Below are positions 1-64,000 of a DNA stretch of 64,000 nt, one piece after another. Made by a program: the position numbers and the translations under genes. Under the pieces are notes generated by a model. The model was not told the DNA's origin. It worked only from the letters and a program-made list of their open reading frames with translations, and searched no databases. Location of the stretch: NCBI GenBank assembly GCA_016933575.1, contig JAFGAR010000040.1, forward strand, positions 1 to 64,000, written 5' to 3'. How positions within the stretch are numbered: the stretch's first letter is position 1; each line of letters opens with the position of its first letter. Origin of the DNA: Candidatus Thorarchaeota archaeon. Lineage in GTDB: Archaea; Asgardarchaeota; Thorarchaeia; Thorarchaeales; Thorarchaeaceae.

Positions 1-2
1 TG

Positions 3-311
3 GATATGATTAATGTTCTCAATCCCGACACTTTGATTGGCACAGCCAACTCGCTAGCATTACGCAACCCGGGGACCTACACAGAACAGGCGATGTGGAT
101 AGCATTCAAAACTTCATCAGGCGAATCTCGACGCGTGAGTATTACTGACAATATTATGATTCTTCCAGAATATGGAACCTTACTAGAATATGCAACATCT
201 CAAGTGATGAAACGCGAGTCCCACTCATACGTTACCGATCATCCTTCGCCTATTGTTGTGGAAGTTCGAGAAAGCGAAAGCGGAACAATTCTTATCGGAA
301 AGGAGGCCTAA
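3..311 (+). CDS. mtrA: 5'-truncated MtrA/MtxA-like corrinoid subunit (C-terminal part) followed by an MtrB-N-like segment; no membrane anchor
   Basis: Frame is open from the window edge. DMINVLNPDTLIGTANSLALRNPGTYTEQAMWI aligns without gaps to the remembered MtrA C-terminal pattern (VDLIDVED...KDPGAFEEEAMVV). Lies directly upstream of mtrH. Confidence 0.6.
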   Translation, partial: DMINVLNPDTLIGTANSLALRNPGTYTEQAMWIAFKTSSGESRRVSITDNIMILPEYGTLLEYATSQVMKRESHSYVTDHPSPIVVEVRESESGTILIGKEA

Positions 312-316
312 CAAAC

Positions 317-1252
317 TTGTTCGTATTTGAAAAGGAGCAATTAATCTACAATATTGGAGGCGTCAAGATTGGTGGAAATCTTGGAGAAACTCCAACAGTT
401 CTAGCTGGTACCATCTTTTATGGTGGTCATAAAATCGTTGAAGATGCAAAGAAGGGTAGATTTGACAAAGATACTGCTAAGAGCTTAATTGAGAAACAGG
501 ATGAAATGTCTGTTACTACTGGCAATCCCGCTTTGGTTCAGATATTCTCAGAGTCTGAAGAAGCCATCATCAAGTACATTGACTTTGTCACTGATTTATC
601 TGATGCTCCCTTTCTTATTGATTCCACTGAACCAATGGTGAGAATCACTGGTCTAAGACACGCCGAGGAAATTGGTCTTTTGGATCAGACAATCTACAAC
701 TCTCTGAATATCTCTGCAACAAAGGAAGAGATAGCTGCTCTGGGAGAGATTAGACATGACTGTGCAATTGTACTTGCGTTCAATCCTCAGGATTCAACAA
801 TTGCAGGCAGACGGGCTGTCCTTGAAAACGCAGTATTGGACCAAGAAAAGGGACTACTAGCTCTCTGTAATGACATAGGAATCACTAAACCCTTGATAGA
901 TACAGCGATAACAGCACTTGGTGCAGGCGCTGGCTCCAGTGCGGCCTTTACTTTTGTTGCTAAGACTCTCTATGGCATGCCCACTGGTTCAGGTGTTCAT
1001 AATGCACCATCTTCTTGGTCTTGGCTCAGAAAATACAAGAAAACAAACCGTGAAGCATTTCTCACAGCTGATGCCGCATCCAATCTCATCGTACAAATGA
1101 TGGGAGCTGATTTTGTTCTCTATGGACCTATTGAAAATAGTGAGCGTGTCTTTCCAGTTGTAGCTATGGGCGATATCTTTGTTTCAGAGTCTGGTTACCT
1201 TGAGTTTGGAATAGAACCTGGACCTGATCAACCCTTCAAGAAATTATTATGA
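317..1252 (+). CDS. mtrH: Tetrahydromethanopterin S-methyltransferase subunit H family
   Basis: MFVFEKEQ..IGGVKIGG..GETPTVLAGTIFY, FLIDS, GSGVHNAPSSW and GADFVLYGPIE motifs. Confidence 0.92.
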   Translation: MFVFEKEQLIYNIGGVKIGGNLGETPTVLAGTIFYGGHKIVEDAKKGRFDKDTAKSLIEKQDEMSVTTGNPALVQIFSESEEAIIKYIDFVTDLSDAPFLIDSTEPMVRITGLRHAEEIGLLDQTIYNSLNISATKEEIAALGEIRHDCAIVLAFNPQDSTIAGRRAVLENAVLDQEKGLLALCNDIGITKPLIDTAITALGAGAGSSAAFTFVAKTLYGMPTGSGVHNAPSSWSWLRKYKKTNREAFLTADAASNLIVQMMGADFVLYGPIENSERVFPVVAMGDIFVSESGYLEFGIEPGPDQPFKKLL

Positions 1253-2659
1253 TTGGTGGTGCGAGACTTGCAGAGAATCCTGAAGCCTAAGGCCATTGGG
1301 GTGTCTTCTCTTCGGATGGGACCTTTCTATACAGTAGCTTCAGTAGAACTTGGTAATACTACAACAAAGTGTATTCTTGTCAGCACAAACCTTCAGACTG
1401 CTGAGATCTATGAGATTGCAAAAGAAGTGAGGATGACACGTGATGTGCGACCTCCTTTACAGAATGAACAGATCTTTGGAGAAACTCTGTTTGGCGTCCC
1501 ATTGACCCGCGAATCGGTTTCAGAAATGGTTTCAGATGTCTTAACCTCTGTTATCACTCACGCTGGTATAGACATGGAGAATGATCTGCATTTTGTTGTT
1601 CGTTCGACAGGTGTTACAGCAAGTTTTGCGAATCCCTCGGATGTAGGAATCATTGTTCAAGCACTTGCTGATGGATGTATCAAAGCTGGCATTCCCCCCA
1701 GAAAAATGACTGCAGCGATGACTGTCGATAATCTCCCACCTGGATTGCGTGATTTCACTTGGCTAAGAAAGGTGTACTTTGATGGTGCAATTGCTGCATC
1801 TCTTCCTCCTACCAATACAGAGATAGTTGCAAATGAGATGGAAGGCGAATTGGTCACCGCTGGAATAAAAGGTGCTGTAAAAGGAACTGATATCGATTTT
1901 AGAAATCCCGTGATGTCACTCGATTTTGGAACTACATTAGCAGGTAGGATTACAGATAATGAATTTCCCTATGCAAAGACAATTGGTTCTTTTGCAGGAT
2001 TAGCTGGAGCAATACCTGATGCTATTGTCCGTGGGTCTAGTCTTGTACCTCATGATGTTGGTTGTGTACTTGACATCCCTCATTCTAATCGGTCAAAAAT
2101 TATTCAGATTAACGAGAGTTATCTTGAAGCAGCTCAGAAGTTAGTCGAAATAAAACCTGTACCCCATGATGCAAAGCGTTTTGGTAGTGTGCCCGTCAAT
2201 CCAAAGGCAGCGGAAGATTCTGGGGTGGTTCTAATTGGAGTTAATGCAAATCTTAAGAAACTGGAATTGTTGGGGGCTGAAGTATCACAATCACAGAGTG
2301 AAATGCACCTCCTTGCACTCATTGATAGACTCCAATTTCATATCGTTCAGCAGCTTGTAGCAATTGCGGAATCTGAACATCTACTATTTGATGATACATC
2401 CCTCGGGCTTACAGGTAGAGCTATAATAACCGGACAAAAACCTAGATTGATTTCAGAGGGTCTCAAGCTCAATAACGGAAACCTATGGACAGATTCTCAT
2501 CAGCTTGTTTTTGTCGAAGATGGCCTAGCAATGGGCGCTGCAGTAGCTGCAAGATGTATGAATTCAATGGGCACGACAAGAAATCCCATGGGTGGCAGAA
2601 AAGGAGACCGTTGTATCATGACTGAGCGAATGAAACTCCAATCCAAGAGGAGTAAATAA
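1253..2659 (+). CDS. Methanogenesis marker protein 14 (DUF2114, ASKHA/actin-like fold); exact start uncertain
   Basis: FYTVASVELGNTTTKCIL, DLHFVVRSTGV, VANEMEGEL, DFGTTLAG and EDGLAMGAAVAARCMNS motifs; adjacent to mtrH. Confidence 0.85.
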   Translation: MVVRDLQRILKPKAIGVSSLRMGPFYTVASVELGNTTTKCILVSTNLQTAEIYEIAKEVRMTRDVRPPLQNEQIFGETLFGVPLTRESVSEMVSDVLTSVITHAGIDMENDLHFVVRSTGVTASFANPSDVGIIVQALADGCIKAGIPPRKMTAAMTVDNLPPGLRDFTWLRKVYFDGAIAASLPPTNTEIVANEMEGELVTAGIKGAVKGTDIDFRNPVMSLDFGTTLAGRITDNEFPYAKTIGSFAGLAGAIPDAIVRGSSLVPHDVGCVLDIPHSNRSKIIQINESYLEAAQKLVEIKPVPHDAKRFGSVPVNPKAAEDSGVVLIGVNANLKKLELLGAEVSQSQSEMHLLALIDRLQFHIVQQLVAIAESEHLLFDDTSLGLTGRAIITGQKPRLISEGLKLNNGNLWTDSHQLVFVEDGLAMGAAVAARCMNSMGTTRNPMGGRKGDRCIMTERMKLQSKRSK

Positions 2660-2744
2660 AATACATCGTGATAACTAGTATCCTTGAACATCTATGTAGT
2701 ATTGTTTATCTTGCATCCCATCTGGAAATGATTAGGCGGTTACT

Positions 2745-3524
2745 TTGAAGGTATTTCCAATCAAGACACGTATTATAATCCCAGAAGATAACATTCTGAA
2801 TGTTCTATTAGATGCAATCCAATCTGCAGGTCTTGAACTCTTGGAAAACGATATCCTTACAATTGCAGAAACTCCCTTGGGAACAACTGAAGGTCGTGTT
2901 GTCAAGCTCTCCGATGTCAAGGTGTCTGATGAAGCTGCTAGGATTGGTGAAAAGTATACACTCCTTCCTGAAGTTGCAGAATTGATCTTGCAAGAGGCAG
3001 ATGAGATTCTTGGTGGCATACCTCATGTTGTTCTGACAATCAAGAATAACACACTCATGGCTAATGCTGGAGTTGACAAATCAAACGTTCCACCTGGCTA
3101 CGCATCACTATTACCATTGGATTCTCGCTCCAGTGCTGACCGAATACGATCTGAAATCAAGCGAAGAACAGGAAAGAACGTTGGAGTGATGGTTATTGAT
3201 AGCCGCACACAACCACTCCGTCTCGGGAATATCGGAATGGCATTAGGAGTGGCTGGCTTTCGCCCGGTTGCTGATGATCGTGGTCGAAAGGATCTCTTTG
3301 GAAATGAACTCAGAATAACAAGGAGAGCAATAGCTGACAATCTTGCCTCTGCTTGTACTGCTGTTATGGGCGAATCTGATGAGTCTGTTCCTGCTGCACT
3401 GATTCGAGATGCGCCTGTTGAATTTGTTAACCAGTCATTTGACTCTTCTGAGATGTGGATTTCTCCTACAGAGTGTATGTACATGGCAATTTTCGAGCAA
3501 TGGCGTCGTGGTAATACAAGCTGA
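2745..3524 (+). CDS. cofE: Coenzyme F420-0:L-glutamate ligase
   Basis: ANAGVDKSN, DSRTQPLRLG, DDRGRKDLFGNELRITRRAIADNLAS, MGES motifs. Confidence 0.9.
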   Translation: MKVFPIKTRIIIPEDNILNVLLDAIQSAGLELLENDILTIAETPLGTTEGRVVKLSDVKVSDEAARIGEKYTLLPEVAELILQEADEILGGIPHVVLTIKNNTLMANAGVDKSNVPPGYASLLPLDSRSSADRIRSEIKRRTGKNVGVMVIDSRTQPLRLGNIGMALGVAGFRPVADDRGRKDLFGNELRITRRAIADNLASACTAVMGESDESVPAALIRDAPVEFVNQSFDSSEMWISPTECMYMAIFEQWRRGNTS

Positions 3525-3660
3525 CAATCTTATTTAGTCAGGTACAATAAAATATGATTGACTTTCAATAAATGAATAATGGTCTATCTTCGAAAGAAAC
3601 AAAAGTACCAGTCGAATGAACTAAGAAGTCGGCGGAGTATTTGTAGGAGCACAAACGAAT

Positions 3661-5013
3661 TTGGCAAAACGACGGGTTCTGATTGATGCAGCAACGGCAG
3701 GAGCATCCGGAGACATGTTCCTATCCGCTCTGATTGATCTTATCGGAGAGGATGATGTACTATTACCAGTTGCTGCAAGTCTGCTAATTTATGATCCCTC
3801 CTTCAGACTTTCTGTTCTTTCTAGCTCCCACTCTGAATATACAGGACGCCAACTGCAAATCACGAGAAATCCAACAATTCGACTTAATCCAGAATCAATG
3901 ATGAATGTTCTCAATGTTGTTTCTGAAGAAGTCGAACTATCCCCAAAGGCTAAGGAGATTGCAAAAGAAGCTCTGACTATCATATTTCAAGCTGAGAGTA
4001 GAGCACATAACAAACCGATTGAGGAATTACATCTTCACGAAACTGGTTCGATTGATACAGTATTGGACATCGTAGGCACTGCATACCTCTTAGAACGAGC
4101 TGGGCTCTTGGAAGATGCTGAGTTCTTCGCTACCAGAGTTGCAGTTGGAAGTGGCACAATTAAGACAGAACATGGTGATCTTGAGGTTCCCGTTCCTGCT
4201 GTTGCTGAGATTCTTGTGGCTCATGATATACCTTTCAAGACTGGCGATGCAAAAACCGAAGTCTTGACTCCGACTGGAGCAGCTCTAATTGCTGCAATTG
4301 CTAAGGAATTTGTTGATACATATGATGGGTTCGTCGAACAGAATCAAGGAATTGGATTCGGTACTCGTGACCTTGGCAAGGTTCCCAATATGATGAGAAT
4401 TGTTGTAGGCAATCTTGTTATTCCTGAAGATGAGAAACCTGTTGAAACAAAGAAGGAAGAACAAAAGCAAGAACCAAGAAAGGACGAAAAATCTGCTAAG
4501 GAAACAAAATCAAAGACTGAGGACCGGATTGAAGTGCTTGATGAATGGAATGCTGATGAAGTAATCATCATTGAAACGAATGTTGACGACGTTGATGGAG
4601 AGATCTTAGGCAATCTCTTTGACACTCTTCTTGAGGAAGGTCTTGCCTATGATGTAATCATTATTCCTGCAATTGGGAAGAAAAATCGACCATGTTTTCT
4701 TGTGAAGGTCATTGCTTCCAAGGCAGGTCTCAAGAGCATTGCAGAAATCATGATACGCCACCTTGGTACCATTGGTATTCGATATTCAACTTGGCAACGA
4801 CTCAAAGCCGCTCGTGAGACAATTGTCTGCAGACTTGAGATTGATGATAAAGAATACATGGTACGTGTGAAGGTATCGCGCACTACTGATGGAAGTATAA
4901 TCAGCATCAAACCTGAAGCTGATGATATGATGCGTGTATCACGCGAAACAGGAATCCCTGTCCGAGAGCTTAAACCGAGAATTGCATTGCAATCTCATGC
5001 AGTTACTGAGTAG
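3661..5013 (+). CDS. larC: Nickel-pincer cofactor nickel insertase LarC, both domains in one ORF with a Lys/Glu-rich linker
   Basis: GASGDMFL, HLHETGSIDTVLDIVG, HGDLEVPVPA, TPTGAAL, ETNVDD and KKNRP motifs. Confidence 0.9.
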   Translation: MAKRRVLIDAATAGASGDMFLSALIDLIGEDDVLLPVAASLLIYDPSFRLSVLSSSHSEYTGRQLQITRNPTIRLNPESMMNVLNVVSEEVELSPKAKEIAKEALTIIFQAESRAHNKPIEELHLHETGSIDTVLDIVGTAYLLERAGLLEDAEFFATRVAVGSGTIKTEHGDLEVPVPAVAEILVAHDIPFKTGDAKTEVLTPTGAALIAAIAKEFVDTYDGFVEQNQGIGFGTRDLGKVPNMMRIVVGNLVIPEDEKPVETKKEEQKQEPRKDEKSAKETKSKTEDRIEVLDEWNADEVIIIETNVDDVDGEILGNLFDTLLEEGLAYDVIIIPAIGKKNRPCFLVKVIASKAGLKSIAEIMIRHLGTIGIRYSTWQRLKAARETIVCRLEIDDKEYMVRVKVSRTTDGSIISIKPEADDMMRVSRETGIPVRELKPRIALQSHAVTE

Positions 5014-7279
5014 TCAGCAGAAGCTGGTCACGGTCCTCATGTTTTATGTCATCAAGATACTGCGCAGGTATCAAACTCTCAAATGCGCGCTCACAGAGAT
5101 TCGCATATGCTTTTGGATCATACCTTGTCGATTCATCGAAAAGCTCCAACGCCTTCACACGCCGCAGAGGATTCTCTGAGGAAGCATCTGTCATGATATA
5201 CCGAACTCTCTGTCCAGCGTGAAGTTCTTTCCCTGCTTTTACGAGCTGCTGAGCGACTACCGCTGCCCTTGATGTTGCACGGTACTCGTGTGGTTCTCTA
5301 GTCAGATTTGAATTCAGAATGAGGTCTCTGAGATCTACATCATTCTCATAGAGCCGATCTATGTAGCTCTCACAGACTCTGAATGCATCTGGAATCTGTT
5401 GTATAAAACCCGCCCTGTCGTTGGCGCAGGCAAGCTTCTTGATCATTGCCATCTGACAGTCTCCAACATATAGACAGGTATCTCGTCTCCTTGTTTCGAT
5501 TCCCCTAGTCTTTATGCCCCCATTTCTATACACCCCATAATACCGATTCAAAGGGGCAATAGACTGATGCAGACGCGAAGATGGAATGACCATCCACTTG
5601 TAGACACCTTTAGCTGACATTTTGATGTTCGTCTTCTCAGTTACTCGTTCACAGAAATCTACAATGGTATCATACTTGACTTTGCCATCTTGAGTTCGTA
5701 CCCAGACCGAGTCCACGATGCCATGCAACATCTCAAGTCCCATTGCTTCTCCAATCTCCTGGGTTTCAAGCATGACCTCCCGCGCGAGAGCTGTGACAGC
5801 GGTATGTGCCTCAACTCTCCCAAATTTTGCATTCTTGAATCCAAGATACCCAAAACAGGATACCAGAACACCCTTCAGAGTGTTCTGAATGAACTCGTAT
5901 TTTTTGTTGTTCTCTCCCTCATCTATTAATCTCTTGAAATCACTACGTCTATTCACCAGTAGCTCCAGTGACTTTGATACGATACCCCTTCTCCGAGTGC
6001 AGATCCTGAAACTCTGCTGCGGAATCTGAATGCAATATTCATGATCATATGGACAGTCTGTTCTTGTACAGATGGTCTCAGGACTGATATTTCTAGTGAC
6101 CATCAATGTTGGATACATCGACGAAAAATCACACTCTGCAATATCTTCATAGATATCCGGTCGCGGCTGGAAGATGAGACCACCTCTATCGATTGCGGTG
6201 AGCTCTGTGACAGATTTGAGAAACTCTGGATTGCGTTTCACTGGTGGAATTAGGATGTCCATCTTGAAGGCATTGTAGAACTGCACAGAGGCATTCACTG
6301 CTCCAATTGTCATACGTGAAACTCGTTGTGGTCGTCCAAGAGCAAGTCTACAGCTCTCCACCACTCCTTCCAGTCCCACTGGAGAGTAGAAATGCATCCC
6401 TGTCTTCCCTCGGTCGATGTGTATTCTCCCATTCAACATGACCTGTGTGCCTGACCTGTAGACAATCTGATTGTATTGCCAAAACGACTGTGCATCTCTA
6501 TGGATGACCTGTAACGGGGTTCCATCCCGCGATAATACCAGTTGTAATCCATTGACCTTGGCTCGTATACTGAGGTATCTAAAGAGGCTCTCATCGCCGC
6601 CTCTACTGACTATCACATCAGGATCTATTTCGTTGATGGCACTCTGAAAACGTCGGAGAATCTCTCCCTCATCTTCATCCTCAATGTGTATTACTCCATC
6701 CCTATGATAGACTACTATGTGATGTATCCTGTCTTCCATCCTTGGAAAAATTTGCTCGGTGGAGATGAGCACCTCAAAGTCCATCATATCAAGGTCTGGA
6801 ATATCGTACCTTGGATCCTCTCGTCTATCAAGGCTCGCAATCTTGACAACCTCATCACCCCTCCGTTCAAATTCTACACGTCCAAAGGCAAACAGATCTT
6901 TGGCTATGAAGAGCTGCTGTACAGGGTCTATGTCTGCATGGAACACAGTAGCCCCGGGAAGTCGCTCGAGGTCTTTTACAACTTTATCCATCACGTCTGG
7001 GGTGGTAAACACCTGCAGGACCGGGGTCTTCTCCTCATCATAGACGCTGGTGTACTTGGATATGATGATTGCATCTTCAATATCTGGATGTTCGAGGACT
7101 GTGCGTAGAATATCTGTTTCTGTCCAGTCCCTGCTTTTGATTATATCTGTACTCACAAAAATCGATGGATGGAATCCATGATAGGTATACCCCTTTGTTC
7201 TCCCATCTGTTTTGATCCATAGGGTGAATGCGTGTTTCTCTTGATCCACACAGGCATCCAAGAGCCATCCAGTCATCAT
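5003..7279 (-). CDS. polB2: Family B DNA polymerase, PolB2 group
   Basis: Motif A DFSSMYP, motif B KGVLVSCFGYLG, variant motif C HGIVDS (in place of YGDTDS), RGIETRRRD; arCOG07300-like gene upstream. Confidence 0.88.
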   Translation of the reverse strand: MMTGWLLDACVDQEKHAFTLWIKTDGRTKGYTYHGFHPSIFVSTDIIKSRDWTETDILRTVLEHPDIEDAIIISKYTSVYDEEKTPVLQVFTTPDVMDKVVKDLERLPGATVFHADIDPVQQLFIAKDLFAFGRVEFERRGDEVVKIASLDRREDPRYDIPDLDMMDFEVLISTEQIFPRMEDRIHHIVVYHRDGVIHIEDEDEGEILRRFQSAINEIDPDVIVSRGGDESLFRYLSIRAKVNGLQLVLSRDGTPLQVIHRDAQSFWQYNQIVYRSGTQVMLNGRIHIDRGKTGMHFYSPVGLEGVVESCRLALGRPQRVSRMTIGAVNASVQFYNAFKMDILIPPVKRNPEFLKSVTELTAIDRGGLIFQPRPDIYEDIAECDFSSMYPTLMVTRNISPETICTRTDCPYDHEYCIQIPQQSFRICTRRRGIVSKSLELLVNRRSDFKRLIDEGENNKKYEFIQNTLKGVLVSCFGYLGFKNAKFGRVEAHTAVTALAREVMLETQEIGEAMGLEMLHGIVDSVWVRTQDGKVKYDTIVDFCERVTEKTNIKMSAKGVYKWMVIPSSRLHQSIAPLNRYYGVYRNGGIKTRGIETRRRDTCLYVGDCQMAMIKKLACANDRAGFIQQIPDAFRVCESYIDRLYENDVDLRDLILNSNLTREPHEYRATSRAAVVAQQLVKAGKELHAGQRVRYIMTDASSENPLRRVKALELFDESTRYDPKAYANLCERAFESLIPAQYLDDIKHEDRDQLLLTTQ

Positions 7280-7554
7280 CAGGGGGTGTTCTCCTCAATC
7301 TTCTCCTCTATATTGTGAACCTTTCTCCCTAACTCCTCAATCTCTTCTTGCAATCTCAGAACTGCAGATAGTAGGACTACCTCCGTGATACGCGGGGTTG
7401 GCAGCATGGTTCCAGCGTCTGCGAGACTCCTTGCATGGTCGAATATCTTGTCGAAGGTCTCTCTCTGAGCTGGTCTGAGGGTGCGCCGGAACTCTTTCCA
7501 GCGTGTTTCCTCAATCCTGATACCATCTCTGAATGTTCGGACTGTACGTCCCAT
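7279..7554 (-). CDS. Small helical PolB2-associated protein (arCOG07300-like)
   Basis: MGRTVRTFR...WKEFRRTLR signature; overlaps the polB2 start by 1 nt. Confidence 0.8.
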   Translation of the reverse strand: MGRTVRTFRDGIRIEETRWKEFRRTLRPAQRETFDKIFDHARSLADAGTMLPTPRITEVVLLSAVLRLQEEIEELGRKVHNIEEKIEENTP

Positions 7555-7697
7555 GGCTGCATCCTCTTAGTCGTCATATCTGGACTTGGCTCGTCCAGCC
7601 ATTATACAGTGACCCCGCTCATTGTGGGTTTTACTGGTGAACTCCGTACGTCCAAGCGGATGCGAATAAAGGGGACAGTTTCCCGAAAGTAAAGTCG

Positions 7698-8165
7698 CTA
7701 TAATTCATCCTTGGTCGCAGCCCGGTATTGGGTGTCTTTTCCATAATCAAATGATGTCATTTTCTTTGGTGTTACGATCAGACCAATCCAAGTAGTGAGT
7801 TTGAACAGACCTCTCTGGTATACTACTGCCTCGTCATGAGGCATATATCTCTCGAAAATTCTAACTGCCAAATCCTCTATATCATCCCTCTTAATCTCAG
7901 CCTCTCCATAGATGATGACTGCTCGTGTGTGTGGTGCTTCGATGTCTATTAGCAATGTAACATTCTTGTTTCTCTTGATATTTCTCACACGTCGGCTTTT
8001 GGCTGCTGCTCCTATGAGGAACTTGCCATCACTATATTTGAACCAGACTGGAACTGCATGGATTGTCCCATTCTTGTTCAAGCTACAAAACCGTGCAATT
8101 TTTGCTTCTTGAAAGAATGACTCCATCTCTTCTTCTGTCATTGGAGGCGGTTGTGTGTAAGACAT
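7698..8165 (-). CDS. Pyridoxamine 5'-phosphate oxidase-like split-barrel flavin/F420-binding protein
   Basis: GTIHAVPVWF and RVRNIKRNKNVTLLID pattern; start moved to ATG 8165. Confidence 0.8.
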   Translation of the reverse strand: MSYTQPPPMTEEEMESFFQEAKIARFCSLNKNGTIHAVPVWFKYSDGKFLIGAAAKSRRVRNIKRNKNVTLLIDIEAPHTRAVIIYGEAEIKRDDIEDLAVRIFERYMPHDEAVVYQRGLFKLTTWIGLIVTPKKMTSFDYGKDTQYRAATKDEL

Positions 8166-8322
8166 AGGTAAAACTTCTTTTTGTGGTATAATCCATTCCT
8201 CATATTCTTTTGCCACACTAAAATCATGCATTAGATTCAATCGGCATAGACTCAAATACTGGAAAACTAATTAGCGCCTTAGTGTCCAGAGAGAGGATAC
8301 CACATCATTTAGGGTGCGTAAA

Positions 8323-8889
8323 ATGGTCACTGCACTATTCAAGGTCGTACTCATGGGAGACGGAAGCGTCGGAAAGACCAGTCTCCGCAGGACCTACATG
8401 GGAGAAGGTTTCAGAGCTAACTATATGATCACTATAGGCGCTGACTTCGCTGTCAAAAAGATGCAACTTGAAGGCGGTCATGATGTGAGCATACAAATTT
8501 GGGACCTTGCCGGGCAAGAACACTTCAAGAGTGTACGTTCTACCTTCTACAGAGGCGCTCAGGGAGCCCTAGCAGTCTACTCCACTGTGGAGCGGGGGTC
8601 CTTTGATAACCTGATGAACTGGGTCGATGAGTGCTGGACCAATGCAGGGAAGAAGATACCCATTGTTCTCATTGCCAATAAGATAGACCTTCGAGACCAG
8701 TTCAAGGATAATCCTGTCATGGCGAAGACCATAGTGACCACTGAAGAAGGTAAGAATCTTGCAGAGAAAATTGCCAGTCACGGTGTCATTACATCCTTCC
8801 TTGAAACAAGTGCGAAAACTGGAACCAATGTTGAAGCAGCATTTCTTGAACTAGCCATTAAGATTCTCGAAGCTGGCGGACTGACCTAG
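8323..8889 (+). CDS. Rab-like small GTPase
   Basis: G1 GDGSVGKTS, TIGADF, WDLAGQE, FYRGA, NKID, ETSAK; no C-terminal prenylation Cys. Confidence 0.93.
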   Translation: MVTALFKVVLMGDGSVGKTSLRRTYMGEGFRANYMITIGADFAVKKMQLEGGHDVSIQIWDLAGQEHFKSVRSTFYRGAQGALAVYSTVERGSFDNLMNWVDECWTNAGKKIPIVLIANKIDLRDQFKDNPVMAKTIVTTEEGKNLAEKIASHGVITSFLETSAKTGTNVEAAFLELAIKILEAGGLT

Positions 8890-8893
8890 TAGA

Positions 8894-10156
8894 TTAGAGA
8901 TTATTATCCTCAATAAGTCCTAAATCAGTCTGTAATGTTTCGAAGAGTTCACTCGCAGCACTCTGTTCTATTTCAGGGTCTTCTGCAAAGATATCAATTC
9001 TTAACTTAGAGAGTTTATCACCAATATTTCCTACAACAGTGATTGTAACGCCAAGGTATTTTCCACTGAACTTGCCTTCTGCTATTCCAGCAATAACGCC
9101 CATGAATGCACCATCTCTCTCGATGGTCTCATTCTGAAAGACATGAAGATTCTTTCTCTCAAATAGGTCGCCCATCACTTCGAAGAGCTCACTGGCTCTA
9201 CTGAGCATAGCATGCTCTCGGTTCCATTGTTTCATATCCGATTTCAAACGAATGAACTCATCCATAGTCATCTCGACTGGAGTGTATTGTGTGAATAATG
9301 AACGGACAAAGACGTTTCCTGCCTTTGCTGATAGATCCTCGCCTGAGTCATCGATTAGTTGTACAGATGTTATTATTTCACCCTCGATGCAATCCTGCGT
9401 TACTGAGAATCCAAAGATAAGTGCGCCTGAGTCTCCTGGTTCTATTGTTTCAATCACCTGAGTTAATTCGTCAACTGGTTCTAGACCATCTCTTGGGTAC
9501 GCAAGTATCTTCACAGTGACCTCATGGATTGGTTTCTTACCTTCATTCTTGATAGTGATTCCGTACTCAAGAGTTTCTGGTGTTGTTTCGTAATCATTGA
9601 TGACGAGTACATCATCCGTTTCTCGTAGTGGAATGCCATCGGTATCAAAGAGTAATTCTACAGTATTTTCTCTTGGTTCCAAAACGAGGTTTCTTTCAGG
9701 GATGTCTCTCCCATACTTTTTCAACCACTCCAGACAATAATCAATGGTATCTTTGACATAGTCATTATTATCATTGGTATATCTCTCTAGGATAGGAATG
9801 GCATCAAGTCGTCGAGTATAAGTTAACATTCCAGCTGCAAGTGCCCGTACAATCCAATTCTCATCTACAAGTGCAATCTCGAGTGACTCGAAAGCATCGA
9901 CTCCATACTGACCCAATCTACAGATAGCTAGGATTCGTTGTTCTTCATCCCCGGTTAAGGCTGCATCACGACAAGCTTGAATACTTGTTATACCCTCAAG
10001 CATTCTCTCTATCTTATCATCGCTTGATTTGAATGCCTTCTTTATCGCTTTTCGAAAACGGCTAAGTGTTTCTCCTCCACCCAATGACTCTGATAGTGCT
10101 CTATCGGACTTCTTGGACACGGAATACCCTCGGAAAGTCACCCCTCCTTGCACCAT
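8894..10156 (-). CDS. HEAT-repeat protein with a C-terminal Ig-like (GAE-type) plus platform appendage, adaptin/COP/BBS-like
   Basis: PBS-lyase-type HEAT repeats (LVDENWIVRALAA, DNNDYVK); beta-sandwich (YGITIKNEG..IHEVTVKI..IETIEPGDS); TPVEMTMDEF linker; terminal LRIDIFAED-helix. Confidence 0.6.
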   Translation of the reverse strand: MVQGGVTFRGYSVSKKSDRALSESLGGGETLSRFRKAIKKAFKSSDDKIERMLEGITSIQACRDAALTGDEEQRILAICRLGQYGVDAFESLEIALVDENWIVRALAAGMLTYTRRLDAIPILERYTNDNNDYVKDTIDYCLEWLKKYGRDIPERNLVLEPRENTVELLFDTDGIPLRETDDVLVINDYETTPETLEYGITIKNEGKKPIHEVTVKILAYPRDGLEPVDELTQVIETIEPGDSGALIFGFSVTQDCIEGEIITSVQLIDDSGEDLSAKAGNVFVRSLFTQYTPVEMTMDEFIRLKSDMKQWNREHAMLSRASELFEVMGDLFERKNLHVFQNETIERDGAFMGVIAGIAEGKFSGKYLGVTITVVGNIGDKLSKLRIDIFAEDPEIEQSAASELFETLQTDLGLIEDNNL

Positions 10157-10248
10157 TTAATCATTGCTACGATACTACATGTGAATGTGGTATTCACAAG
10201 ACTTTTACGCTACCTAATGCTCGGCGGCATATCAATCAGGCCTTGTGA

Positions 10249-11382
10249 GTGAACTCCATGGAGAACGATGAACAGAACATCTTCTTGAAACCAACAGTAC
10301 TCAAGCCACAGGCTGAACATGGCTCTGAGATAACCCGCCGTTTTGCGATGAACAAAGTCGGGCGAATGTTCGCAGCAGCTCTTCAGGATAAGAGTGTGCG
10401 ACTCTATGCGGCAGAAGATTGCACAGAGATGCAGCGAATGCAGGATGAGTTCCTCAGCACATCTTTAGCTTTCAGTCCCAAGGGCGATATTGTCGCAACC
10501 GGAACCGTTGAACGCGTTGTCAAGCTCTGGGACATACGTACTGCTGAATGCATAGCTACCCTGGAGGGCCACACATATCCAGTACTCTCTTTATCCTTCT
10601 CCCCTGATGGCGATAAGATTGTTTCAGGAAGTGGTGATACAACGCTCATTATCTGGGACATTGAGAATAGGTCAAAAATAAGGCAAATGAAAGGTCACGG
10701 ATTCTATGTAGTGACTGTTGATTGGGATCCACAGGGAAGTCGTGTTGTATCAGGTTCCGTTGATGCCAACATCTGTGAATGGGATGTAGCCACGGGTGAT
10801 ATGATCGCTCGACATGATGACCATCGAGCTGCGGTGAGAGAGGTCCGTTTTAGTCCTGATGGTTCTCGATTGGTTTCTGGCTCTTCTGATTTGACCTTGT
10901 TGTTATGGAATGCTTCATACAAACCGATGAAGGTAGAACAGATTCTCCAAGCTCATGAGAGCGAGGTTCGGGCACTTGCATTTAGCACCGATGGTCATTA
11001 TCTTGCCTCAGGTTCTGGAGATAGAACTCTCTATGTCTGGGATATGGAAACACTTACCGTGAAAGGCGAGGCTTCAACAATGGGTGAGATTGATGGTATT
11101 GAATGGTACCCTTCAAGACACTCATTCCTAACTGCAGATGGGACTGGCGCAATCATTCGTTGGGATGTTGAAGATATGCTTGCAATGCTAAAACCATTCC
11201 AAGACCTTTTGACCGAGATTGAAGCAGCAAATGACCCCTCTCGCAGAGACGAATTTGTTGAGAAGTTTGAGAACTTATCCGCGCAGCATGACGAAGAGAC
11301 CCTTCAGACAAAACGAATGTTCTATGTCGTCTGGCAGTGTAAACGAGCTCTAGGTCTGTTGAAAGGTACAACTAGCAAGTGA
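10249..11382 (+). CDS. WD40 beta-propeller protein with a short helical C-terminal tail
   Basis: About 7 GH..(FSPDG)..SGS.D.T..IWD repeats. Confidence 0.95.
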   Translation: MNSMENDEQNIFLKPTVLKPQAEHGSEITRRFAMNKVGRMFAAALQDKSVRLYAAEDCTEMQRMQDEFLSTSLAFSPKGDIVATGTVERVVKLWDIRTAECIATLEGHTYPVLSLSFSPDGDKIVSGSGDTTLIIWDIENRSKIRQMKGHGFYVVTVDWDPQGSRVVSGSVDANICEWDVATGDMIARHDDHRAAVREVRFSPDGSRLVSGSSDLTLLLWNASYKPMKVEQILQAHESEVRALAFSTDGHYLASGSGDRTLYVWDMETLTVKGEASTMGEIDGIEWYPSRHSFLTADGTGAIIRWDVEDMLAMLKPFQDLLTEIEAANDPSRRDEFVEKFENLSAQHDEETLQTKRMFYVVWQCKRALGLLKGTTSK

Positions 11383-11389
11383 TACTTGA

Positions 11390-11938
11390 TTAGAATGCAG
11401 GTTCTCTGGGGGTTCCTTTGGCTTCCTTAATCATCCGCTTACAGAGTTTTACATACGCTTCTTCCACATTCTCCCCAGTGAGTGCACTTGATTCAACATA
11501 GAGGAATTCATGCTCTTTAGCGTAAGCCTTTCCCTCTTTCGTTGATACTGCTCTACTCTCTTCCAAATCCACCTTATTGGCAACAACAACAAGAGGTATC
11601 TCTTTACCAACATTCGTGAAGGTCTCATCTTTCCAATTGTCAATATTAAGGAAGGTTCGACGTCGAGTGACATCATAGAGTAAGAGACCTCCCCTAGCCC
11701 CTCTATAGAAGCCTTGGCGCACGAACTCGAATCGTGGCTGCCCCGCCAGATCCCAACATTGCAGTGTAACCAGTGCATCAATATCAGGAATCTCAAGGCG
11801 CTTGACTGCGAAATCTGCACCAATCGTTCTCTTGTAATCCGCATCAAAGTAGTCTTGAGTGAACCTTGTGGTCATCGCTGTCTTGCCTACTGCACCGTCG
11901 CCAAGCATGACTATTTTGAAACGGTACTCAGCAGACAT
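11390..11938 (-). CDS. Rab-like small GTPase
   Basis: GDGAVGKT, TIGADF, WDLAGQ, FYRGA, LLYDVT, NKVD, ESSALTG. Confidence 0.93.
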   Translation of the reverse strand: MSAEYRFKIVMLGDGAVGKTAMTTRFTQDYFDADYKRTIGADFAVKRLEIPDIDALVTLQCWDLAGQPRFEFVRQGFYRGARGGLLLYDVTRRRTFLNIDNWKDETFTNVGKEIPLVVVANKVDLEESRAVSTKEGKAYAKEHEFLYVESSALTGENVEEAYVKLCKRMIKEAKGTPREPAF

Positions 11939-12070
11939 CAGATACTACTCCGTATATACTCAACAGGGCATCGTGATTTAAATCTCTACTGTGCACAGGG
12001 ACAGTCTCAGATGATTTAATAGGGAACCATATAATCCGTGATGACACTGTAGGAATGATGGTGAGACCAA

Positions 12071-12454
12071 ATGGATCGACCTGATTATCGCGAGCTGCCC
12101 AAGATTCTTGAGACCATGAATAAAGAGGGTGGATATACTGCTTCAGTTCTTGCACGAGGCAATGGTCTTCTCGTCACATCAGCAACTTCTCCAACCACAA
12201 ACCAAGACGTTGTAGCTGCAATGTGTGGCATGATCGCCGACGTTGCTGAGCGTGTTCGAAAAGAGCTCTACCTTGGGACAATTCGTGATATAAGCCTACG
12301 ATGTGCTGATGGCAAAGCAGTCTTCAAGAGAGTAGGGTCCCGCGGTGATGATGTTCTCATTATTGGGGCTATCATGCAGCGAGATGTCCGCTATCATGCA
12401 CGTTCCATTGGCAAGGCCACCACACGAATTAGACGCCTTATGGGGTACAAATGA
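12071..12454 (+). CDS. Roadblock/LC7 (MglB-like) protein
   Basis: ASVLARGNGLLVTS..DVVAAM helix-strand pattern; 127 aa; divergent from a GTPase gene. Confidence 0.8.
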   Translation: MDRPDYRELPKILETMNKEGGYTASVLARGNGLLVTSATSPTTNQDVVAAMCGMIADVAERVRKELYLGTIRDISLRCADGKAVFKRVGSRGDDVLIIGAIMQRDVRYHARSIGKATTRIRRLMGYK

Positions 12455-12557
12455 ACAACCTCTTCTAGCTCTTTTTATGTCATACATATCCTCAAAACAT
12501 TCAAGTGAATACTATTTCACTTGAGGGCATCGAACCTCAACTCTAGGAGCGCATGAT

Positions 12558-12881
12558 TTGAAAGAGGACCATGAACCTGATTCAGAGGTAGAGGATGACC
12601 AACGAATCGAGGTTGTTCTCTTTAAATCTGATACATGCGCTTTCTGTCCTAGAGCTGAGGAAGTTATTCGAGAAGCAATAGGTGACTTTGGAGCCGAGAC
12701 CTTCAAACTGGTGATCATCAATGTCAGTGAGAATCCCGAGGCTGCTGAGGAGTATGGCATATTTGCCTTACCCACAGTTATGATTGGTGGAATATCAATA
12801 ACGGGTATTCCTGAGCCTGAGATGTTGATGAAGATGGTACTTGGTGCGAAGGTCACTAAAAACAAGAAGAGTGTGTCTTAA
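12558..12881 (+). CDS. Thioredoxin-fold protein (CAFC) with a KaiB-like C-terminal half
   Basis: CxxC motif; NPEAAEEYGIFALPT; stop overlaps the start of the KaiC-like gene (TAATG). Confidence 0.8.
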   Translation: MKEDHEPDSEVEDDQRIEVVLFKSDTCAFCPRAEEVIREAIGDFGAETFKLVIINVSENPEAAEEYGIFALPTVMIGGISITGIPEPEMLMKMVLGAKVTKNKKSVS

Positions 12882-13627
12882 TGAGCGAGAATTCAATCGA
12901 ACGGGTAAAGACTGGCATCCCAGGTCTCGATGAACTGATTGAGGGTGGATTTCCGAGAGGCGATACTATCCTCATTGCAGGCAAGGCTGGTACAGGTAAG
13001 AGTATCCTTGCTACTCAGTTTATCTACAAAGGTGTAACTGAGTATAATGAACCGGGGGTCTTTGTTACCTTAGAGGAGCCACCTCACCTAATTAAGAGAA
13101 ATATGTTAAGATTTGGCATGGACCTTGAGAAACTAGAGAAAGAAGGAAAGATATCAATTGTCGACCTCTCCCCATCAAAGGAGGCTACTCCTATCACTGT
13201 TGGAGAATTTCCGAGCTTCGATCTCTCAGGATTGCAAGCCATAATCTTGAATCATATTAAGAAGATAAATGCAAAACGAATTGTTCTTGACACACTTTCT
13301 ATTATGGCATACAAATTCAGAAGTCGTGATATTCTTCGTGAGGAGTTTTTCAAGCTAGCTGCAAGTATCACCAGGACTGGATGCACACTCTTGCTAACAA
13401 GTGAGATTCCTGCCGAAGATAGTGGGCTTGGAGTATTTGATATCGAAGCATTTTTAGCTTCTGGCGTTATTGTTCTTTACAACGAGAAGATTAGCGACAC
13501 ATCCCGCTCTCGCTCCATCGAGGTTCTGAAGTTACGAGGATCGAAGCATAGTTCAAGAATACATTCAATGAGAATCACAGACGAAGGTATAAGAGTCTGG
13601 CCTGGCGAAATTAGTCCTGGAAGCTAA
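12881..13627 (+). CDS. KaiC/RAD55-like single-domain RecA-family ATPase
   Basis: TGIPGLDELIEGGFP, Walker A GKAGTGKS, catalytic LEE, RIVLDTLS, VLKLRGSKH. Confidence 0.9.
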   Translation: MSENSIERVKTGIPGLDELIEGGFPRGDTILIAGKAGTGKSILATQFIYKGVTEYNEPGVFVTLEEPPHLIKRNMLRFGMDLEKLEKEGKISIVDLSPSKEATPITVGEFPSFDLSGLQAIILNHIKKINAKRIVLDTLSIMAYKFRSRDILREEFFKLAASITRTGCTLLLTSEIPAEDSGLGVFDIEAFLASGVIVLYNEKISDTSRSRSIEVLKLRGSKHSSRIHSMRITDEGIRVWPGEISPGS

Positions 13628-13637
13628 ATACTAGGAA

Positions 13638-14351
13638 GTGAAGACGACGAACAGCTCTGGAGGATCAACACAGGAACCTGCAAGGGCAAGACCAATGATC
13701 AGTGATCTTGTTAAGTTTGGTCAATTGACACAGGTCTCGTACATGCTCGTGGGTCCTCTTGGGTCTGGAAAGACCACATATGCTGAGGCATTTCTTGCTG
13801 AGGGTATTGAACAGGGATTCCCTGCTGTCTTTGTCACCACAGATGTGTCACCCCGAGTCATTCGTAATGATATGAGTAGACATGGATGGGCAATAGAATC
13901 TCAAGAAGCATCAGGTCAGTTTGTTTTCATTGATGGATATTCCGAGCGGATGGGAGCGCCAAAGACTGGTTCCACATGGTCTCTTGGAAAAGTGGATGAT
14001 ATCAGTGAGCTTGGCATTGTTCTTTCAGAGGTTCTTGACAAACTAGTTGTTGCCCGAGTTGTAATAGATAGTCTCTCCACTTTGATACTTCATTCAAATC
14101 CTGTAACAATGCCACGCGCAGTTCAAAGATTGAGTGGTAGAATTACACAGAGTTCACACAGCATTATGTATGTCCTTGAGGAAGGAGTACATGATGAGAA
14201 GACCTACGCAACTTTCTCATATCTTGCAGATGCTGTACTAAGATTCAGAATCGAAGACACTGGAACAATCCCAAAGCATCAAGTCAGAATGGAAAGGATG
14301 AGAGGAACTGAGACTTCTCGTGAATGGCATGACTTCATAATTGAAAGATAG
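13638..14351 (+). CDS. Second KaiC/RAD55-like ATPase domain, catalytic glutamates lost
   Basis: GPLGSGKT, VTTDVSP in place of xxEE, RVVIDSLS, RMRGT. Confidence 0.85.
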   Translation: MKTTNSSGGSTQEPARARPMISDLVKFGQLTQVSYMLVGPLGSGKTTYAEAFLAEGIEQGFPAVFVTTDVSPRVIRNDMSRHGWAIESQEASGQFVFIDGYSERMGAPKTGSTWSLGKVDDISELGIVLSEVLDKLVVARVVIDSLSTLILHSNPVTMPRAVQRLSGRITQSSHSIMYVLEEGVHDEKTYATFSYLADAVLRFRIEDTGTIPKHQVRMERMRGTETSREWHDFIIER

Positions 14352-14407
14352 TTTCCTGTGAAAGTTTTAAAGCGGTAACGATTTTTCCCTATCGAGAGGA
14401 GAGTCCT

Positions 14408-16705
14408 TTGGAATCGATACTTCTTACTACATTGCGAGATGTACTGTGTGCATCTCTGTCACTCGATGATGGACTCTCAGCTATTCAAAACATCACAACT
14501 CGCAACAATGAAGAATCAGAACTTTTGTATGACATCGCTCGCTCGATTGAAGAAATCATTCTGAGGCGTCCTGGACTCGCAAGTGCAAAATTGACCCAGT
14601 TAATTGTGAGGTTGTCTTTCAACGAGAACAGAATACTTCCCGAATTGTTAATTCTTCTCGATACCCGTTATACAAACAGTCACAAACGCTCCGAGTGCGA
14701 ACTCCTGCCTGATTTAGAGGCTCTGCCTACACTTGTTGATATTCTTGGCGAACTCTCTCAAGCAATTACATCTACAATTCGTCTTAATCTGCGCCCTGTC
14801 CTTCCATTTCTGACAGATGAAGTATCTTTGACATTGAATGCCATTTTCGATCGTAGGCATAATGGCACAACAATTCTTGCACTTCATGAAGTACATTATT
14901 TGGCTTGGATCTTGATTGAATCCGGATTCTTCGAAGGAGCTGAGCTTTTACTCAACCGAGTTATCGAAATCTCGCGAGAGGTTGGTCTAAAGGAATTGGT
15001 CTTTGAAGCAACCTTTGACTATGCTTGCGTACTAACAGAATTGGGTCTCTACGACCAAGCCCGTGATATACTAAATAAATTAGAGAAAGAAGCACGTACA
15101 AACAAAGACACTCTTCGACTAGCTGAAGTCACATTACAACTTGGTGTAAACGAGACTCGTGATGATTCAATTTCTTACACAGTAGCACGAAAGATTGGTG
15201 ACAAAGCGGCTGAGTTGTATGATTTGGCTCTGAAAAATGGGCTTATCAACAGAGACGAAGTTGGAATAGCCCATCTTGTGATTGGTTCTAGTATATTAGC
15301 CAATGGCTGGCGAGAGGGTGTTTCGGAGGCTGTTGATCAACTAGAGTTAGGTTTGAAGCTCTATGAAGCCATTGATAATAGAAATCCAATTCAACAATCT
15401 CATGTCTATCGAACATTATGTGGATTAGGTTTTGCTTACGGACTGATGACGGATCATGATAGTATGAGTAAAGCTATCGAGTATCTCTCTCAAGCAAGAA
15501 GTATTCTTCATGAGGTTGGCAATGATTTTCCCGATAACGAGCTAGAACTTGCTGTCTTGGAGAACACAATAGGTTGGCTCTGTCTGTCTACTGAATCTGA
15601 TGAGTTCTGGAGTATGGGCATTGAATCTTTCAAGAAAGCATTAAAAATACGGGAAAAACACTGGCAATTGGGGAGTGTTTCAGATCTCGAACTCCTTGGA
15701 ACTCAAATGGGTCTTGCTCTTTCATCGATGCGGTTGTCTGAACGAGCTGATTCTGAAGAATCACAGGAACCAATCCGTGACATTCTTGTCCAGTACATTC
15801 CCCTTTTTCCCACCGACAGACGTGCCTATGAAGAAATCGCCATTGCGATTTATGATATCGTTTGGCTCATCGCACGACACGGAAGCACAATTCCTCCTAG
15901 ACTGAGGCGCTTGTTTGAGGATATTGATAGGATGCTCGTCGATGCCCCAGAAGCATCAGTCTTCATTGAGAGTGTATCATTAGTTGTTCCTTATTTAGAG
16001 CGGTCATGGTCCGTGCTTCTTGAGCGTTCAAAGAAAATGGCAGGTTCTGATAGCGATCTTGCAGACATTGCCAAACTTACATCTGCTCTTTCGATTATGA
16101 AGATGAACCTTGATTCGTTGAATCTTGAACTTGGTTCACGAATCCAACCCGCTGTTGACGATGAACTCTTACGTGTAGACCCTCTCTTAGCTCAATACTG
16201 GCTTGGAGAGACCTATCTCCTCCAGACAATACGGGCATTCTATAGTAACAAAGACTACTCCGAACTAGCAACTGGTCTGTATGAAGCAGCTATTGCCTTT
16301 GGTGATGTGTTGAATATTGAACCGGAATTCAACGAGTCTGTTGAGTTCATTAAAGCCACATCTGCCTCGATATCTCAAGTCTTACGGAGATTCTCTTTAA
16401 CCCTAGAAAATCAGTATGCAGCATACATTGACAGAGCTAAGATGACTGGAACGCCCCCAGTTGTCGATGAGAGTCAGTACAGCTTTATTCTCTCCGACGA
16501 CTGGCTTGGTCTAATCAAAATCGCTAATGCATACTTGCAGATGGTAGAGCAATCAGAAATTGTTGAGGCACAACCGTATCTCAATGCTGTGTTCTCTAAT
16601 ATCAATCGTGCATTGAAGATGATTGATTCTGTATCACTTATAGACCGAAGAATTCTCGCTCCTATGGGTCTCGTAATGAACAGACGTTTCTATTTACGAA
16701 TGTGA
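14408..16705 (+). CDS. Large all-alpha TPR-like solenoid protein
   Basis: Recurring amphipathic helix pairs (YACVLTELGLYDQA, LGFAYG..KAIEYL..A, IGWL..GIESFKKAL). Confidence 0.65.
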   Translation: MESILLTTLRDVLCASLSLDDGLSAIQNITTRNNEESELLYDIARSIEEIILRRPGLASAKLTQLIVRLSFNENRILPELLILLDTRYTNSHKRSECELLPDLEALPTLVDILGELSQAITSTIRLNLRPVLPFLTDEVSLTLNAIFDRRHNGTTILALHEVHYLAWILIESGFFEGAELLLNRVIEISREVGLKELVFEATFDYACVLTELGLYDQARDILNKLEKEARTNKDTLRLAEVTLQLGVNETRDDSISYTVARKIGDKAAELYDLALKNGLINRDEVGIAHLVIGSSILANGWREGVSEAVDQLELGLKLYEAIDNRNPIQQSHVYRTLCGLGFAYGLMTDHDSMSKAIEYLSQARSILHEVGNDFPDNELELAVLENTIGWLCLSTESDEFWSMGIESFKKALKIREKHWQLGSVSDLELLGTQMGLALSSMRLSERADSEESQEPIRDILVQYIPLFPTDRRAYEEIAIAIYDIVWLIARHGSTIPPRLRRLFEDIDRMLVDAPEASVFIESVSLVVPYLERSWSVLLERSKKMAGSDSDLADIAKLTSALSIMKMNLDSLNLELGSRIQPAVDDELLRVDPLLAQYWLGETYLLQTIRAFYSNKDYSELATGLYEAAIAFGDVLNIEPEFNESVEFIKATSASISQVLRRFSLTLENQYAAYIDRAKMTGTPPVVDESQYSFILSDDWLGLIKIANAYLQMVEQSEIVEAQPYLNAVFSNINRALKMIDSVSLIDRRILAPMGLVMNRRFYLRM

Positions 16706-16708
16706 TGA

Positions 16709-18805
16709 TCAATCATAGCGAATATCATCGTCATCCAGACTTCTATATCCTCCAGGACGAGCTCCCCATGTTGCCCAACCTGATGTAGATGTTCGTATCT
16801 CGTTCGCCAATCCAAATGATTCTCGAACAGGTATGTCAGCATCAATCTTGTAGAGCGTTCTCTCGGAATTAATCTCTAGAATGTGTCCTTTTCGCTTGGA
16901 TAAAATCGAGGATAGTGTTCCCACATATTCTTCTGGCGCACTGATTTCCAATCGTATCCAAGGCTCCAGAATCGTCGGAGCGCCGCTCAGAACGCTCTTT
17001 CTTGCTGCTGCCAGAAGTGGTTGTGTTATCTCTCTCCATGACATTTCTGGAGCCGAATATTTCAGACTAGCCTTTTCAATGATAATCCAAAGACGCCTCA
17101 TCTTTTCTCCCCTGAGTGGGCCACTTCGAATTAATGTTCTAAAGGCTTCTTTCACCCACTCTGTTTCTTCACCATATTGGTCAATTTTTTCTGAGGCATC
17201 AATGAGCCAACAGTTGGAGCTCACATCTTTGTCAATTATATTTCCAAGTGTATCCGGAGGAGCATTCTCTAAAGGCAATCGTGCGACCACAATGAAACTA
17301 CTAGTATCATCATCTCCCTCTTCAACAGGCTTGCCATTCACAGTAAGTTGTTCTCTAAGTAGCACCATTGGTTTTCCAAGATGCACGTCAACACCAATTC
17401 TCGCGAGTTTCTCTACAGTTATCTCTACATGAAGCTCCCCAGCTCCCGATAATAGCATCTCTCCTGTTTCTGGATTCACCTCAAAATCAAGAGCTGGATC
17501 AGAAACAACATACTGCTCAATTGGCGCTTGAATTGTACTCAGGTCAGAGAGGTTCTTTGGTTCTACAGTGTACGTAACTACTGGTTCCATTGGGTACTGT
17601 AGTCCGCTTATCGGAATCATGCCTTCGTTCTCTTTACTAACCAGGGTATCTCCAACAGCAATCTCCTTCAGACCTGTTATGAATGCAAGATTGCCTGCTG
17701 GGACCTCTGGTAAATCTACTCTTGTCTTTGACATGTATAATCCGATTTGAAGAGACTTGAGTTCCTTTCCTGTTCTAAGATTGATTAGTGGTTCTGCACG
17801 TTTCAATGTGCCTGAGAAAATACGGACCGCAGACGCTGAAACTGCGTGTCTATCTGGTTGCACATCACCTACAAGACAGACGCATGGTCCAGCTGAATCA
17901 CACCCAGTTAAAGCTAAACCTGTTGTTGTTTCTACATCTCCCGCCCAGAACAGAGGAATTCTATAGGCTTGAGCAACTGTGGGATTTGGGACGGTTCTCA
18001 CAACAGAGTCCAACACGACATGCGCAACAGGAAACATGTTCATGAGTTCCTTCCTTCGCTCCTGTCGGTATATTTCATTGATCTCTTCAAGTATCTCGAT
18101 AAACGCATTTCCAAGGTCTGATGGTGCTTCACTTCCCTTTGTTCGTTCTTTCAATGTGTCAATATCTAAGCCCCATTTATCAAGGGCTGATCCTACACTT
18201 AGTGATCTCTTATTGAATGATACTTCCCACTCTTCAAGTATCTCATCTGGAAGGTACTTCCCAAGCATAGCATTGAACTCACGAACCACTCGTGTAATTT
18301 CATTTGCAGTCTTCTTCGGACTGAGGCGTTTCTCTTTGAGAAGTCTATCTACCTTGTTAACAAATAGTACTGGTCTTACTAACTCTTGCATTGCCTGTCT
18401 TGCTACAGTTTCAGTCTGAACCATTATTCCTTCGATTGCATCCACTACTATTATTGCACCATCAGTTAGTCTCAATCCTCTTGTAACATGACTTGAGAAG
18501 TCGATATGTCCTGGCGTGTCAATCAGGTTGATGAGGTGATCCTTTTTCTCATATGGATGAACAAGAGAAATGCCTGAGGCCTTGATTGTTATTCCTCTCT
18601 GCTGTTCGATAATATCATAATCAAGCAGTCTTGCAGTTGCCGCTACATCCTTCGAGAGAAGTCCTGATTCCGCGATGAGCGAGTCTGTCAAGGTGGTCTT
18701 TCCATGGTCTATATGTGCAATGACTGTGACATTTCTTATTCTCTCTGTCTGAGTGACCAATTCAGCAACTCGTTCTTTGACGAACTTTTTGTAAAGATGG
18801 GACAA
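16709..18805 (-). CDS. Elongation factor 2 paralog (Asgard aEF-2p type) lacking the diphthamide histidine
   Basis: AHIDHGKTT, RGITI, DTPGH, NKVD, GAGELH, ESFGL..EIRTSTSG; domain IV loop reads LKYSAPEMSWRE instead of LHEDAIHRGP. Confidence 0.88.
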   Translation of the reverse strand: MSHLYKKFVKERVAELVTQTERIRNVTVIAHIDHGKTTLTDSLIAESGLLSKDVAATARLLDYDIIEQQRGITIKASGISLVHPYEKKDHLINLIDTPGHIDFSSHVTRGLRLTDGAIIVVDAIEGIMVQTETVARQAMQELVRPVLFVNKVDRLLKEKRLSPKKTANEITRVVREFNAMLGKYLPDEILEEWEVSFNKRSLSVGSALDKWGLDIDTLKERTKGSEAPSDLGNAFIEILEEINEIYRQERRKELMNMFPVAHVVLDSVVRTVPNPTVAQAYRIPLFWAGDVETTTGLALTGCDSAGPCVCLVGDVQPDRHAVSASAVRIFSGTLKRAEPLINLRTGKELKSLQIGLYMSKTRVDLPEVPAGNLAFITGLKEIAVGDTLVSKENEGMIPISGLQYPMEPVVTYTVEPKNLSDLSTIQAPIEQYVVSDPALDFEVNPETGEMLLSGAGELHVEITVEKLARIGVDVHLGKPMVLLREQLTVNGKPVEEGDDDTSSFIVVARLPLENAPPDTLGNIIDKDVSSNCWLIDASEKIDQYGEETEWVKEAFRTLIRSGPLRGEKMRRLWIIIEKASLKYSAPEMSWREITQPLLAAARKSVLSGAPTILEPWIRLEISAPEEYVGTLSSILSKRKGHILEINSERTLYKIDADIPVRESFGLANEIRTSTSGWATWGARPGGYRSLDDDDIRYD

Positions 18806-18811
18806 TTAGAA

Positions 18812-19411
18812 TTACCTGACCTTAGTCTTGTAACTTGAGCGTGGTATCTCTATGATCTCATTACACTTAGAACATTTCATTTTGATAGCTGTTTCAGATC
18901 TTGACACTTCATCCTTTAGTGGTTGACCACATTTGCATACAAATCCGACCAATCTAGCAGGATTTCCGACAACAAGACCATAGGCTGGAACATCTCTTGT
19001 AACGACAGCTCCACTTCCTACCATGCAGTACTCACCAAGAGTTACATCACAAACGATTGTTGCATGCGCCCCAATGGATGCTCCCTTCTTCACCCGGGTG
19101 GTAAAGACTTCCCATCCCTGTATAAAAGAACGTGGGTACATATCATTGGTAAATGTCATATGAGGCCCACAAAAGACATCATCTTCGATGGTGACTCCAT
19201 GATACACAGACACGCCATTTTGTATCTTCACATTGTTTCCAATGACAACATCGCCATCAATATACACATCTTTTCCGATGTTACAGCCTTTTCCAATTTT
19301 GGCAGTTCCTCTCACATGTGCAAAATGCCAAATGCGAGTGCCTTCTCCAATTGTAGCGCCATCGTCGACCACAGCTAATGGGTGAATGAAAACATCGCTC
19401 ATAAAGTTCAC
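18812..19411 (-). CDS. Hexapeptide-repeat sugar N-acetyltransferase (WbpD-like) with C-terminal zinc ribbon
   Basis: Left-handed beta-helix repeats, IWHFAH, FTND..PR, VGNPAR, CKCG..CSKC. Confidence 0.88.
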
Positions 19412-19436
19412 ACGGTGGCACTATATCAATTGTGAG

Positions 19437-20057
19437 TTAACTCTTATCCTTTCTACGTTTTTTGGTCTTTGGAACCGTTGGGGCAACCCAGAGCGCTCCC
19501 TTGTAGGTAGTAGTATTTGGACAACCAACACATTTGTCCGATACGTACCTTTTACATGTTCCACAATCCATCTTGCAAGGGGCTACTGTGTCACCTGATG
19601 GTCTAGGTGCCAAGTCTATTGGAAGGTATTTTGGAATAAGTGGCGCATTTCCAAACCAACTCTCTGACTTCCGTACGCCTGGTTCATTGCGCATACTACA
19701 GGTTCCAATAATTGACTCTAGACTCCATGTATCTTCTGCAACCATTATAGCAAAGAGATTGTATCTACCAGTCACCGGAGCGAACATGAGAAGTCTGGGA
19801 CAATTCTCGTACTTCTTCTGTATTTTTTCTGCCACTTCCATGTTCTCTGTTTCGAGTCCCATGAACAGCACTTTTGTATCTAAATACTCGGAGTTAATTC
19901 CTGCTGTTAGTTGAACCAATTCTGATTTGACAAGTTTGTCTAATCTTTTACTCACTGCAACGTGTGACATTCCCAGAGATTCACCAATCTGAGAAAGACT
20001 CGTTCTACCATTTCTCTGTAGGATTGACACAAGCTTCTTGTCAATATCATCCATCAT
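19437..20057 (-). CDS. Lrp/AsnC transcriptional regulator with a C-terminal Cys-rich domain
   Basis: DDIDKKLVSILQRNGRTS HTH, VTGRYNL, CKMDCGTC..CVGCP. Confidence 0.85.
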   Translation of the reverse strand: MMDDIDKKLVSILQRNGRTSLSQIGESLGMSHVAVSKRLDKLVKSELVQLTAGINSEYLDTKVLFMGLETENMEVAEKIQKKYENCPRLLMFAPVTGRYNLFAIMVAEDTWSLESIIGTCSMRNEPGVRKSESWFGNAPLIPKYLPIDLAPRPSGDTVAPCKMDCGTCKRYVSDKCVGCPNTTTYKGALWVAPTVPKTKKRRKDKS

Positions 20058-20160
20058 TGATTCACTCCGTTAGTATAATCTTGGTTCTTGTGTTTCTTTC
20101 TGAAACCATAAGCGCCGAACAAGTTAAAGTACTATATGAATGCCTCGGCTTTTTTTAAGA

Positions 20161-20790
20161 TTACACCTGTTCAGCCTTATCCCAGTCATTCTTGTAGACA
20201 TGTGCATTAACAGAGAGTGTTGTTATTGTCCCAGTATCAATCTCTGTCTTCTCCGATACATATGAGAGCAATTCACCAAGAGCATAGACATTTGCGGGCC
20301 ACGCTCCATACATATCATTCGAACGAATCATGACTGACAGGTCTAGCTTATCCTCACGTACCATGAAGACAAAATGGTTAAGGCACGGTACTTCATCAAC
20401 CCGTGTATCTTTGCGAGGATCCCATGTTGTAGCAACAGCTCTCCGTGAGTTTGGGCTCTCTTTTAATTTTGCAATGACATAATCTATCTGATTGACTACT
20501 TCCTCGCCCCATGCATTGAGGCGTTCTCCATAGGTGTAATCAAAATTCATCCTATCTGGGTTAAGGAGTTGTGTAGCATATTTTTCTTTCAGAACTGTTT
20601 CACTGAATGGATATTTCTTACTAACCCGTTCAGAAAAGGGATCACAGATATGAATCATGACATTATCTAGCCACTTTGTCTTACTACCTCTCTCATCTAC
20701 TCTGACCATTCCACTATCCATGATTTTACGAATGACTCGTATCCAGCCTTCCTCTGGAGTCTTTGCTTTGAGATACATAGGCATATCCAT
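20161..20790 (-). CDS. thyA: Thymidylate synthase, short archaeal type
   Basis: YTYGERL, SRRAV, VPCL, RSND, WPAN, AHVY motifs. Confidence 0.92.
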   Translation of the reverse strand: MDMPMYLKAKTPEEGWIRVIRKIMDSGMVRVDERGSKTKWLDNVMIHICDPFSERVSKKYPFSETVLKEKYATQLLNPDRMNFDYTYGERLNAWGEEVVNQIDYVIAKLKESPNSRRAVATTWDPRKDTRVDEVPCLNHFVFMVREDKLDLSVMIRSNDMYGAWPANVYALGELLSYVSEKTEIDTGTITTLSVNAHVYKNDWDKAEQV

Positions 20791-21064
20791 TCACCTAATT
20801 CGAATGACTGTCCCTTTCTCACCTTATTCTAGCTTTTGCCTCAGTCTTGGTGCATCAAAAGAGCCTGTTTTTCTGATTACCATTTCGCGCCAAATGGTGA
20901 GTTCAAATGTCCAACATCTTGGTGCGATTTACTAGCTGATTGTTTCATAGAATTAGGGGAGAACTGCAAAAGTTTGCATCTTAACATTGTAAATCACATC
21001 GATATTTGTATGACCTTAAGTAGTCTGCAAAGGTCTTGACAACTGAGGCTCATGATAGAAACCC

Positions 21065-21196
21065 GTTCTCCCCCGGTTGGCCTAGAATCTAACGAGAGGC
21101 CAAATACAGGCGCGACAATCCTTTTATTTTGCCTCGGACAGATATTCATTTACCCCTTCACGCCGGGAGGGAGAACAAGACTCATACGCCGGGAGG
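21065..21196 (+). promoter_or_regulatory. Candidate structured 5' leader of the trx-nrdD operon
   Basis: 12-bp bulged stem 21065-21076/21163-21176, 7-bp hairpin 21077-21103, 11-nt direct repeat ACGCCGGGAGG at 21160 and 21186. Confidence 0.45.
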
Positions 21197-21485
21197 ATTA
21201 GCTACGACACCGATTCTATACCTGTTCACACAAGAGGGCTGTGTAAACTGTCCTGCAGCAAAAGCTGTGGTCGATGAAGCTTTCAAGTATTCTAACATAC
21301 AAGTCCAGACAGTTGACCTTCACAAGATGGACTCGGATTTTGAGTACAAACTCTTGGAACATCAGATCTTCATAGCTAGCACTCCAGCGATCATAATCGA
21401 AAACAATGGTAACATGAAATTGCTCTATAGTGGAAATGTGCCAGAGGTCGAAACAATTAGAAGGGAGGTTCAAGATTTCGCATGA
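21129..21485 (+). CDS. Thioredoxin/NrdH-like redoxin (CVNC); true start uncertain
   Basis: LYLFTQEGCVNCP and IASTPAIII motifs; overlaps the nrdD start (ATGA). Confidence 0.8.
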   Translation: MPRTDIHLPLHAGRENKTHTPGGLATTPILYLFTQEGCVNCPAAKAVVDEAFKYSNIQVQTVDLHKMDSDFEYKLLEHQIFIASTPAIIIENNGNMKLLYSGNVPEVETIRREVQDFA

Positions 21486-23623
21486 CCGACATTCGTAGTA
21501 CCATCACAGACTCAGAAGACCTTCGGATGAGAGAGCGGAAAATGCCAAAGGTCCGTACGACAAGCAGTACGATGGAGTCCTTCGATGCAACGAAGATCAT
21601 CGATAGTCTTGTGTTAGAAGCTGGCCTCCTTCGTGCAGATGCTCATCTAATTGCAGTCAAAGTAATGGACCGAATTGTTGCCTCTGGTATCAAGTTCCTC
21701 TCAGGCCCCCTCATCAGAGAGATGTGTAATAGTGTCTTGGCTGAGATGGGTTTTGAGAAGGAAAGAATTCTCTATACCCGAGTAGGAATTCCAATGTATG
21801 ATCTCGGCTTACTGATCAACAATCCCGGGGATCACACATCCAATGCAAACCTCATGCGCAATCCTGAAACTATCGCAAAGCTTGTTCATGATCAAGTCAT
21901 GGAGCAACACACATACCTCTCAATACCATCGCACCTTGCAGATGCGCATTTGAAGGGTGACATTTACATTAAGGACCGAGAGTACTTCTCAACTCGTGAT
22001 TATTGTGCTACCTGGGATATGCGGCAGGTTCTGAAATTAGGAATTGCACCTGATGGTCTTGGAGGCATGCACTCTAGTGCAGCAGGTCCTGCTCAGCATC
22101 TTTCAGTAGCTGTGAATCACTCTGCAATCTGGCTTGCGGCTGCTCAAAGCTCCTTTGCTGGCGGCCAAGGCTATTTCTATTTCAATACATTTCTCGCTCC
22201 CTTCATGCGAGGTCTTCCCTACAAGAAGATCAAGCAGGCTGCTCAACAGCTTATCTTTACCCTCACACAGCAGTATGTCGCTCGTGGTGGGCAGGTGATC
22301 TTTAGCAGTGTTGACCTAACCCCTGGAATACCCAAGATTATGAGAAATGTTCCAGCAGTCCTACCCGGAGGCAAAGAGACTGAGGTCACCTATGGGGACT
22401 ATGAGGAAGAAGCACGACTGTTCTTCAATGCCTTTATGGAAGTCATGATCAAAGGTGATGCGAAGGGCAAAGGATTCGGATTTCCTAAACCAAACATTGT
22501 CCTTCGAAAGGAGTTCATGGGTCCTGAGTTCGATGACTCTTGGCGACTTGTGGCTGAACTGACCGCAAAACATGGCTCTCCCTATTTCGAGAATTATCTG
22601 AACTGGCGCTCAAAGATTGAAGCTGGTTGTAGTAGTTGCTGTTCACACCTCTGGACTGCAAGTACTCAGGAGGAGTTGGATGAGTTCCTCTCAGGGAACA
22701 TGGTCTTTGGAGCCTCGCAGATGGTCACACCAAACTTTGGTCGTGCCGCCTGGTTAGGGCGTACAGATGAGGATCATTTCTTTGAGAAGATTGATGAGTA
22801 TGTCGAACTATCTAAACAGGTCATCCTCGAAAAGAAACGTCTCATGGACAAGCTCATTGCCAGTGGTAGTGTTCCATTCTACACTCAACCAAAACCCAAT
22901 GGTGAACCACTGATTGACATGAATAGTCGAGAGTTCTTACTTGGTACAGTGGGTTTCGATGAAATGGCTGAGGTCTTGACTGGTCAACATCTTCACGAAC
23001 CAGAAGGTACTCGTTTTGGCATCAAGGTTCTCAAGCACCTGAAAGCAAAGGCAACTGAGTTTCAAGAGGAAACCGGTCTCCATTTTGGTGTTACACGTAC
23101 TCCTGCTGAAAGTGCCGCAGGCCGTCTTGCTGTCAAAGACTACAAAGCATATCCTGGTATGAGAAAATACCTCAAGGGGGATGGTTCGAATGTCTATTAC
23201 ACTAACAGTACAACGCTAGATGTTAGTGCGAATCTACCTTTGAGTCAACGTATCAAGAAGGAAGGTATGTTCCATCCCTACATGGATGGTGGTGCTCTCA
23301 CTCATGTCTATCTGGGTGAAGCGAATCCCGACCCCGATGCCCTTTGGGAACTCACAAAGAAGATTGCCACAGAGACCCTCAATTCGTATTGGAGCTTCAC
23401 AAAAGATGTGATGCAGTGTGGCGTCTGTAACTATCAGGCTGGCATTGATTGGAAGCGTGTATCATTCTCCTCCGTTGATGATCTTACCAAAATTCCATGT
23501 CCTCGGTGTGGTCATGTAGGTGTTGAAATTTTCAGCAGAATAACTGGATATTTACAGAGTTTGAGCAGCTTCAACCCTGCAAAGAAACAGGAGTTCCTTG
23601 ATAGACACAGATATTCACTGTAG
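21482..23623 (+). CDS. nrdD: Anaerobic (class III) ribonucleoside-triphosphate reductase with ATP-cone
   Basis: N-terminal ATP cone, AHLKGDIYIKD, TPAES, YYTNS, CxxC/CxxC zinc site, glycyl-radical motif SRITGYL. Confidence 0.95.
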   Translation: MTDIRSTITDSEDLRMRERKMPKVRTTSSTMESFDATKIIDSLVLEAGLLRADAHLIAVKVMDRIVASGIKFLSGPLIREMCNSVLAEMGFEKERILYTRVGIPMYDLGLLINNPGDHTSNANLMRNPETIAKLVHDQVMEQHTYLSIPSHLADAHLKGDIYIKDREYFSTRDYCATWDMRQVLKLGIAPDGLGGMHSSAAGPAQHLSVAVNHSAIWLAAAQSSFAGGQGYFYFNTFLAPFMRGLPYKKIKQAAQQLIFTLTQQYVARGGQVIFSSVDLTPGIPKIMRNVPAVLPGGKETEVTYGDYEEEARLFFNAFMEVMIKGDAKGKGFGFPKPNIVLRKEFMGPEFDDSWRLVAELTAKHGSPYFENYLNWRSKIEAGCSSCCSHLWTASTQEELDEFLSGNMVFGASQMVTPNFGRAAWLGRTDEDHFFEKIDEYVELSKQVILEKKRLMDKLIASGSVPFYTQPKPNGEPLIDMNSREFLLGTVGFDEMAEVLTGQHLHEPEGTRFGIKVLKHLKAKATEFQEETGLHFGVTRTPAESAAGRLAVKDYKAYPGMRKYLKGDGSNVYYTNSTTLDVSANLPLSQRIKKEGMFHPYMDGGALTHVYLGEANPDPDALWELTKKIATETLNSYWSFTKDVMQCGVCNYQAGIDWKRVSFSSVDDLTKIPCPRCGHVGVEIFSRITGYLQSLSSFNPAKKQEFLDRHRYSL

Positions 23624-23629
23624 GTTTTT

Positions 23630-24445
23630 TCAGAAGGGCCCTTCTACAATTCTTTCCAAGAACTTGTCAAAATGATCTCCCATCATGACCTCGACATACC
23701 AAGTGCACCCAAGAGCTTCGGATTCATCAATCCATGATGGTTTTTCAGGACCACCAGCAGTTGTCCCCATAATCACGACATCATAATCCTTCATGGATTC
23801 TCGATGCTTCTTGACATAGTTTACTACATCGGAGTATTCCTCTAGAGACATATCCTCACTCATACTTAGAGGAAACACACCATCGTACCTTGCTGCTCTT
23901 CTAAATGGAGCTTTTATTGGCCAGGTACCTGCACACCATATCGGTACCCGTGGTCGCTGAATAGGACGTGGATTGAACGTGACCTCATCAATCTTGTAGT
24001 GCTTCCCAGAGAATGATAAAGGTCTACCAGACCAAAGCCCCTCAAGAATGGCTAAGGACTCGTCTAATCTCTCAGCTCGTTCTTTGAGATTAACATCTTC
24101 TCCAAACTTTCTATAATCATTCTCAGACGAGCCTCCTAGTCCAACTCCTAAAACAAACTGCCCCTTAGAAAGAATATCTAAAGTAGTAACCTCCCGTGCT
24201 ACCTTCTCCGGGCGCCGTCTTGGTAAAGGAGTCACTGTTGTACCAATTCGAATCTTTTCAGTGCGTGCTGCGATGGCTGCAAGTGTGATCCATGGATCTG
24301 CAATCAATTCATCCTTTCCCGCATAATTGTGGTCCCACATAAAGAAACCATCCCACTTTGCATCTTCAGCAGCTACTGCTAATTCAAGGAATTTGTTGGG
24401 ATCTCCTTGAAGTGCGAAGTTAGAGATATAGACTCCATATTTCAA
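23630..24445 (-). CDS. LLM-class flavin/F420-dependent oxidoreductase
   Basis: WDH, DPWITLAAIAART..IRIGT.V, LDILSKG, GVGLG. Confidence 0.9.
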   Translation of the reverse strand: MKYGVYISNFALQGDPNKFLELAVAAEDAKWDGFFMWDHNYAGKDELIADPWITLAAIAARTEKIRIGTTVTPLPRRRPEKVAREVTTLDILSKGQFVLGVGLGGSSENDYRKFGEDVNLKERAERLDESLAILEGLWSGRPLSFSGKHYKIDEVTFNPRPIQRPRVPIWCAGTWPIKAPFRRAARYDGVFPLSMSEDMSLEEYSDVVNYVKKHRESMKDYDVVIMGTTAGGPEKPSWIDESEALGCTWYVEVMMGDHFDKFLERIVEGPF

Positions 24446-24583
24446 CGCAGTACACCAATAATCGAACTGGCCAATCTAGTAATATCGTCTTCACTCGTTT
24501 TTTCTGAGTGTTTGACTACACATCTTTCATGAATCATTTATTCACAAATGCAGAATACATCCAATCCAATCAAGAAACAAGAG

Positions 24584-25369
24584 TTACTTGATTGACATAG
24601 ATATACTATCTCGTCTAGGTCGTTGCGATTCATTCAACCCTTCAAATATTGTGTTCTCCTGATTTCTAGATTTTAGAGTGTTATTTTCTAAGAATTGAAA
24701 TTTCAAGTCGACCGCATCTGCACTAAGACGTAGTTCAATTCTATCACTGTAGAAGCCAGCATCATGATATCCATCATATTTTACTATGAACACTGGAATA
24801 CCAGTTGCTGTATCAATTCTAGCACTCCATCCTATAGTAGAGTGCCACGAAATCCCAGTATAGGAGAAATAGAACTCGTTTCCATTAAGATATGCTATCC
24901 AGCGATAGTCTGGGGTATATATTCTGAATCGGTCTCCCTCGTATTCATCTGCAAATAATAAATCCAGTTCATTCCATGAACCATTGGGAAACAATGCCAT
25001 TGAGATAAGCGATTCAATGAACTGGTCTTCTTCTGATAGATCTGTTCCATTCTCGAAAAAGCATGAAACTTTCAGTGGACTAACAACCTCACTAATGAAT
25101 CTCCCTGATGTATACAAGATGTATAGTGACGGAAGGTTAGTCACATTAGCAATGACTGTAGTGTTATTCAGATGCATCCATCTAGGGGGTATGCGGCTCC
25201 AAGTTTCATCCCTTTCCACACTTGCAGTGACATTGAACTGAATGAGATCTCCCGGTTCAACCTCCCATTCAAGAAAGACAATAGACATCGATTGAAATTG
25301 CATAACCAGCAGAAGGCTAATGGCAAGAACCAACACGAGAAGCACAGCTCTTCTCTTAGATTTGAGCAC
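24584..25369 (-). CDS. Hypothetical secreted or membrane-anchored protein
   Basis: Basic N-terminus plus hydrophobic helix; W.V..GD...FNV motif; N-x-T/S sequons. Confidence 0.6.
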   Translation of the reverse strand: MLKSKRRAVLLVLVLAISLLLVMQFQSMSIVFLEWEVEPGDLIQFNVTASVERDETWSRIPPRWMHLNNTTVIANVTNLPSLYILYTSGRFISEVVSPLKVSCFFENGTDLSEEDQFIESLISMALFPNGSWNELDLLFADEYEGDRFRIYTPDYRWIAYLNGNEFYFSYTGISWHSTIGWSARIDTATGIPVFIVKYDGYHDAGFYSDRIELRLSADAVDLKFQFLENNTLKSRNQENTIFEGLNESQRPRRDSISMSIK

Positions 25370-25678
25370 AATCTCACCCTCTCAGACATCATATAGCAAT
25401 ATTGTCTTAATACTTTGTTCAATAACGTATTGAATTGCCAGTGGAGATAGCTCCAGACATCTTCTCATCATTCAATTCTACCAAGAAACAGAGTTACTCA
25501 ATCAATACGGATACACATTAGATCCACTTTCAAAATTGAGTCCTATGATTTCTTTAGATGAATAGAAATTCCTTGACAAGCACAAGAATACACTTTACGT
25601 AGCATCAAACTTTGCACGTTTCTACTCATCTATAAGTGAAAGCATCGTTTCTCTCTGAAATGATTTGGAGAGATATCA

Positions 25679-26857
25679 GTGAGTCACACAAAGCGGCATC
25701 CTTCCACAGTCTGTGTCCAAGGAACACACGCGCAAACTTCAGGTCCCGCAGTTGTCCCAATTGTTCAGACATCCACATTTGTGTTTGAGAATCAGCAGCA
25801 GATGCTTGACTCAGTGCAGGGAAAGTCTGGTGGGCATGTCTACACCCGGTGGAGTAATCCGACGACTAAGAGTGTAGAGGAAAAGATCAGTGCGCTTGAG
25901 GGAACTGAAGACACTCACATCTTGGCTTCAGGGATGGCTGCCATATCGTCAGCTGTTCTAGGTCTTGTAAAGGGTGGAGAGAGAATCTTATCGAGTGATT
26001 CAATTTATGGTGGAACCGTCCAGCTCTTCAACAAGATGCTTCCTCATAACGGGATTCAAGTGGAATATGTTGATACTGATGAGCTGGTCGATCATCTTGC
26101 GGACTCTGGAGACAAATACAAACTGTGCTTCTTCGAGACCCCTACGAATCCGACTCTAAAGATAGTTGACATCAGAGAAATAGCTGACGCCGCTAATGCA
26201 ACCAACACAATAAGTATGATTGACAGTACTTTTGGTTCTCCAATAAACCAGACACCGCATAAACTCGGTATTGATCTTGTGATGCACAGCGCAACAAAAT
26301 ATCTTGGCGGCCATAGTGACATTGTAGCAGGGACTATCTCTGGCTCTAGAGAGATAATGGCTAATGTACGGAGTGCCGCCAAACTCTTGGGTGGTACTAT
26401 GGATCCCTTCGCTTCATTTCTTTTAGACCGAGGAATAAAGACCTTAAGCGTCAGAATGGAACGACATAATTTCAATGCAAAATACTTGGCTGAGCGACTC
26501 AAAAAAGACCAACGAATCAGGAAAGTGCACTATCCAGGTCTCCCAAGTCATCCACATCATGCTGTCGCCAAAAAACAAATGCATGGATATGGTGGCATGT
26601 TATCAATTGAATTGGATACTGATTTGGAAAAAACCGGTAAGTTTGTCGACTCCCTTCAAGTATTTCTGAATGCAGTATCTCTTGGTGGTGTCGAGAGTCT
26701 GGCAAGTATTCCTGCTTTAACAACCCATTATGGACTTGGTGAAAAGGCTCTACGAGAGATGGATATTGCAGAATCGACTGTTCGGCTCTCCGTCGGAATT
26801 GAGGATGCCGCTGATCTATTACAGGACCTATTATCTGCCTTAGATACCATAGTGTAA
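25679..26857 (+). CDS. PLP-dependent Cys/Met metabolism enzyme (cystathionine gamma-synthase/methionine gamma-lyase family)
   Basis: YTRWSNPT, ASGMAAI, ETPTNP, HSATKYLGGHSD, VSLGGVESL, RLSVGIED. Confidence 0.92.
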   Translation: MSHTKRHPSTVCVQGTHAQTSGPAVVPIVQTSTFVFENQQQMLDSVQGKSGGHVYTRWSNPTTKSVEEKISALEGTEDTHILASGMAAISSAVLGLVKGGERILSSDSIYGGTVQLFNKMLPHNGIQVEYVDTDELVDHLADSGDKYKLCFFETPTNPTLKIVDIREIADAANATNTISMIDSTFGSPINQTPHKLGIDLVMHSATKYLGGHSDIVAGTISGSREIMANVRSAAKLLGGTMDPFASFLLDRGIKTLSVRMERHNFNAKYLAERLKKDQRIRKVHYPGLPSHPHHAVAKKQMHGYGGMLSIELDTDLEKTGKFVDSLQVFLNAVSLGGVESLASIPALTTHYGLGEKALREMDIAESTVRLSVGIEDAADLLQDLLSALDTIV

Positions 26858-26890
26858 AAAAATCGATATCCATCAGTTTCTCAATTTGCA

Positions 26891-27349
26891 TTAGCTTATC
26901 AATAGGGCATCCCCTCGATTCTGCATCGGATAGGATCGTCTTCCAATACTATTTGCCAATTCCCTTCCAAGTTCTTCAAAATCGAAGTAGAAAACCAGAG
27001 CTGGAGACATATACATAGATGCTCGATGTTGTTCAAGGAAGGACGGAAGCAAGAGACCTGGAAATGGAAACCAGATGAGAATGAACATGATGATATTGAA
27101 AATAAAGAGAAGGCAACTAAGTTGTAGATTAATCTCTGGTATTTGAATATCTGATTTACCTGATTTGCTATATTTTGGGAAAATTATCTTTCTTTGAACG
27201 ATAAATCCGACTATTAGAAATCCAAAACAAAGGGCGACAGGATTGATGAATAATAACCAATAGAAGTCGAGATCTATCAAAGCAGTTACTATGTATATTA
27301 TTCCACATGCAGTATTTAAAAAGAGAAAAAGCAGACCTAGTGGCTTCAC
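26891..27349 (-). CDS. Hypothetical membrane protein
   Basis: Several hydrophobic helices; AT-rich. Confidence 0.55.
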   Translation of the reverse strand: MKPLGLLFLFLNTACGIIYIVTALIDLDFYWLLFINPVALCFGFLIVGFIVQRKIIFPKYSKSGKSDIQIPEINLQLSCLLFIFNIIMFILIWFPFPGLLLPSFLEQHRASMYMSPALVFYFDFEELGRELANSIGRRSYPMQNRGDALLIS

Positions 27350-27616
27350 CTACAAATTCCCCTCATGATTATCTAAACAATAAGCTCTTCTAAATGTGTT
27401 GTTAATAGGTTGTTTTTTTTTTACAAGTCTTCTGACTAGTCCCTTTCCTAGAATGGCAAAATCTCGACTTAGAACAAGTATGGCTAACCCAATTCTTAGA
27501 CCGAATACAACATATCCCTCAAAAGTATGAGGTTGGGTCACGAATATTGGAAACCAGATTATTAACAATGCTATAATGTTCAAAACAAATAGACCAATTT
27601 CTAAAATACGATTCAT
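27350..27616 (-). CDS. Small hypothetical membrane protein, similar to the C-half of the downstream gene
   Basis: Two TM helices; shared NII....IWFP motif. Confidence 0.5.
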   Translation of the reverse strand: MNRILEIGLFVLNIIALLIIWFPIFVTQPHTFEGYVVFGLRIGLAILVLSRDFAILGKGLVRRLVKKKQPINNTFRRAYCLDNHEGNL

Positions 27617-27781
27617 CTCTCTAACATCTTGAGATGATGTTTTTTCCTACTGATATCTCACTATTGAAAATTCTATGAGATTTATGTTAATCTTGTACAA
27701 CAATCTGTTACAAAGGAAATTCAAAATGAACTTATTAGTCTAGAAGTGATTGAGATATCATCGCGCAATAGAGGGAGTGCT

Positions 27782-30610
27782 ATGCCGCCCAGAGGATTGC
27801 TTGCTATCTTTGTAATAATCATAATGTTAGGAATCGGTCAGATTCCATTCTGCAATACTACTACTAATGAAGTTCTAGAGACCATAGAGACAAGTCCTGT
27901 TCCACTGACACTGACATCTCTGGATGAAGACTCTCGACAACGAGTGACTATATCATTTGAACGAGAATTGACTCGCAATGAAATTGACCAGTTCGAGTCT
28001 ATAGGCGTTTCATTTGGAATGTCACCCCGGCATATCGGTACTGTGTATCTTGTTGAGGTTACACAGGAAGCTCTCAATGCAATCACTAAGAATCCACTCT
28101 ACAGAAATGCTGAGCCTCTTCGAACTAAGAATCTCGAGTCCACGCGTGATGTTTCAGTGGTTGAAACCTATTCTGATATTGCATGGACAATGAAAGACCT
28201 TCAACAGCGAACATTGACAGGAAAAGACATTCTTATTGCAGATTTAGACACTGGAATTCAATGGCGTCATCCTGACTTCTTCCACGCAGATGGAGGTCTC
28301 TACGCTTGGACTGACAGTAATACTAATTCCCAGTTCGATAATGGAACCGATGGTATTGAATTCAACAACGACTTCACAATAAGTGCCAATGAAACACTAT
28401 ACACAATCGACACGAACAATAATGGCAATTTTGATGTTGATATTGATTGGATTTGGTTAGATAATGGCACTTCTATAGGCAGTATTGATGATGGTGACAC
28501 ATTCTTTGTTGTAGCTGACACGAATGGCAACAATATCCTAAACGTAGGTGAGAATCTTGTTGCTCTTATGACACCAAAGACAAAGTACATCATTGAGAAG
28601 AACTTGATATCTGTCGACGTGTGGGAACGAGGTGTAAATCTCACATCAAGTACCCATTACGATACAGATGGTCATGGCACTGGTGTAGCTGGTATTCTCA
28701 ATGGCGGACAACTTGGTTATCGTAAGTTTGTCGGGATTGCACCTGATGCTGATCTATTAGCCATCGATATCTTTGGTACCAATAGCCTCACTGTCGAAGA
28801 AGGATTGATTCTAGCCCGAGATTACGGTGCAGATGTAATCCTCATTGAGATAGGTGCATGGAGCTACTTATACCTCGATGGTTCAAGCAATGTTGAGATA
28901 ATGATTAACACTTTGACTCAGAGCGGGATTCCTGTTGTTGTCCCTGCTGGAAATCTTGGAGGAGCCGCACGACATGTTCAGCAAACAGGATTTGCGACTA
29001 TTGCCTTTCCAACACAATTTGTTGTTCCAACTGGTCTAAATGCGAATGAATTATACATCACAGTTCTGTGTACCAAAGATATGAGTCAATCTCAAATCAC
29101 AATTGTGGAACCCACCTCAACAGGATCAATTGTGCATTCACTAAATCCCGGTGTTGGGTATGACAACTGGCAAAGCTCTCCAGTATCTCCAAATGTAACA
29201 ATTGACTCATTTGTTTCAAGTTCAACTCGAGCAACCTTTATGCTTGCCATCGACATTCGCGGAACCATAATGGACACTCAGTTTTGGACAATAAATATAA
29301 TGAATCCTAACGCAGCCAGTTACAACTTCTATATCTCAGATGATGTCACAGGCTGGAGTGGTGGAGCTCAGTGGAATCCAGCACATGGACTCAACGACCT
29401 ATGCACAATAACTTGGCCATCCACCGCAGACCAAGCAATATCTGTTGCATCATATATGTCTAGAAATCTCTGGTCTCCTGGCTATGGTTGGCTTGCTCCG
29501 TATAGCTCAATGGGGCCGCGAGTCGATAATAATCCAAAGATGTCAATATCTGCTCCCGGAGGCTGGGATATAGTATCCCCATGGTCCAGTGATTCTGCTT
29601 GGGCAAGTTGGATGACTGGTGTAGGTGGTCTGCCTCTCTATCCAATGTTTGGTGGATTTCAGCTCTTCAGCGGCACATCTGCAGCAGGCCCTCATGTTGC
29701 TGGAGCAATTGCCCTGATGCTTCAATTGAACAATGACTGCGGGTCTCTTGCTAAGTTCATCATCGAAGCTTCAGCCTATACAGATGGATACACTGGAATT
29801 CTCACACCATGGCCTGGAGCGGCTAATACAAACTGGGGTTTTGGAAAGCTCAATATCAGTAGGGCAATTGAAGAAACACGAAAACTGCCTAGAATCAATG
29901 ATATTGATAGGACTCCAGATAGTCCTCAATATTCGGATTCGGTGTCAATAACAGCAAATATCACAAACACAGATTTTGTAGAAATCTGGTGGACAAATAG
30001 CAGCTGGTCAAGTCAGAGTCAACTCAATATGACACTGTCCGGAGGTATTTATTCAAGTACAATACCCACTCACAGCTTTGGTACTGACATTGATTACATA
30101 ATTAAAGCAAGAAATGCAAGTGCCATCACAAGTCTGGACTTTTCCTACTCCTACGTAGTTGATGACCGAGTGATCCCGATTCTAACTGGAGTCACAAACA
30201 ACATGACAACAATCGTCTATGATAATATGTTTGTGGAGGTAAATGCTAGTGTTTCTGAACCCTCAGGAGCTTCGGGACTTGCTTCCGTAGTCCTTGAGGT
30301 TTCTTTCGATAATTGGGTCACAGTCAATACAATTACCATGACTGGTAGTGCTGGACAATATACTGGAACCATTTCTCCAGTTCCTGTTGGATTGACTGCA
30401 AGATTTCATGTAAAAGCCACTGATAATGCAGGAAATGTTGCCCAATCATCTGACTATTTCTTTGTTACTCAGGGACAATCTACCACAACAACTACAACCA
30501 CAACATCTCGGGGTCTTGTTGATCTCATTCTTGACAACTTGACAGTAGTGATTGGAGCCACAGTAGGTCTGCTACTCATCCTAATGATACTACTACGACG
30601 GAGAAGATAG
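27782..30610 (+). CDS. Membrane-anchored S8 (subtilisin-like) serine protease with a Ca-binding insert
   Basis: Signal peptide; triad DLDTG / HGTGVAG / GTSAAGP; DxNxNGxxD repeats; Thr-rich linker, TM helix, RRRR tail. Confidence 0.92.
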   Translation: MPPRGLLAIFVIIIMLGIGQIPFCNTTTNEVLETIETSPVPLTLTSLDEDSRQRVTISFERELTRNEIDQFESIGVSFGMSPRHIGTVYLVEVTQEALNAITKNPLYRNAEPLRTKNLESTRDVSVVETYSDIAWTMKDLQQRTLTGKDILIADLDTGIQWRHPDFFHADGGLYAWTDSNTNSQFDNGTDGIEFNNDFTISANETLYTIDTNNNGNFDVDIDWIWLDNGTSIGSIDDGDTFFVVADTNGNNILNVGENLVALMTPKTKYIIEKNLISVDVWERGVNLTSSTHYDTDGHGTGVAGILNGGQLGYRKFVGIAPDADLLAIDIFGTNSLTVEEGLILARDYGADVILIEIGAWSYLYLDGSSNVEIMINTLTQSGIPVVVPAGNLGGAARHVQQTGFATIAFPTQFVVPTGLNANELYITVLCTKDMSQSQITIVEPTSTGSIVHSLNPGVGYDNWQSSPVSPNVTIDSFVSSSTRATFMLAIDIRGTIMDTQFWTINIMNPNAASYNFYISDDVTGWSGGAQWNPAHGLNDLCTITWPSTADQAISVASYMSRNLWSPGYGWLAPYSSMGPRVDNNPKMSISAPGGWDIVSPWSSDSAWASWMTGVGGLPLYPMFGGFQLFSGTSAAGPHVAGAIALMLQLNNDCGSLAKFIIEASAYTDGYTGILTPWPGAANTNWGFGKLNISRAIEETRKLPRINDIDRTPDSPQYSDSVSITANITNTDFVEIWWTNSSWSSQSQLNMTLSGGIYSSTIPTHSFGTDIDYIIKARNASAITSLDFSYSYVVDDRVIPILTGVTNNMTTIVYDNMFVEVNASVSEPSGASGLASVVLEVSFDNWVTVNTITMTGSAGQYTGTISPVPVGLTARFHVKATDNAGNVAQSSDYFFVTQGQSTTTTTTTTSRGLVDLILDNLTVVIGATVGLLLILMILLRRRR

Positions 30611-30617
30611 TATACAT

Positions 30618-30644
30618 GGTTAGTCACAAATCTGGTGACTAACC
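30618..30644. terminator. Perfect 10-bp inverted repeat between convergent genes
   Basis: GGTTAGTCAC-aaatctg-GTGACTAACC, 7 nt after the S8 protease stop. Confidence 0.55.
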
Positions 30645-30694
30645 TCCATTGCATCCAGTAACAGTCGTGCTAAAAAGAATCGAGTTACTCCGTT

Positions 30695-31438
30695 TTAGGA
30701 ATCTTCTTTATTCTTCAGCCAGTCGTGTTCAATACGTTTCTCTCGATTATAGTGTCCCATCTCGCCACCGGTGGCTTTGGCATTGCCGCTTTGAATGACT
30801 CTGCCCTCAAAGAGAATCAGAAGAATTCCAGGGATGAATGGAGTTAGATCTAAGTCTAATATGAGTCCTATTACGCCAAGCCATAACGTAGTAATTACTG
30901 TCCAAATTCCAGCAAAAAAGAAGAACCATTTACGTTTCGATGCTGGAGCTTTGAGAAATGTCATATAATCAATCTTCAACGTTGGTTCATAATATTGATC
31001 TCGACACATACCAAGAATCTTGATTCCAGTCCACTTTCCGGCAATGAAACGACCAAATGGATAGAGAAAGGCTACTACTCCGAAGACGAAAAGAAATCGA
31101 ACTCCAAAGATCGTCCAGTCCGAAATAGTCCATGCGAGTAGATTCATCCAATCCAAATGAAATCCTAGAGTCCAGATATAGCCCCAGAGTGATAAGAGAC
31201 CTAGAAGCCCTTCAATCGACAAGGATGGTCCTAATGCAAAGGTTCTGCCTCTTTCTGCTTCAAAAAGCATCTCTCGAATCTCAGCAGCAACCACTATCTC
31301 TTTTTCATTTGGAGATACTTCTCTCTTTATCTCCCGAACCATTTTCCAAAATTCCTTGCGCACTTCCTTTGGAGTGGAAGATGGATTTCTAGAAATACTC
31401 TCATGTATCTCTTGTAGCCTATCAATTCTCGAACTCAT
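30695..31438 (-). CDS. Hypothetical multi-pass membrane protein
   Basis: 247 aa, about 4 TM helices; PTLKIDY.TFL motif. Confidence 0.7.
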   Translation of the reverse strand: MSSRIDRLQEIHESISRNPSSTPKEVRKEFWKMVREIKREVSPNEKEIVVAAEIREMLFEAERGRTFALGPSLSIEGLLGLLSLWGYIWTLGFHLDWMNLLAWTISDWTIFGVRFLFVFGVVAFLYPFGRFIAGKWTGIKILGMCRDQYYEPTLKIDYMTFLKAPASKRKWFFFFAGIWTVITTLWLGVIGLILDLDLTPFIPGILLILFEGRVIQSGNAKATGGEMGHYNREKRIEHDWLKNKEDS

Positions 31439-31565
31439 ATTGTATGACCTTTTTAAAATTGCTAGCTTTGTTTTTAGCCAATCGTTTGATATAACTACTC
31501 TGGCCGATGATTCTCAAAGAACATCTAATTGATAAGAGAATATGTCTAAAATATACTATCAACCT

Positions 31566-31588
31566 TCTATAGATTACAAATCTATAGA
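31566..31588. promoter_or_regulatory. Perfect palindromic candidate operator in a divergent promoter
   Basis: TCTATAGATT-aca-AATCTATAGA just upstream of the GGAGG RBS of the gene at 31607. Confidence 0.5.
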
Positions 31589-31606
31589 GTTAGGGAGGTT
31601 GAAGAC

Positions 31607-32131
31607 GTGGTTAAATGGGAATTAATTGTTGCAATCGTAGCTGGTTCTCTTATTTTTCTCTCTGATTTGCTATTTGGATGGTTGACACTCATCTGTGGGC
31701 CTATTCCTGTTATCTTCATCATAGCTATAATTATTGGAATCTTCGCAGGAAATGTAGGTGATGCCCTTCTGAGTACCTTTCTCTCTTGGGTTCTTGGAAT
31801 TCTCCTTGGCGTACTTCTTGCGCCGCTTATTTTTGCAGGACTGTTAGCAGAAGGTCAAGATTTCTTTGGGCTTTTCCTGTTAGTCTTTCTATACTCCTTG
31901 CGAGGAATGTTCTCATGGCAATTGGAAGGGACTATTGTTGAGGTCTTCCTTATGGGCTTTATCTATCTAATCGTAATGCTTGTCGTCGCTCCAATCATCT
32001 ATCTAATTTCATTTGTCTTCGCAGTGCTTGGTGGTATAATTGGAAAGCTCATTAGAGAGCGCTTTATCAAAGAGAAATCACCTATACAACAGACTCGACA
32101 AGGAGAACCTGAATCAACTGATCTTCAGTAG
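31607..32131 (+). CDS. Hypothetical Gly-rich membrane protein
   Basis: About 5 TM helices; GGAGG RBS. Confidence 0.75.
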   Translation: MVKWELIVAIVAGSLIFLSDLLFGWLTLICGPIPVIFIIAIIIGIFAGNVGDALLSTFLSWVLGILLGVLLAPLIFAGLLAEGQDFFGLFLLVFLYSLRGMFSWQLEGTIVEVFLMGFIYLIVMLVVAPIIYLISFVFAVLGGIIGKLIRERFIKEKSPIQQTRQGEPESTDLQ

Positions 32132-32137
32132 CATGTA

Positions 32138-33154
32138 TCATTCAACAAGGCTAGTGTACTCTCTTGTGAATGAACGCCTTAGCTGGTCCTTTATTTTAGG
32201 ATCTAGGAATGAAGATTGAATGCTGTCCAATGATATCTTGAAAAGTTCATCAACAGAAAATCCTAACTCCTGATGCAACTGAATGAACTCATAATTCATA
32301 TCGGTATGGAATAGTGAAGGATCATCACTATTCACTGAAACAAGCAGTCCTTTATCGAAGAAATCTCTTATTGGATGTTCCTTAATTGAATGCACTGCGC
32401 CAGTTCGCAAATTACTCACAGGACACATCTCAATTCCAATTCTCTTCTGCTTTAGATATTCTATCAGATTGGGATCTTGTTGAGCAGATACACCATGGCC
32501 TATTCGTTCGACGTTTAGATATTGTATTGCTTCCCAGATTGACTCAGGTCCCGCTGCTTCTCCTGCATGAGCAACTCGATGAAGCCCCATCTTAGCTGCG
32601 CGTCTGTAGACATCTGCAAATCTTTTTGGAGGATACATCTTCTCATTTCCTCCGAGGTCAATGGATACGATATTATTTGGATCTTCAGCAATATAGTCCA
32701 AAATGCTCATTGCCTCTTCAATGGTTGATGTTCGTACTATATCTATTCTAATATCAGCTTCTAAACCAAAGTCACGTTTTGCATTCTTAATGCCTCTTCT
32801 GATGGCGTTCAGCATTTTGTTAAACTGCAATCCCTTGGATATGTGATCCATTGGGGAGAAACTCGCCTCAACATATTTCGTGTTGCATCTTGCACAATTC
32901 TCCAGCATCTCATATGTGATGCGTTCAAAGTGTCTTTCATCAATAATATAGTCAACTATCTCCATATAGCACTGGATGAAGTTCATAAAGTCTGAATATT
33001 CGAAACGCTTGACAATGTCATCTTTATTGTTGTATGCTGATTCGATGTTATCGGTTTCAATTATAGAGAGCAAGGTTTCAGGACGAATCGAGCCTAGGAT
33101 GTGCAGATGAAGTTCAATCTTTGGCAATGCTTTGATTAGGTTCTTCGAGGTCAT
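32138..33154 (-). CDS. add: Adenosine/adenine deaminase
   Basis: PKIELHLHILGS, HAGE, ERIGHG, EMCPVSN, VNSDDP. Confidence 0.93.
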   Translation of the reverse strand: MTSKNLIKALPKIELHLHILGSIRPETLLSIIETDNIESAYNNKDDIVKRFEYSDFMNFIQCYMEIVDYIIDERHFERITYEMLENCARCNTKYVEASFSPMDHISKGLQFNKMLNAIRRGIKNAKRDFGLEADIRIDIVRTSTIEEAMSILDYIAEDPNNIVSIDLGGNEKMYPPKRFADVYRRAAKMGLHRVAHAGEAAGPESIWEAIQYLNVERIGHGVSAQQDPNLIEYLKQKRIGIEMCPVSNLRTGAVHSIKEHPIRDFFDKGLLVSVNSDDPSLFHTDMNYEFIQLHQELGFSVDELFKISLDSIQSSFLDPKIKDQLRRSFTREYTSLVE

Positions 33155-33262
33155 TTGCTAAAATCATCATCCGTGCATGTTAAAGTTTTAGAAGTTCCTT
33201 TGCTGAGGATTATTCTCCAAATGTTTAATATGTTTCACAGACTCAATGAGAAACGAGACAAT

Positions 33263-33487
33263 ATGGCGGAAATACCATTTGCATCCGGGCCTGGTGGAGA
33301 GAACCGTGTGTATCGATCCCGTACCAATAAAGTTCTCTTTGGAGTATGTGGGGGTCTAGGTAATTATCTGAATGTAGATCCTACTCTAATTCGATTAATC
33401 TGGATTGTCTTCTCTCTTGTCTATGGGGCTGGTATACTTGCATATCTCATTGCTATCATTATCATCCCCGAAGAACCAACAATGTAA
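33263..33487 (+). CDS. pspC: PspC domain protein
   Basis: YRSRTNKVLFGVCGGLGNYLNVDPTLIRL..YLIAIIIIP. Confidence 0.9.
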   Translation: MAEIPFASGPGGENRVYRSRTNKVLFGVCGGLGNYLNVDPTLIRLIWIVFSLVYGAGILAYLIAIIIIPEEPTM

Positions 33488-33748
33488 CTTGTTTTATCTT
33501 TCTAGCAATGCCCATTAACTTCTGACTGGTCTTATATAATACCCAGATATATTGGCCATTTGTTAAGTCGCAGAGTTATTTGAGTATATGGACATTATTG
33601 ATGCCATTGAATAGCATCGTATATTTACTGAATACAACAACAGACCCTTGTTAGAATGATACTAGACCATGAATAGGCTCATTATAATCTGGGTCTATTT
33701 CTCAATACTGGTTATATTCAGAAATTGTTATCTTTTTACTGATAAGAA

Positions 33749-34084
33749 ATGACGATAAGAATAGAATCAGCATCCCTATCAGTTCCTATCAAAGAATGCG
33801 CATGCGGTCAGTGTAGCTGTATCATTCTGTATACTAGCCCAAAATGTATTCTATGTAATGCTGCTCTTGAAATTCTATATTCAGTCATTTCTGATTTTGG
33901 CCTTTCACAGGATGTGGTCAGTATAGTCGATATCACATCTGAGGAAGAAGCGTGTAACATTCCACCTACTGCGAGCCTTCCCGCCATGAAAATTTGTCAG
34001 GAACTACTAACTGGTCTACCTGATTTAGATGTGGCACGTGGAGCAGTTATGCACGCCGTTCTAAAAGGTTGTTTCTCTAATTAG
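33749..34084 (+). CDS. Cys-rich thioredoxin-fold protein, paralog of 12558..12881
   Basis: LYTSPKCILC, ISDFG, SLPAM, TGLPD; extra CACGQCSC. Confidence 0.65.
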   Translation: MTIRIESASLSVPIKECACGQCSCIILYTSPKCILCNAALEILYSVISDFGLSQDVVSIVDITSEEEACNIPPTASLPAMKICQELLTGLPDLDVARGAVMHAVLKGCFSN

Positions 34085-34132
34085 AAAGGCTGCATCTAAA
34101 TTTGCCATAACGAAAACTGCAATCCTACAAGA

Positions 34133-34426
34133 CTATCGAGTGACTCTTAGATTCGCAAGACTTCTCCAGATCTCAGCGTGTCTCTGAAGTTCCATAATTC
34201 GTTCGTGATCTACATGATATAGTGGTTTTCTCATATCCATAAGATTCGGTACTTTTTTACAAAAGTTACCAGACTGTAATGTCTTCAGAGCTAATGTGAC
34301 AGTCCTCATGGCTAGCCCACTTTTTGACGCAATCTCCTGTGGACACATTGGGCCATCCTGAGCTAACTTATCTAAGACAATCAATGTGCTCTTTGTTAGA
34401 TTAATAGGTAGACTCATTCTGATCAC
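34133..34426 (-). CDS. Winged-helix HTH protein (MarR/ArsR-like)
   Basis: GPMCPQEIASKSGLAMRTVTLALKTL..PNLMDMRKPLY. Confidence 0.8.
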   Translation of the reverse strand: MIRMSLPINLTKSTLIVLDKLAQDGPMCPQEIASKSGLAMRTVTLALKTLQSGNFCKKVPNLMDMRKPLYHVDHERIMELQRHAEIWRSLANLRVTR

Positions 34427-34547
34427 CGGTACACAGCGGATTGAAAAGCCAAAAGTGTCACAATCACCACATATGGCTTAGGACGCCTTGCCTTCAATTC
34501 ACATGCTTCATAATAAGGATTGTCAATAAAGTAATTCTTTGTGTATC

Positions 34548-35291
34548 TCAAGTCACATAGAGAATCGCATTTCCTTTTTTCCCTGCAGTTCTCAATACAT
34601 CCATCTTTCTCAGACAATAGGTCATCTTCTGAGCTATTCGTCTTGGAATTCCTGTTATCTCAGCAAGCTGGCTTGTTGTAAATGGACGTTCCAGAGAATC
34701 AGGTATGAGATGCAAGAAATCCTTGGGTTCGTGATAGACGCGCCTATCAACGATCTCAATCAGTCTTCTATCAATACTAGACCATCCCCTTCTTCTCCAA
34801 CTACCCTTTCCATCTTTTCTGCGAATCTCCTCCTCCTTAGTGAGGATGATCTCAAGCGAGAAATTGGAGTGAATGAGGAAAGTGGGTATACTCACCAGTT
34901 CTTCGAAGATATTTGCAAAATCCTTCCTTTTTGGGGAGCGTCGTCTACTAACATCGTTCTTACCATCTGGGCTTTGTCGTAGAATCCATCTCTCAGCAGC
35001 TATAGGATGTACAAGTCTAACACGGTGGTCTTTCATTAGTTTGAACAGCTTGTCCTTTATTGCAGAGAAACTACTAGTCTGTATTTCTATCAATAGGTCA
35101 TCCTTGACCACATCAATTATGTATCCATCGACATTGACTTCAAACTGACTCCCAGAGCCCTCATATAGCTCTTTAATTGCAGCATGGAGAGACCTCTCTT
35201 GGAGGGTTCCTATGCCTCCATCATTCACCATAACATATCGACTTCCGAGTTCCCTTATTGGTTGTTCTATTATCTGTCCAATATACTCCAT
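34548..35291 (-). CDS. PD-(D/E)xK-like nuclease-fold protein with C-terminal HTH
   Basis: ERSLH..E..IDV..LIEIQT; FTTSQLA..AQKMTYCL helix-turn-helix. Confidence 0.65.
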   Translation of the reverse strand: MEYIGQIIEQPIRELGSRYVMVNDGGIGTLQERSLHAAIKELYEGSGSQFEVNVDGYIIDVVKDDLLIEIQTSSFSAIKDKLFKLMKDHRVRLVHPIAAERWILRQSPDGKNDVSRRRSPKRKDFANIFEELVSIPTFLIHSNFSLEIILTKEEEIRRKDGKGSWRRRGWSSIDRRLIEIVDRRVYHEPKDFLHLIPDSLERPFTTSQLAEITGIPRRIAQKMTYCLRKMDVLRTAGKKGNAILYVT

Positions 35292-35292
35292 A

Positions 35293-35754
35293 CTAGAGAT
35301 GCTTAGTCCAAATTACTCCATCATCATGAGGATATAGATGGGGAATTATTGCGCTTTCTGTAAATCCATTCTCCTTGTAGAACTTACGTGCAATCTCATT
35401 TTGCTTTTCCATAAATAGGATGATAACCCTCAAATCATACCCTCTATCAGAATAAAACTTCGAGGCTTCTTTAACAAAGGTGTCAACAAGGCGCGTTGCT
35501 ATTTTCTGCCTTTGGTATGCTTTATTGACTCCAATACTTACTAGTTCGACAACACCGTCGTCATATCCTCCCCTGGTGTCCCAAGTCAATGTACCACAGA
35601 GTTCGTTATCTTGCAGAGCTAGCATTGTTTTGAAATGGTGTATCAAGTCGCTTGCGAAAGTTGCTGCTCTTTCTTTGTGTTCTTCGACTTCGGTGAGATA
35701 CATGTCCTCGAGGAGTTTTTGGTCCGCACTGGTTGCGTTTCTTATTTCCAACAT
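35293..35754 (-). CDS. GNAT family N-acetyltransferase
   Basis: IGVNKAYQRQKIATRL and NEIARKFYKENGF motifs. Confidence 0.88.
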   Translation of the reverse strand: MLEIRNATSADQKLLEDMYLTEVEEHKERAATFASDLIHHFKTMLALQDNELCGTLTWDTRGGYDDGVVELVSIGVNKAYQRQKIATRLVDTFVKEASKFYSDRGYDLRVIILFMEKQNEIARKFYKENGFTESAIIPHLYPHDDGVIWTKHL

Positions 35755-35802
35755 TGCATCTTCGAATGCGGATCCACTCCGTTTATTATTTTCCTAATTC
35801 CA

Positions 35803-36588
35803 TTATTCGATGATAACTACGGCATCCACGAATAACTCGTAATCTTCATCTTCATCTAGATTCTTAATCAGTACTCTCTCAACTTCAAACTCACCACGAA
35901 CTTCCAAGAGTCTTGATTGATACAAGACCTTTACACTTGAGCTTGCCAGATTCTCTGCGAGTTCGGGACTGATTACAAGAGTATCGTCCGGTGTAAGAAG
36001 CACAACACGATCTGTAACTTCTGTCAGATTAATTGCGGTTTTGACTGATTCATCACCTGAATAGAGTATCAGTGTTCTCTGATCCTTGAAATCCTTGAGA
36101 TTTTCCACACTAAGATATACACCTTTATCGAGGAATTCGTCCTTTCCAACGAGACATTCGACTTCCTCTTGCACTTTCACGTTTTCCTCTGAAACTTCTT
36201 CGCCCCGACCTTTCTTGTAGGTTTTGATTGCTTCATGAAGTGCATCAGCAGCAAGATTCGAACAATGCATCTTGATAGGTGGTAGTCCGTCAAGTTCATC
36301 AGCGACATCCTGTCGTGTAAGCTTCATCGCCTCATCAAGGGTCATTCCAATGACCATCTCAGTTGTCATACTCGTTGTGGCAATTGCAGAACCGCATCCG
36401 AAAGTTCTGAATTTTGCATCTGTAATCTTATCACCATCTACTCGAATGAATACCTCCATGATATCACCGCATGTCGGATTCCCCACTTTTCCGACAGCCA
36501 CATCATCTCCCTCAAGTGTACCTACATTCCGCGGATTTCGGAAGTGGTCAAGAACTTTCTCACTATATTTAGTTGATTTCATTATCAC
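35803..36588 (-). CDS. iscU: Fe-S scaffold IscU/NifU fused to a degenerate thioredoxin-reductase NADPH-binding domain
   Basis: YSEKVLDHF.NPRN.G, CGD, FGCGSAIA, LPPIKMHCS; about 130-aa C-terminal TrxB-like extension. Confidence 0.88.
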   Translation of the reverse strand: MIMKSTKYSEKVLDHFRNPRNVGTLEGDDVAVGKVGNPTCGDIMEVFIRVDGDKITDAKFRTFGCGSAIATTSMTTEMVIGMTLDEAMKLTRQDVADELDGLPPIKMHCSNLAADALHEAIKTYKKGRGEEVSEENVKVQEEVECLVGKDEFLDKGVYLSVENLKDFKDQRTLILYSGDESVKTAINLTEVTDRVVLLTPDDTLVISPELAENLASSSVKVLYQSRLLEVRGEFEVERVLIKNLDEDEDYELFVDAVVIIE

Positions 36589-37757
36589 TACACCTTCTTT
36601 GATTTGTAAATCGGGGACAAGTTTCGAAGACGTGTCACAATCTCTGGTACAGCCTCCAAGACAGTATCTATGTCCTCATCGGTATTGAATCGCCCAGTTG
36701 TAATTTGCAGAGAACCATGTGCTTCCTCATGAAGTAGACCCGTAGCAATGAGGGTATGCGATGGCTCTAGCGTCTTTGATGTACATGCAGATCCTGTGGA
36801 AATCGCAATTCCTTTGTCTTTAAAGGATAAGAGTATTGATTCACCTTCAATACCATCGAATCTGACATGTGTGTTACTCGGGAGTCGTTCAGTAGGATGT
36901 CCATTGAGATAGCTATCAGGTACTTCTTCCAGAATGTGTTTTATCATCCTGTTTCGGTACCCAGTGAATCGTTTAATCTCTCCAAGCATTTCTTGCTGCA
37001 TAATTTCCGCAGCCACCTTCATTCCAACTATTCCCGGAACATCTTCACTTCCAGACCGTAATCCTCTCTCTTGGCCTCCACCAATAATAAGGGGATTGAC
37101 TCTGTACTTCTTCCTCATGTAGAAGACGCCAACACCTTTTGGACCGTATATATCATTTGATGATAGTGCCATTAGATGTACACCATCTCTCTTGACATCG
37201 ATAGGCATCAGACCTTCTGCTGCGACTGCGTCTGAGTGAAAAGCAATATCTCTCTCTTCTGCAAGCTTTCCAATCTCTCTAATTGGTTGGATTGTACCAA
37301 TCTCATTGCTAGCATAACCCACTGAGATGAGAATGGTCTTGTCAGTGATTCTCTGTTCCAATTTTCTCAGACTCACACGACCATATTGATCCACTGGAAT
37401 CCTAGAAACCTCAAACCCTAGTCTTTCGAGATGCTTTGCAATGTTATGAATCGAGATGTGTTCAACCTCTGAAATGATGATATGATTCCCTTTGTTCTTG
37501 TTCCTCATGGCATACCCGACTATACCCATGTTGATTGCTTCAGTCGCACCTGATGTGAAGAAAATCTCGTCTTCATCTGCGTTTATGAATTCGGCAATAA
37601 CTTTTCTACTCTCTTCTAGAGCTTCGGTCCCCTCATCGCCAATAGAGTGTAAAGCTGATGGATTCCCATATTTTTCTCGAAAGAAAGGCATCATTCCATC
37701 TATGACTCGTTGGTCCACTGGTTTTGCACTTTGATAATCAAGATAGACCTGTTTCAT
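36588..37757 (-). CDS. iscS: Cysteine desulfurase IscS/NifS family
   Basis: YGNPS, FTSGATE, NEIGTIQ, GGGQERGLRSG, STGSACTS; PLP-lysine motif reads SSNDIYGPKG. Confidence 0.88.
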   Translation of the reverse strand: MKQVYLDYQSAKPVDQRVIDGMMPFFREKYGNPSALHSIGDEGTEALEESRKVIAEFINADEDEIFFTSGATEAINMGIVGYAMRNKNKGNHIIISEVEHISIHNIAKHLERLGFEVSRIPVDQYGRVSLRKLEQRITDKTILISVGYASNEIGTIQPIREIGKLAEERDIAFHSDAVAAEGLMPIDVKRDGVHLMALSSNDIYGPKGVGVFYMRKKYRVNPLIIGGGQERGLRSGSEDVPGIVGMKVAAEIMQQEMLGEIKRFTGYRNRMIKHILEEVPDSYLNGHPTERLPSNTHVRFDGIEGESILLSFKDKGIAISTGSACTSKTLEPSHTLIATGLLHEEAHGSLQITTGRFNTDEDIDTVLEAVPEIVTRLRNLSPIYKSKKV

Positions 37758-37797
37758 GAGATTCTAGCCTCTAATACGTACGATTTACTAGTCTTAG

Positions 37798-38052
37798 TTA
37801 CCCTTCCTTTCGTTGCAGTAGAATCCGTTGGATTCCATCTGGAAGTCTTTTGACACTGATTAGTACATGTCCTGTTCTTCTAGCAAATCGTTTGATATCC
37901 TCTTCTGCAGCAGGATCATCTGCTAGTATCTCAAGTATCTGACCCGGCTTGAGACTCTCAATGGCTTGCTTGGTCTGGAAAAGCGGTTGTGGACAAAACA
38001 ACCCCACACAGTCCAGACATTCGTCTGGTTTTACTTCTGTCACGGATAACAC
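37798..38052 (-). CDS. tusA: Sulfur carrier TusA/SirA
   Basis: LDCVGLFCPQP, ADDPAAEEDI. Confidence 0.9.
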   Translation of the reverse strand: MLSVTEVKPDECLDCVGLFCPQPLFQTKQAIESLKPGQILEILADDPAAEEDIKRFARRTGHVLISVKRLPDGIQRILLQRKEG

Positions 38053-38184
38053 CTAGCTACTAATAAACTATTGTTAATTTTTCCTTATAACTTTATTCAT
38101 TCATATCTGATTGAAGTGTGCATTTGAGCTTCTTTTTATTGAGGTTCTCCATCTCGAAACAAAACCCCAAAGAGCTGATGAATA

Positions 38185-39294
38185 ATGGTCACAAAGAGCA
38201 GGGCTGCTGTAATACCTAAACCAAATGCTCCTCTAATCATTCAAGAGTTCGAAATTCCAGAGTTAACTCCTGGAGCAGCTCTCTTGAAAGTAGCAAATGC
38301 TGGTGTATGTGGAACTGATGTTCACTTATGGCACGGAAAATTAGCAGGTGTGCCATATCCACTTATTCCCGGTCATGAAGTTGTAGGTACGATAGAAGCT
38401 ATCGGTCCTAGACCTGTAAAAGATCTTGATGGAAATGTGCTGAAGCCTGGTGATAGAGTCACATTCCATGATGTCTACAATACTTGCTACAGATGTTGGA
38501 ATTGCTTGATTGCAAAAGCTCCAACAAAGTGCACGAACAGAACAGTATACGGTATTACGATGGACTCACAGAAACACCCACATCTCATTGGTGGCTATAG
38601 CGAGTACGTCTATCTCTCTCCAGGTACGCATATCATCAAGATTCCAGAACATGTTAGCTTTGATGGTGCAAGTGCTGTAGGGTGTGCCATGCCAACTGCA
38701 GTGCATACAGTCCTACGAAGTCCTCTAACGTGGGGTGCGAATGTAGCTGTTCAAGGAGCTGGACCTGTGGGACTGATGATTGCTGTACTTGCGATAATCA
38801 ACGGTGCTGCAACAGTTACAATGTTGGACCAAGCTAAGAATCGTCTGGAACTTGCCAAGAAATTTGGTGTGACACACACTTTGAATATCGCAGAAACCTC
38901 TTTAGAAGATCGAAAGCAGAAGTTAATGGATATCTCTGGCGGTCATGGTCCTGACATAGTCTACGAAGCCACAGGTAATGCTCGTGCCATTCCTGAAGGT
39001 ATTGAGTTGGTCCGAGAGGGTGGTAGTTACACGATATGCGGGCAGTACACTGATAGTGGAACAATTGAGATCAATCCTCATTTGATGAATAGGAAGCATC
39101 TGGACATAAAGACAGTTTGGGGATCTGAAACACTCCATGTCTATAAAGGCGTAAAGACAATCGCAGACAACTATCATCGATTCCCCTTTGATGATCTTGT
39201 TACGCACAAGTTCAGCCTTGATGACGCACAGAAAGCCCTTGATGCTCAAGAGTCCCATGTTTCATTGAAGGCTGTAATCCAACCAAATGCTTAG
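38185..39294 (+). CDS. Zinc-dependent medium-chain alcohol dehydrogenase
   Basis: CGTD, GHE, CxxCxxC...C, GAGPVG. Confidence 0.92.
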   Translation: MVTKSRAAVIPKPNAPLIIQEFEIPELTPGAALLKVANAGVCGTDVHLWHGKLAGVPYPLIPGHEVVGTIEAIGPRPVKDLDGNVLKPGDRVTFHDVYNTCYRCWNCLIAKAPTKCTNRTVYGITMDSQKHPHLIGGYSEYVYLSPGTHIIKIPEHVSFDGASAVGCAMPTAVHTVLRSPLTWGANVAVQGAGPVGLMIAVLAIINGAATVTMLDQAKNRLELAKKFGVTHTLNIAETSLEDRKQKLMDISGGHGPDIVYEATGNARAIPEGIELVREGGSYTICGQYTDSGTIEINPHLMNRKHLDIKTVWGSETLHVYKGVKTIADNYHRFPFDDLVTHKFSLDDAQKALDAQESHVSLKAVIQPNA

Positions 39295-39313
39295 ATTACT
39301 TGGAGGTCTCATA

Positions 39314-40498
39314 ATGCGAAGTAACCTTGAGAAATCTAAATGTGAACAAGCGTGTGATATCCTAAACGAGTTAGGCTTAGACTCATGGTTAGTCTGGGTT
39401 CGAGAAACCTCGCAGATGGTTGATCCTGTATTGCCGCTCATCTTGAGCGGCGATGTGGTCTGGCAGTCAGCCCTCCTCTTCACCAGGAATGGAGAAAAAC
39501 TTGCGATAGTTGGTAATTTTGATGCTGGTGGTATTGAGGTCAAGAACATCTATGATCGTGTTATCCCTTATACACAAGGAATAAAGGAACATCTTCTAGC
39601 TGAACTGAATCGTATCGACCCAACAAAGATTGGGATTAATTTTAGCACAGATGATGTGGCTGCAGATGGAATGACTCTTGGGATGCATATACTCTTGAAG
39701 AGCTATCTTGAAGGGACTCCTTATGGAAACCGTCTTGTTTCTGCTGAAGGTCTTGTCCAACGATTACGTGGTCGAAAAACACCAGAAGAAATCAATCTCG
39801 TGCAAAAAGCTGTTGATATCACTGAAGAAATATTTCGAAAAGCAGAGCACTTTGTAAAGCCCAACCAAACAGAAATTGAGATCTACAAGTTGTTTCATAA
39901 TGAAATGAATAACTATGGCGTGACTAATGCTTGGAATGAAGATCATAATCCAGCTGTGGATGCTGGTCCAAACAAGGAATTCGGTCATGCTGGTCCTACA
40001 GACAATAAGACAAAAGACTCTCAGCTTTTGCACTTTGATTTTGGAGTTCGTTACAAGAACTATTGTTCAGATATCCAGAGGATGTTCTTTTTCGGTCATG
40101 AGAGAGATATACCTTCTGAGATACAGGATGCTTTTGAAGCAGTTCGTGATGCAATCCAAGCAGCGTCAGAGTATATCAAACCAGGTCGTCTAGGTTATGA
40201 GGTTGATGCAATCGCTCGGGATTATGTCAAAGATGCTGGATATGAAGAGTATCAACATGCATTAGGTCACCAGATTGGAAGACATGCTCATGATGGTGGC
40301 GTTCTACTTGGACCTAAATGGGAACGATATGGTGACTCAATTCTAGGTTCTGTTGAACCTGGAAATCTCTTCACATTGGAACTATATGTCACTACAAAGA
40401 ACTATGGCCAAGTGAGTCTAGAAGAGGACATTGTAATCACGGAAAATGGGTGCAGATTTCTTTCTCACCCACAGAAGAAACTGATATGCATTGTATGA
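39314..40498 (+). CDS. M24 family Xaa-Pro peptidase
   Basis: DFG...YCSD, HALGHQIG..AHD, TLE, LEED. Confidence 0.9.
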   Translation: MRSNLEKSKCEQACDILNELGLDSWLVWVRETSQMVDPVLPLILSGDVVWQSALLFTRNGEKLAIVGNFDAGGIEVKNIYDRVIPYTQGIKEHLLAELNRIDPTKIGINFSTDDVAADGMTLGMHILLKSYLEGTPYGNRLVSAEGLVQRLRGRKTPEEINLVQKAVDITEEIFRKAEHFVKPNQTEIEIYKLFHNEMNNYGVTNAWNEDHNPAVDAGPNKEFGHAGPTDNKTKDSQLLHFDFGVRYKNYCSDIQRMFFFGHERDIPSEIQDAFEAVRDAIQAASEYIKPGRLGYEVDAIARDYVKDAGYEEYQHALGHQIGRHAHDGGVLLGPKWERYGDSILGSVEPGNLFTLELYVTTKNYGQVSLEEDIVITENGCRFLSHPQKKLICIV

Positions 40499-40502
40499 TT
40501 TT

Positions 40503-41315
40503 CTATAAAACTAGATTCTCATCCATAGCGCCAGTCCGGTATCCCCGAAGATCAAGTGTAACATAGGTGAAACCTACCTTTCTTGCAATCTGCTCTATTT
40601 GATTCAATTTTGTGATATCAAACATAAGATTCAATTCGTCTTCACCCACTTCAATACGAACAAGGTTTCCATGATATCTCGCTCGGACACATCTGACACC
40701 AAAAATATCAACAACTGCTTGTTCTACAGTGTCTACCATTCTCAACCGATCTAGGTCTATCTTAGTTCCGTAAGGAAATCTAGTTGCGAGACAAGCCATT
40801 GATGGTTTATCTGCAACAGATAGACCTCTCTCCCGTGCATATTCTCTTATTTCCTCTTTAGTAATCGCCGCATTAAGAAATGGTGATTGAACTCCTGACT
40901 CCTCAAGTGCTTTTAATCCCGGTCGATACCCCTCTGTTTCACTTGAGGTGGTTCCTTCAACAACGATGTCTAAACCCATACTCCTCGCAGTTTCTATCCA
41001 CATGCTGGCAAGTATCTGCTTACACGAATAGCATCTGTCTGCCCTATTTGCAGCTAGTCCTTCATATGATAACCAGTCTAAATCCTTCATTATAAGGTCT
41101 AGTCCAAGTCTCTCAGCAATTGATATAGCACTGGCTACTTCTCTCTCTGGAACAGTAGCACTTGTAATTGTCAATAGAGTAGTCCTAGCAGCAGTTTCAC
41201 TCACAACACTTGCGAGAACTGTACTGTCGACTCCTCCACTAAATGCGACTAAAACATTCTTTCCAGATAGTTTCTCTCTAATTGCGTCGAATTTATTCCT
41301 TGTCCGATCTTTCAT
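40503..41315 (-). CDS. larE: Nickel-pincer cofactor sulfur transferase LarE
   Basis: PP-loop AFSGGVDS, RCYSCK, RPG, CLATRFPYG, TLDLRGYRTG. Confidence 0.92.
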   Translation of the reverse strand: MKDRTRNKFDAIREKLSGKNVLVAFSGGVDSTVLASVVSETAARTTLLTITSATVPEREVASAISIAERLGLDLIMKDLDWLSYEGLAANRADRCYSCKQILASMWIETARSMGLDIVVEGTTSSETEGYRPGLKALEESGVQSPFLNAAITKEEIREYARERGLSVADKPSMACLATRFPYGTKIDLDRLRMVDTVEQAVVDIFGVRCVRARYHGNLVRIEVGEDELNLMFDITKLNQIEQIARKVGFTYVTLDLRGYRTGAMDENLVL

Positions 41316-41366
41316 TGGTAGAATTTGTGACCTTATCCTTTAGTCTTAAGCTTTCAGAAGAGGTCC

Positions 41367-43208
41367 TTAGCTTGACATATAGGGATCCTCATCGATGTCA
41401 ATGTCTGCATATCCTGCATCTCTAAGAAGATTTTCAATTGGTTCCGCTCCTGTGATCCAAGAGATTTTCCATGTGTTATCTTCCTGCAGTCGTAATTCCA
41501 CATCCGGCAGGTCTCCAAGTAAATTATGGTCCATCTCAATAGCATCTTGATAGGCACCAACGAGTGGGAGAATAAAATAAGAACTTGGAATATTTTCTAA
41601 CACTCCAATTGGTATTCCCTCTCCCATCTTTCCTCCCGGCATTGTAAGGGGTCTATTATCCTCGGAGAACCATATTTTTTCCGTATTTTGCATATAGAAG
41701 TTTGAGATTTCACCATCAGAATCACAAGTGATATCGACCAGTCTTACCGTTGTCTGAGGATGTTTCTGCAAATCTCTTGTTGGGATGACAGGGAAATGTT
41801 GCTGAACTAGTACATAATCTGCAATGCTGTTGAATACACTAAAGTTCCCAATAACAATGTGCTCAGGATACCAGAAACTTCGGGCCAGTCGATCAGAATG
41901 ATATGAATCAAGTTTCATCTCTCTCAATCGTGATCTGACCGTTCTCTCAAGATTACCAATCACCATCTCTTTCTCGAAGATAAAACCAAGCCCTGCAAGT
42001 GTCATACCACCAAAGTACTCATGGAAGTCGTTCCAGATATCAACCATATGATCCAAGGAAGTGGCTTTATCGATCCTGTCCAAATACTCTCGTTCTTTTT
42101 CTAGGGTACTCTCGGTTTCATATCTCCCGCTTCCTGTCGGAAATACTGATCTGACTTCAAGTGCTTGAACCACGATGAGTGCAGCAAGTGCTGTAACTCC
42201 TCGACCCGACTCAATCATGATGTTCGGCTCTGGTTGTCTATTGTGGTCTTCCTTCAACTGCTCCTTGATACCACTGACAATATTCCTTGCATATTGAAGC
42301 ATCAAATCGGGTGGATATGCACTCTTGTAGTCTATGGCGAGACCTCCGCCAAAATCAATAGCATCAAGTCTAGACAGTCCCATTTCCCGTAGTTCAGAAT
42401 ATATCTTTGTCATGAATCTACCAAATCTGGTAAAGGCCTCAATATTCGTTATTTGAGATCCAGCATGTCCTAGAATTGTCCGAACAGAACCAGCGAATCC
42501 AGTCTGTTTAAGCAAATCAACTACATTGTACAGGTCATGGATGCTTAATCCAAATTTAGAATCACGGCCTGTTGAATGTGACCAATGGCCTTCAACACTG
42601 AGGTATGGTTTGATTCGAAGAACAAGGTTCGTATTCTCGGCTTTGAAATACTTCGTTACTAATTGAGCTTCATGTATTGACTCGATAGAAATAGCTATGT
42701 CATAACCATCATCAAGACATTCTTGAATCAGTCTAAGATATTCAGGATCTTTAGCACCATTACAGATGATATGTCGATGCTTCTCATGCTTTGTGACTGC
42801 CTTGATAAGTTGTAACTCTGCCTTCGTGCCTGCCTCAAGACCATATTCAAAGTCCGACCTAAGAACTGCAGTCACGAAGTCACTTCTTTGATTGACTTTG
42901 ACTGGATAGATACCAATGAATTCACCAGAGTAGGCCAATTCTTTAAAGGCCAAATCAAAGGTGGTTCGTATTTTTTTTATCTGATAGGTAATTAGTTGAG
43001 GGATTCGTAAAGTGAAACTAGAAGTGTAACCTACTTGATTTCCATTCATGGATTTGACCGTATCAATAACATCTTGCAACGTGATTCTTTGATCACCAAG
43101 TTTTATGTATAGGTCTCCATTATCTGTTATATCTAAGAAATGTAGGTCATTTCTATCAATACCAAATACGGTCTTTGATTTATCAACTGACCAAGGGTGC
43201 TCTATCAT
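41367..43208 (-). CDS. speA: Biosynthetic PLP-dependent (fold-type III) arginine decarboxylase
   Basis: YPVKVNQ, GLEAGTKAEL, CNGAKD, SKFGL, DFGGGL, ESGR, DITCDSDG, GAYQ. Confidence 0.9.
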   Translation of the reverse strand: MIEHPWSVDKSKTVFGIDRNDLHFLDITDNGDLYIKLGDQRITLQDVIDTVKSMNGNQVGYTSSFTLRIPQLITYQIKKIRTTFDLAFKELAYSGEFIGIYPVKVNQRSDFVTAVLRSDFEYGLEAGTKAELQLIKAVTKHEKHRHIICNGAKDPEYLRLIQECLDDGYDIAISIESIHEAQLVTKYFKAENTNLVLRIKPYLSVEGHWSHSTGRDSKFGLSIHDLYNVVDLLKQTGFAGSVRTILGHAGSQITNIEAFTRFGRFMTKIYSELREMGLSRLDAIDFGGGLAIDYKSAYPPDLMLQYARNIVSGIKEQLKEDHNRQPEPNIMIESGRGVTALAALIVVQALEVRSVFPTGSGRYETESTLEKEREYLDRIDKATSLDHMVDIWNDFHEYFGGMTLAGLGFIFEKEMVIGNLERTVRSRLREMKLDSYHSDRLARSFWYPEHIVIGNFSVFNSIADYVLVQQHFPVIPTRDLQKHPQTTVRLVDITCDSDGEISNFYMQNTEKIWFSEDNRPLTMPGGKMGEGIPIGVLENIPSSYFILPLVGAYQDAIEMDHNLLGDLPDVELRLQEDNTWKISWITGAEPIENLLRDAGYADIDIDEDPYMSS

Positions 43209-43240
43209 TGTTGTTACTCCTGCAGATTGAGGAGAGGATA

Positions 43241-44695
43241 CTAGACATCCTCATCCTCTTTTATCGAATCTAACATTCCTTGGAATGCTCGAGCTAATTC
43301 ACCAATCTCATCGTCTTTTGAGATATATGATTGGTCAACTTGTAGGTCTTGAGTATCTAAGGGTTGTTCCCTGATTCTTGCTGCAGCATTTCTGGTAGCT
43401 AAATCCATAAGATATTGTAATGGCCGAGTGATTGTGTTAGCAATTGATACTGCGACGATTCCTGCTACAATAATTCCTCCAATCGTTGCAAAGAGGATGA
43501 ATGTTGCAGCTTGAGCATTTGTGTCTGCAATTCTTTGCTCGAGTGGTGGAATTGCTTCTAGAACTTCATCTAGAGGAACTGATATGATGCAGATGTAGTC
43601 TCCTTTTCCTACTGGTGTGTAAACCAGAATTCGCTCAGAACCATCTCTAGTGTATCTGAGAGTTCCTGATGTACCTGGTATTGTTATTGTATCAATCTGC
43701 GCTTGGGTCAATGCAACACTGCTGTCCGAATTGTCTTCAACATCGATTAGATCGGGTAACCCCGAGATGTAGGCATTATCCGGCACTTCAGGATGAGCGA
43801 CTACTCCTCCATTTGCATCAAGTAGGAACGCATAGCCTGTTTCAAGAACACTAACATCGATTACCTTCTCACGAATGTCCTCTATAGTGATGTCACCTGA
43901 GATGACAGCACGTCTCTGACCATTCCAGGACACAGCTTTTCCAATGGATATCAGTAAGACATTGTCGAACTCGTCATAATAAGGCTCAACAAAGACAGTT
44001 TCTCCATTGCCTGCCCAGATATCAAGATACCAGTCTTCGCCTCGTGGATTATAGGGATCTGATCCTCTATCTGCATCAGTACCCGCAAATATACTGCCAG
44101 GATAATTGATGAAGAGACCATCATCTGCAAAGGCTATGTATAACCAGCGAAATTCCAACTGATCATGGATTGCTCTGAAGATGAAGTCCATATTCGATAC
44201 ACGACCCAATTTGTCTGCATTCGTTGTTTCGTATGTTAGATAGTTTGTTGAATCAGTACCCGCAGTATACCAACTACTGTAGGTCCATGATACATTGAGA
44301 CCATAGTTAGCATCATACACATTATCTGCAGGGTCTGGTGCTACTGAATCATTCTCGAACAAGTAGTCATAGTAGACTTCTCTATTTGCATAAGTCGAGC
44401 TTGGATCAAAAAGAGCTTCCAGTTCCTTTGCTGCTGCTTCTATCATACCCTGTGCGCTTGTAAGTTTCTGATTGATGACTTGGGCAGTTTTCTGAGCTGT
44501 TAGATCCATGTTCGTTTGAATCTGAGTTTCTAATGCTAGAGAACTCTCGTCTCTTGTAAAGGTTCCAATGATATCAACAAAGGTTAATGATATGATTCCA
44601 GTTGCTGAGAGCGATACAAACGATATCACCAAGAAGGTGAGAATGACGTTTGTTCGAAATTTTCCCTTTTTCTTTGTTTGAGTTGTTTGTGCCAT
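43241..44695 (-). CDS. Two-TM dCache-HAMP membrane sensor without an output domain
   Basis: TM1; dCache (YNPRGEDWY..EPYYD..SGDI, GYAFLLD.NGGVVAHP); TM2; HAMP (ITRPL..DEIGELARAF) ending at the C-terminus. Confidence 0.85.
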   Translation of the reverse strand: MAQTTQTKKKGKFRTNVILTFLVISFVSLSATGIISLTFVDIIGTFTRDESSLALETQIQTNMDLTAQKTAQVINQKLTSAQGMIEAAAKELEALFDPSSTYANREVYYDYLFENDSVAPDPADNVYDANYGLNVSWTYSSWYTAGTDSTNYLTYETTNADKLGRVSNMDFIFRAIHDQLEFRWLYIAFADDGLFINYPGSIFAGTDADRGSDPYNPRGEDWYLDIWAGNGETVFVEPYYDEFDNVLLISIGKAVSWNGQRRAVISGDITIEDIREKVIDVSVLETGYAFLLDANGGVVAHPEVPDNAYISGLPDLIDVEDNSDSSVALTQAQIDTITIPGTSGTLRYTRDGSERILVYTPVGKGDYICIISVPLDEVLEAIPPLEQRIADTNAQAATFILFATIGGIIVAGIVAVSIANTITRPLQYLMDLATRNAAARIREQPLDTQDLQVDQSYISKDDEIGELARAFQGMLDSIKEDEDV

Positions 44696-44711
44696 GTTCT
44701 CCTTCACCTCC

Positions 44712-47567
44712 CTAGTAATCTACAGTTGTTCCTCCCACTTCTAGTTGTGCCATTAGAACACCTATCCTATCAAAGGCTTTCTCGATGTCCATCCTCACAT
44801 CAATACTGTCCACGACTGAGAGATATTGACCTTGGGGGATATTCTCACAGATAGACTCAAGGAGTTCTTCAGTTGTCATTTGTTTTCCAGTCTTCTTGGA
44901 GCGGACTCGTTTTTCAACCGCTGCTTTCAGCTCCTGTCCCACTCCAATGACTATGAGATTCACATCAAGATGATTATCCCGAATGAATCCTTCAATGGTT
45001 AGTGGTCGGTTTCTCATCAGACGGTCTTTCTCCGTGAGAATACCCTTCAGAACATCTAGCGAGTATGTATCCGAACTATTGTCTTGACCATCCGTAAGAG
45101 CAATGACCCATCTGTGTTCACTTGACTCTATTTTATTGAGTTCTTCAAGTGCTCTACCAAGTGCATCGTAGAAGGCTGTTGCATAATTTGGATACTTTAA
45201 TGCACTAAGCGCTTTGAAGATAGGACTGTCTTCTTCATCATATTCTCCTTTTAATGTAAGGGGTAGAATTTCACGATACGATGAATTGAATATGATTATT
45301 GAAACAGAGTCCTGTGGATTGACTTGACTACGGATGATTTCCATAGCTCCATTGACGGCCGCCTTGATTCTCTGTTGTGCTTGCATACTTCCTGAATAGT
45401 CAATTACCAAAGTCACGCTCTTCTTGTAAAGAATCGAGCGTCTGAGTTTCTCAGCTTTTCTTCGCACATCATGACTTGGTTTATTCAACTGGTCGAGAAC
45501 ATCTGCAAGTTTTTGCATAGCAAAGACAACAAGCCACATCTCATCTGTTGATTCCGCAAAAGAGATAGCCTGGTTATAAGCATCTTCTGCTTTTCGCCAA
45601 TGTCCTTGGACTTGGTATAGTTGACCTTCATGATACTTGATGTAAGCCAAGCTTCTCTCATAACCAATAGATTTGGCAGTCTTCTTTGCTTCATCAAAAC
45701 GTGACTGTGCTTGACTATATCTGCCATCTCTCATGAATACAAGACCCATGGCATCATATCGTCTCGCAAGACCATAGGAATTCTTCAAAGTGAGGTCGAT
45801 AGCTTGGGCATCTTCAAGAAGTTTCATCGATTTCTCAACATTGCCTCTATCCATCTCAACGAGTGCCATATTATGATAGATAGAAGATATCCTCATCATT
45901 GCATCTTTCTCACTTCCACCTTCTTCCTTTGTCTTCTCCAATAATCTATTAGCAATGTCAAGCGATTGTTCATAATAGTCCATGGCATTTCCAGGGTCGC
46001 CTCGTTGTCTGAACACGTTGCCAATATTCAGTAGCATTGTTTGTTCACCGACATCAATCATGAGTCTTCGACTTATCTCGAGAAGATTCTGATAGTTAGC
46101 AAGAGCTCTTCTAAGGTCTCCACGGATAAATGCCTCATTTCCAAATCGCATGGCCTCTTGGAAACTTAGCAATGCATCGACCGTTGTTCCAACCTCTTCA
46201 TACATCGCGCCTGCAGTTGTCACACCTCTTGTGAAATCTTGACGTGACATCTTGTTTACTAGTCGAGTCATCTCAGATATTGGTTCAACAATTGCACGCC
46301 CTCTTCGTCTTGATACACTGAACACTACAGCTGATACTCCGGCAAGGATACCTCCAAGTACTGCAGTAAGAATTAGAGTTCTTGTAGCTACAAGATTGAG
46401 GATATTCGTTGCAGGTCCGATGACATCTGAGTCTGGAACAACAACTACCAGAATATAGTCTGTGCCTTCTATTTGAGCAAAAGAGAGATGCCAAGTACTG
46501 CTCTGTTTCTGATAGGTCAACAGTCCTGCTTCATCTACTAGGACATGGCTTGTCAAAAGACTATGGAATGCAGTAGCTTCCGCACTACCAGATGATCCAA
46601 ACTCAAGGGTTTCAATCGATGCAACTTCTTCATCGAGAGCCTGATCTTTATGTGCCACTACGTTGCCAGCTGTATCAAGCATGAAGGCATAGCCATTTGA
46701 TAACACATTGAGGTTTAGTACTCTATCAAGAATTGTAGCCATGGTCACATCTGCAGAAACAACACCGATGAGGGATCCATTGTCAAATCTTACAGGTCTT
46801 CCCATAGATATGACCAATCCCACAGGATCGACATAGGGAGCTGTGAGAATCACCTGGTCATTGCTAGGAGCAATTGAGGCCACATTGGTATACCACTCCT
46901 GAGCATTTGCATCATAATCAAGCCCTGGCCCATCATAATCTAGAAAATAACTAAGGTCGTCAAAAGGATAGTTCTTGAAAAGGTGTTGATCTGAAACCGC
47001 TAAATCGTATCCCATGTACAACCACTTGTAATCATTGTTCATCTCATGAAGTGCTTTGAAAATGTTAATCATATTTGAAGAATAATCCAAGGCAACTTGT
47101 GTACTGGATGAAAAATCGTGAGGATCATTATTGTTCCATTCTGATCTTGGAATGAAATAGCAGTCAGCTGCAAATGAGATGTATTCTGATTCGTATGCTT
47201 CGACTATTGCATCATCGGTTTCAAATGTTCCAAGCAAGTCTGACCAATGCGGTTCTTCATTAATGTCCCAATAATAGCTATATTGCGGGGAGGCAGAAAT
47301 TCTACCATTAAACAAATCCTCACAATAAGCCTCCATCATAAACACACCATCGACATAGCTTTGCCATCGCTCTCCGATGAAGAGAGCTGTGTCATTGGAT
47401 AGCCTCTGGAGGTTTGCTAATTCCTCAGATTTGAGAGCCTCCGCTGCATCTCCTGCATTAGCATTTGCAACGGTGAAAATCTCACCCATTGATAATGCGG
47501 ATATCGCTAGCATTGGAACCAAAGCAACGACGATGAATGTGACTACTATTCTCTTTGAGATGTCCAT
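44712..47567 (-). CDS. Two-TM dCache-HAMP-TPR-vWA membrane receptor
   Basis: TM1; dCache (YDANAQEWY..APYVD..SADV); TM2; HAMP (IVEPI..EEVG); about 5-6 TPRs (NIGNVFRQRGD..AMDYYEQSL); vWA with MIDAS DYSGS, TAFYDA, LTDG. Confidence 0.85.
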   Translation of the reverse strand: MDISKRIVVTFIVVALVPMLAISALSMGEIFTVANANAGDAAEALKSEELANLQRLSNDTALFIGERWQSYVDGVFMMEAYCEDLFNGRISASPQYSYYWDINEEPHWSDLLGTFETDDAIVEAYESEYISFAADCYFIPRSEWNNNDPHDFSSSTQVALDYSSNMINIFKALHEMNNDYKWLYMGYDLAVSDQHLFKNYPFDDLSYFLDYDGPGLDYDANAQEWYTNVASIAPSNDQVILTAPYVDPVGLVISMGRPVRFDNGSLIGVVSADVTMATILDRVLNLNVLSNGYAFMLDTAGNVVAHKDQALDEEVASIETLEFGSSGSAEATAFHSLLTSHVLVDEAGLLTYQKQSSTWHLSFAQIEGTDYILVVVVPDSDVIGPATNILNLVATRTLILTAVLGGILAGVSAVVFSVSRRRGRAIVEPISEMTRLVNKMSRQDFTRGVTTAGAMYEEVGTTVDALLSFQEAMRFGNEAFIRGDLRRALANYQNLLEISRRLMIDVGEQTMLLNIGNVFRQRGDPGNAMDYYEQSLDIANRLLEKTKEEGGSEKDAMMRISSIYHNMALVEMDRGNVEKSMKLLEDAQAIDLTLKNSYGLARRYDAMGLVFMRDGRYSQAQSRFDEAKKTAKSIGYERSLAYIKYHEGQLYQVQGHWRKAEDAYNQAISFAESTDEMWLVVFAMQKLADVLDQLNKPSHDVRRKAEKLRRSILYKKSVTLVIDYSGSMQAQQRIKAAVNGAMEIIRSQVNPQDSVSIIIFNSSYREILPLTLKGEYDEEDSPIFKALSALKYPNYATAFYDALGRALEELNKIESSEHRWVIALTDGQDNSSDTYSLDVLKGILTEKDRLMRNRPLTIEGFIRDNHLDVNLIVIGVGQELKAAVEKRVRSKKTGKQMTTEELLESICENIPQGQYLSVVDSIDVRMDIEKAFDRIGVLMAQLEVGGTTVDY

Positions 47568-47634
47568 CTTCTCTTTCTCCCTTTGATTCTATGAATTATC
47601 ATTGTGTTAACATCAATTTCCAAACCTATCTTCC

Positions 47635-49080
47635 CTACCTTGCTTGTGCGTTTAATTCCTCTATCAATTTCTCTGTAAAATCCCGTAGGTCCATTTTTTC
47701 ATCCAGGATGAATAGGTCTCCTTCAAGTGTCCCTTTGACTGCACCTTCACCCAGAAGTATGATGAGAGTCCTACGAAGTATTCGTCGATCAACTCCAGTT
47801 TCTCTCTCCATCCGAGAAACATCAACACTGTCAGTTCCTTGCAATAGACTATAAAGTGTAGAACGTATCTTCGAAATATCTTGCTCCTGAAGTTTCCTTA
47901 TTCCTTTGAGTTTCTTGGTTTCTGTCCGTACAAATGTACTTCCATCAATATGTCCATCAATATCATTACACTGTATCATTGCCTGTAGACTACGGCGTAG
48001 ATTATAGGCAGCAGGTCTTGGAAGCGTTTTTCTGAGGATTCGATCAAGCTCCTTCAACTTGATTATATTATGCTTAGACGTGATAGAATCGATACTCTCT
48101 TGGATATATTCCTCAATGACATACTCCTCTATCATCTGGAGAGCTGCACCGCATGCACTGCATTTTGCGGCCTCTGGCGAGGTAGGAGCCCCACAATTCC
48201 CACATTTTATCGCTCTTCTATAGAGTATCTCCTTTGTCGAACCTATTTGTTGAAGAATCACCTGTTCAGTCCTGCTTGCTTTTCCTGTCTGTCCGATTTC
48301 CCAAAAACTAAGTTTCCTATCCTTTGTACTGACCACGAGATATGCAATATCGGAGATGTCATCTGGTACTCCTGTCGCCATTGCTCTTGGGATGTCGCCA
48401 ATATCTATTCGAGTTACTTCATTTCCATCAATATCCCAGACTCTAAGTGTCGGTGATAGGTCTCCGGTAACGAAGAGAGTTCTCTTTTCGAAAGATAGAA
48501 CTGCAAACACCATGATTCTATCACCGAGCTGGAGTTCTCGTAGTTGATAACCAGCAGCTGTCAAAATCGTAATCTTTCCGGTCTTGTCTGCAATAACCGT
48601 TTCAAGCTCTGTATCGTGTGTGATATCTTCTAGCCAGACATCAGCAATTGGCTGGTCGACATTTCTTGTGAAGATTGTATCCTTATCATCATTGTAAAGA
48701 ACTACTCTATTGTTTTCCAGTGCGACCACAACTTCTGCAGCATCATCCCCATCGATGTCTCGTGCATCACAGGCAATCACATCGCTCTCAAGTCGGATGT
48801 TCCAAACTGTACTTCCTCTATGGTCAACAACAAGTACTTTTTTGCCAACCCCGCCAACAAGAGAATCTGTTCCCTCTCCTTCAACATCTGCAACAGCGAT
48901 ACATCTGACCTTACTCGACCATTTTCTGGTGCTTGTGAGTGTACCCTTCGCATCGAAAACTCTTAGTCTATCTCCATAATCAAGGGAGAATACCTGTGTA
49001 CTTGAATCTCTTCGTTGTCTTACATAGACCGAATATACATTTGCAGCAATAGGTACACTTGCAACAGCGCGAATCTTCAA
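47635..49080 (-). CDS. Cytoplasmic FG-GAP/BBS2-like beta-propeller plus double zinc ribbon plus two PCI-like winged helices
   Basis: DVEGEG, DIDGDDAAE and DITHDTELE loops; CGNCG..CSACG; LQAMI..IDGHID and LIILLGEGAVKGTLE winged-helix ends; no signal peptide. Confidence 0.65.
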   Translation of the reverse strand: MKIRAVASVPIAANVYSVYVRQRRDSSTQVFSLDYGDRLRVFDAKGTLTSTRKWSSKVRCIAVADVEGEGTDSLVGGVGKKVLVVDHRGSTVWNIRLESDVIACDARDIDGDDAAEVVVALENNRVVLYNDDKDTIFTRNVDQPIADVWLEDITHDTELETVIADKTGKITILTAAGYQLRELQLGDRIMVFAVLSFEKRTLFVTGDLSPTLRVWDIDGNEVTRIDIGDIPRAMATGVPDDISDIAYLVVSTKDRKLSFWEIGQTGKASRTEQVILQQIGSTKEILYRRAIKCGNCGAPTSPEAAKCSACGAALQMIEEYVIEEYIQESIDSITSKHNIIKLKELDRILRKTLPRPAAYNLRRSLQAMIQCNDIDGHIDGSTFVRTETKKLKGIRKLQEQDISKIRSTLYSLLQGTDSVDVSRMERETGVDRRILRRTLIILLGEGAVKGTLEGDLFILDEKMDLRDFTEKLIEELNAQAR

Positions 49081-49147
49081 ATCGTTGATAGCACCTATTG
49101 GGAAAATTGTTGCATAGCCATATAAGTATACATAGATTTCGAGTAAA

Positions 49148-50227
49148 ATGATGACAAACTCCGGTCAATGTAGAATTGGCTTCCTCTGGAGTCCACTCCT
49201 AGAAACATTTGATTTCGGACGAAAGCATCCTATTCGAGTAGGCCGATTCAAACTACTACGAGACTTTGTAGATGAAGTTGGATTTCTAGATCTTCCGAAT
49301 GTTGAAGTCATTACCCCTGAACTTCTATCTGAAGATCTTTTAAAAACCATTCACTCGGAGGAATATATCGCAAAAGTCCAACAGATTTCTGAAACAGGAA
49401 TTGGTGATATTGATATAGATACTCCGGGATTCAGAAATATTTACTTCAATTCTCGAATTGTATCTGGAGCTTCAGTTACTGGGATTAAATCAGTGCAGTC
49501 TGGACTGGTAGATCACTTTGTTTCCCCAACTGGTGGCTTCCATCACGCCAAGTTTGGCGCTGGTGGCGGCTTTTGTATTTTCAATGATATTGCTGCTTGT
49601 GTTTATGAACTGAAGAATCAGGGAATCAAAAGAGTGCTAATAGCCGATTTTGATGTTCACCATGGCAACGGTACACAGACCTATTTCTATAATGATCCCG
49701 AAGTAATGCAGATCTCATTTCATGAGGACCCTGAATGGATGTTTCCACATGATGGATACATTCAGGATATTGGAGAAGGCTCTGGTCGTGGATACAATAT
49801 CAATATGCCTTTTCCAATGGACTCGGGAGATGCTGTCTATCGCTATGCTTTTGATGAATTGATCCCCCCATTAGTTGACTCCTATCAACCTGAGTTTATC
49901 ATCTTTATACCTGGTTTTGATGCTCACTACAAAGATCGTCTTGCTCATCTCACTCTAACAACTGACATGATACGATACATCGCATCTACAATCCATGATT
50001 TCGCTCATGAATACAGTTCTGGAAAATTAGGTGTCGTCACTGGTGGCGGTTATCACCATGAATCTCTCTGTTGGGGTCTTGGTACGGTTATGTCTGTTCT
50101 CTCTGGCTTGGACTTTGAACCACCCCCACAGCAACCACCATTTGATGATAATGAAGAAACTTGGGAAGAAGTAAAAAATAATGTGGCTCTCGTGAAAGAC
50201 CTCATCTTTCCAATTTTCAATCTCTGA
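49148..50227 (+). CDS. Zn-dependent histone deacetylase superfamily protein (AcuC/acetylpolyamine amidohydrolase-like)
   Basis: GGFHHA, GFCIFND, DFDVHHGNGTQ, SFHE, GFDAH, GGGY. Confidence 0.92.
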   Translation: MMTNSGQCRIGFLWSPLLETFDFGRKHPIRVGRFKLLRDFVDEVGFLDLPNVEVITPELLSEDLLKTIHSEEYIAKVQQISETGIGDIDIDTPGFRNIYFNSRIVSGASVTGIKSVQSGLVDHFVSPTGGFHHAKFGAGGGFCIFNDIAACVYELKNQGIKRVLIADFDVHHGNGTQTYFYNDPEVMQISFHEDPEWMFPHDGYIQDIGEGSGRGYNINMPFPMDSGDAVYRYAFDELIPPLVDSYQPEFIIFIPGFDAHYKDRLAHLTLTTDMIRYIASTIHDFAHEYSSGKLGVVTGGGYHHESLCWGLGTVMSVLSGLDFEPPPQQPPFDDNEETWEEVKNNVALVKDLIFPIFNL

Positions 50228-50230
50228 TTG

Positions 50231-51127
50231 TTATCCAGGTCTCCAAAAATCAAGTATGTACTCATAGGTTGTTGAGAGCGTGATATAATTCGAAGGCCAA
50301 CCAAAGATACCAGCTTTATTCACGATATTCCTTCTATCCCAGATAATGGTATTTCGAAGTTCATAACCTGCATTTTGAAGAGCATTCGTTACATGGATGT
50401 GAGCAGGAATACGTTTTCCCTTCCACCAATAGTCGGTGATATTGATAACGCATCGGCCTCTTGGTTTCAATAGGGGAAGGATGCCCTTGAAGATGTCCTG
50501 AATAGCCAAAGAATATTCTTTGATATTCATAGTTCCTAAATCTGCTGGATGATCTGAATATTGTTGGACCTGCAAATAGTGCTCATCATCTCTTAGGTCT
50601 CCTCTTATGCTCTTGTTTTTTCGCTTACGATTCAGAAGATTAGCATATGGTGGTGACGTAATACAGAGACTAACTGTTTCCTCCTCGAAATAATCTCCAA
50701 TGTTCAAGGCGTCTGCACATATTGCTATCTGATTAGAGGTCTTCTTTGTTGTTTCTAACAATCTGTTGTTGCTGAGGTCAACGTACTCCTTTTTTAGATC
50801 GAAACCAACTGCATTTCTATCCAAATCCTGAGCAGCTAATAATGTCGTTCCTGAGCCAACAAACGGATCTAACACTAGCTCTCCTCTGTGAGTAAACAGG
50901 TTGATGCATTTAGATGGAAGTGCAATTGGAAAGACTGCAGGATGAATTTTCTTGTCACGTATGTCTCTCTTTTCATAGTAGAACTCCCAGACAGCAATCT
51001 GGTGTTGAAGCCACTCTTTTGCAGATAGGCAATTAATATGGTTCGATGGGCACCCACATGTCCGCTCATGTCGGATTCTGAGAGGTTTTGATATCTCCAA
51101 AGGTATCCCGTACCTACATAATCTCAC
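50231..51127 (-). CDS. Orphan amino-DNA methyltransferase (N4C/N6A), permuted motif order
   Basis: HPAVFP, then DPFVGSGTT, then TSPPY. Confidence 0.88.
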   Translation of the reverse strand: MRLCRYGIPLEISKPLRIRHERTCGCPSNHINCLSAKEWLQHQIAVWEFYYEKRDIRDKKIHPAVFPIALPSKCINLFTHRGELVLDPFVGSGTTLLAAQDLDRNAVGFDLKKEYVDLSNNRLLETTKKTSNQIAICADALNIGDYFEEETVSLCITSPPYANLLNRKRKNKSIRGDLRDDEHYLQVQQYSDHPADLGTMNIKEYSLAIQDIFKGILPLLKPRGRCVINITDYWWKGKRIPAHIHVTNALQNAGYELRNTIIWDRRNIVNKAGIFGWPSNYITLSTTYEYILDFWRPG

Positions 51128-51803
51128 TCATCAATTTTCGGGCAAGATCAATAGCACTCATTGCATCTCTTCCAAACGCATCAGCGCCTGTATAATCCAC
51201 AACATTCTGATCGATGTCTCCCCCACCTATCATTACCTTTACTTTGTCACGCAATCCCGCCTCTTGAAGGGCTTCAACTGTCCTCTTCATTACATCATGA
51301 GTGGTTGTAATCAATCCACTTAATGCAAGGACTCTCGCTTGAGTTTCCTCTATTTTTTGAACGAATCTTTCAGGTGCTACATCTTCACCAAGGTCATACA
51401 CTTCGAATCCATTGGCTTTCAGGAAAGCTACTACTAGATTCTTCCCAATATAATGAACATCTCCCTGGACAGTCCCAATTACTACTTTCCCACTCTCATT
51501 CTCTCGCTGTGTTGATAGTAAGACCGGTTCTAATTTTTGCATTGCTCGCTTGAAGACATCTGCTGACATGACGAGTTCAACTAGAAAATATTCATTCTTT
51601 GAGAATCGTTCACCAACAATGTCCATACCTTTCTTCAAGGCGTCAAGAATTTGGAATGGGTCTATTCTCTCAGATATATAGGTGTCAACTAGGTTGAGGA
51701 TTTTGGATTCATCGATCTCTGCCATTGCTTCCATTAACTCTGTCATTGTGCATTGACCATCCAGTTCATTTCTAAGCGTTCTAACTCTTATATTTGGCAT
51801 CAT
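51114..51803 (-). CDS. Corrinoid (B12-binding) methyltransferase cognate protein
   Basis: Cap domain GMDIVGERF..EYFL.EL; GDVHYIGKN (DxHxxG); LSGL; IGGG. Confidence 0.93.
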   Translation of the reverse strand: MMPNIRVRTLRNELDGQCTMTELMEAMAEIDESKILNLVDTYISERIDPFQILDALKKGMDIVGERFSKNEYFLVELVMSADVFKRAMQKLEPVLLSTQRENESGKVVIGTVQGDVHYIGKNLVVAFLKANGFEVYDLGEDVAPERFVQKIEETQARVLALSGLITTTHDVMKRTVEALQEAGLRDKVKVMIGGGDIDQNVVDYTGADAFGRDAMSAIDLARKLMSEIM

Positions 51804-51813
51804 ATATCTTTCA

Positions 51814-53406
51814 TCATGGTAGCTTGATTGATTCGATGAAGGTCTTTTGGAAGTCGCTATGGGATGCCAGTTCTATATAGTGAACACTCTCAATTATGTG
51901 GTCCGCATGTCTTCGACTTTCTGATGAAAGAAGAAGTCCTTTAGCTCCTTCTCCGGCAGCATTACCTACTGGAACTATCTTTGACACATCTATTTGAGGT
52001 AGAAGTCCAATCGCAGTGGCACTTATTGGATTGATGTAATTGCCAAACGCTCCTGCTAACAAAACACGGGCTATATCTCCTCGGGAGATTTCCAAGCTCT
52101 TGAGAAGCAACATAGTTCCTGCTTGAATTGCCGCTTTTGCCAGTTGTATTTGCCTGACATCTCTCTGTGTGAAAATGATTCGTTTCTCTTCTTTCGCCTC
52201 TTCTGAATCAACAACAACGTAGGAAAGTCCATGATCAGCATCTTCGATAACTCTCTTCGATACCTTCTGCATCCTCCCATTCTGGTCTAGGATTCGAATA
52301 CGTCTTAACTCTGCTACAATATCTATGATGGCTGAGCCACAGATTCCCTGTGGATTGGCATTCCCAATGACACTGATCTCTGGTATGTCGTCGATTCCAT
52401 GTATTTGGAAATGCTCTATCGCTCCATTCTGACCCCGCATACCTTGAAAGATAGTAGCACCTTCAAAGGCTGGTCCTGCGGCAGCGGAACAACAAAATAA
52501 CTGACCATCTGTAGCGAGAACAATCTCACCATTTGTACCAATATCTATTCCGAGTACCACATCCTTTACAGAATCAAGTTGCTGAGATAGAATGAAAGCG
52601 ACTGTATCTCCTCCAACAAAACCTGCTATATTCGGTGCTACGTAGACCTCGCAATTCGGATTAATATTTAGATTGATATCTACTCCTCTCATTGTTACAG
52701 CTTCTTTAACTGTAGGAGTATATGGTGCAAATGCCAGTGGTCTCACCTCAGTTCCTAAAAACAGGTGATTCATAGCAGTATTCCCAACTACTGATATTCT
52801 GGTTAACGCTGATGGGTCTAAATCTGCAGTTTCATAAAGCACCATTACCAACCGGTTAATCTCTTTGAGAATGGTATTCCGAAGAAGATGGATTCCGTCT
52901 TCCTGTCTTATCGCATATGCGATTCTTGACATAACATCTTCTCCAAAAGCAGTCTGAGGATTTAGAGATGATATTTGTGCTATCTGAACTCCATTTACTA
53001 AATCCATCAGGTATGCAGCAATTGTTGTTGTCCCGAGGTCAAAGGCAATACCATAATGGCCTTCTTGATATTTGTCAATATCCCACTTCCTCGATACTCC
53101 CTCGGATAGTATCTTAACATCTTCAAGTTGATATGGCACGAGAACACGAATCGGTTCTTCCACAACATGTTGACACGCTAGTCTGAATCCCTGCTGAAGT
53201 TCTTCAGATTGGATATGTTGAGCATCTCTCTCTGTTGGCATACTAGGCGGTTGAACAATGATTTTGCATTTGCCGCAAGAACCGATTCCTCCACAATCAG
53301 CTAAGATATGGAGTCCCACTTCTCGTGCAGCGTCCAGGATGGTCTTTGAAGAATCCACAGAGATCTTCAAACCAGAAGGTTCGAATATCACTAGATGCTT
53401 GTTCAT
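51814..53406 (-). CDS. Reductive activator of corrinoid proteins (RACo/RamA-like, 2Fe-2S plus ASKHA)
   Basis: CGGIGSCGKC..RLACQ, DLGTTT, GEDVMSRI, DIGTNGE, AAGPAFEG, GICGS, AGAFG. Confidence 0.92.
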   Translation of the reverse strand: MNKHLVIFEPSGLKISVDSSKTILDAAREVGLHILADCGGIGSCGKCKIIVQPPSMPTERDAQHIQSEELQQGFRLACQHVVEEPIRVLVPYQLEDVKILSEGVSRKWDIDKYQEGHYGIAFDLGTTTIAAYLMDLVNGVQIAQISSLNPQTAFGEDVMSRIAYAIRQEDGIHLLRNTILKEINRLVMVLYETADLDPSALTRISVVGNTAMNHLFLGTEVRPLAFAPYTPTVKEAVTMRGVDINLNINPNCEVYVAPNIAGFVGGDTVAFILSQQLDSVKDVVLGIDIGTNGEIVLATDGQLFCCSAAAGPAFEGATIFQGMRGQNGAIEHFQIHGIDDIPEISVIGNANPQGICGSAIIDIVAELRRIRILDQNGRMQKVSKRVIEDADHGLSYVVVDSEEAKEEKRIIFTQRDVRQIQLAKAAIQAGTMLLLKSLEISRGDIARVLLAGAFGNYINPISATAIGLLPQIDVSKIVPVGNAAGEGAKGLLLSSESRRHADHIIESVHYIELASHSDFQKTFIESIKLP

Positions 53407-53414
53407 AAGATCAC

Positions 53415-54320
53415 TTATCCTATTCTAAAACGTGGGTGGTTCCTATCAGGTCGAATACCATCTTCCAACAACATTCCTGATAGAGCAGTATCAATCATAG
53501 CTATCGACGGGAACACAATTCCAGCGTTCTTGATTGGCCCATAGAGAACAAAGTCTGCACCTAGAACTACTGGCATCAGACTAGAACCCACTAAGGCTGG
53601 TCTTTTAGCTTCTTTACCAAATTTCTGAGTAAGACCTGCCCATGTATTCACAGAATTGTGAGCTCCGCAACCTACAGGATATCCAAGTGTTTCTTTAATA
53701 GTCCCCAGTGCTTTGCACGCAAGTCCAAGGGTCAACATATCAACAACACCTGTATCTATCATAATATTATCAATCCCAACGCTCTTCACACGTTCAACTA
53801 GTTTATTGGCTAAATCTACTCTCTTACTTGCAGACGCCATGGATTCGCTATCAAAAGCTAGGAGTATTGCATTCTTCAATCCCAGCTCTTTTACATGTTC
53901 AAGTGTTGAATCACCAGTTTCAGGGATGATAGAGTTTAGGACAACTCGGTCCAAGATATCCAAGTTACGGGCAACCTCGAGTCCTGAAATATTAACCTCA
54001 TTAGAACCTGAGCCATCAATTAGAAGGGGCATATCTGTTATATCTGCCAGGTAACTGAGATAGTTTCTCATTGCTTCCGGAGTAGTAGCTACAACATCTA
54101 GCATACTCGGAAGTCCGGTTGTTTCAGAAACATTAGTCAATTTATAGAGTTCGTCTTCAACTATAGACTTGTTAATGGTTCCAGTTCTATCATTCTCTAC
54201 AGATTTATCTTTCGAGTAGAATATAGAGCCAATTAGGACTGTTGGTTCCAGTCCTGGTCTTCCTCCCACATGAACCTCTCCAATTTGAAGAACCCGTTGT
54301 TCTGTTGAGAAATGATTCAT
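53415..54320 (-). CDS. MtrH/MtgA-family methylcorrinoid:pterin methyltransferase
   Basis: IGEVHVGGRPG..PTVLIGSIFY, GCGAHN, GADFVLYGPI; in an operon with RACo and the corrinoid protein. Confidence 0.88.
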   Translation of the reverse strand: MNHFSTEQRVLQIGEVHVGGRPGLEPTVLIGSIFYSKDKSVENDRTGTINKSIVEDELYKLTNVSETTGLPSMLDVVATTPEAMRNYLSYLADITDMPLLIDGSGSNEVNISGLEVARNLDILDRVVLNSIIPETGDSTLEHVKELGLKNAILLAFDSESMASASKRVDLANKLVERVKSVGIDNIMIDTGVVDMLTLGLACKALGTIKETLGYPVGCGAHNSVNTWAGLTQKFGKEAKRPALVGSSLMPVVLGADFVLYGPIKNAGIVFPSIAMIDTALSGMLLEDGIRPDRNHPRFRIG

Positions 54321-54449
54321 AGTATGTTCCCCATAGTCATCATTATGATTCATTAGAACATGGTCCCTTTAAAGAACACAGGTCAGATACCATTCAACAT
54401 AGGGAAGGATGTAAAAGTACCATTATCACCAGACCAACTTCGTAGGAAA

Positions 54450-55835
54450 ATGGCGATTCAAATTCAGCAAAATATCTGTAACACAGTAGTATGCAATAGT
54501 CAATGTCTGATGGCTTGTATGAGAGTACACGGCGATAATCCGCCATTAACAATACAATCTGATCTAGCTTTTCCAGTCATCGACTATAATCGTTGCACGA
54601 GTTGCTTTGCCTGTGGTCGTGCTTGCCCCCTTGATGCAATAGTCATAGGAGACCGTGGATTGGTATCTACTAAGAGGATTACTACTGAATTCGATAGGAC
54701 TGAAAACAGTACTCTCTCGAAACGCCCCTATGAAGTTGCGGATTCTTATTCAAGCATGTCAGAGGCAGATACTATATTCGCACGAGTACAGCTGGATACA
54801 GAATTTGAGTACTATCACCAAACTGAATTTTCTGGTGCTCAAAAAATGATATCTAAACAGATTCCTGGATATGGTCGTTTTGAACATGAACTGAGTGTAG
54901 CCGCTTGGAAATTGTACGACTCACGTCATTCAATAAAACGCCCAGGTATTGGTCTTGATCCTAATGCTGAAGAGATTGGGAAGAGAATCGATTCAAATTC
55001 AGAAGAGCTCACAGAGATGGTCAAACGAGCAGCTCTATTCCTTGGAGCTGATATGGTCGGAATTGCAGAGCTCGATAGAAATTGGCTTTACACGCATAAT
55101 AGACAGGGTGAACCCTATGATATCCCTCTGACATTTGCTAGAGTTATAGTCATGCCAATAGAGATGGATTATGATGCAATTGCTACATCTCCATCCTTTA
55201 CAAGCGCCGCAGCCACAGGACTTGGTTATTCGATGATGGCATTTGTTGAGGCAGAATTAGTATCATTCATACACAGAATGGGGTATAATGCTATCACTTG
55301 TGGGAATGATATCGGTTTGAGTGTACCTATGGCAATTGATGCTGGTCTTGGTCAGTATGGTCGCCATGGTCTACTCATAACAAAACCCTACGGCCCCCGT
55401 GTTCGAATTGCTAAGGTTCTCACTGATATGCCCCTCTTGACAGATTCGCCTGATGAAGACTTCTGTAAGGCTGTAATCAAGTTCTGTGAAACATGCGAGA
55501 AGTGTGCTCATACATGCCCTTCTCAAGCAATCCCCTATGGAAAAGAGCAAACATGGGAAGGTAAGACCAAGTCCAATAATCCTGGTATCAAGAAGTGGTT
55601 TGTAGATGTAGAGCGATGTTATGGCTTTTGGATTGAAAATGGCTCCGAGTGCTCGAACTGCGTGAGATCCTGTCCATATAACAAGAGAGATGGATTCCTA
55701 CACAGAACTATTATGTGGGTAGTTCAACATATGCCTTGGTTGAACCCTCTTGTAGTAAAAATGGATGACCTTGTTGGATACGGTAAACAACGAGATGGAA
55801 GAGGATTCTGGCGGAAATTCAACTATGAGATTTAA
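54450..55835 (+). CDS. rdhA: Reductive dehalogenase (RdhA-like) without Tat signal, with an N-terminal 2[4Fe-4S] domain
   Basis: VKRAALFLGADMVGIAELD..W.Y, AIDAGLGQYGRHG, GPRVR, TDMPL, FCETCEKCA..CP, C..CSNCVRSCP. Confidence 0.88.
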   Translation: MAIQIQQNICNTVVCNSQCLMACMRVHGDNPPLTIQSDLAFPVIDYNRCTSCFACGRACPLDAIVIGDRGLVSTKRITTEFDRTENSTLSKRPYEVADSYSSMSEADTIFARVQLDTEFEYYHQTEFSGAQKMISKQIPGYGRFEHELSVAAWKLYDSRHSIKRPGIGLDPNAEEIGKRIDSNSEELTEMVKRAALFLGADMVGIAELDRNWLYTHNRQGEPYDIPLTFARVIVMPIEMDYDAIATSPSFTSAAATGLGYSMMAFVEAELVSFIHRMGYNAITCGNDIGLSVPMAIDAGLGQYGRHGLLITKPYGPRVRIAKVLTDMPLLTDSPDEDFCKAVIKFCETCEKCAHTCPSQAIPYGKEQTWEGKTKSNNPGIKKWFVDVERCYGFWIENGSECSNCVRSCPYNKRDGFLHRTIMWVVQHMPWLNPLVVKMDDLVGYGKQRDGRGFWRKFNYEI

Positions 55836-55919
55836 TTATTCTTGAAAAATCGAAAAGTAATACAATATGATTTAACATATACATCATCATTGAATGTTGC
55901 ATATTGGAGTCTGGTGACT

Positions 55920-57386
55920 ATGCCAACTACTCAGAAAAATCCTAGGAAACGGGAACAGAAAGACAAGTTAACATTGTCCTTGGGTGGCATATTACCATTA
56001 GACGAGGTTTTGCTTGATGCTATTGTGAATGGTTCGCATGAGGGAATAGCTGTAATCGGAGATGACTTCAAGTTACTCTATGTAAACGATCAATGCTGCA
56101 AGGTGTTTGGGGGGACTAGGGATGAGTTAATTGGGTATGATTTTCGACAATTCATCAACGAGGATTCCCTGAAGACTGTCACACAGAGATATCTGCAGAG
56201 GCGTTCGGGAAAGCGAGTTCCAGATACTTATCCCATCCATCTGACGCGAAAGGATGGAAGTACAGTAACGGTTGAAGGTATAGTTGACATTACAACGGCT
56301 CTTGATGGCACTACTCTGACGATTGCACATGTTCTTGATATTACACCAATTCAGAGAGGTCAAGAATTACTTGAACAATCTGAAACAAGATATCAGATAC
56401 TCGTTGAAACGATGAATGATGGTCTGGCTATCGATGACCGAAAGGGGAATATAACATATGCAAACCGAGCATTCTGTCGTATGCTCAACTGCTCTGAAAC
56501 TGATATCATAGGAAAACCATGGGTGAATTTTACAACTAATATTGATGAGGAGAGTATTAAGAGGAAAATTGATGAACGCCGCACAGGCATATCAGAACGC
56601 TATGAACTGACTTGGAAAAGTTCGACTGGCGAGTTAGTACCAACAATTGTTTCTGCAACGCCGCTCTTTGATCGTTCTGGTGATTTTATCGGTACTTTTG
56701 CGATAGTGACAGAGATAACAGCACAAAAAGACGCAGAAGAAACTATTCAATTCTATCTTGACCTTCTATCTCATGATGTTACGAATCAACTGCAGGTCAT
56801 TATGACAAGTAGCGGTCTCTTAGAGGAGGAGGTGCCTCAATCATATATTGCTGATGCTCGAAATGATATACTGGAAGCTGTTGAAAGGTGCAATAGGCTT
56901 ATCACAAAGGTGAAGCGTGCAGCTCAGATTCGGCAGATCCCAATTTCGATCGTGGAACTATCGCAGATTCTTAATGAACGAATTTTAGTTCTTGAGAAGG
57001 TCTACGGTGCAAAAGTGCACCAGCAGGGGATAAAGAAGAAAGTGCTGGTCGAAGCGGATGTTCTACTTGGGGAGCTAATCTGGAACCTCCTTGAGAATGC
57101 AGCACGCCACAATCCAACAGAAAACAAAGAGATTTGGATATCTGTAGAGCCCCTAAAGGATGTAGTCCGGATTGCCATATCAGACAATGGACCTGGATTA
57201 AGTGACTCTCGAAAGACTGTACTCTTTACTGAGCGGAAGCATGGTGGTGGAGTTGGTCTTAGACTCGTGCGTCAGATGATTCGAAAGTATGGTGGTATGA
57301 TTGAAGTTACAGACAGAGTCAAGGACAATCCAAGTGAAGGCTTGAAATTCATAGTCACTCTGAGAAAAACACAGAAATCAAAATAG
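55920..57386 (+). CDS. Cytoplasmic PAS-PAS sensor histidine kinase
   Basis: Two PAS/PAC domains; H-box LLSHDVTNQL; N-box NLLENA; DNGPG; GGGVGL. Confidence 0.92.
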   Translation: MPTTQKNPRKREQKDKLTLSLGGILPLDEVLLDAIVNGSHEGIAVIGDDFKLLYVNDQCCKVFGGTRDELIGYDFRQFINEDSLKTVTQRYLQRRSGKRVPDTYPIHLTRKDGSTVTVEGIVDITTALDGTTLTIAHVLDITPIQRGQELLEQSETRYQILVETMNDGLAIDDRKGNITYANRAFCRMLNCSETDIIGKPWVNFTTNIDEESIKRKIDERRTGISERYELTWKSSTGELVPTIVSATPLFDRSGDFIGTFAIVTEITAQKDAEETIQFYLDLLSHDVTNQLQVIMTSSGLLEEEVPQSYIADARNDILEAVERCNRLITKVKRAAQIRQIPISIVELSQILNERILVLEKVYGAKVHQQGIKKKVLVEADVLLGELIWNLLENAARHNPTENKEIWISVEPLKDVVRIAISDNGPGLSDSRKTVLFTERKHGGGVGLRLVRQMIRKYGGMIEVTDRVKDNPSEGLKFIVTLRKTQKSK

Positions 57387-57395
57387 AAATCAATC

Positions 57396-57683
57396 TCAGG
57401 TCTTATTCTGAATTCTCTGGTACAATCCTTCAAAGAAATCCTTCTTCTTGATTTTTCCTTCGTTTATCTTGAAGAAATTGGTTTTGATACGATATAATCT
57501 TCTCTTCACTTGTTCATACTCTTTGATGCTTTTTTTTCCAACAACACTATCAATGACTTCAGTTACTGCTTCTGGAAAATTGTCAATATATTGACACTGC
57601 TTTATTTGAATATGAAAAAGGGTACTTTGTAGAATATCTGTTCTAGAGATACATCTGTTTTCCATTGCGCACGGTCCCCACAT
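57396..57683 (-). CDS. Possible short hypothetical protein or gene remnant
   Basis: 95-aa Lys-rich ORF filling an otherwise empty AT-rich gap; no recognisable motif. Confidence 0.3.
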   Translation of the reverse strand: MWGPCAMENRCISRTDILQSTLFHIQIKQCQYIDNFPEAVTEVIDSVVGKKSIKEYEQVKRRLYRIKTNFFKINEGKIKKKDFFEGLYQRIQNKT

Positions 57684-57821
57684 TGTAGGAATGTAATTTT
57701 TCTAATAAAAGTTCTAATAATTCTCACACAGCATCTAGTAAATACATTCGCGCGTTTTCATGGTGAACAGCGTTGGAGTTTTAACATGCAATGCACATGT
57801 AAACTTCGAGTCTGTTTTAAA

Positions 57822-58517
57822 ATGAGAATTGCCTCTGTTATTGACATCAGTTTGGTTGATGTTCCAAAAATCCCTGTTACCGTATTATTTACTGCAGGAT
57901 GTAATATGGACTGTCCCTATTGTCAGAATGCTGAGATTATTCCTCTGGATAGTGGTTCGGAGATGTCCATTCCCCATATTGTAGAACGTGTAAGAGGCAA
58001 TCTAAGCGATGGATACTGCATCACTGGTGGTGAGCCTACAATACATCGCGATCTCCCTGAGCTTGTACAAGCATTAAGAGAGGACGGTGCCGGTCACATT
58101 AACCTTAACACACAAGGATCAGTTCCAGACGTGTTGAGAAAGTGCCTTCCTTTCCTAGATTCTGTTTGGTTTGATTTCAAGACTGTCCCATCAAGGTATG
58201 CTGAGATAACACGTACTAAGAGTGACCCGTGGCCAAGAGTAATGAAGAGCATAGAATTGCTTGTATCCTCCAATGTTTCGTTCTGGCCACGAACAACTTA
58301 CGTGGGGAATCTCATGAATTCTGAAGAGATTCTTCAAATCTCCCAAGAACTAGCTCAGATGGGGTTTAGAGGAGAATATTTGGTACAGAACTACAAACGT
58401 TCTTCAGGAACTCGAGAAAGTCATGTTGTTGGTTTCGTGGAACCAGAACGAGACGAGATTGAATCATTGATAGATAAAGTACCATCACAAATTTCATTGA
58501 AACTTGAATGGCGCTGA
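57822..58517 (+). CDS. nrdG: Anaerobic RNR activating radical SAM protein
   Basis: SLVDVP..VLFTAGCNMDCPYCQN, ITGGEPT, LNTQGS; nrdD present in the window. Confidence 0.8.
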   Translation: MRIASVIDISLVDVPKIPVTVLFTAGCNMDCPYCQNAEIIPLDSGSEMSIPHIVERVRGNLSDGYCITGGEPTIHRDLPELVQALREDGAGHINLNTQGSVPDVLRKCLPFLDSVWFDFKTVPSRYAEITRTKSDPWPRVMKSIELLVSSNVSFWPRTTYVGNLMNSEEILQISQELAQMGFRGEYLVQNYKRSSGTRESHVVGFVEPERDEIESLIDKVPSQISLKLEWR

Positions 58518-58620
58518 GACCAAGAGCTAACACACAGACAACCTTTTAAACGCCGTAGAGGTGACCTTGATTTGACCACGCCAGAATCTAGGTGTATATC
58601 TCCTGGAGTGTTGTCTTATC

Positions 58621-59352
58621 ATGTTTCCAACACAAAGTATGGGCTACGACCGAGCAATCACTGTGTTCAGCCCTGAAGGACGATTATATCAAGTAGAGTA
58701 TGCTACAGAAGCAGTTCGCCATGGGCCTCTCGCTGTTGGGGTCAAGGCAGTCGATGGTGTCGTATTGGCTGGCGAGAAAAGATCGCCTCACGCACTTGCT
58801 GATCTTGATACCCTGAAGAAGCTCCTATTGATCGATGATCACATCGGTACTGCTATTGCTGGTCTTCATGCTGATGCAAGAAAACTCATTGACCAAGCAA
58901 GAGTCCAGTCACAAATCAATAGACTGAGCTATGATGAGCCAATCTCCATTCAGTCATTGGTCGTCAATATCTGTGATACCAAACAGCAGTATACTCAATA
59001 TGGTGGAGTTCGCCCCTTCGGAGTTTCACTACTTGTGGCTGGTGTAGATGATCATGGACCCCAACTCTATACAACTGACCCATCTGGTTCATTCTGGGGT
59101 TGGAAAGCAGCAGCTATTGGTAAGGAAGCAGACGTTGTTCGTGATTTCTTCAGTGAAAACTACAAGAACAATCTAAAACTTGAGGCAGCACAGACTCTTG
59201 CACTCAAAGGTCTCTTAAGGTCTGAGGATCTCAGTTCAATTGATTCTGCTGAGAGAGCAAAGACAATCGAGATTGGCAAGATAAGCACCACTGACAATAT
59301 GTTCAGAATTCTCGCACAGGAAGAGGTTGAAACTATCCTCTCAGCGCTGTAG
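58621..59352 (+). CDS. psmA: Proteasome alpha subunit
   Basis: YDRAITVFSPEGRLYQVEYA, GLHADAR, YTQYGGVRPFGVS, TDPSG. Confidence 0.95.
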   Translation: MFPTQSMGYDRAITVFSPEGRLYQVEYATEAVRHGPLAVGVKAVDGVVLAGEKRSPHALADLDTLKKLLLIDDHIGTAIAGLHADARKLIDQARVQSQINRLSYDEPISIQSLVVNICDTKQQYTQYGGVRPFGVSLLVAGVDDHGPQLYTTDPSGSFWGWKAAAIGKEADVVRDFFSENYKNNLKLEAAQTLALKGLLRSEDLSSIDSAERAKTIEIGKISTTDNMFRILAQEEVETILSAL

Positions 59353-59387
59353 TTGAGTTGGAATCAGCTTCTTCTTTCTTCTTCTTT

Positions 59388-60284
59388 TTATTTCTTAGAG
59401 CACTCAACCAGTCTATCCACAATTAGTGCAGCTATATCTAATCCTGTGACACGTGCTAATGCACTCCATGATGGTGCTGCATTTGCTTCAATTACACAAG
59501 GCCCATTTGGTGATTCGATGATATCTATTCCAGTATAATCAAGTCCCAGTACTTCTGCAGCCTTGATAGCACATTCTTCGTATTCTGGAAGGAGTTCTGT
59601 GAGCTCTGCCTCTCCTCCTCCATGGACATTGGTGCGCCACTCACCCTCTACTCCCTTGGGAAGATATCGATACATTGCCCCCACAAGTTGACCTCCAATG
59701 ACAAAGGCTCTGATATCTCTGTCAGGTTTTTCTATCATCTCTTGAACATAGAGAACCTGTCCAAGTTGGTGAATGAATTTCATAGCTCGATAAGTCAGTT
59801 CTCGATGTTCTGCACGAATTGCACCCATCCCCCTTGCTCCGATGAGCGGTTTAATCACAACATCTCCTACTTCCTCTGTGAACTTGATAGCTGCCTCGAG
59901 ATTTTCACCAATGAATGTTCTTGGGACTAGAATTCCTGCCTTATTGAGAGCTGTCAATGTGGCATACTTGTCCTTTGCTCTTCTGAACGAGTATGCTGGG
60001 TTCATTACATAGATACCAGCGTCCTCGAAGTGCTCAAGTAGACTGATTCTATAGGTTATTTGATCCCCAGTTCCAAATCCTATCGTTCTCACCAAGACTC
60101 CATCCATATTGGATACATCTTCTTCATCAAGGTACATGAATTTGTTAGGAATCTCTGCAGATACATCCGGCAACCGAAATGGCTTAGGGACGTGACCTTT
60201 TGCCTTCATTGCATCAATCAGACTTGCTGTTGCCCAGTTGTTTATGTTCTCATGATAAACAACACCAAATAGACGGTTCTTCAA
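59388..60284 (-). CDS. RimK-family ATP-grasp alpha-L-glutamate ligase (MptN/CofF-like)
   Basis: AKDKY, KPLIGARG.G, YVQE, DIRAFV, WRTNV, IEANAAP. Confidence 0.88.
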   Translation of the reverse strand: MKNRLFGVVYHENINNWATASLIDAMKAKGHVPKPFRLPDVSAEIPNKFMYLDEEDVSNMDGVLVRTIGFGTGDQITYRISLLEHFEDAGIYVMNPAYSFRRAKDKYATLTALNKAGILVPRTFIGENLEAAIKFTEEVGDVVIKPLIGARGMGAIRAEHRELTYRAMKFIHQLGQVLYVQEMIEKPDRDIRAFVIGGQLVGAMYRYLPKGVEGEWRTNVHGGGEAELTELLPEYEECAIKAAEVLGLDYTGIDIIESPNGPCVIEANAAPSWSALARVTGLDIAALIVDRLVECSKK

Positions 60285-60460
60285 TGATAATAACCTCTGA
60301 TTTCAGTATCTAACCTGCACTTTGCTTGGTTAAAAGACCTATCCACTCACAGATTATTGAACTATTCCTTTTCACTAGAATTTTCAATGATTCGCCGAAG
60401 ATAAGCGTTAAGTACAATTCATCGTTGAGATTCTCAGACCTATTAAAGCAGGTGTGTTGT

Positions 60461-61465
60461 TTGATTAACAGGCTTGTTGAACTTGCTGACGAATTGGCAC
60501 AGAAAAGGAAACAAGATCCAGAACTCTTGAACAGAATGGAGATTGCATCTCAAGGACAGTCACCTGGATTTCTTCTAATATCACCCATCAACAGAAGTTC
60601 ACAAGACCTTCAACTATTTGGTATGCTTACTGGTGATGCATTTCATGGAACTAGAGTGCCAAGAATGCCAATCCTTACTCCAGAGCTATCTCCTGTCCTG
60701 TTCAAAGGACCTGCTTCATATAACCGAGTTTTTCCAAAAAAGCGTGGTGTGATTCTCACATTTGAGCATGACGAGTCAGATGAAGTTGTTAAGGACTCAC
60801 TTGAAAATCTCACACTACATCCAGATTTGAAAGGCGTACCTATCAGTGCATTTCATGTAGACTATGAAACTGGTCGCGCTCGTATTGTTGTTCATGGAAA
60901 AGGTAGAAGCTATGAGAATGAGAGCTGGTTACTTCGACGTTTGAAATGTCCGGAGTCTGTCGATACTAACACACTTGTTCTGATCTGTTCTGACTCTCGA
61001 GTACAACCTCCAGTCACCCCTGAAGGTCTTCCTATGGCAATTCAGACACTTGGTGGATATCTTCCCAGATTCAGTGGAGTCAATGATGAGACCCATCAAC
61101 TGAGTACTTTTTTCAAAGGATGGCTAACAGAAGAGTCTGACAAACACATTCTAATCATCGCCCACGGGAATTTCAAAGATGAAGGACCATCCTGTGGTGC
61201 AGCTACTGCTTCTCTAAATCCTGATGAAGTTCCGAATCCAATACTTCGTCCAATAATTATGGAACTCCAACAAGCAGCATTGCCTTATGAATCTCGCAAA
61301 CCCGAAATCCCCGAGGATCGAGTAAAGTCATTATCACTAGCGATTAAGGAGAACTTGCTCTCCTATCGAAGCGTACAAGTGTATCATGAAATCCACCCCG
61401 AAGGTTTCATCGATATCTTATTGATGGATACAGTGAGTAACGTGTTATCGACCGCTGAAATCTAG
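60461..61465 (+). CDS. Beta-carbonic anhydrase-like protein with a degenerate N-terminal repeat
   Basis: C-terminal CSDSR..HG..CGA zinc motif; N-terminal SQGQSPGFLLI without metal ligands. Confidence 0.65.
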   Translation: MINRLVELADELAQKRKQDPELLNRMEIASQGQSPGFLLISPINRSSQDLQLFGMLTGDAFHGTRVPRMPILTPELSPVLFKGPASYNRVFPKKRGVILTFEHDESDEVVKDSLENLTLHPDLKGVPISAFHVDYETGRARIVVHGKGRSYENESWLLRRLKCPESVDTNTLVLICSDSRVQPPVTPEGLPMAIQTLGGYLPRFSGVNDETHQLSTFFKGWLTEESDKHILIIAHGNFKDEGPSCGAATASLNPDEVPNPILRPIIMELQQAALPYESRKPEIPEDRVKSLSLAIKENLLSYRSVQVYHEIHPEGFIDILLMDTVSNVLSTAEI

Positions 61466-61469
61466 CTCA

Positions 61470-62135
61470 TCAATAGATTCCTCGATATGAAACTACGATA
61501 TCTTGAAACTGCTCAAAATCAAGAATAAACGAGTTGAATTTGAATACTGGTACAACTGGCACACCATCATGGAGTTCTAACTCCTCTACTAGCCATGTTA
61601 CAATAATCGGAATTATCTCATACTCACCACGATTCATCGACCCAATTCTCTTGGAGAGTTGATCGAATTGGGACGTGAGTCTATATGTTCTCTCCTTCTG
61701 TTTTTCAGCAGCCTTACGTAAGGCATTTGATTTGCCGCCTCGAATACCCCACATTTTGGCATCGACAGCAAGAATGGTCTTTCCTCTTCTCCCTACAACA
61801 TCTATTTCCATTCCTTGGATTGTATCCGTACCTTTTCTTCTAAAACTCTCGGTACACCTGAAACCATTTTCTGTCAGTATTCCTGCTACTAATCCCTCGA
61901 AATCCTTCCAGGTCAATAATTCGATGATCTCTCCAATAGCCACACCTTTCTCAACAAGCGTCATAGCGATGGAGATACGTTTCTCTCTATCAACAGAAAT
62001 CTGTCCCTCTACATTTCTTTGGAGACCTAGGTCTAGGATAACATCTGAATTGATATGTTCATTTTCTGAAACAATATTACTATCTGTTGTTTCTTTGAGA
62101 ATATCCAGTGCCGTTTTTATGAAATTGGAGCTCAT
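61470..62135 (-). CDS. Mrr-like PD-(D/E)xK endonuclease domain protein
   Basis: LTWKDFEGLVA, EIDVVG, VDAKMW. Confidence 0.8.
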   Translation of the reverse strand: MSSNFIKTALDILKETTDSNIVSENEHINSDVILDLGLQRNVEGQISVDREKRISIAMTLVEKGVAIGEIIELLTWKDFEGLVAGILTENGFRCTESFRRKGTDTIQGMEIDVVGRRGKTILAVDAKMWGIRGGKSNALRKAAEKQKERTYRLTSQFDQLSKRIGSMNRGEYEIIPIIVTWLVEELELHDGVPVVPVFKFNSFILDFEQFQDIVVSYRGIY

Positions 62136-62198
62136 GCTATTTTATTTCTATCGCGTTAGTTTATAACCTCAATTGATAACACAAGGTTTGGTGGATTC

Positions 62199-62690
62199 AT
62201 GTCTGAAGAGGAATTTGGCTGGAAGCGGGTTCTCCAAGCATTCGATGATTGGATTTCTTATGAAGCTGAGGAATTTGGCCCCTATACTGGTTATTTCTCT
62301 CTTGAGAATCTCCGAGACCTTATGCACGTCGAGCGCCTTAGTTGGATGCACTCCATGGTTGACGAGATAATTCCTGGTCGTATTGACAAGTGTCGCGAAG
62401 CTGCAGTCGCCTTTGAAGATTTTATGCCCTACATGCCTGATCCCGATGCTAGAGAGATTGTACAATCAATGATCGAGCTAAGTCAAGTAATTGAAGATGC
62501 GATGCTAGCTATGAGTGATACAATTAGCAGTATGAAAGATGATTATGAGGAAGGGGGTATGGATGAAATCGTTACCTATCTATCTGACCTTGCTGATGGT
62601 GAGGAAAACATACGCCATCATATGAGTCTCTTTAGCCAAGGCTTTGCTAAATTGCGAAATCTAGGACTGGAGATGCCTGACATGGAATGA
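62199..62690 (+). CDS. Hypothetical acidic helical protein
   Basis: 163-aa ORF with GGTGG RBS; coding-like composition. Confidence 0.7.
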   Translation: MSEEEFGWKRVLQAFDDWISYEAEEFGPYTGYFSLENLRDLMHVERLSWMHSMVDEIIPGRIDKCREAAVAFEDFMPYMPDPDAREIVQSMIELSQVIEDAMLAMSDTISSMKDDYEEGGMDEIVTYLSDLADGEENIRHHMSLFSQGFAKLRNLGLEMPDME

Positions 62691-62774
62691 TTTGATCAAC
62701 CAAAACAATATCCGCAATTACTGCAAAAATCTTAATATCAATTGATTTGCCAGTCCCCTTCTTGAGGGGTACAT

Positions 62775-63698
62775 TTGTCCAAAAAACTAGCGTGGATTAG
62801 CAACTTCTTTTCAGTGCTATCAAAAAAGGCTCTGTTTAGATGGTTCATTTTTCTGATCTTCATTTCTGGAGTGGTTTTCATCTTTGGAAACTATGATGAA
62901 TTTAACACTCTTAGTCTATTGTTCTCATTTGTTACTAGCATGGGGTGGTTCATAGCAACTGGTCTTCCATTTGTAGTTGGAGCATCACTAGTCTTTTGCT
63001 CCAAGGAAACACAAAATAGCATTTCAGCAAAGATGAATACTGAATATCAAGTTCGATTTTCAATTGTCTTTGTTTCATATTTGATTCTCATGCTGCTTGG
63101 AAAGTAGTTATTGGGCTCTCCATGATACAGCTTCACGCAAATCGGATTTTCCCTCCCCTCTGATGACCTTTTAAAAGCGAAAGCAGGTATTGAGGACAGA
63201 AGAAAAAAAGCAATAGCCGTAACTATTACAATCATCATATTCATGTCATTTTCTTCTTATAGCTACAGTCAGATACAACAAGCAGAATCCCCGTTCGTCG
63301 TGTACGAGAGTCCTTATGGAGGAGAAACTGTCAATATTGGAGAATGGATATATGGTTCGTTCGTAGGTCAAGAACGTCCCGAATTAGATCCGTTATACAC
63401 GAAGTGTTCTGGTCAAGTCCTTAACTGGCTCTTTTCTTCAGGAAATATCACTTTCAATTTTAATTCCAAGCAACTGACAATGGTTGAATTCCTTGAATTA
63501 AACGATACTGAAATCTATGATTCATTCCATACTGGACAAAATATCCATACCACTATGGATGGAACCTTTCAAGATGCTGGAGTGGATGTTACTCAAGAAT
63601 CTGAATACATTTGGGTTCTGAGGTTCGTCGATATTAACGGAAAGACTTCAGGAACAATAGATGTTTGGTTTCAAATTTACTTGCATACATATCATTAA
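62775..63698 (+). pseudogene. Membrane protein gene interrupted by two in-frame stops (TAG 63105, TGA 63123)
   Basis: ORFs 62775..63107 and 63243..63698 share a frame; the gap translates to LLGSP*YSF..EDRRKKAIAVTITIIIF, a TM anchor for the downstream domain. Confidence 0.6.
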
Positions 63699-63732
63699 CA
63701 AGATTTAAGTCAGAATTGCTAATTATCACTAT

Positions 63733-64000
63733 TGACCCAACAGAAAAAGAGGTGAAAAACGCAATGGGTACTGAACCAAGATCCGCTGCCCATCAATATC
63801 GGGTCGCAAACGCAAAAGGTGACTGCCAAATTAAGTCATCAACACGAGGTGAACGTGTTCTTACGGTCTAGTGACCGTGAGGTACATCCTACTTTTCAGA
63901 GTCTTGTTGCATCATTCTTCAAATTAGCCGAGACTAGAATGAGTGATACGCAAAAGACTGTATTGAGGACAAGTCGTCAGCTATTGAAATTCCGTGATAT
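63733..64000 (+). ncRNA. Candidate structured RNA of unknown class, possibly running off the window
   Basis: Five closely spaced stems; G-U wobbles favour the + strand. Confidence 0.45.

What the first reader, a model, noticed from the sequence alone, without database searches (positions are those of the whole stretch)
8323..12454. Proto-coatomer-like cluster: Rab, HEAT+appendage, WD40, Rab, roadblock
Seen: five consecutive genes, arranged as two divergent pairs (HEAT-appendage/WD40, 92-nt gap; Rab/roadblock, 132-nt gap) plus a second Rab. Known: eukaryotic coats (COPI, AP/clathrin, BBSome) combine small GTPases, beta-propellers, alpha-solenoids and appendage domains, and roadblock proteins regulate small GTPases (MglB, Ragulator). 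Inference: an archaeal GTPase-controlled coat/adaptor module with its parts clustered. Alternating orientation means this is not one operon, so linkage is only suggestive.
Basis: partly seen in the sequence, partly recalled or inferred. Interest (0 to 1): 0.82.

Follow-up and report, generated by a model that had tools for sequence, protein, structure and literature searches.

The report
Thorarchaeal Rab, propeller, mini-adaptin, roadblock neighbourhood
The five genes are real and correctly typed, including a small protein with an adaptin-like "ear", but comparison of about 90 related genomes shows a mosaic of separate gene units rather than one coat-forming module, and the crystallised "Thor-Rab" GTPase pairs best with the roadblock and KaiC-like genes next to it.

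Summary
The locus holds two Rab-like GTPases, a HEAT-hinge-appendage protein, a 7-bladed WD40 propeller and a roadblock protein, with the stated gaps.

The appendage call holds up structurally: alpha-adaptin ear Z 16.1 over 210 residues, plus beta2-adaptin and gamma-COP ears. It is not new. The SMTZ1-45 ortholog KXH73349 is already listed in arCOG15284, "adaptin appendage domain".

The "one proto-coat module" reading is not supported.
- The gene order is kept across Thorarchaeaceae, but so are unrelated flanking genes (LarC-like, PolB, KaiC).
- The HEAT-appendage gene occurs in only 7 of 16 genera, always in the same slot, with at least 4 gain or loss events.
- WD40 is missing in part of one genus.
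- WD40, Rab2 and KaiC orthologs were not found in 191 genomes of other Asgard families.

Where the block breaks, roadblock stays with the downstream KaiB-like and KaiC-KaiC genes. In the sister family, Rab2-roadblock-KaiB-like-KaiC-KaiC form one co-directional string. Rab2 is the ortholog of crystallised Thor-Rab (7EZB).

Best reading: a GTPase-roadblock switch tied to KaiC-type ATPases, beside a Rab1-WD40 pair and an optional adaptor-like hub. The main value is a testable partner for Thor-Rab.

The parts
8314..8889 (+). Rab1: Rab-like small GTPase (191 aa from GTG 8314; ATG at 8323). P-loop GDGSVGKT, switch II DLAGQ, no C-terminal Cys.
   Evidence: Pfam Ras 5.8e-47. Best solved relatives are Thor-Rab 7EZB (8e-39), then Rab1, Rab8 and Rab11. 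72-96% identical across 16 genera. Kept in genomes that lack WD40.
8894..10156 (-). HEATx: 420 aa (public gene aa). Disordered N-terminus 1-51, about 3 PBS/alphaRep-type HEAT-like repeats at 57-150, disordered hinge 153-175, adaptin-type appendage (beta-sandwich 178-293 + platform 298-411).
   Evidence: AF2 model; Foldseek; VIA-align; Atlas. The profile matches only alphaRep/MTH187-type HEAT by sequence. SMTZ1-45 ortholog KXH73349.1 is listed in arCOG15284. Present in 7 of 16 genera at 29-62% identity.
10249..11382 (+). WD40: seven-bladed beta-propeller (aa 11-309) with a conserved C-terminal helical tail (310-368).
   Evidence: Pfam WD40 1.2e-49. AF2 pLDDT 92.6. Generic WDR5-like fold matches. 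Single-copy ortholog in 16 of 17 genera of the family, not found elsewhere in the phylum sample.
11390..11938 (-). Rab2: ortholog of the crystallised 'Thor-Rab' (PDB 7EZB/7EZD/7EZE), 182 aa, with the switch-I Arg37 noted in that paper.
   Evidence: phmmer to 7ezb_A 1.1e-90 over residues 1-175. Paper PMC10933270. Arg37 conserved in at least 90% of family orthologs. Reciprocal best hit to the sister-family gene.
12071..12454 (+). Robl: Roadblock/LC7 (MglB-like) protein, 127 aa. A different paralog from the solved Thor-RB.
   Evidence: Pfam Robl_LC7 1.1e-7. 7yh1 only 7e-6. Stays with Trx-KaiC when separated from Rab2. Directly downstream of the Rab2 ortholog in the sister family.
12558..12881 (+). 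Thioredoxin-fold / KaiB-like protein, 107 aa. This is the real gene here, not the antisense 117-aa ORF.
   Evidence: Pfam Thioredoxin_3 6.5e-9, KaiB 4e-5; the antisense ORF has no family. Conserved next to Robl in G097 and G025.
12881..14351 (+). Two KaiC-like ATPase genes (12881-13627 and 13638-14351), co-directional with roadblock.
   Evidence: Pfam KaiC 3.7e-72 and 3.1e-30. 66-93% identity across the order.
14408..16705 (+). TPR-containing 765-aa protein that closes the co-directional string in Thorarchaeaceae. Absent from the sister-family string.
   Evidence: Pfam TPR matches. Collinear in all family loci. Not in G025, where an EF-G-like gene follows on the other strand.

Best explanation
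The locus is a composite of at least three units. It is not a single coat module.

Unit A. Rab2, the ortholog of crystallised Thor-Rab, belongs with the roadblock protein, the downstream KaiB-like thioredoxin-fold protein and two KaiC-like ATPases. In this family a TPR protein is added. The likely mechanism follows MglA/MglB and Rag/Ragulator: a roadblock dimer docks on the switch regions of the GTPase and tunes GTP hydrolysis or exchange. This GTPase switch is wired, as input or output, to a KaiC-type ATPase signalling unit.

Unit B. Rab1 and the seven-bladed WD40 propeller are adjacent and co-directional wherever the HEAT gene is absent. They are probably a GTPase with its effector or scaffold.

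Unit C. HEATx carries three HEAT-like repeats, a disordered hinge and an adaptin-type appendage. It is an optional protein-interaction hub sitting between Rab1 and WD40 in some genera. The other genes persist without it.

Shown: domain identities, fold matches, orthology to Thor-Rab, and the presence/absence and linkage patterns. Inferred: every physical interaction and the signalling role.
For: Typing.

Unit A:
- Rab2 matches 7EZB at 1.1e-90.
- The Rab2/Robl divergent pair is kept in 15 of 16 genera sampled.
- In G097 (96% complete) Rab2 and Robl lie on different contigs, and Robl remains 120 nt upstream of Trx-KaiC1-KaiC2-TPR.
- In sister-family genome G025 and two close assemblies, Ras-Robl-Trx/KaiB-KaiC-KaiC are co-directional, with gaps of 46-76, 0 and 26-32 nt. 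Reciprocal best hits to Rab2 and Robl hold.
- 3 of the 6 roadblock genes in this genome lie within 2 kb of a Ras gene.
- Arg37 is conserved in family Rab2 orthologs. Paper PMC10933270 likens it to the MglA arginine finger.

Unit B:
- Rab1 and WD40 are directly adjacent on one strand, with gaps of 88-147 nt in eight genera and about 450 nt in the ninth (g22).
- This is the only one of 4 WD40 genes in the genome that lies beside Ras genes.

Unit C is optional:
- The HEATx ortholog occurs in 7 genera only, always in the same slot and orientation. A tree of flanking proteins requires at least 4 state changes.
- A weak relic of the hinge region sits in the g18 spacer.
- Rab1, Rab2 and Robl persist without HEATx, and without WD40.
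Against: - No interaction among any of these proteins has been shown or confidently predicted.
- The operon form of unit A rests on one poorly sampled sister lineage: G025 plus near-identical assemblies.
- In Thorarchaeaceae, Rab2 is divergent from Robl. In g23 and g27 an extra 1.2-1.5 kb lies between them.
- The switch-I Arg is Ser in the G025 ortholog.
- The whole 13-kb region is unusually collinear, so even the Rab1-WD40 and WD40-Rab2 adjacencies could be neutral.
- The other two Ras-roadblock pairs in this genome have no KaiC neighbour, so the KaiC link is specific to this locus.
- The HEATx gene, where present, is never separated from WD40 or Rab2. Some functional tie is therefore not excluded.
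Confidence: 0.5

Rival explanations
1. One reading: the five proteins form one GTPase-controlled adaptor/coat module. The HEAT-appendage protein acts as adaptor, the WD40 as outer-coat propeller, the two Rabs as recruiters and roadblock as their regulator.
For: The domain inventory matches coat logic. HEATx has the adaptin order solenoid-hinge-appendage, with strong ear matches. HEATx and WD40 are always divergent neighbours where both exist. The consensus hinge carries an acidic L-L-D-T-D stretch. I recall this as reminiscent of a clathrin box, and I did not test it.
Against: - HEATx is absent from 9 of 16 genera that keep the rest.
- WD40 is absent from part of g25, which keeps HEATx.
- The solenoid has only about 3 repeats, of prokaryotic alphaRep type rather than Adaptin_N.
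- The propeller has no solenoid.
- Roadblock segregates with KaiC genes.
- The set was not found outside one family.
- The locus has no longin/mu/sigma-type partners.
Confidence: 0.08
2. Neutral juxtaposition: none of the five products work together. The arrangement is inherited gene order in a slowly rearranging part of Thorarchaeaceae chromosomes that happens to be rich in abundant Asgard gene families.
For: The collinear block also includes LarC-like, PolB, orf91 and the KaiC-TPR genes at 44-68% identity. Ras genes are abundant, with 26 matches. Orientation alternates. Each gene can be lost or displaced independently.
Against: The Rab2-Robl(-Trx-KaiC-KaiC) link survives into the sister family, where every other neighbour differs. 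Ras-roadblock adjacency recurs three times in this genome. WD40 genes are rare (4), and this one is flanked by two Ras genes.
Confidence: 0.2
3. One larger signalling system. Rab1, WD40, Rab2, roadblock, KaiB-like, KaiC x2 and TPR act together as a two-GTPase, propeller- and TPR-scaffolded, KaiC-driven switch. This is loosely comparable in parts to Rag-Ragulator-GATOR. HEATx is an accessory adaptor.
For: All of these except HEATx are present and contiguous in 15-16 genera. WD40-Rab2 are never separated where both exist. Scaffold-type partners (WD40, TPR) flank switch-type partners.
Against: The sister family has only the Rab2-Robl-Trx-KaiC-KaiC part. Its Rab1-like gene sits elsewhere, between DUF134 and DUF2299 genes. 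WD40 is lost in several g25 genomes that keep all the others. G097 splits the set between Rab2 and Robl.
Confidence: 0.2

Closest known systems
Large subunits of AP adaptor complexes and COPI F-subcomplex (alpha/beta/gamma-adaptin, beta-/gamma-COP)
   Same: Same order of parts as HEATx: helical repeats, a disordered hinge, then a bipartite appendage (Ig-like sandwich + TBP-like platform). Ear matches reach Z 13.6-16.1 over 207-214 residues. Whole-chain Foldseek hits to COPI chains. Atlas structural neighbours include beta-COP clusters.
   Different: The trunk has about 95 residues (about 3 repeats) instead of about 600, and by sequence it is the prokaryotic alphaRep/PBS type. No Pfam adaptin or COP family is hit. 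No mu/sigma partners lie nearby. Identity to the ears is 8-17%.
[quoted passage not shown] 2024, PMC10936438)
   Same: The SMTZ1-45 ortholog of HEATx, KXH73349.1, is listed in this arCOG. The genome holds many paralogs with the same appendage, often with C-terminal Zn ribbons as described for the Meth_adaptin proteins.
   Different: This member carries HEAT repeats plus a hinge. I did not find that architecture discussed in the main text. It is not in an ESCRT neighbourhood: the nearest Snf7 match is about 147 kb away. Eme et al. 2023 (PMC10307638) state that AP domains in Asgards were found 'not fused to each other'.
MglA-MglB (bacterial Ras-like GTPase with roadblock-dimer GAP) and Rag-Ragulator
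   Same: A small GTPase is encoded beside a Roadblock/LC7 protein. Rab2 keeps the switch-I arginine that the Thor-Rab paper compares with MglA Arg53.
   Different: The GTPase is Rab-like rather than MglA-like by structure (paper). The pair is joined to KaiB-like and KaiC-like genes. Binding and GAP activity are untested.
Thor-Rab, PDB 7EZB (Tran et al. 2024, PMC10933270)
   Same: Rab2 is its ortholog: E 1.1e-90 over residues 1-175, and tblastn gives 78% identity to the SMTZ1-45 locus. The crystallised protein KXH73347.1 differs by two in accession number from KXH73349.1, the HEATx ortholog.
   Different: I did not find its gene neighbourhood discussed in the paper, which states that genome layout rarely helps to match GTPases with regulators. 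Here the layout does suggest a partner.
Protocoatomer proteins (beta-propeller followed by alpha-solenoid: clathrin, COPI B-subcomplex, Sec31, nucleoporins)
   Same: A propeller gene and a solenoid-containing gene are neighbours.
   Different: They are separate genes that are lost independently. The propeller has only a 60-residue helical tail, and the solenoid has only three repeats.

Membership tests
AP/COPI large subunit (adaptin family) | Long N-terminal Adaptin_N-type alpha-solenoid trunk (about 500-600 aa) | tested here: not met
   Only a HEAT_2 match at 1.1e-4, below cut-off, aa 70-137. Helical repeats span only 57-150 in the model. The profile hits alphaRep/MTH187-type HEAT proteins and no adaptin.
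AP/COPI large subunit (adaptin family) | Flexible hinge between trunk and appendage | tested here: met
   Residues 153-175 have pLDDT below 50, between two confident domains.
AP/COPI large subunit (adaptin family) | Bipartite appendage: Ig-like beta-sandwich plus alpha/beta platform | tested here: met
   1w80 Z 16.1 over 210 aa; 3h1z Z 13.8 over 207 aa; 1r4x Z 13.6 over 214 aa; 2mj7 platform Z 13.7. Foldseek E from 5e-10 to 6e-12.
AP/COPI large subunit (adaptin family) | Sequence-level match to appendage families (Alpha_adaptinC2, B2-adapt-app_C, COP-gamma_platf) | tested here: not met
   No such Pfam hit at E <= 0.1. No adaptin or COP chain in the PDB profile search at E <= 1.
AP/COPI large subunit (adaptin family) | Assembly with a second large subunit and medium/small (mu/sigma) subunits | not tested
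   No such genes are among the typed neighbours. No genome-wide search or binding test was done.
arCOG15284 archaeal adaptin-appendage proteins | Ortholog listed in the arCOG | tested here: met
   P0101 = KXH73349.1. It is listed in Table S1 of PMC10936438. P0101 is 51% identical to P0002.
arCOG15284 archaeal adaptin-appendage proteins | Encoded in an ESCRT gene neighbourhood | tested here: not met
   Snf7 matches lie at C5:159647 (about 147 kb away) and on C131. The Vps4_C matches are on other contigs.
Protocoatomer | Beta-propeller followed by an alpha-solenoid in one polypeptide | tested here: not met
   The WD40 model shows 7 blades plus a helical tail at 310-368. HEATx has no propeller.
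Protocoatomer | Propeller and solenoid components co-occur as obligate partners | tested here: not met
   WD40 occurs without HEATx in 9 genera. HEATx occurs without WD40 in G073 and G082.
MglA/MglB-type GTPase-roadblock pair | Ras-superfamily GTPase encoded next to a Roadblock/LC7 protein, conserved across lineages | tested here: met
   Divergent pair across Thorarchaeaceae. Co-directional with a 46-67 nt gap in the sister family.
MglA/MglB-type GTPase-roadblock pair | Intrinsic switch-I arginine in the GTPase | tested here: met
   Arg37 is present in P0004 and in at least 90% of family orthologs. It is Ser in the G025 ortholog.
MglA/MglB-type GTPase-roadblock pair | Roadblock dimer binds the GTPase and changes its GTPase rate | not testable with these tools
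   Needs binding and phosphate-release assays.
Eukaryotic Rab family | Closest solved relatives are Rabs | tested here: met
   After Thor-Rab, the best matches are Rab1A/B, Rab8, Rab11 and Rab14, at 1e-31 to 1e-39.
Eukaryotic Rab family | C-terminal cysteine prenylation motif | tested here: not met
   Neither protein has a Cys near its C-terminus (translations). This agrees with PMC10933270.

The most novel reading that the evidence does not exclude
In some Thorarchaeaceae, the HEAT-hinge-appendage protein is a true miniature adaptor. One of the neighbouring Rab-like GTPases, in its GTP form, recruits it. It then uses its hinge or ear to engage the neighbouring WD40 propeller. That would be a minimal prokaryotic adaptor-propeller pair, prefiguring AP/clathrin or COPI, that was gained once and lost repeatedly.
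Probability: 0.07. Interest if true: 0.85.

Novelty: new variant of a known kind. Interest (0 to 1): 0.42.

Why it matters
Matching Asgard small GTPases to their regulators is an acknowledged problem. The Thor-Rab structure paper says genome layout rarely helps. Here the already purified and crystallised Thor-Rab has a conserved roadblock neighbour, which in the sister lineage sits in the same co-directional string. This gives a direct, cheap biochemical test of an Asgard GTPase-roadblock pair, and an unexpected link to KaiC-type ATPases.

The HEAT-hinge-appendage protein shows that solenoid and ear can be fused in an Asgard protein. However, its short prokaryotic-type HEAT part and its repeated loss argue against treating it as evidence for a coat. 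The result also warns that synteny within a slowly rearranging family is not evidence of a module.

Tried and rejected
- Complex prediction of WD40 (alignment A3) with HEATx (alignment A2). The verdict was 'no answer', score 0.00 against a mark of 0.32, and no controls were run. This is neither support nor evidence against binding.
- Sequencing runs. No RNA holder is listed for 8000-12600.
- Paralog contexts. I looked at the neighbourhoods of HEATx appendage paralogs in this genome (C156 tandem array, C45, C138, C74, C88) for GTPase, WD40 or roadblock neighbours as independent support. None was seen.
- KaiC genes beside the other two Ras-roadblock pairs of the genome: none.
- The WD40 fold search gave only generic WDR5-like or designed propellers, which says nothing on function.
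- Literature. 'Thorarchaeota' + 'protocoatomer' returned nothing. The Makarova 2017 KaiC-hub paper (PMC5717392) is not held, so any roadblock-KaiC link reported there could not be checked.
- The antisense ORF 12512-12865 (-), which I first used as a marker ('orf117'), is not the real gene. The + strand thioredoxin-fold ORF is.

Full report
**What is there.**
The window belongs to a Candidatus Thorarchaeota genome. Names given by public sources to homologs say so, and the genome has 26 Ras-family matches in 3.47 Mb. Pfam types them as follows:
- Gene 1: Ras family, 5.8e-47.
- Gene 2: a sub-threshold HEAT_2 match only.
- Gene 3: WD40, 1.2e-49.
- Gene 4: Ras family, 2.5e-50.
- Gene 5: Roadblock/LC7, 1.1e-7.

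The divergent gaps of 92 and 132 nt are correct. Neighbours on the left are a Ni-insertion (LarC-like) gene, a family-B DNA polymerase, a small conserved ORF and a PNPOx-like gene. Neighbours on the right are a thioredoxin-fold/KaiB-like gene, two KaiC-like ATPases and a 765-aa TPR protein, all on the + strand like roadblock.

**The HEAT-appendage protein.**
I built an AlphaFold2 model from 33 orthologs (mean pLDDT 77.6). It shows:
- a disordered N-terminus (1-51);
- about three helical repeats (57-150);
- a disordered linker (153-175);
- a beta-sandwich (178-293);
- an alpha/beta platform (298-411).

An exhaustive structural comparison puts the alpha-adaptin appendage first (1w80, Z 16.1, rmsd 3.7 A, 210 residues). 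The beta2-adaptin ear (Z 13.8), the AP-4 beta platform (Z 13.7) and the gamma-COP appendage (Z 13.6) are also among the top six, interleaved with artificial alphaRep HEAT-repeat proteins that match only the repeat region. In Foldseek, COPI, AP2 and BBSome chains take 17 of the top 19 places. Atlas structural neighbours include eukaryotic beta-COP clusters.

Three qualifications apply.
- The helical part is short. By sequence profile it is the prokaryotic alphaRep/MTH187-type HEAT-like repeat, and no adaptin or COP chain is matched by sequence.
- The appendage is already catalogued. [quoted passage not shown] 2024. That paper describes adaptin-appendage domains widely in archaea, including Asgard ESCRT-I-like proteins.
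- This gene is not in an ESCRT neighbourhood.

What may be new is the fusion of repeats + hinge + appendage. Eme et al. [quoted passage not shown] A profile search of 1.84 billion representatives found the full-length architecture in only about nine 50%-identity clusters. The appendage alone occurs in many more proteins with many other N-termini. These include propeller + appendage forms and Zn-ribbon forms arranged in tandem in this genome.

**The GTPases and roadblock.**
Gene 4 (Rab2) matches PDB 7EZB, "Thorarchaeota Rab", at 1.1e-90 over residues 1-175. The crystallised protein is KXH73347.1 on LRSL01000056. This points to Thor-Rab coming from this same cluster.

Rab2 keeps Arg37, which the paper compares with the intrinsic arginine finger of MglA. 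The residue is conserved in at least 90% of family orthologs. I did not find the neighbourhood discussed in the paper, which concludes that genome layout rarely helps to match GTPases with regulators.

Gene 1 (Rab1) is a different paralog (7EZB 8e-39) and is very conserved: 72-96% identity across the family. Neither GTPase has a C-terminal cysteine. The roadblock protein is only distantly related to the solved Thor-RB (7e-6).

**The synteny test.**
Within the genus, all five genes are collinear in about 19 genomes, but so is everything from the LarC-like gene to the TPR gene. Across the family (17 genera, 87 genomes) the same 13-kb block persists even though PolB is only 51-68% identical. Collinearity here is therefore the background, not a signal. 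The informative events are the exceptions.
1. A HEATx ortholog (29-62% identity) is found in 7 genera only. In 9 genera Rab1 and WD40 are directly adjacent on the same strand. The spacer is 88-147 nt in eight genera and about 450 nt in g22.
2. On a tree of four flanking proteins (2265 columns, FastTree, midpoint root), HEATx presence needs at least 4 changes, with the relevant nodes supported at 0.93-1.0. The gene is always in the same slot and orientation, so repeated loss is more likely than repeated gain. A weak relic of the hinge region in the g18 spacer points the same way: 15/38 identities, and 1 of 40 shuffles does as well.
3. WD40 is absent from several g25 genomes, including single-contig G073, which keep HEATx, Rab2, roadblock and a displaced Rab1.
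4. In most g25 genomes sampled, Rab1 lies about 15 kb or more from HEATx.
5. In G097 (g29), Rab2-WD40-HEATx-Rab1 are on one contig, and roadblock is on another, still directly upstream of Trx-KaiC1-KaiC2-TPR. In g23 and g27 an extra 1.2-1.5 kb separates Rab2 from roadblock.

No pair shows co-loss.

**Outside the family.**
Orthologs of WD40 (E <= 1e-70), Rab2 (<= 1e-58) and KaiC1 (<= 1e-70) were not found in 191 sampled genomes from 26 other Asgard families. Rab2 and KaiC1 do have orthologs in the single sister-family genome G025.

In G025 the genes for a Ras-family GTPase, roadblock, a Trx/KaiB-like protein, KaiC and KaiC lie on one strand, with gaps of 46, 76, 0 and 26 nt. They are flanked by unrelated genes. 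The G025 GTPase and roadblock are reciprocal best hits of Rab2 and Robl. Independent gene calls in two near-identical assemblies show the same string. These assemblies are one lineage, not independent support. There is no WD40, HEATx or TPR gene there. The Rab1-like gene of G025 sits elsewhere, between DUF134 and DUF2299 genes.

This is the strongest piece of linkage evidence in the study. It ties Rab2 and roadblock to the KaiB-like and KaiC-like genes, not to the propeller or the adaptor-like protein. Within this genome, 3 of the 6 roadblock genes lie within 2 kb of a Ras-family gene. By my arithmetic, about 0.03 per gene would be expected from gene density.

**Interpretation.**
The locus is best read as a mosaic.
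- Unit A: a Thor-Rab/roadblock switch associated with a KaiB-like/KaiC-like ATPase unit.
- Unit B: a Rab1-WD40 pair.
- Unit C: an optional adaptor-like hub, HEATx.

The mechanism proposed for unit A is that a roadblock dimer docks on the switch regions and modulates hydrolysis or exchange, coupled to KaiC-type signalling. This is inferred from the MglA/MglB and Rag/Ragulator paradigms as summarised in PMC10933270 and from gene linkage. No binding has been shown.

The WD40 protein is a plain seven-bladed propeller with a conserved 60-residue helical tail. Its role as effector or scaffold for Rab1 and/or Rab2 is a guess based on adjacency. It is the only one of four WD40 genes in the genome that sits beside Ras genes.

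**Novelty and score.**
Rab-like GTPases, roadblock proteins, WD40 proteins and adaptin-appendage proteins are all known in Thorarchaeota, and the appendage assignment of this very protein family is published. The coat-module reading fails its own synteny test beyond one family, and its parts are lost independently. Three things are worth keeping:
- a concrete candidate partner for a structurally characterised Asgard GTPase;
- the unexpected GTPase-roadblock-KaiB/KaiC linkage;
- the fused HEAT-hinge-appendage architecture.

I rate this a new variant of known kinds, with moderate interest.

Noticed in passing
window 12558-16705: Thioredoxin-fold/KaiB-like gene (its stop overlaps the KaiC start), two KaiC-like ATPases and a TPR protein form a co-directional string with roadblock. 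The string minus TPR is kept in the sister family together with a Rab2 ortholog. The antisense 117-aa ORF (12512-12865) is spurious.
   Followed up: partly
window 7698-8255 (-): The PNPOx-like gene between orf91 and Rab1 gave no match in any of the 47 related loci examined. The orf91-Rab1 spacer is a hotspot for insertions of 0.2-5.8 kb in other genomes.
   Followed up: no
window 7279-7554 (-): A 91-aa ORF directly upstream of PolB, sharing one base with it, has no Pfam family. It is conserved at 45-77% identity in every family locus, so it is probably a real small gene tied to PolB.
   Followed up: no
G000:C156:59743-65290 (L067:5744-11291): Tandem array of four 348-393-aa paralogs carrying the same appendage-like domain, two with C-terminal Zn-ribbon matches, interrupted by an EamA transporter gene. 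Further paralogs of 718-986 aa lie on C45, C138, C74 and C88.
   Followed up: partly
protein P0204 (metagenomic, 607 aa): An N-terminal beta-propeller with weak BBS7/BBS2-like Pfam matches is fused to the appendage-like domain (residues 275-554). This layout resembles BBSome subunits.
   Followed up: no
HEATx hinge, aa about 160-175 (window about 9630-9680, - strand): The otherwise disordered hinge holds a conserved stretch (consensus E-N-P-x-E-I-L-L-D-T-D-x-I-P-L). From memory, its L-L-D-T-D core resembles the clathrin-box pattern in beta-adaptin hinges. I did not test this, and the resemblance may be superficial.
   Followed up: no
L056:7851-7997 (genus g18): The Rab1-WD40 spacer holds a weak minus-strand match to HEATx residues about 159-194 (15/38 identities; 1 of 40 shuffles as good). 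It may be a relic of a deleted HEATx gene.
   Followed up: partly
G071:C192, G077:C28, G082:C49 (genus g25): About 15 kb lies between Rab1 and HEATx in this genus. I did not examine its content.
   Followed up: no
G000:C197:6565-7250 and G000:C64:189451-191858: Two further Ras-family/roadblock gene pairs in the same genome. One has an 84-nt gap. In the other the roadblock domain is inside a 317-aa ORF.
   Followed up: no

Follow-up and report, generated by a model that had tools for sequence, protein, structure and literature searches.

Among the extracellular sensors of prokaryotes, Cache-HAMP receptors are the commonest. To our knowledge, nearly all of those studied so far pass their signal to a kinase, a chemotaxis array or a second-messenger enzyme. 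Archaea need agmatine both for the agmatidine of tRNA-Ile and for polyamines.

TlpQ and McpU, receptors for polyamines, agmatine and histamine, have strongly negative ligand pockets. In a pocket of this type, the primary amine is held by a Tyr/Asp/Asp set and agmatine is bound with sub-micromolar affinity (Kd 0.15-0.48 µM; PMC6234866). Another class, dCache_1AM, has a motif that includes an upstream insertion with an R103-D133 pair; among archaeal phyla, this family is reported from Halobacteriota only (PMC10589655). A receptor lacking an output of its own has been described in the Cache_heme-HAMP (CHH) protein, whose HAMP domain non-covalently binds the helical repeats of a partner Ser/Thr kinase (bioRxiv 10.64898/2026.05.25.727664).

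Here, we describe a locus of a Thorarchaeota (Asgard) archaeon in which two paralogous dCache-HAMP receptors, A and B, lie between genes for a β-propeller protein and a SpeA-like decarboxylase. No published description of an A-B-propeller system was found in the literature searched.

Locus organization and domain architecture

In the window, i.e., the whole 64,000-nucleotide stretch of DNA analyzed, the four co-oriented genes are separated by gaps of 67 nt, 4 nt (16 nt with the first ATG of B) and 32 nt (Table 1). Apart from the PCI label, their positions, gaps and domains in the ORF list and in Pfam are as the initial annotation had given them. In a hydropathy scan, A and B have two membrane helices apiece, while the propeller protein has none.

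Table 1. Coordinates of the genes and protein domains of the locus, with the basis of each assignment.
Feature	Position	Strand	Basis
Propeller / zinc-ribbon / tandem winged-helix protein P0001, 481 aa	47635..49080	-	ORF; TTG start
β-Propeller of P0001, residues 1-265, 24 strands, six blades by count	48286..49080	-	AlphaFold2 secondary structure; Foldseek
Four-cysteine zinc ribbon of P0001, residues 290-315	48136..48213	-	Zn_Ribbon_1 E 2e-4; C293, C296, C307, C310 invariant
Two winged-helix domains of P0001, residues 319-390 and 399-462	47695..48126	-	C-terminal model pLDDT 78; Foldseek
Receptor A (P0002), 951 aa: TM, dCache_1, TM, HAMP, TPR array, basic helix, vWA	44712..47567	-	ORF
Extracellular dCache_1 sensor of A, residues 31-395	46383..47477	-	PF02743, 49.2 bits
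HAMP of A, residues 421-472	46152..46307	-	Invariant P429 and E458; Pfam match in orthologues; NF053592
TPR array of A, residues 473-690	45498..46151	-	TPR_12 E 3.9e-18 and other TPR families
Basic helix of A before vWA, residues 691-716; predicted propeller docking site	45420..45497	-	Complex prediction; pI; H699
Cytoplasmic vWA of A with intact MIDAS, residues 717-951	44715..45419	-	VWA_2 E 5.5e-12, VWA E 3.9e-9
Receptor B (P0003), 488 aa: TM, dCache_1, TM, HAMP, short acidic tail, no output domain	43241..44707	-	ORF
Probable SpeA-like PLP-dependent arginine decarboxylase P0004, 613 aa	41367..43208	-	ORF
HDAC / acetylpolyamine-amidohydrolase superfamily gene, divergent from the propeller gene	49148..50227	+	PF00850, E 1.2e-73

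The sensor of A scores above the Pfam dCache_1 cut-off of 45 bits. Its HAMP domain gives no Pfam row in this window and was recognized from P429 and E458, invariant in the orthologue alignment, and from the NCBIfam TM-HAMP model NF053592, which covers residues 394-465. Among orthologues, Pfam HAMP scores 32.2 bits in L043 (the short form of family f9), 21.9 in L028 and 20.7 in L027, the cut-off being 25. The vWA domain scores 37.4 bits with VWA and 46.7 bits with VWA_2. Its MIDAS is intact, as had been proposed, with D723, S725, S727, T797 and D826 unchanged in alignments of 11 orthologues and of 16 sequences from nine families. We looked for a specific likeness of this vWA to α2δ or integrin and found none; the sole weak PDB match was TRAP.

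Pfam confirmed that A carries no kinase, cyclase, phosphatase or MCP domain. More broadly, HisKA/HATPase, MCPsignal, GGDEF/EAL, cyclase and PP2C outputs were absent from A and B in Pfam and NCBIfam and from the ten flanking ORFs scanned. PADLOC defence models returned generic TPR rows for A and no match for the other three proteins, and an anti-phage defence system was rejected on this ground.

Receptor B stops just after its HAMP, five residues past the Pfam match. Both of its domains score above their Pfam cut-offs (dCache_1, 61.8 bits against 45; HAMP, 28 bits against 25), and it shares 26% identity with A over residues 6-417. Of 17 orthologues drawn from ten families, 16 retain the short dCache-HAMP form, which is present in every Asgard family examined; its length is constant across the ten families, and nearly all genomes lack an internal stop. 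B is thus not a truncated pseudogene with longer orthologues. Family f12 has a long form of B that gains HEAT repeats. The tail of B is charged in all families, and we considered it as an EEVD-type peptide for a TPR clamp; this idea was dropped because the final residues vary.

The AlphaFold2 model of P0001 has a pLDDT of 84.5 and a pTM of 0.78; Pfam rows cover the β-propeller and the zinc ribbon, and orthologues align starting at residue 1. Foldseek matched the propeller to generic WD40, NHL, BBS9, BBS1 and IFT propellers. The best Foldseek matches of the C-terminal tail were UFL1/DDRGK1 and ESCRT-II, while VIA-align ranked Stn1 highest (Z 8.4), followed by UFL1, PCID2, cullin WHB, ORC/Cdc6 and CSN7 at Z 6.5-7.1. 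The winged helices of PCI proteins (CSN7, eIF3, PCID2; Z 5.7-7.1) are tied with those of Stn1, cullin, ORC and kleisin. In a PCI domain, which PF01399 recognizes, a winged helix comes after a bundle of helical repeats; no PCI row appeared in P0001 in Pfam at E 0.1 or better. Of the earlier description as a propeller-PCI protein, the propeller stands, whereas nothing singles out PCI for the tail, a tandem winged helix whose many equal structural matches include PCI winged helices.

The propeller is the part of P0001 common to distant Asgard partners. Beyond it, hhalign matched only the zinc ribbon, which aligned with the ribbons in the f9 partner and in the long B of f12; the winged helices were found neither in the partners of other families nor in the separate HTH gene beside the f21 partner. 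The winged-helix tail is restricted to f1, and its first domain is only mildly basic (pI 8.2). When the C-terminal part was used in a language-model search, all clusters returned were unnamed and below threshold (0.76-0.77). A transcriptional output of the tail would be conjectural.

In P0004, PF02784, the Pfam PLP domain of Orn/Arg decarboxylases, was matched with E 1.2e-24. Two NCBIfam equivalog models for biosynthetic arginine decarboxylase align over nearly the full length with scores below their cut-offs (PRK05354, 352 bits against 369; TIGR01273, 330.8 against 624). The PLP-lysine context and a C-terminal Cys-Asp-Ser motif are visible, and the protein is probably SpeA-like. Neither a second speA copy nor a pyruvoyl ArgDC was found in the genome.

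The HDAC-like gene, separated from the propeller gene by 67 nt in the window, adjoins it at seven f1 loci, but not at locus L026 and not in other families, and an NCBIfam search returned no name for it. For both reasons its membership in the system, as part of a polyamine theme, was left uncertain. At 55842-57386, about 8 kb away, the initial annotation had noted a PAS histidine kinase.

Conservation and speA linkage across Asgard archaea

Of 27 genomes of the same genus, 26 have A and B next to each other, as do six of the family's nine other genera and two other families. Families in which a full-length A has B beside it are f1, f5, f14, f21, f23, f12, f29, f9 and f30. Genes matching the propeller profile lie beside A/B in at least five arrangements: propeller-A-B in f1; A-B facing a convergent propeller gene in f21; A-B-propeller in f9, f30 and f29; a short TM-HAMP-TPR-vWA form followed by a 150-aa ORF and the propeller gene in f9; and a divergent propeller gene on contig L048. 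One f29 genome with the A-B-propeller order is a single contig of 6.0 Mb. The gene set is syntenic in many Asgard families, far beyond the host genus.

The speA gene was present only in f1, f5, f14, f21, f22, f23 and f12. Outside f1, 16 genomes have both on one contig, and in 15 of these speA adjoins A-B. Six families show the adjacency, with speA placed downstream of B in one layout and, as in f21, divergently from A in the other. Since the module occurs without speA in f9, f30 and f29, and speA without the module in genomes G070, G031 and G028 (the last with only a 41-aa propeller remnant), this tie is neither universal nor obligatory. The comparative data make speA a functional associate rather than the passenger it had been taken for, and point to amine sensing.

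Predicted docking of the propeller protein on receptor A

Complex prediction with residues 472-951 of A and P0001 gave ipSAE scores of 0.70, 0.67 and 0.67, compared with 0.00 for the best of three controls; ipSAE expresses the self-confidence of the model and is no measurement. Of 80 solved complexes, 58 attained this mark, as did 2 of 110 mismatched pairs; since own alignments were used in the complex prediction, these counts are only approximate. The runs had at least 70% of their contacts in common, and the partner pLDDT was at least 82.

In the predicted interface, the helix formed by residues 692-714 of A lies across the propeller face, with contacts at P0001 residues 12-16, 35-37, 56-59, 100-102, 122, 144, 166-167, 190 and 208; the vWA domain and its MIDAS site would be uninvolved. 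The pI of the pre-vWA helix is 10.6 and that of the propeller 4.8. In an alignment of 16 sequences from nine families, the contact histidine H699 is kept in f1, f21, f29, f9 and f30 and replaced in f5, f23, f14 and f12. Since the latter four have at most one weak, non-adjacent match to the propeller profile, retention of H699 is confined to families with a propeller gene. The propeller protein is thus predicted to dock on the pre-vWA helix of A, and the models favor it as a partner of A, as proposed initially (0.67 against 0.00). They do not favor the integrin-like contact between vWA and propeller that had been envisaged: the modelled contact is the pre-vWA helix, and FG-GAP_3 scored 13.7 bits in P0001 against a Pfam cut-off of 26.9.

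Ligand pocket

The best solved matches of the dCache domains of A and B were PctA, PctB and PctC (E 1e-8 to 1e-9). Five of the six residues of the dCache_1AA motif (PctA numbering), i.e., Y121, W128, Y129, Y144 and D173, are kept in A when aligned with these receptors; at the sixth, R126, A has Q223 and B has Glu, and the full motif is hence lacking. Across all speA-linked families, A carries Q, E or W at this position and B carries E, D or Q. In f29, where speA is absent, the pair retains the canonical Y-D-P-R-x-R-x-W-Y motif and conforms to dCache_1AA.

With the carboxylate-binding arginine lost from both receptors in the speA-linked families, and usually replaced by an acidic residue, a carboxylate-bearing ligand is disfavored and an amine such as agmatine or a polyamine would be the most likely one, a reading of the sequences that is built on this one pocket position. 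The correlation between speA and the pocket offers few independent data points, as the R126 change may have been a single ancestral event. The binding of agmatine by the negative pockets of McpU and TlpQ fits the acidic replacement in A and B and the link to speA, although neither protein was among the sequence matches of the A and B sensors at E 0.01 or better.

Fused counterparts in eukaryotes

Eight eukaryotic protein clusters of 1,518-1,685 aa, including EukProt gene models and an MMETSP transcript, contain a B-type unit, an A-type unit, TPR repeats and a vWA domain in one chain with four membrane helices. For the first unit, the B model gives 46-84 bits against 1-30 bits from the A model; for the second, the A model gives 75-111 bits against 36-72 bits from the B model. 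In a quick tree, the first unit groups with B and the second with A. One fused gene lies on a contig with genes for ARL2BP, FAST and OST3/6. The occurrence of both units in one eukaryotic chain, as encoded by these gene models and transcripts, indirectly supports the proposal that A and B form a heteromer.

Discussion

The locus combines a conserved receptor pair without enzymatic output, a propeller protein and, in several families, speA. We propose that A and B could work as one hetero-complex in which A alone provides the cytoplasmic arm of TPR repeats, basic helix and MIDAS-intact vWA. The basic helix would recruit the acidic face of the soluble propeller protein, and the variable tail of the latter, in Thorarchaeota a zinc ribbon with two winged helices, might carry the signal onward. 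In the Thor-side families, where the module is tied to the speA-like gene, the ligand would be an amine, and the most likely role would be to match agmatine and polyamine synthesis to external supply. To the reading as a whole, i.e., a conserved Asgard membrane sensing module without enzymatic output that comprises A:B and the propeller protein, responds to an amine and is tied to speA, we would give an even chance of being correct. The heteromer, the amine ligand and control of speA are what we infer from the comparison. For f1, simple co-transcription of speA with the receptors may be the explanation, which would mean co-expression and not control.

That the genes stand together by chance, or that B is a decaying copy, is negligibly probable given that B is intact with the same length over ten families and that the gene order is either conserved or rearranged as a unit. 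The sensors might instead detect an amino acid, e.g., the SpeA substrate arginine or another basic one, so that supply of substrate and not of product is reported. The closest solved sensors are indeed amino acid receptors, five of six motif positions are kept and the f29 pair has the full motif, but the arginine that holds the carboxylate is gone from A and B of every speA-linked family, usually in favor of an acidic residue, and we regard an amino acid as an unlikely ligand.

The other alternatives concern the cytoplasmic side. In a general integrin-like receptor, the vWA of A would pack on an FG-GAP propeller via its MIDAS, with speA as an unrelated passenger. An invariant MIDAS in all families, a propeller gene linked to A in many of them and the existence of the module without speA in f9, f29 and f30 would all be accommodated. 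However, the vWA lies outside the predicted interface, FG-GAP is far under its cut-off and the adjacency of speA outlasts its change of side and strand. Moreover, the MIDAS is intact in families that lack any propeller gene, and its partner is therefore not the propeller in general; we consider this arrangement improbable. The complex could also be a membrane scaffold or assembly platform, e.g., for a cell-surface or cytoskeletal structure, that does not signal, with vWA, TPR and propeller as structural glue and speA left from operon history. Every cytoplasmic part is an interaction module, no downstream effector was identified and the HEAT repeats gained by f12 B are another scaffold module. 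Against this stand the dCache and HAMP domains, a signalling cassette wherever studied, the ligand-pocket residues, which are under selection and shift jointly in A and B, and the recurrence of the speA linkage in two arrangements, so that a mere scaffold appears quite unlikely. The preferred reading remains that of a sensing module.

The suggestion of eukaryote-style signalling was overstated: prokaryotes commonly have dCache, HAMP, TPR and vWA modules, and propellers of the BBS2 type are present in Chloroflexota and Woesearchaeota as well. In a wider and rather speculative scenario, which we think has little chance of being right, A/B would be the archaeal form of a receptor family that in eukaryotes is a single four-pass chain. 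It would represent ancient membrane signalling by ligand-controlled docking with the propeller as adaptor, maybe passed from Asgard archaea to early eukaryotes and maybe distant kin of α2δ/CACHD1.

What stands out is a deeply conserved pair whose intracellular parts are docking modules alone, together with its predicted adaptor and the fused form that protists have. If the proposal holds, it would add a kinase-free mode of transmembrane signalling, give a first handle on the regulation of agmatine and polyamine synthesis in Asgard archaea and define a concrete, testable gene family common to Asgard archaea and eukaryotes. Experiments could directly target two features, the predicted docking helix and the altered residue of the pocket.

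Several known systems share parts of this architecture. PctA, PctB and PctC of Pseudomonas aeruginosa have the topology of TM, dCache, TM and HAMP in common with A and B, and the five pocket residues other than R126 are kept; here, in contrast, other residues stand in place of R126, an MCP signalling domain and a Che pathway are absent and the output is TPR-vWA in A and none in B. McpU and TlpQ combine an amine-binding dCache with a negative pocket (PMC6234866), which would fit the acidic replacement found here; both are MCPs, whereas A and B are not. In integrins, the α-propeller and the vWA-type β-I domain likewise bring a propeller and a MIDAS vWA into one system. Those parts, however, are extracellular, whereas here they are cytoplasmic, the predicted contact is not from propeller to vWA and the propeller falls short of FG-GAP. 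α2δ and CACHD1, which gave weak Cache matches (E 2.5e-6 to 7.7e-5), carry dCache_1 and vWA in one polypeptide, as A does; α2δ is entirely extracellular, whereas the vWA of A is cytoplasmic, follows HAMP and bears no specific likeness to α2δ. The nearest published precedent for B is the CHH receptor, a Cache-TM-HAMP protein without its own output (bioRxiv 10.64898/2026.05.25.727664). B differs from it in having neither the heme CXXCH motif nor a kinase; it is archaeal, and its partner would be a paralogous TPR-vWA receptor.

The module in the window and across Asgard archaea

The genes of propeller protein P0001, receptor A (P0002), receptor B (P0003) and the SpeA-like decarboxylase (P0004) are co-oriented and separated, in this order, by 67, 4 and 32 nt. 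The gene order, gaps and domains given in the initial annotation were confirmed by the ORF list, Pfam and NCBIfam matches, membrane helices (two in A, two in B, none in P0001) and the MIDAS residues of A, which are invariant. Source names assign the lineage to Thorarchaeota. A and B are paralogues with 26% identity across sensor and membrane part. Reading by eye, we found GGAG-like motifs within a few bases of the start codons of A and speA, and a TATA-like box about 40 nt ahead of the first gene; these motifs would fit a putative single operon.

Features of the window and of related loci (L) and genomes (G) (f, Asgard family; f1 is the family of the window organism)
Feature	Position	Strand	Evidence or remark
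P0001, propeller / zinc-ribbon protein	47635–49080	minus	ORF; Pfam
P0002, receptor A: dCache_1, TPR array, vWA	44712–47567	minus	ORF; Pfam, NCBIfam
P0003, receptor B: dCache_1 + HAMP only	43241–44707	minus	ORF; Pfam, NCBIfam
P0004, SpeA-like PLP decarboxylase	41367–43208	minus	ORF; NCBIfam 352 bits vs equivalog cut-off 369
LarE-type ATP-dependent sacrificial sulfur transferase, after speA	40503–41315	minus	TIGR00268, 252 bits, cut-off 150
DNA-methylase-like gene, B12-binding corrinoid protein, RACo-type reductive activator	50231–53406	minus	just past HDAC-like gene
IscU/NifU-like gene, 261 aa, adjoining class-V aminotransferase (IscS-like)	35803–37757	minus	NifU_N domain spans residues 7–127 only; C-terminal half extra
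Second, divergent A-B pair in one f21 genome	L035 (G118:C1:1736713–1739373 + flank)		no adjoining speA
Small ion-channel gene in one metagenome contig	L049:410–1048		Ion_trans / Lig_chan; immediately upstream of A-B
f9 four-gene set	L043:7302–12238		likewise L044, L046, L047; no B gene
f12 B, 585–670 aa	L027:2700–4655		zinc ribbon + HEAT repeats past HAMP; also G155, G161
Second Orn/DAP/Arg-decarboxylase-fold gene in f23	L037:14635–16074		after speA; best match lysA, 203 bits, below cut-off
speA, then 41-residue propeller-gene remnant	G028:C7:13126–15456		genome 94% complete

At E ≤ 1e-20, the A profile has matches in 187 of 400 Asgard genomes, and full-length A occurs in nine families. Outside f1, nearly all good propeller-profile matches adjoin A/B when compared with the A-profile matches. 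The synteny extends beyond this genome, in differing arrangements. In f1 the propeller gene precedes A/B on the same strand. In f21 it follows them in convergent orientation, whereas in f9, f30 and f29 it follows them on the same strand. It is divergent from A/B in one metagenome contig, and some f9 members carry it next to a short A without dCache domain and have no B. We regard the module, i.e., A, B and the propeller gene, and its conservation as practically certain.

Several neighbours recur as well. The LarE-type gene follows speA at three other f1 loci (L022–L024), not at the remaining ones, and the RACo and corrinoid protein genes are syntenic in several f1 loci. The f9 set consists of a 240-aa ORF without family, a 575-aa TM-HAMP-TPR-vWA protein in which dCache is missing, a membrane ORF of 150 aa, and a propeller protein of 610 aa with a zinc ribbon at its end.

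Receptor B and its probable pairing with A

Receptor B ends shortly after its HAMP domain and might be a truncated pseudogene with longer orthologues. This is at odds with its conservation: 61 related genomes have an A-like match next to a B-like one, the B open frame measures 470–520 aa nearly everywhere, and of 17 aligned B orthologues, which come from ten families, 16 stop 5 to 25 residues from HAMP with a short, charged tail. B is thus kept as a short protein. The exception is f12, where B bears a zinc ribbon and HEAT repeats, a docking module rather than an enzyme; as f12 is without propeller gene, this extension may replace the propeller.

The cytoplasmic arm of A, used as query in an exhaustive search, retrieved about 35 representative clusters of proteins of about 900 aa, with HAMP-TPR-vWA from near residue 400, and additionally a 1,613-aa form. 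Among the sequences of this form and of seven related clusters are EukProt gene models and one MMETSP transcript; the contig of one fused copy also carries genes for an ARL2-binding protein, a FAST-kinase-like protein and OST3/6. The fused proteins contain two dCache-TM-HAMP units and span the membrane with four helices. In each of the eight fused clusters, unit 1 scored 46–84 bits with the B model versus 1–30 with the A model, and unit 2 scored 75–111 bits with the A model versus 36–72 with the B model. In a quick maximum-likelihood tree, whose stems are very long, unit 1 clustered with B, unit 2 with A of Thor-side families (SH-aLRT 97 and 94). By Rosetta-stone logic, finding both partners joined in one polypeptide argues that A and B work as a single complex, and the A:B heteromer proposed initially is fairly likely.

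Predicted docking of the propeller protein on A

Complex prediction for A residues 472–951 (TPR array, basic helix and vWA) with P0001 gave scores of 0.70, 0.67 and 0.67, compared with 0.00 for all three controls, in line with the suggested role of the propeller protein as partner of A. For calibration, 58 of 80 solved complexes attain this score, as do 2 of 110 mismatched pairs; since we supplied our own alignments, these counts apply here only approximately. The runs had at least 70% of contacts in common, with partner pLDDT of at least 82. In the predicted interface, a basic helix between TPR array and vWA (A 692–714, pI 10.6) rests against the acidic face of the propeller (pI 4.8) and contacts residues of all blades, the invariant Y16, S56 and R59 among them. 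An integrin-like vWA:propeller interface had been expected, but the vWA domain lies outside the predicted contact. The MIDAS of A is invariant even in families without propeller.

The contact histidine H699 is kept in five families with adjacent propeller gene and replaced in four families where the propeller profile finds no adjacent gene. This pattern backs the docking, supportive rather than conclusive given few and related lineages. We consider A-propeller docking quite probable.

The AlphaFold2 model of P0001 (pLDDT 84.5) shows a six-blade propeller (residues 1–265), a helix, a four-cysteine zinc ribbon, two winged helices and a terminal helix. The propeller resembles generic WD40, NHL, BBS and IFT propellers. 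Weak Pfam rows for BBS2, BBS7 and ITFG2 recur in the Asgard partners; as these families also mark Chloroflexota and Woesearchaeota clusters, they do not point to a eukaryotic signature. The tandem winged-helix tail matched UFL1/DDRGK1 and ESCRT-II at low TM in Foldseek, and in VIA-align Stn1 (Z 8.4), then many winged helices at Z about 6–7. PCI winged helices are among the latter, so the PCI label given earlier is not specifically supported. Since the partners in other families share only propeller and zinc ribbon with P0001, its tail looks like a variable output.

Ligand pocket and speA linkage

For both sensors, the best alignments were to the amino-acid receptors PctA, PctB and PctC. Compared with the amino-acid motif, A and B keep five of six positions, among them the Tyr and Asp that bind the amino group of the ligand, whereas the carboxylate-holding Arg is replaced in every speA-linked family (Q, E or W in A; E, D or Q in B). 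The f29 pair, which is without speA, has the full motif in both A and B, Arg included. In receptors of this fold that bind polyamines or agmatine, the pocket is strongly negative (PMC6234866). An amine ligand would be the best reading of these sequences; we consider it evenly balanced, as it turns on one pocket position and possibly one ancestral change.

The speA gene is present only in f1, f5, f14, f21, f22, f23 and f12, and adjoins A in 15 of 16 non-f1 genomes having both on one contig. In f14 and f23 speA follows B, and in f21 and f5 it is divergent from A. That linkage outlasts changes of side and strand is a classical sign of a functional tie. It is no obligatory tie, as f9, f29 and f30 carry the module but lack speA, and a few genomes have retained speA without the module. 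In the 94%-complete genome G028, which retains the propeller-gene remnant, A and B were not found; this looks like recent loss of the module. The window organism's genome (85.5% complete) has two agmatinase-family genes, both away from the cluster, and a pyruvoyl arginine decarboxylase was not found in it. Control of speA by the module is a tentative proposal, to which we give slightly less than even credence.

Proposed function and relation to known systems

In the most likely overall picture, an A-B hetero-complex would sense an external amine, which would alter how the arm of A holds the propeller adaptor and a putative MIDAS partner; in Thor-side lineages, the module would thereby adjust the synthesis of agmatine and polyamines.

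In the literature searched, neither this architecture nor this system is described. New are the B-plus-A makeup of the eukaryotic form, the place on A where the propeller is predicted to dock and how this site co-varies with the presence of the partner gene, and the differing pocket motifs of speA-linked families and those that lack speA. For B, the closest precedent is an output-less Cache-HAMP receptor that can signal through HAMP-mediated partner binding (bioRxiv 10.64898/2026.05.25.727664).

Follow-up and report, generated by a model that had tools for sequence, protein, structure and literature searches.

Amino acids are recognised by the dCache_1AA class of sensor domains, represented by PctA, PctB, PctC, Mlp24, Mlp37, Tlp3 and CtaA and defined by a motif in which R126 (PctA numbering) contacts the ligand carboxylate (Gumerov et al. 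2022, PMC8915833). The dCache_1AM amine sensors, including PctD, PacA, McpX and an M. mazei HK (3LIB), are derived from such amino-acid sensors by loss of this Arg and retain an aromatic pair and a final Asp at positions that correspond between the two classes (Cerna-Vargas et al. 2023, PMC10589655). The dCache_1AM members tested bound methylamines, choline or ethanolamine and not putrescine or agmatine; PacA, itself an amine binder, carries Gln at the R126 equivalent, and among archaea the class has been reported in Halobacteriota only (PMC10589655). The dCache_1 domains of McpU and TlpQ, which are chemoreceptors for polyamines, agmatine and histamine, bind agmatine and polyamines with nanomolar to micromolar Kd (0.15-0.5 uM for agmatine) in acidic pockets, where a Tyr-x-Asp element and an Asp further along bind the primary amine and additional acidic residues the second nitrogen (PMC6234866).

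In eukaryotes, dCache_1 and vWA domains occur together in single polypeptides, alpha2delta and CACHD1, and in alpha2delta both domains are extracellular. A membrane sensor beside an amino-acid decarboxylase is found in the Cad system of E. coli, where the outer domain of CadC senses the product cadaverine as feedback; CadC is a ToxR-like one-component DNA-binding protein, and the Cad system, which includes an antiporter, serves acid stress and is inducible. To our knowledge, hardly any archaeal receptor has been assigned its ligand, and for Asgard archaea no ligand has been measured.

Here we report on a window of 64,000 nt, the whole stretch of DNA analysed, from a Thorarchaeota MAG, in which two dCache_1 receptors, A and B, are encoded beside a SpeA-like arginine decarboxylase. 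The pair has its fold in common with the dCache_1AA sensors, from which it differs by an extra segment of ~60 residues after the first helix and by an output that is neither kinase, chemoreceptor nor cyclase. As in dCache_1AM, the Arg is lost while the two aromatic residues and the last Asp of the motif remain, and the Gln of PacA is the same residue as in A. McpU and TlpQ, the only dCache sensors for which agmatine or polyamine sensing is established, resemble A and B in combining a dCache domain with a strongly acidic pocket; however, they are bacterial, have a chemoreceptor output and form a class without a defined sequence motif. The likeness to CadC lies in the sensor adjoining a decarboxylase, whereas the folds are unrelated and the enzyme beside A and B is most likely a housekeeping one. 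Significant sequence and structure matches to alpha2delta-1 and CACHD1 were found; unlike in alpha2delta, the vWA domain of A follows the second transmembrane helix and is therefore cytoplasmic, with TPR repeats before it. The literature yielded no description of dCache receptors that work in pairs and signal through a TPR-vWA output without enzymatic activity. We tentatively propose that the pair senses a cationic amine without a carboxylate, such as agmatine, putrescine or a related di- or polyamine, and that this sensing is tied to SpeA.

Gene content of the locus

The locus comprises the following features, the propeller gene being the first of its operon:

41367-43208, (-): SpeA-like gene, 613 aa, of the fold III PLP arginine decarboxylase type
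43241-44707, (-): receptor B, 488 aa, TM - dCache_1 - TM - HAMP
44712-47567, (-): receptor A, 951 aa, TM - dCache_1 - TM - (weak HAMP) - TPR - vWA
47635-49080, (-): propeller/Zn-ribbon gene, first gene of the operon
49081-49147: intergenic region between the HDAC and propeller genes, 67 nt, with A/T-rich TATA-like stretches
49148-50227, (+): HDAC-family deacetylase (PF00850), divergent from the operon

The genes for A and B are 4 nt apart and those for B and SpeA 32 nt apart. This layout agrees with the initial annotation, which had placed a SpeA-type decarboxylase next downstream of the receptors and an HDAC-family gene in divergent orientation across a 67-nt gap. There was no Rfam match across positions 40000-51500, and the A-B-speA locus holds no amine transporter.

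In each receptor, two transmembrane helices flank an ectodomain of the double PAS-like type, and both proteins score above the Pfam cut-off of 45 bits for dCache_1 (PF02743; B, 61.8 bits; A, 49.2 bits). The other Pfam domains are HAMP alone in B and TPR and vWA in A; HAMP is weak in A of the window and is detected in an orthologue. Searches with Pfam and NCBIfam profiles found no HisKA/HATPase, MCPsignal, GGDEF/EAL or PP2C output domain in A or B. B has no output domain at all and A no enzymatic one, only the HAMP-like region, the TPR repeats and the vWA domain, in which the DxSxS MIDAS motif is intact.

The SpeA-like protein aligns over its full length (residues 8-607) to the solved SpeA structures 3NZP, 3N2O and 3NZQ, with identical catalytic motifs YPVKVNQ (PLP Lys), HxGSQ, GGGLAIDY (Gly loop), ESGR and DITCDSDGE. 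It scores below the equivalog cut-offs of NCBIfam (PRK05354, 352 bits against 369; TIGR01273, 330.8 against 624.1) and represents a divergent Asgard subfamily. It is the single PF02784 match in its genome, where profile searches for PdaD, AdoMet_dc and OKR_DC_1 found none. PdaD was found in none of 85 genomes of the window's family and a SpeA-like enzyme in 75 of them; family f9 has PdaD in 118 of 135 genomes and SpeA-like enzymes in none, and across the Asgard families the two enzymes are largely complementary in distribution. TiaS and deoxyhypusine synthase are present, and two arginase-family genes score closest to agmatinase, with scores on the scanned fragments that stay below the curated threshold. 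Since neither PdaD nor another decarboxylase type was found while TiaS and deoxyhypusine synthase are present, SpeA is most likely the housekeeping arginine decarboxylase and source of agmatine; arginine is its predicted substrate, with which the complementary distribution and the TiaS and agmatinase-like genes are indirectly in keeping. In Thorarchaeota and several other Asgard families, the SpeA type appears to have taken the place of the pyruvoyl arginine decarboxylase usual in archaea. The earlier view of a bacterial-type SpeA as a special signal-making enzyme is not supported.

The HDAC gene product (PF00850 at 248.5 bits) has the HDAC6 catalytic domains and HDAH as its nearest solved relatives, and HDAC10 scores no better against it than these. 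In the alignment to HDAC6, the GFDA Zn ligand is followed by KDRLAH, with Leu as in HDAC6, at what we take to be the site of the polyamine-gatekeeper Glu of HDAC10. With this Leu, these relatives and a position next to the module only in part of one family (f1), the polyamine role at first proposed for the gene is not supported.

Ligand pocket of the paired receptors

HMMER alignments to PctA (5LTX), PctB and PctC place YNPRGEDWY of B and YDANAQEWY of A on YDPRSRPWY of PctA. Y121, W128 and Y129 are retained in both receptors, EPYYD (B) and APYVD (A) correspond to Y144, and SGDITI (B) and SADVTM (A) correspond to D173, whereas R126, the remaining position of the dCache_1AA motif, is replaced by Glu224 in B and by Gln in A. 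The earlier reading of the motif, with Y, W, Y and D retained and Arg exchanged for Glu or Gln, was thereby confirmed against all three Pct receptors.

All 14 B orthologues, which come from five families, have an acidic residue (Glu or Asp) at the R126 position, often followed by a second one (EDWY). The equivalents of Y144 and D173 are invariant among these 14 sequences; W128 is replaced by Phe in one and Y129 by His in one. In the numbering of B, Y243, D245 and D272 are invariant among the orthologues. In the A orthologues the position is mostly Glu and otherwise Gln, Phe or Ser, and none of 14 has Arg or Lys there. Conservation of this kind goes beyond chance.

The AlphaFold model of B (mean pLDDT 80.4) shows the dCache fold, two alpha/beta modules with a long helix ahead of them. 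Foldseek matches it to dCache_1 structures with E down to 1e-12, the nearest being the amino-acid binders Mlp24, PscC, Mlp37, PctA/B and CtaA, and by sequence 3LIB is the best match of both B and the B profile. At the positions that dCache_1AM has in common with the amino-acid motif (F188/Y189 and D235 of PctD), both receptors retain W-Y and the Asp. The HMMER alignments to 3LIB start only after the W-Y pair and leave uncovered the defining Arg-Asp pair in the insertion above the pocket (PctD R103/D133) and the cation-pi Trp (W155); B does contain an insertion, and its W188 is invariant, but these may or may not correspond to the PctD features. McpU (6F9G) and TlpQ (6FU4) were found neither among the PDB sequence matches (E threshold 0.1 for single-sequence searches, 0.01 for the profile) nor among the top 50 Foldseek matches. 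Because the Arg that clamps the carboxylate is gone and the Tyr and Asp contacts to the amino group are kept, the pocket most likely suits a cationic amine free of a carboxylate.

Orthologues and linkage to speA

According to the initial annotation, adjacency to speA in this genome alone would speak against amine sensing. A check of its conservation confirmed that A, B and SpeA are encoded next to each other in 35 genomes from five Asgard families, in collinear order in f1, f14 and f20 and divergently in f18 and f5; in f12, 6 kb of the same contig separate A-B from speA. The linkage is kept far beyond the window's genome, so this objection falls away.

A, B and the beta-propeller protein form a wider Asgard module that is also present without SpeA. 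Four families have this core with varying neighbours instead (M29 peptidase, Ras-like GTPase, thiolase), so SpeA itself cannot be the generic output of the module. Both subunits of the Loki-like family f26, which lacks speA linkage, carry the full YDPRxRxWY..PY.D..D motif with the canonical Arg. In f9, B has Asp at the R126 position without a speA neighbour, and in f12 the residue is Gln in B and Trp or Phe in A; an acidic residue is therefore neither exclusive to the speA context nor required by it. The pocket of A in f9 is evidently unused, many of its binding residues having decayed together, and A of f14 has lost the PY element.

In the tree of B, the SpeA-linked modules all group in a single clade with strong support (98/97), so that loss of the Arg and linkage to speA count as one evolutionary event and not as a statistical association. 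The Arg-bearing f26 orthologues set against the Arg-less SpeA-linked clade form the pattern expected of a switch from an amino acid to its decarboxylated amine and support an amine ligand, though through this single event. Of the original proposal of a decarboxylated-amine ligand, the part that concerns the pocket has held, with the Arg lost, the amino-group binders kept and Arg-type orthologues in f26; the ligand itself we infer.

Candidate ligands and signal output

The SpeA-free core in four families with its varied neighbours, and the Asp of B in f9 at the same site without speA, would also suit a different signal from outside the cell: pH, a metal cation or a small molecule of another kind that fits the acidic aromatic pocket. 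In that case the ligand would not be the SpeA product, and SpeA would be only one of the outputs under control, perhaps as part of a response to acid, osmotic conditions or growth state; dCache_1 domains do bind many ligand classes, inorganic ions included (PMC10589655). We regard this as possible but doubtful, as the SpeA-linked clade shows no variation at the amino-group binders Y144 and D173, the nearest structural relatives bind amino acids, and speA has been kept beside the pair through rearrangements, which fits a chemical link to arginine-derived amines. Ligand-free pockets, with A and B serving as a structural or scaffolding membrane pair and the motif kept for folding, would account for a B without an output domain and an A without an enzymatic one, for the partly structural W128 and Y129 (PMC10589655), and for the decayed pocket of A in f9 and the missing PY element in f14. 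Such pseudo-receptors are unlikely, however: decay takes many residues at once, as in A of f9, whereas SpeA-linked B keeps every amino-group contact and a strictly acidic R126 site in five families, and HAMP domains are retained in both A and B.

A producer enzyme and a candidate sensor in one operon, together with an amine-like pocket, are what an autocrine or quorum-like circuit would call for, in which the cells release agmatine or polyamine of their own making and then detect it, as the initial annotation had suggested. Nothing else points to such a circuit, and it appears quite improbable: SpeA is the sole arginine decarboxylase candidate and hence needed for housekeeping, no exporter or antiporter occurs in any locus examined, the HDAC link is weak, and polyamines, being common in sediments, would make poor private signals. 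Least probable of all is continued binding of amino acids, for example of arginine as the SpeA substrate. Only one of the six motif positions has changed and the R126A exchange in PctA lowers affinity 61-fold without abolishing binding, but the motif definition excludes such sequences (PMC8915833), and the charge reversal, often with a second acid (EDWY), should repel a carboxylate.

In Thorarchaeota, SpeA probably supplies, in place of PdaD, the agmatine for tRNA-Ile agmatidine, hypusine and putrescine. Under amine sensing by A and B, the receptors, presumably as a heteromer, would read an external amine outside the cell, most likely as product or availability sensing, and the cell's own agmatine and polyamine synthesis would be adjusted in response. 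The signal would leave non-enzymatically from HAMP to the TPR-vWA scaffold of A, with the propeller/zinc-ribbon/winged-helix protein probably as signalling partner. An essential SpeA-type enzyme would then be tied to an extracellular sensor. Improbable is a fuller scenario, in which one Asgard receptor family switched from an amino acid (Arg-type, f26) to its decarboxylated amine (Glu/Asp) with recruitment of the decarboxylase gene, and SpeA came under post-translational control through the cytoplasmic TPR-vWA arm and the propeller/winged-helix partner; this would be an archaeal counterpart, read from outside the cell, of polyamine feedback on eukaryotic ornithine decarboxylase. The prediction is that Arg-type ectodomains of f26 bind amino acids and the Glu/Asp-type ones of Thorarchaeota and their allies amines, one position making the difference.

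The paired dCache receptor with its non-enzymatic TPR-vWA output is widespread among Asgard archaea, and the propeller gene is its recurrent partner, adjoining A-B in f1, f18, f26, f9, f25 and f27. By Pfam, its product is a predicted cytoplasmic FG-GAP/BBS2-like beta-propeller with a zinc ribbon and two winged-helix-like domains; the structural model (mean pLDDT 79.5) is matched by Foldseek to NHL, WD40, BBS2, BBS9 and KICSTOR propellers.

Gene layout and conservation of the locus

Positions 41367-50227 of the window hold a row of four minus-strand genes, spaced 67, 4 and 32 nt apart, plus a divergent one. These are listed here together with the gene that follows speA:

49148-50227, plus strand, HDAC-family gene (Pfam Hist_deacetyl, 248.5 bits), 67 nt from the propeller gene
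47635-49080, minus strand, beta-propeller/zinc-ribbon protein
44712-47567, minus strand, receptor A (Pfam dCache_1 above cut-off, TPR repeats, vWA)
43241-44707, minus strand, receptor B (Pfam dCache_1 above cut-off, with HAMP as the only additional domain)
41367-43208, minus strand, SpeA-like decarboxylase (Pfam Orn_Arg_deC_N), last gene of the row
40503-41315, gene after speA, LarE, an ATP-dependent sacrificial sulfur transferase (252 bits against a cut-off of 150)

Receptors A and B are the sole dCache_1 genes of the source genome, which is 85% complete. Because each translation has a hydrophobic helix at its N-terminus and one after the dCache domain, with basic residues behind, the dCache domains were placed outside the cell and the HAMP, TPR and vWA regions in the cytoplasm. 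An Rfam search of positions 40000-51500 gave no match. Beside the HDAC gene, positions 50231-53406 encode a DNA methylase, a corrinoid (B12-binding) protein and a RACo-type corrinoid activase, a block whose synteny is kept in most Thorarchaeota loci.

The block of HDAC and propeller-A-B-speA was common to all 15 same-genus loci fetched and to the further Thorarchaeota loci with contigs reaching far enough; the exceptions (L035, L037 and L043) are contigs that end inside it. Across the phylum, the SpeA-like subfamily was found in 108 of 400 genomes. According to the fetched flanks, A-B-speA is collinear in f14, in f20 and in several genera of f1, the family of the source organism, A-B is divergent from speA in f18 and f5, and in f12 the pair lies 6 kb away from speA on the same contig; some speA-like copies without receptors were found as well. 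The adjacency was verified in 35 genomes. Uniqueness to a single genome, which the initial annotation had named as telling against its proposal of polyamine or agmatine sensing, is therefore not what was observed. Chance adjacency was rejected because the linkage survives rearrangements in five families. LarE, which adjoins speA in many, not all, Thorarchaeota loci, was likewise rejected as a member of the system, since it is a neighbour in some Thorarchaeota only and has a known unrelated role; it is probably unrelated.

Three variants were observed around the fetched genes. An f14 locus carries a small RING-finger ORF (L025:12958-13305; weak matches to zf-RING_2 and Prok-RING_1) just upstream of receptor A, in the propeller gene's place. 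Directly after speA, f20 loci have a second fold-III decarboxylase (L051:11135-12574, also L050, L052 and L066), which is LysA-like at 203 bits, below the cut-off of 298. In a closed f5 genome, two SpeA-like genes stand in tandem with no receptors nearby (L058:9643-12267 and L058:12645-14402); in the 874-aa ORF of the first, ~290 residues at the C-terminus form an additional fused domain.

The ligand pocket and its variation

The initial annotation had seen the amino-acid-binding dCache motif in both receptors with its Arg replaced, and aligning them by HMMER with solved domains of amino-acid chemoreceptors confirmed this. 'YNPRGEDWY' of receptor B and 'YDANAQEWY' of receptor A align with 'YDPRSRPWY' of PctA, the Y144 position lies in 'PYYD' (B) and 'PYVD' (A), and the D173 position in 'GDITI' (B) and 'ADVTM' (A). 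Five of six motif positions are therefore retained, and R126 is replaced by Glu in B and by Gln in A. In the published motif the ligand carboxylate is contacted by Y121, R126 and W128 and the amino group by Y144 and D173; the R126A substitution lowered affinity 61-fold (PMC8915833). The receptor B model is a canonical dCache_1 domain (mean pLDDT 80.4). Its nearest solved structures are the amino-acid binders Mlp24, PscC, Mlp37, PctA/B and CtaA; next come 3LIB, a kinase domain from M. mazei, and alpha2delta. An ESM Atlas search returned generic dCache clusters only.

All 14 receptor B orthologues, from five families, have Glu or Asp at the R126 position, mostly followed by another acidic residue, and show no variation in 'PY.D' or at the D173 equivalent. 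Among the 14 receptor A orthologues, eight have Glu at the R126 position, four Gln, one Phe and one Ser, and none has Arg or Lys; both f14 proteins are without the PY element.

Receptor B has homologues in 113 of 400 Asgard genomes. In f26, f9, f25 and f27 the A, B and propeller genes are collinear and speA is not nearby, and one f18 genome has a second A-B pair without speA. The neighbours of these speA-less modules vary (M29 peptidase, Ras-like GTPase, thiolase).

Residues at the R126 position in further A-B modules
f26: B, Arg with the full canonical motif (YDPRxRxWY, PY.D, D); A, Arg with the full canonical motif
f9: B, Asp; A, entire binding set lost
f12: B, Gln; A, Trp or Phe
Second f18 pair: B, Asp; A, Arg

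The f26 modules with the complete motif in both subunits are L071:7589-12959, L072:1861-7222, L073:24-5376 and L074:2184-7551. Two genes from the first of these lies a fusion of Roadblock/LC7 and a Ras-family GTPase (L071:5186-6184).

In a maximum-likelihood tree of receptor B, all speA-linked modules, f12 and the second f18 pair form one clade (98/97), and f26, f27, f25 and f9 form the other. The A-B pair was probably an amino-acid sensor ancestrally. A single lineage would then have lost the Arg and recruited speA, both states being retained while about six families diverged. Loss of the Arg together with gain of speA would be expected if the ligand had changed from an amino acid to the corresponding decarboxylated amine. 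As a single event, it does not amount to a statistical association, and an acidic residue at this position is possible without speA, as f9 shows.

Roles of SpeA and the deacetylase

SpeA aligns over its full length with three solved SpeA structures and retains the PLP lysine, HxGSQ, the glycine loop, ESGR and CDSDG; its score is just below the NCBIfam cut-offs. It is the only fold-III decarboxylase of the source genome, in which no PdaD, AdoMet_dc-type or OKR_DC_1-type decarboxylase was found. The same genome encodes TiaS and deoxyhypusine synthase, along with two members of the arginase family that score closest to agmatinase, although on the scanned fragments these scores stay below the curated cut-off. 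PdaD was found in no genome of the source genus (0/28) or of f1 (0/85), where SpeA-like proteins occur in 75 of 85; f9 (PdaD 118/135, SpeA-like 0/135) and f26 (14/14 and 0/14) show the reverse, and both enzymes occur in f14. From this family distribution and the gene content of the source genome, SpeA is most likely what these lineages normally use to decarboxylate arginine, and not an additional signal-making enzyme. The initial annotation had pointed to its bacterial type; a role as an accessory signal enzyme was rejected, since the searches turned up no further arginine decarboxylase.

Membership of the divergent gene in the HDAC family is clear. It is most closely related to HDAH and to the catalytic domains of HDAC6, it has Leu at the position which we take to be the polyamine gatekeeper site of HDAC10, and it adjoins the locus only in part of f1. 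A polyamine role of this deacetylase is possible but not supported. At L063:3132-6069 an HDAC gene 52% identical to that of the window and a SpeA-like gene without receptors (32% identical) lie divergent from each other, a layout that resembles the window's minus propeller-A-B.

Known amine sensors and signal output

The dCache_1AM class is also derived from an amino-acid sensor through loss of the Arg, and its member PacA has Gln at the R126 position. An Arg-Asp pair defines the class, which also has a cation-pi Trp. Those of its members that were tested took methylamines, choline and ethanolamine as ligands, but neither putrescine nor agmatine (PMC10589655). Agmatine and polyamines are ligands of McpU and TlpQ, whose acidic pockets bind them tightly (PMC6234866). 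This class has no published motif, and PDB sequence searches detected no sequence relationship between it and the window receptors. We infer that the locus acts like an amine sensor, without assigning it to either class. An amine is a plausible ligand of the receptor pair, with stronger support than before; the autocrine or quorum-like circuit proposed along with it was not upheld. A literature search gave no account of the A-B-propeller module or its speA link in Asgard archaea, and the A-B-speA locus is a variant of a known sensor kind so far undescribed for these archaea in the literature searched.

Both window dCache domains have sequence and structure matches to alpha2delta-1 and CACHD1. 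An alpha2delta-like architecture was nevertheless rejected as an explanation because the vWA domain of receptor A is cytoplasmic, unlike that of alpha2delta. One receptor B orthologue (L025:8717-10117) has a weak VWA_N match.

Domain searches found no kinase, chemoreceptor, cyclase or phosphatase domain in receptors A and B. Receptor B ends 15 residues beyond HAMP; in receptor A, TPR repeats follow and then a vWA domain whose DxSxS motif is intact. Their strict co-occurrence suggests a heteromer. The commonest third partner is the propeller/zinc-ribbon/winged-helix protein, whose model (pLDDT 79.5) matched generic propellers in Foldseek, with no specific functional lead. A signal could reach SpeA by operon-level regulation through this partner or by direct binding of SpeA to the TPR-vWA region. 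The C-terminus of SpeA (window 41367-41400) has an acidic 'D-D-P-Y-hydrophobic' tail conserved in f1, f14, f20, f12 and one f5 locus, different in f18 and absent from several receptor-less SpeA-like copies. This tail may serve as a docking peptide, with the TPR or the vWA domain of receptor A as its target.
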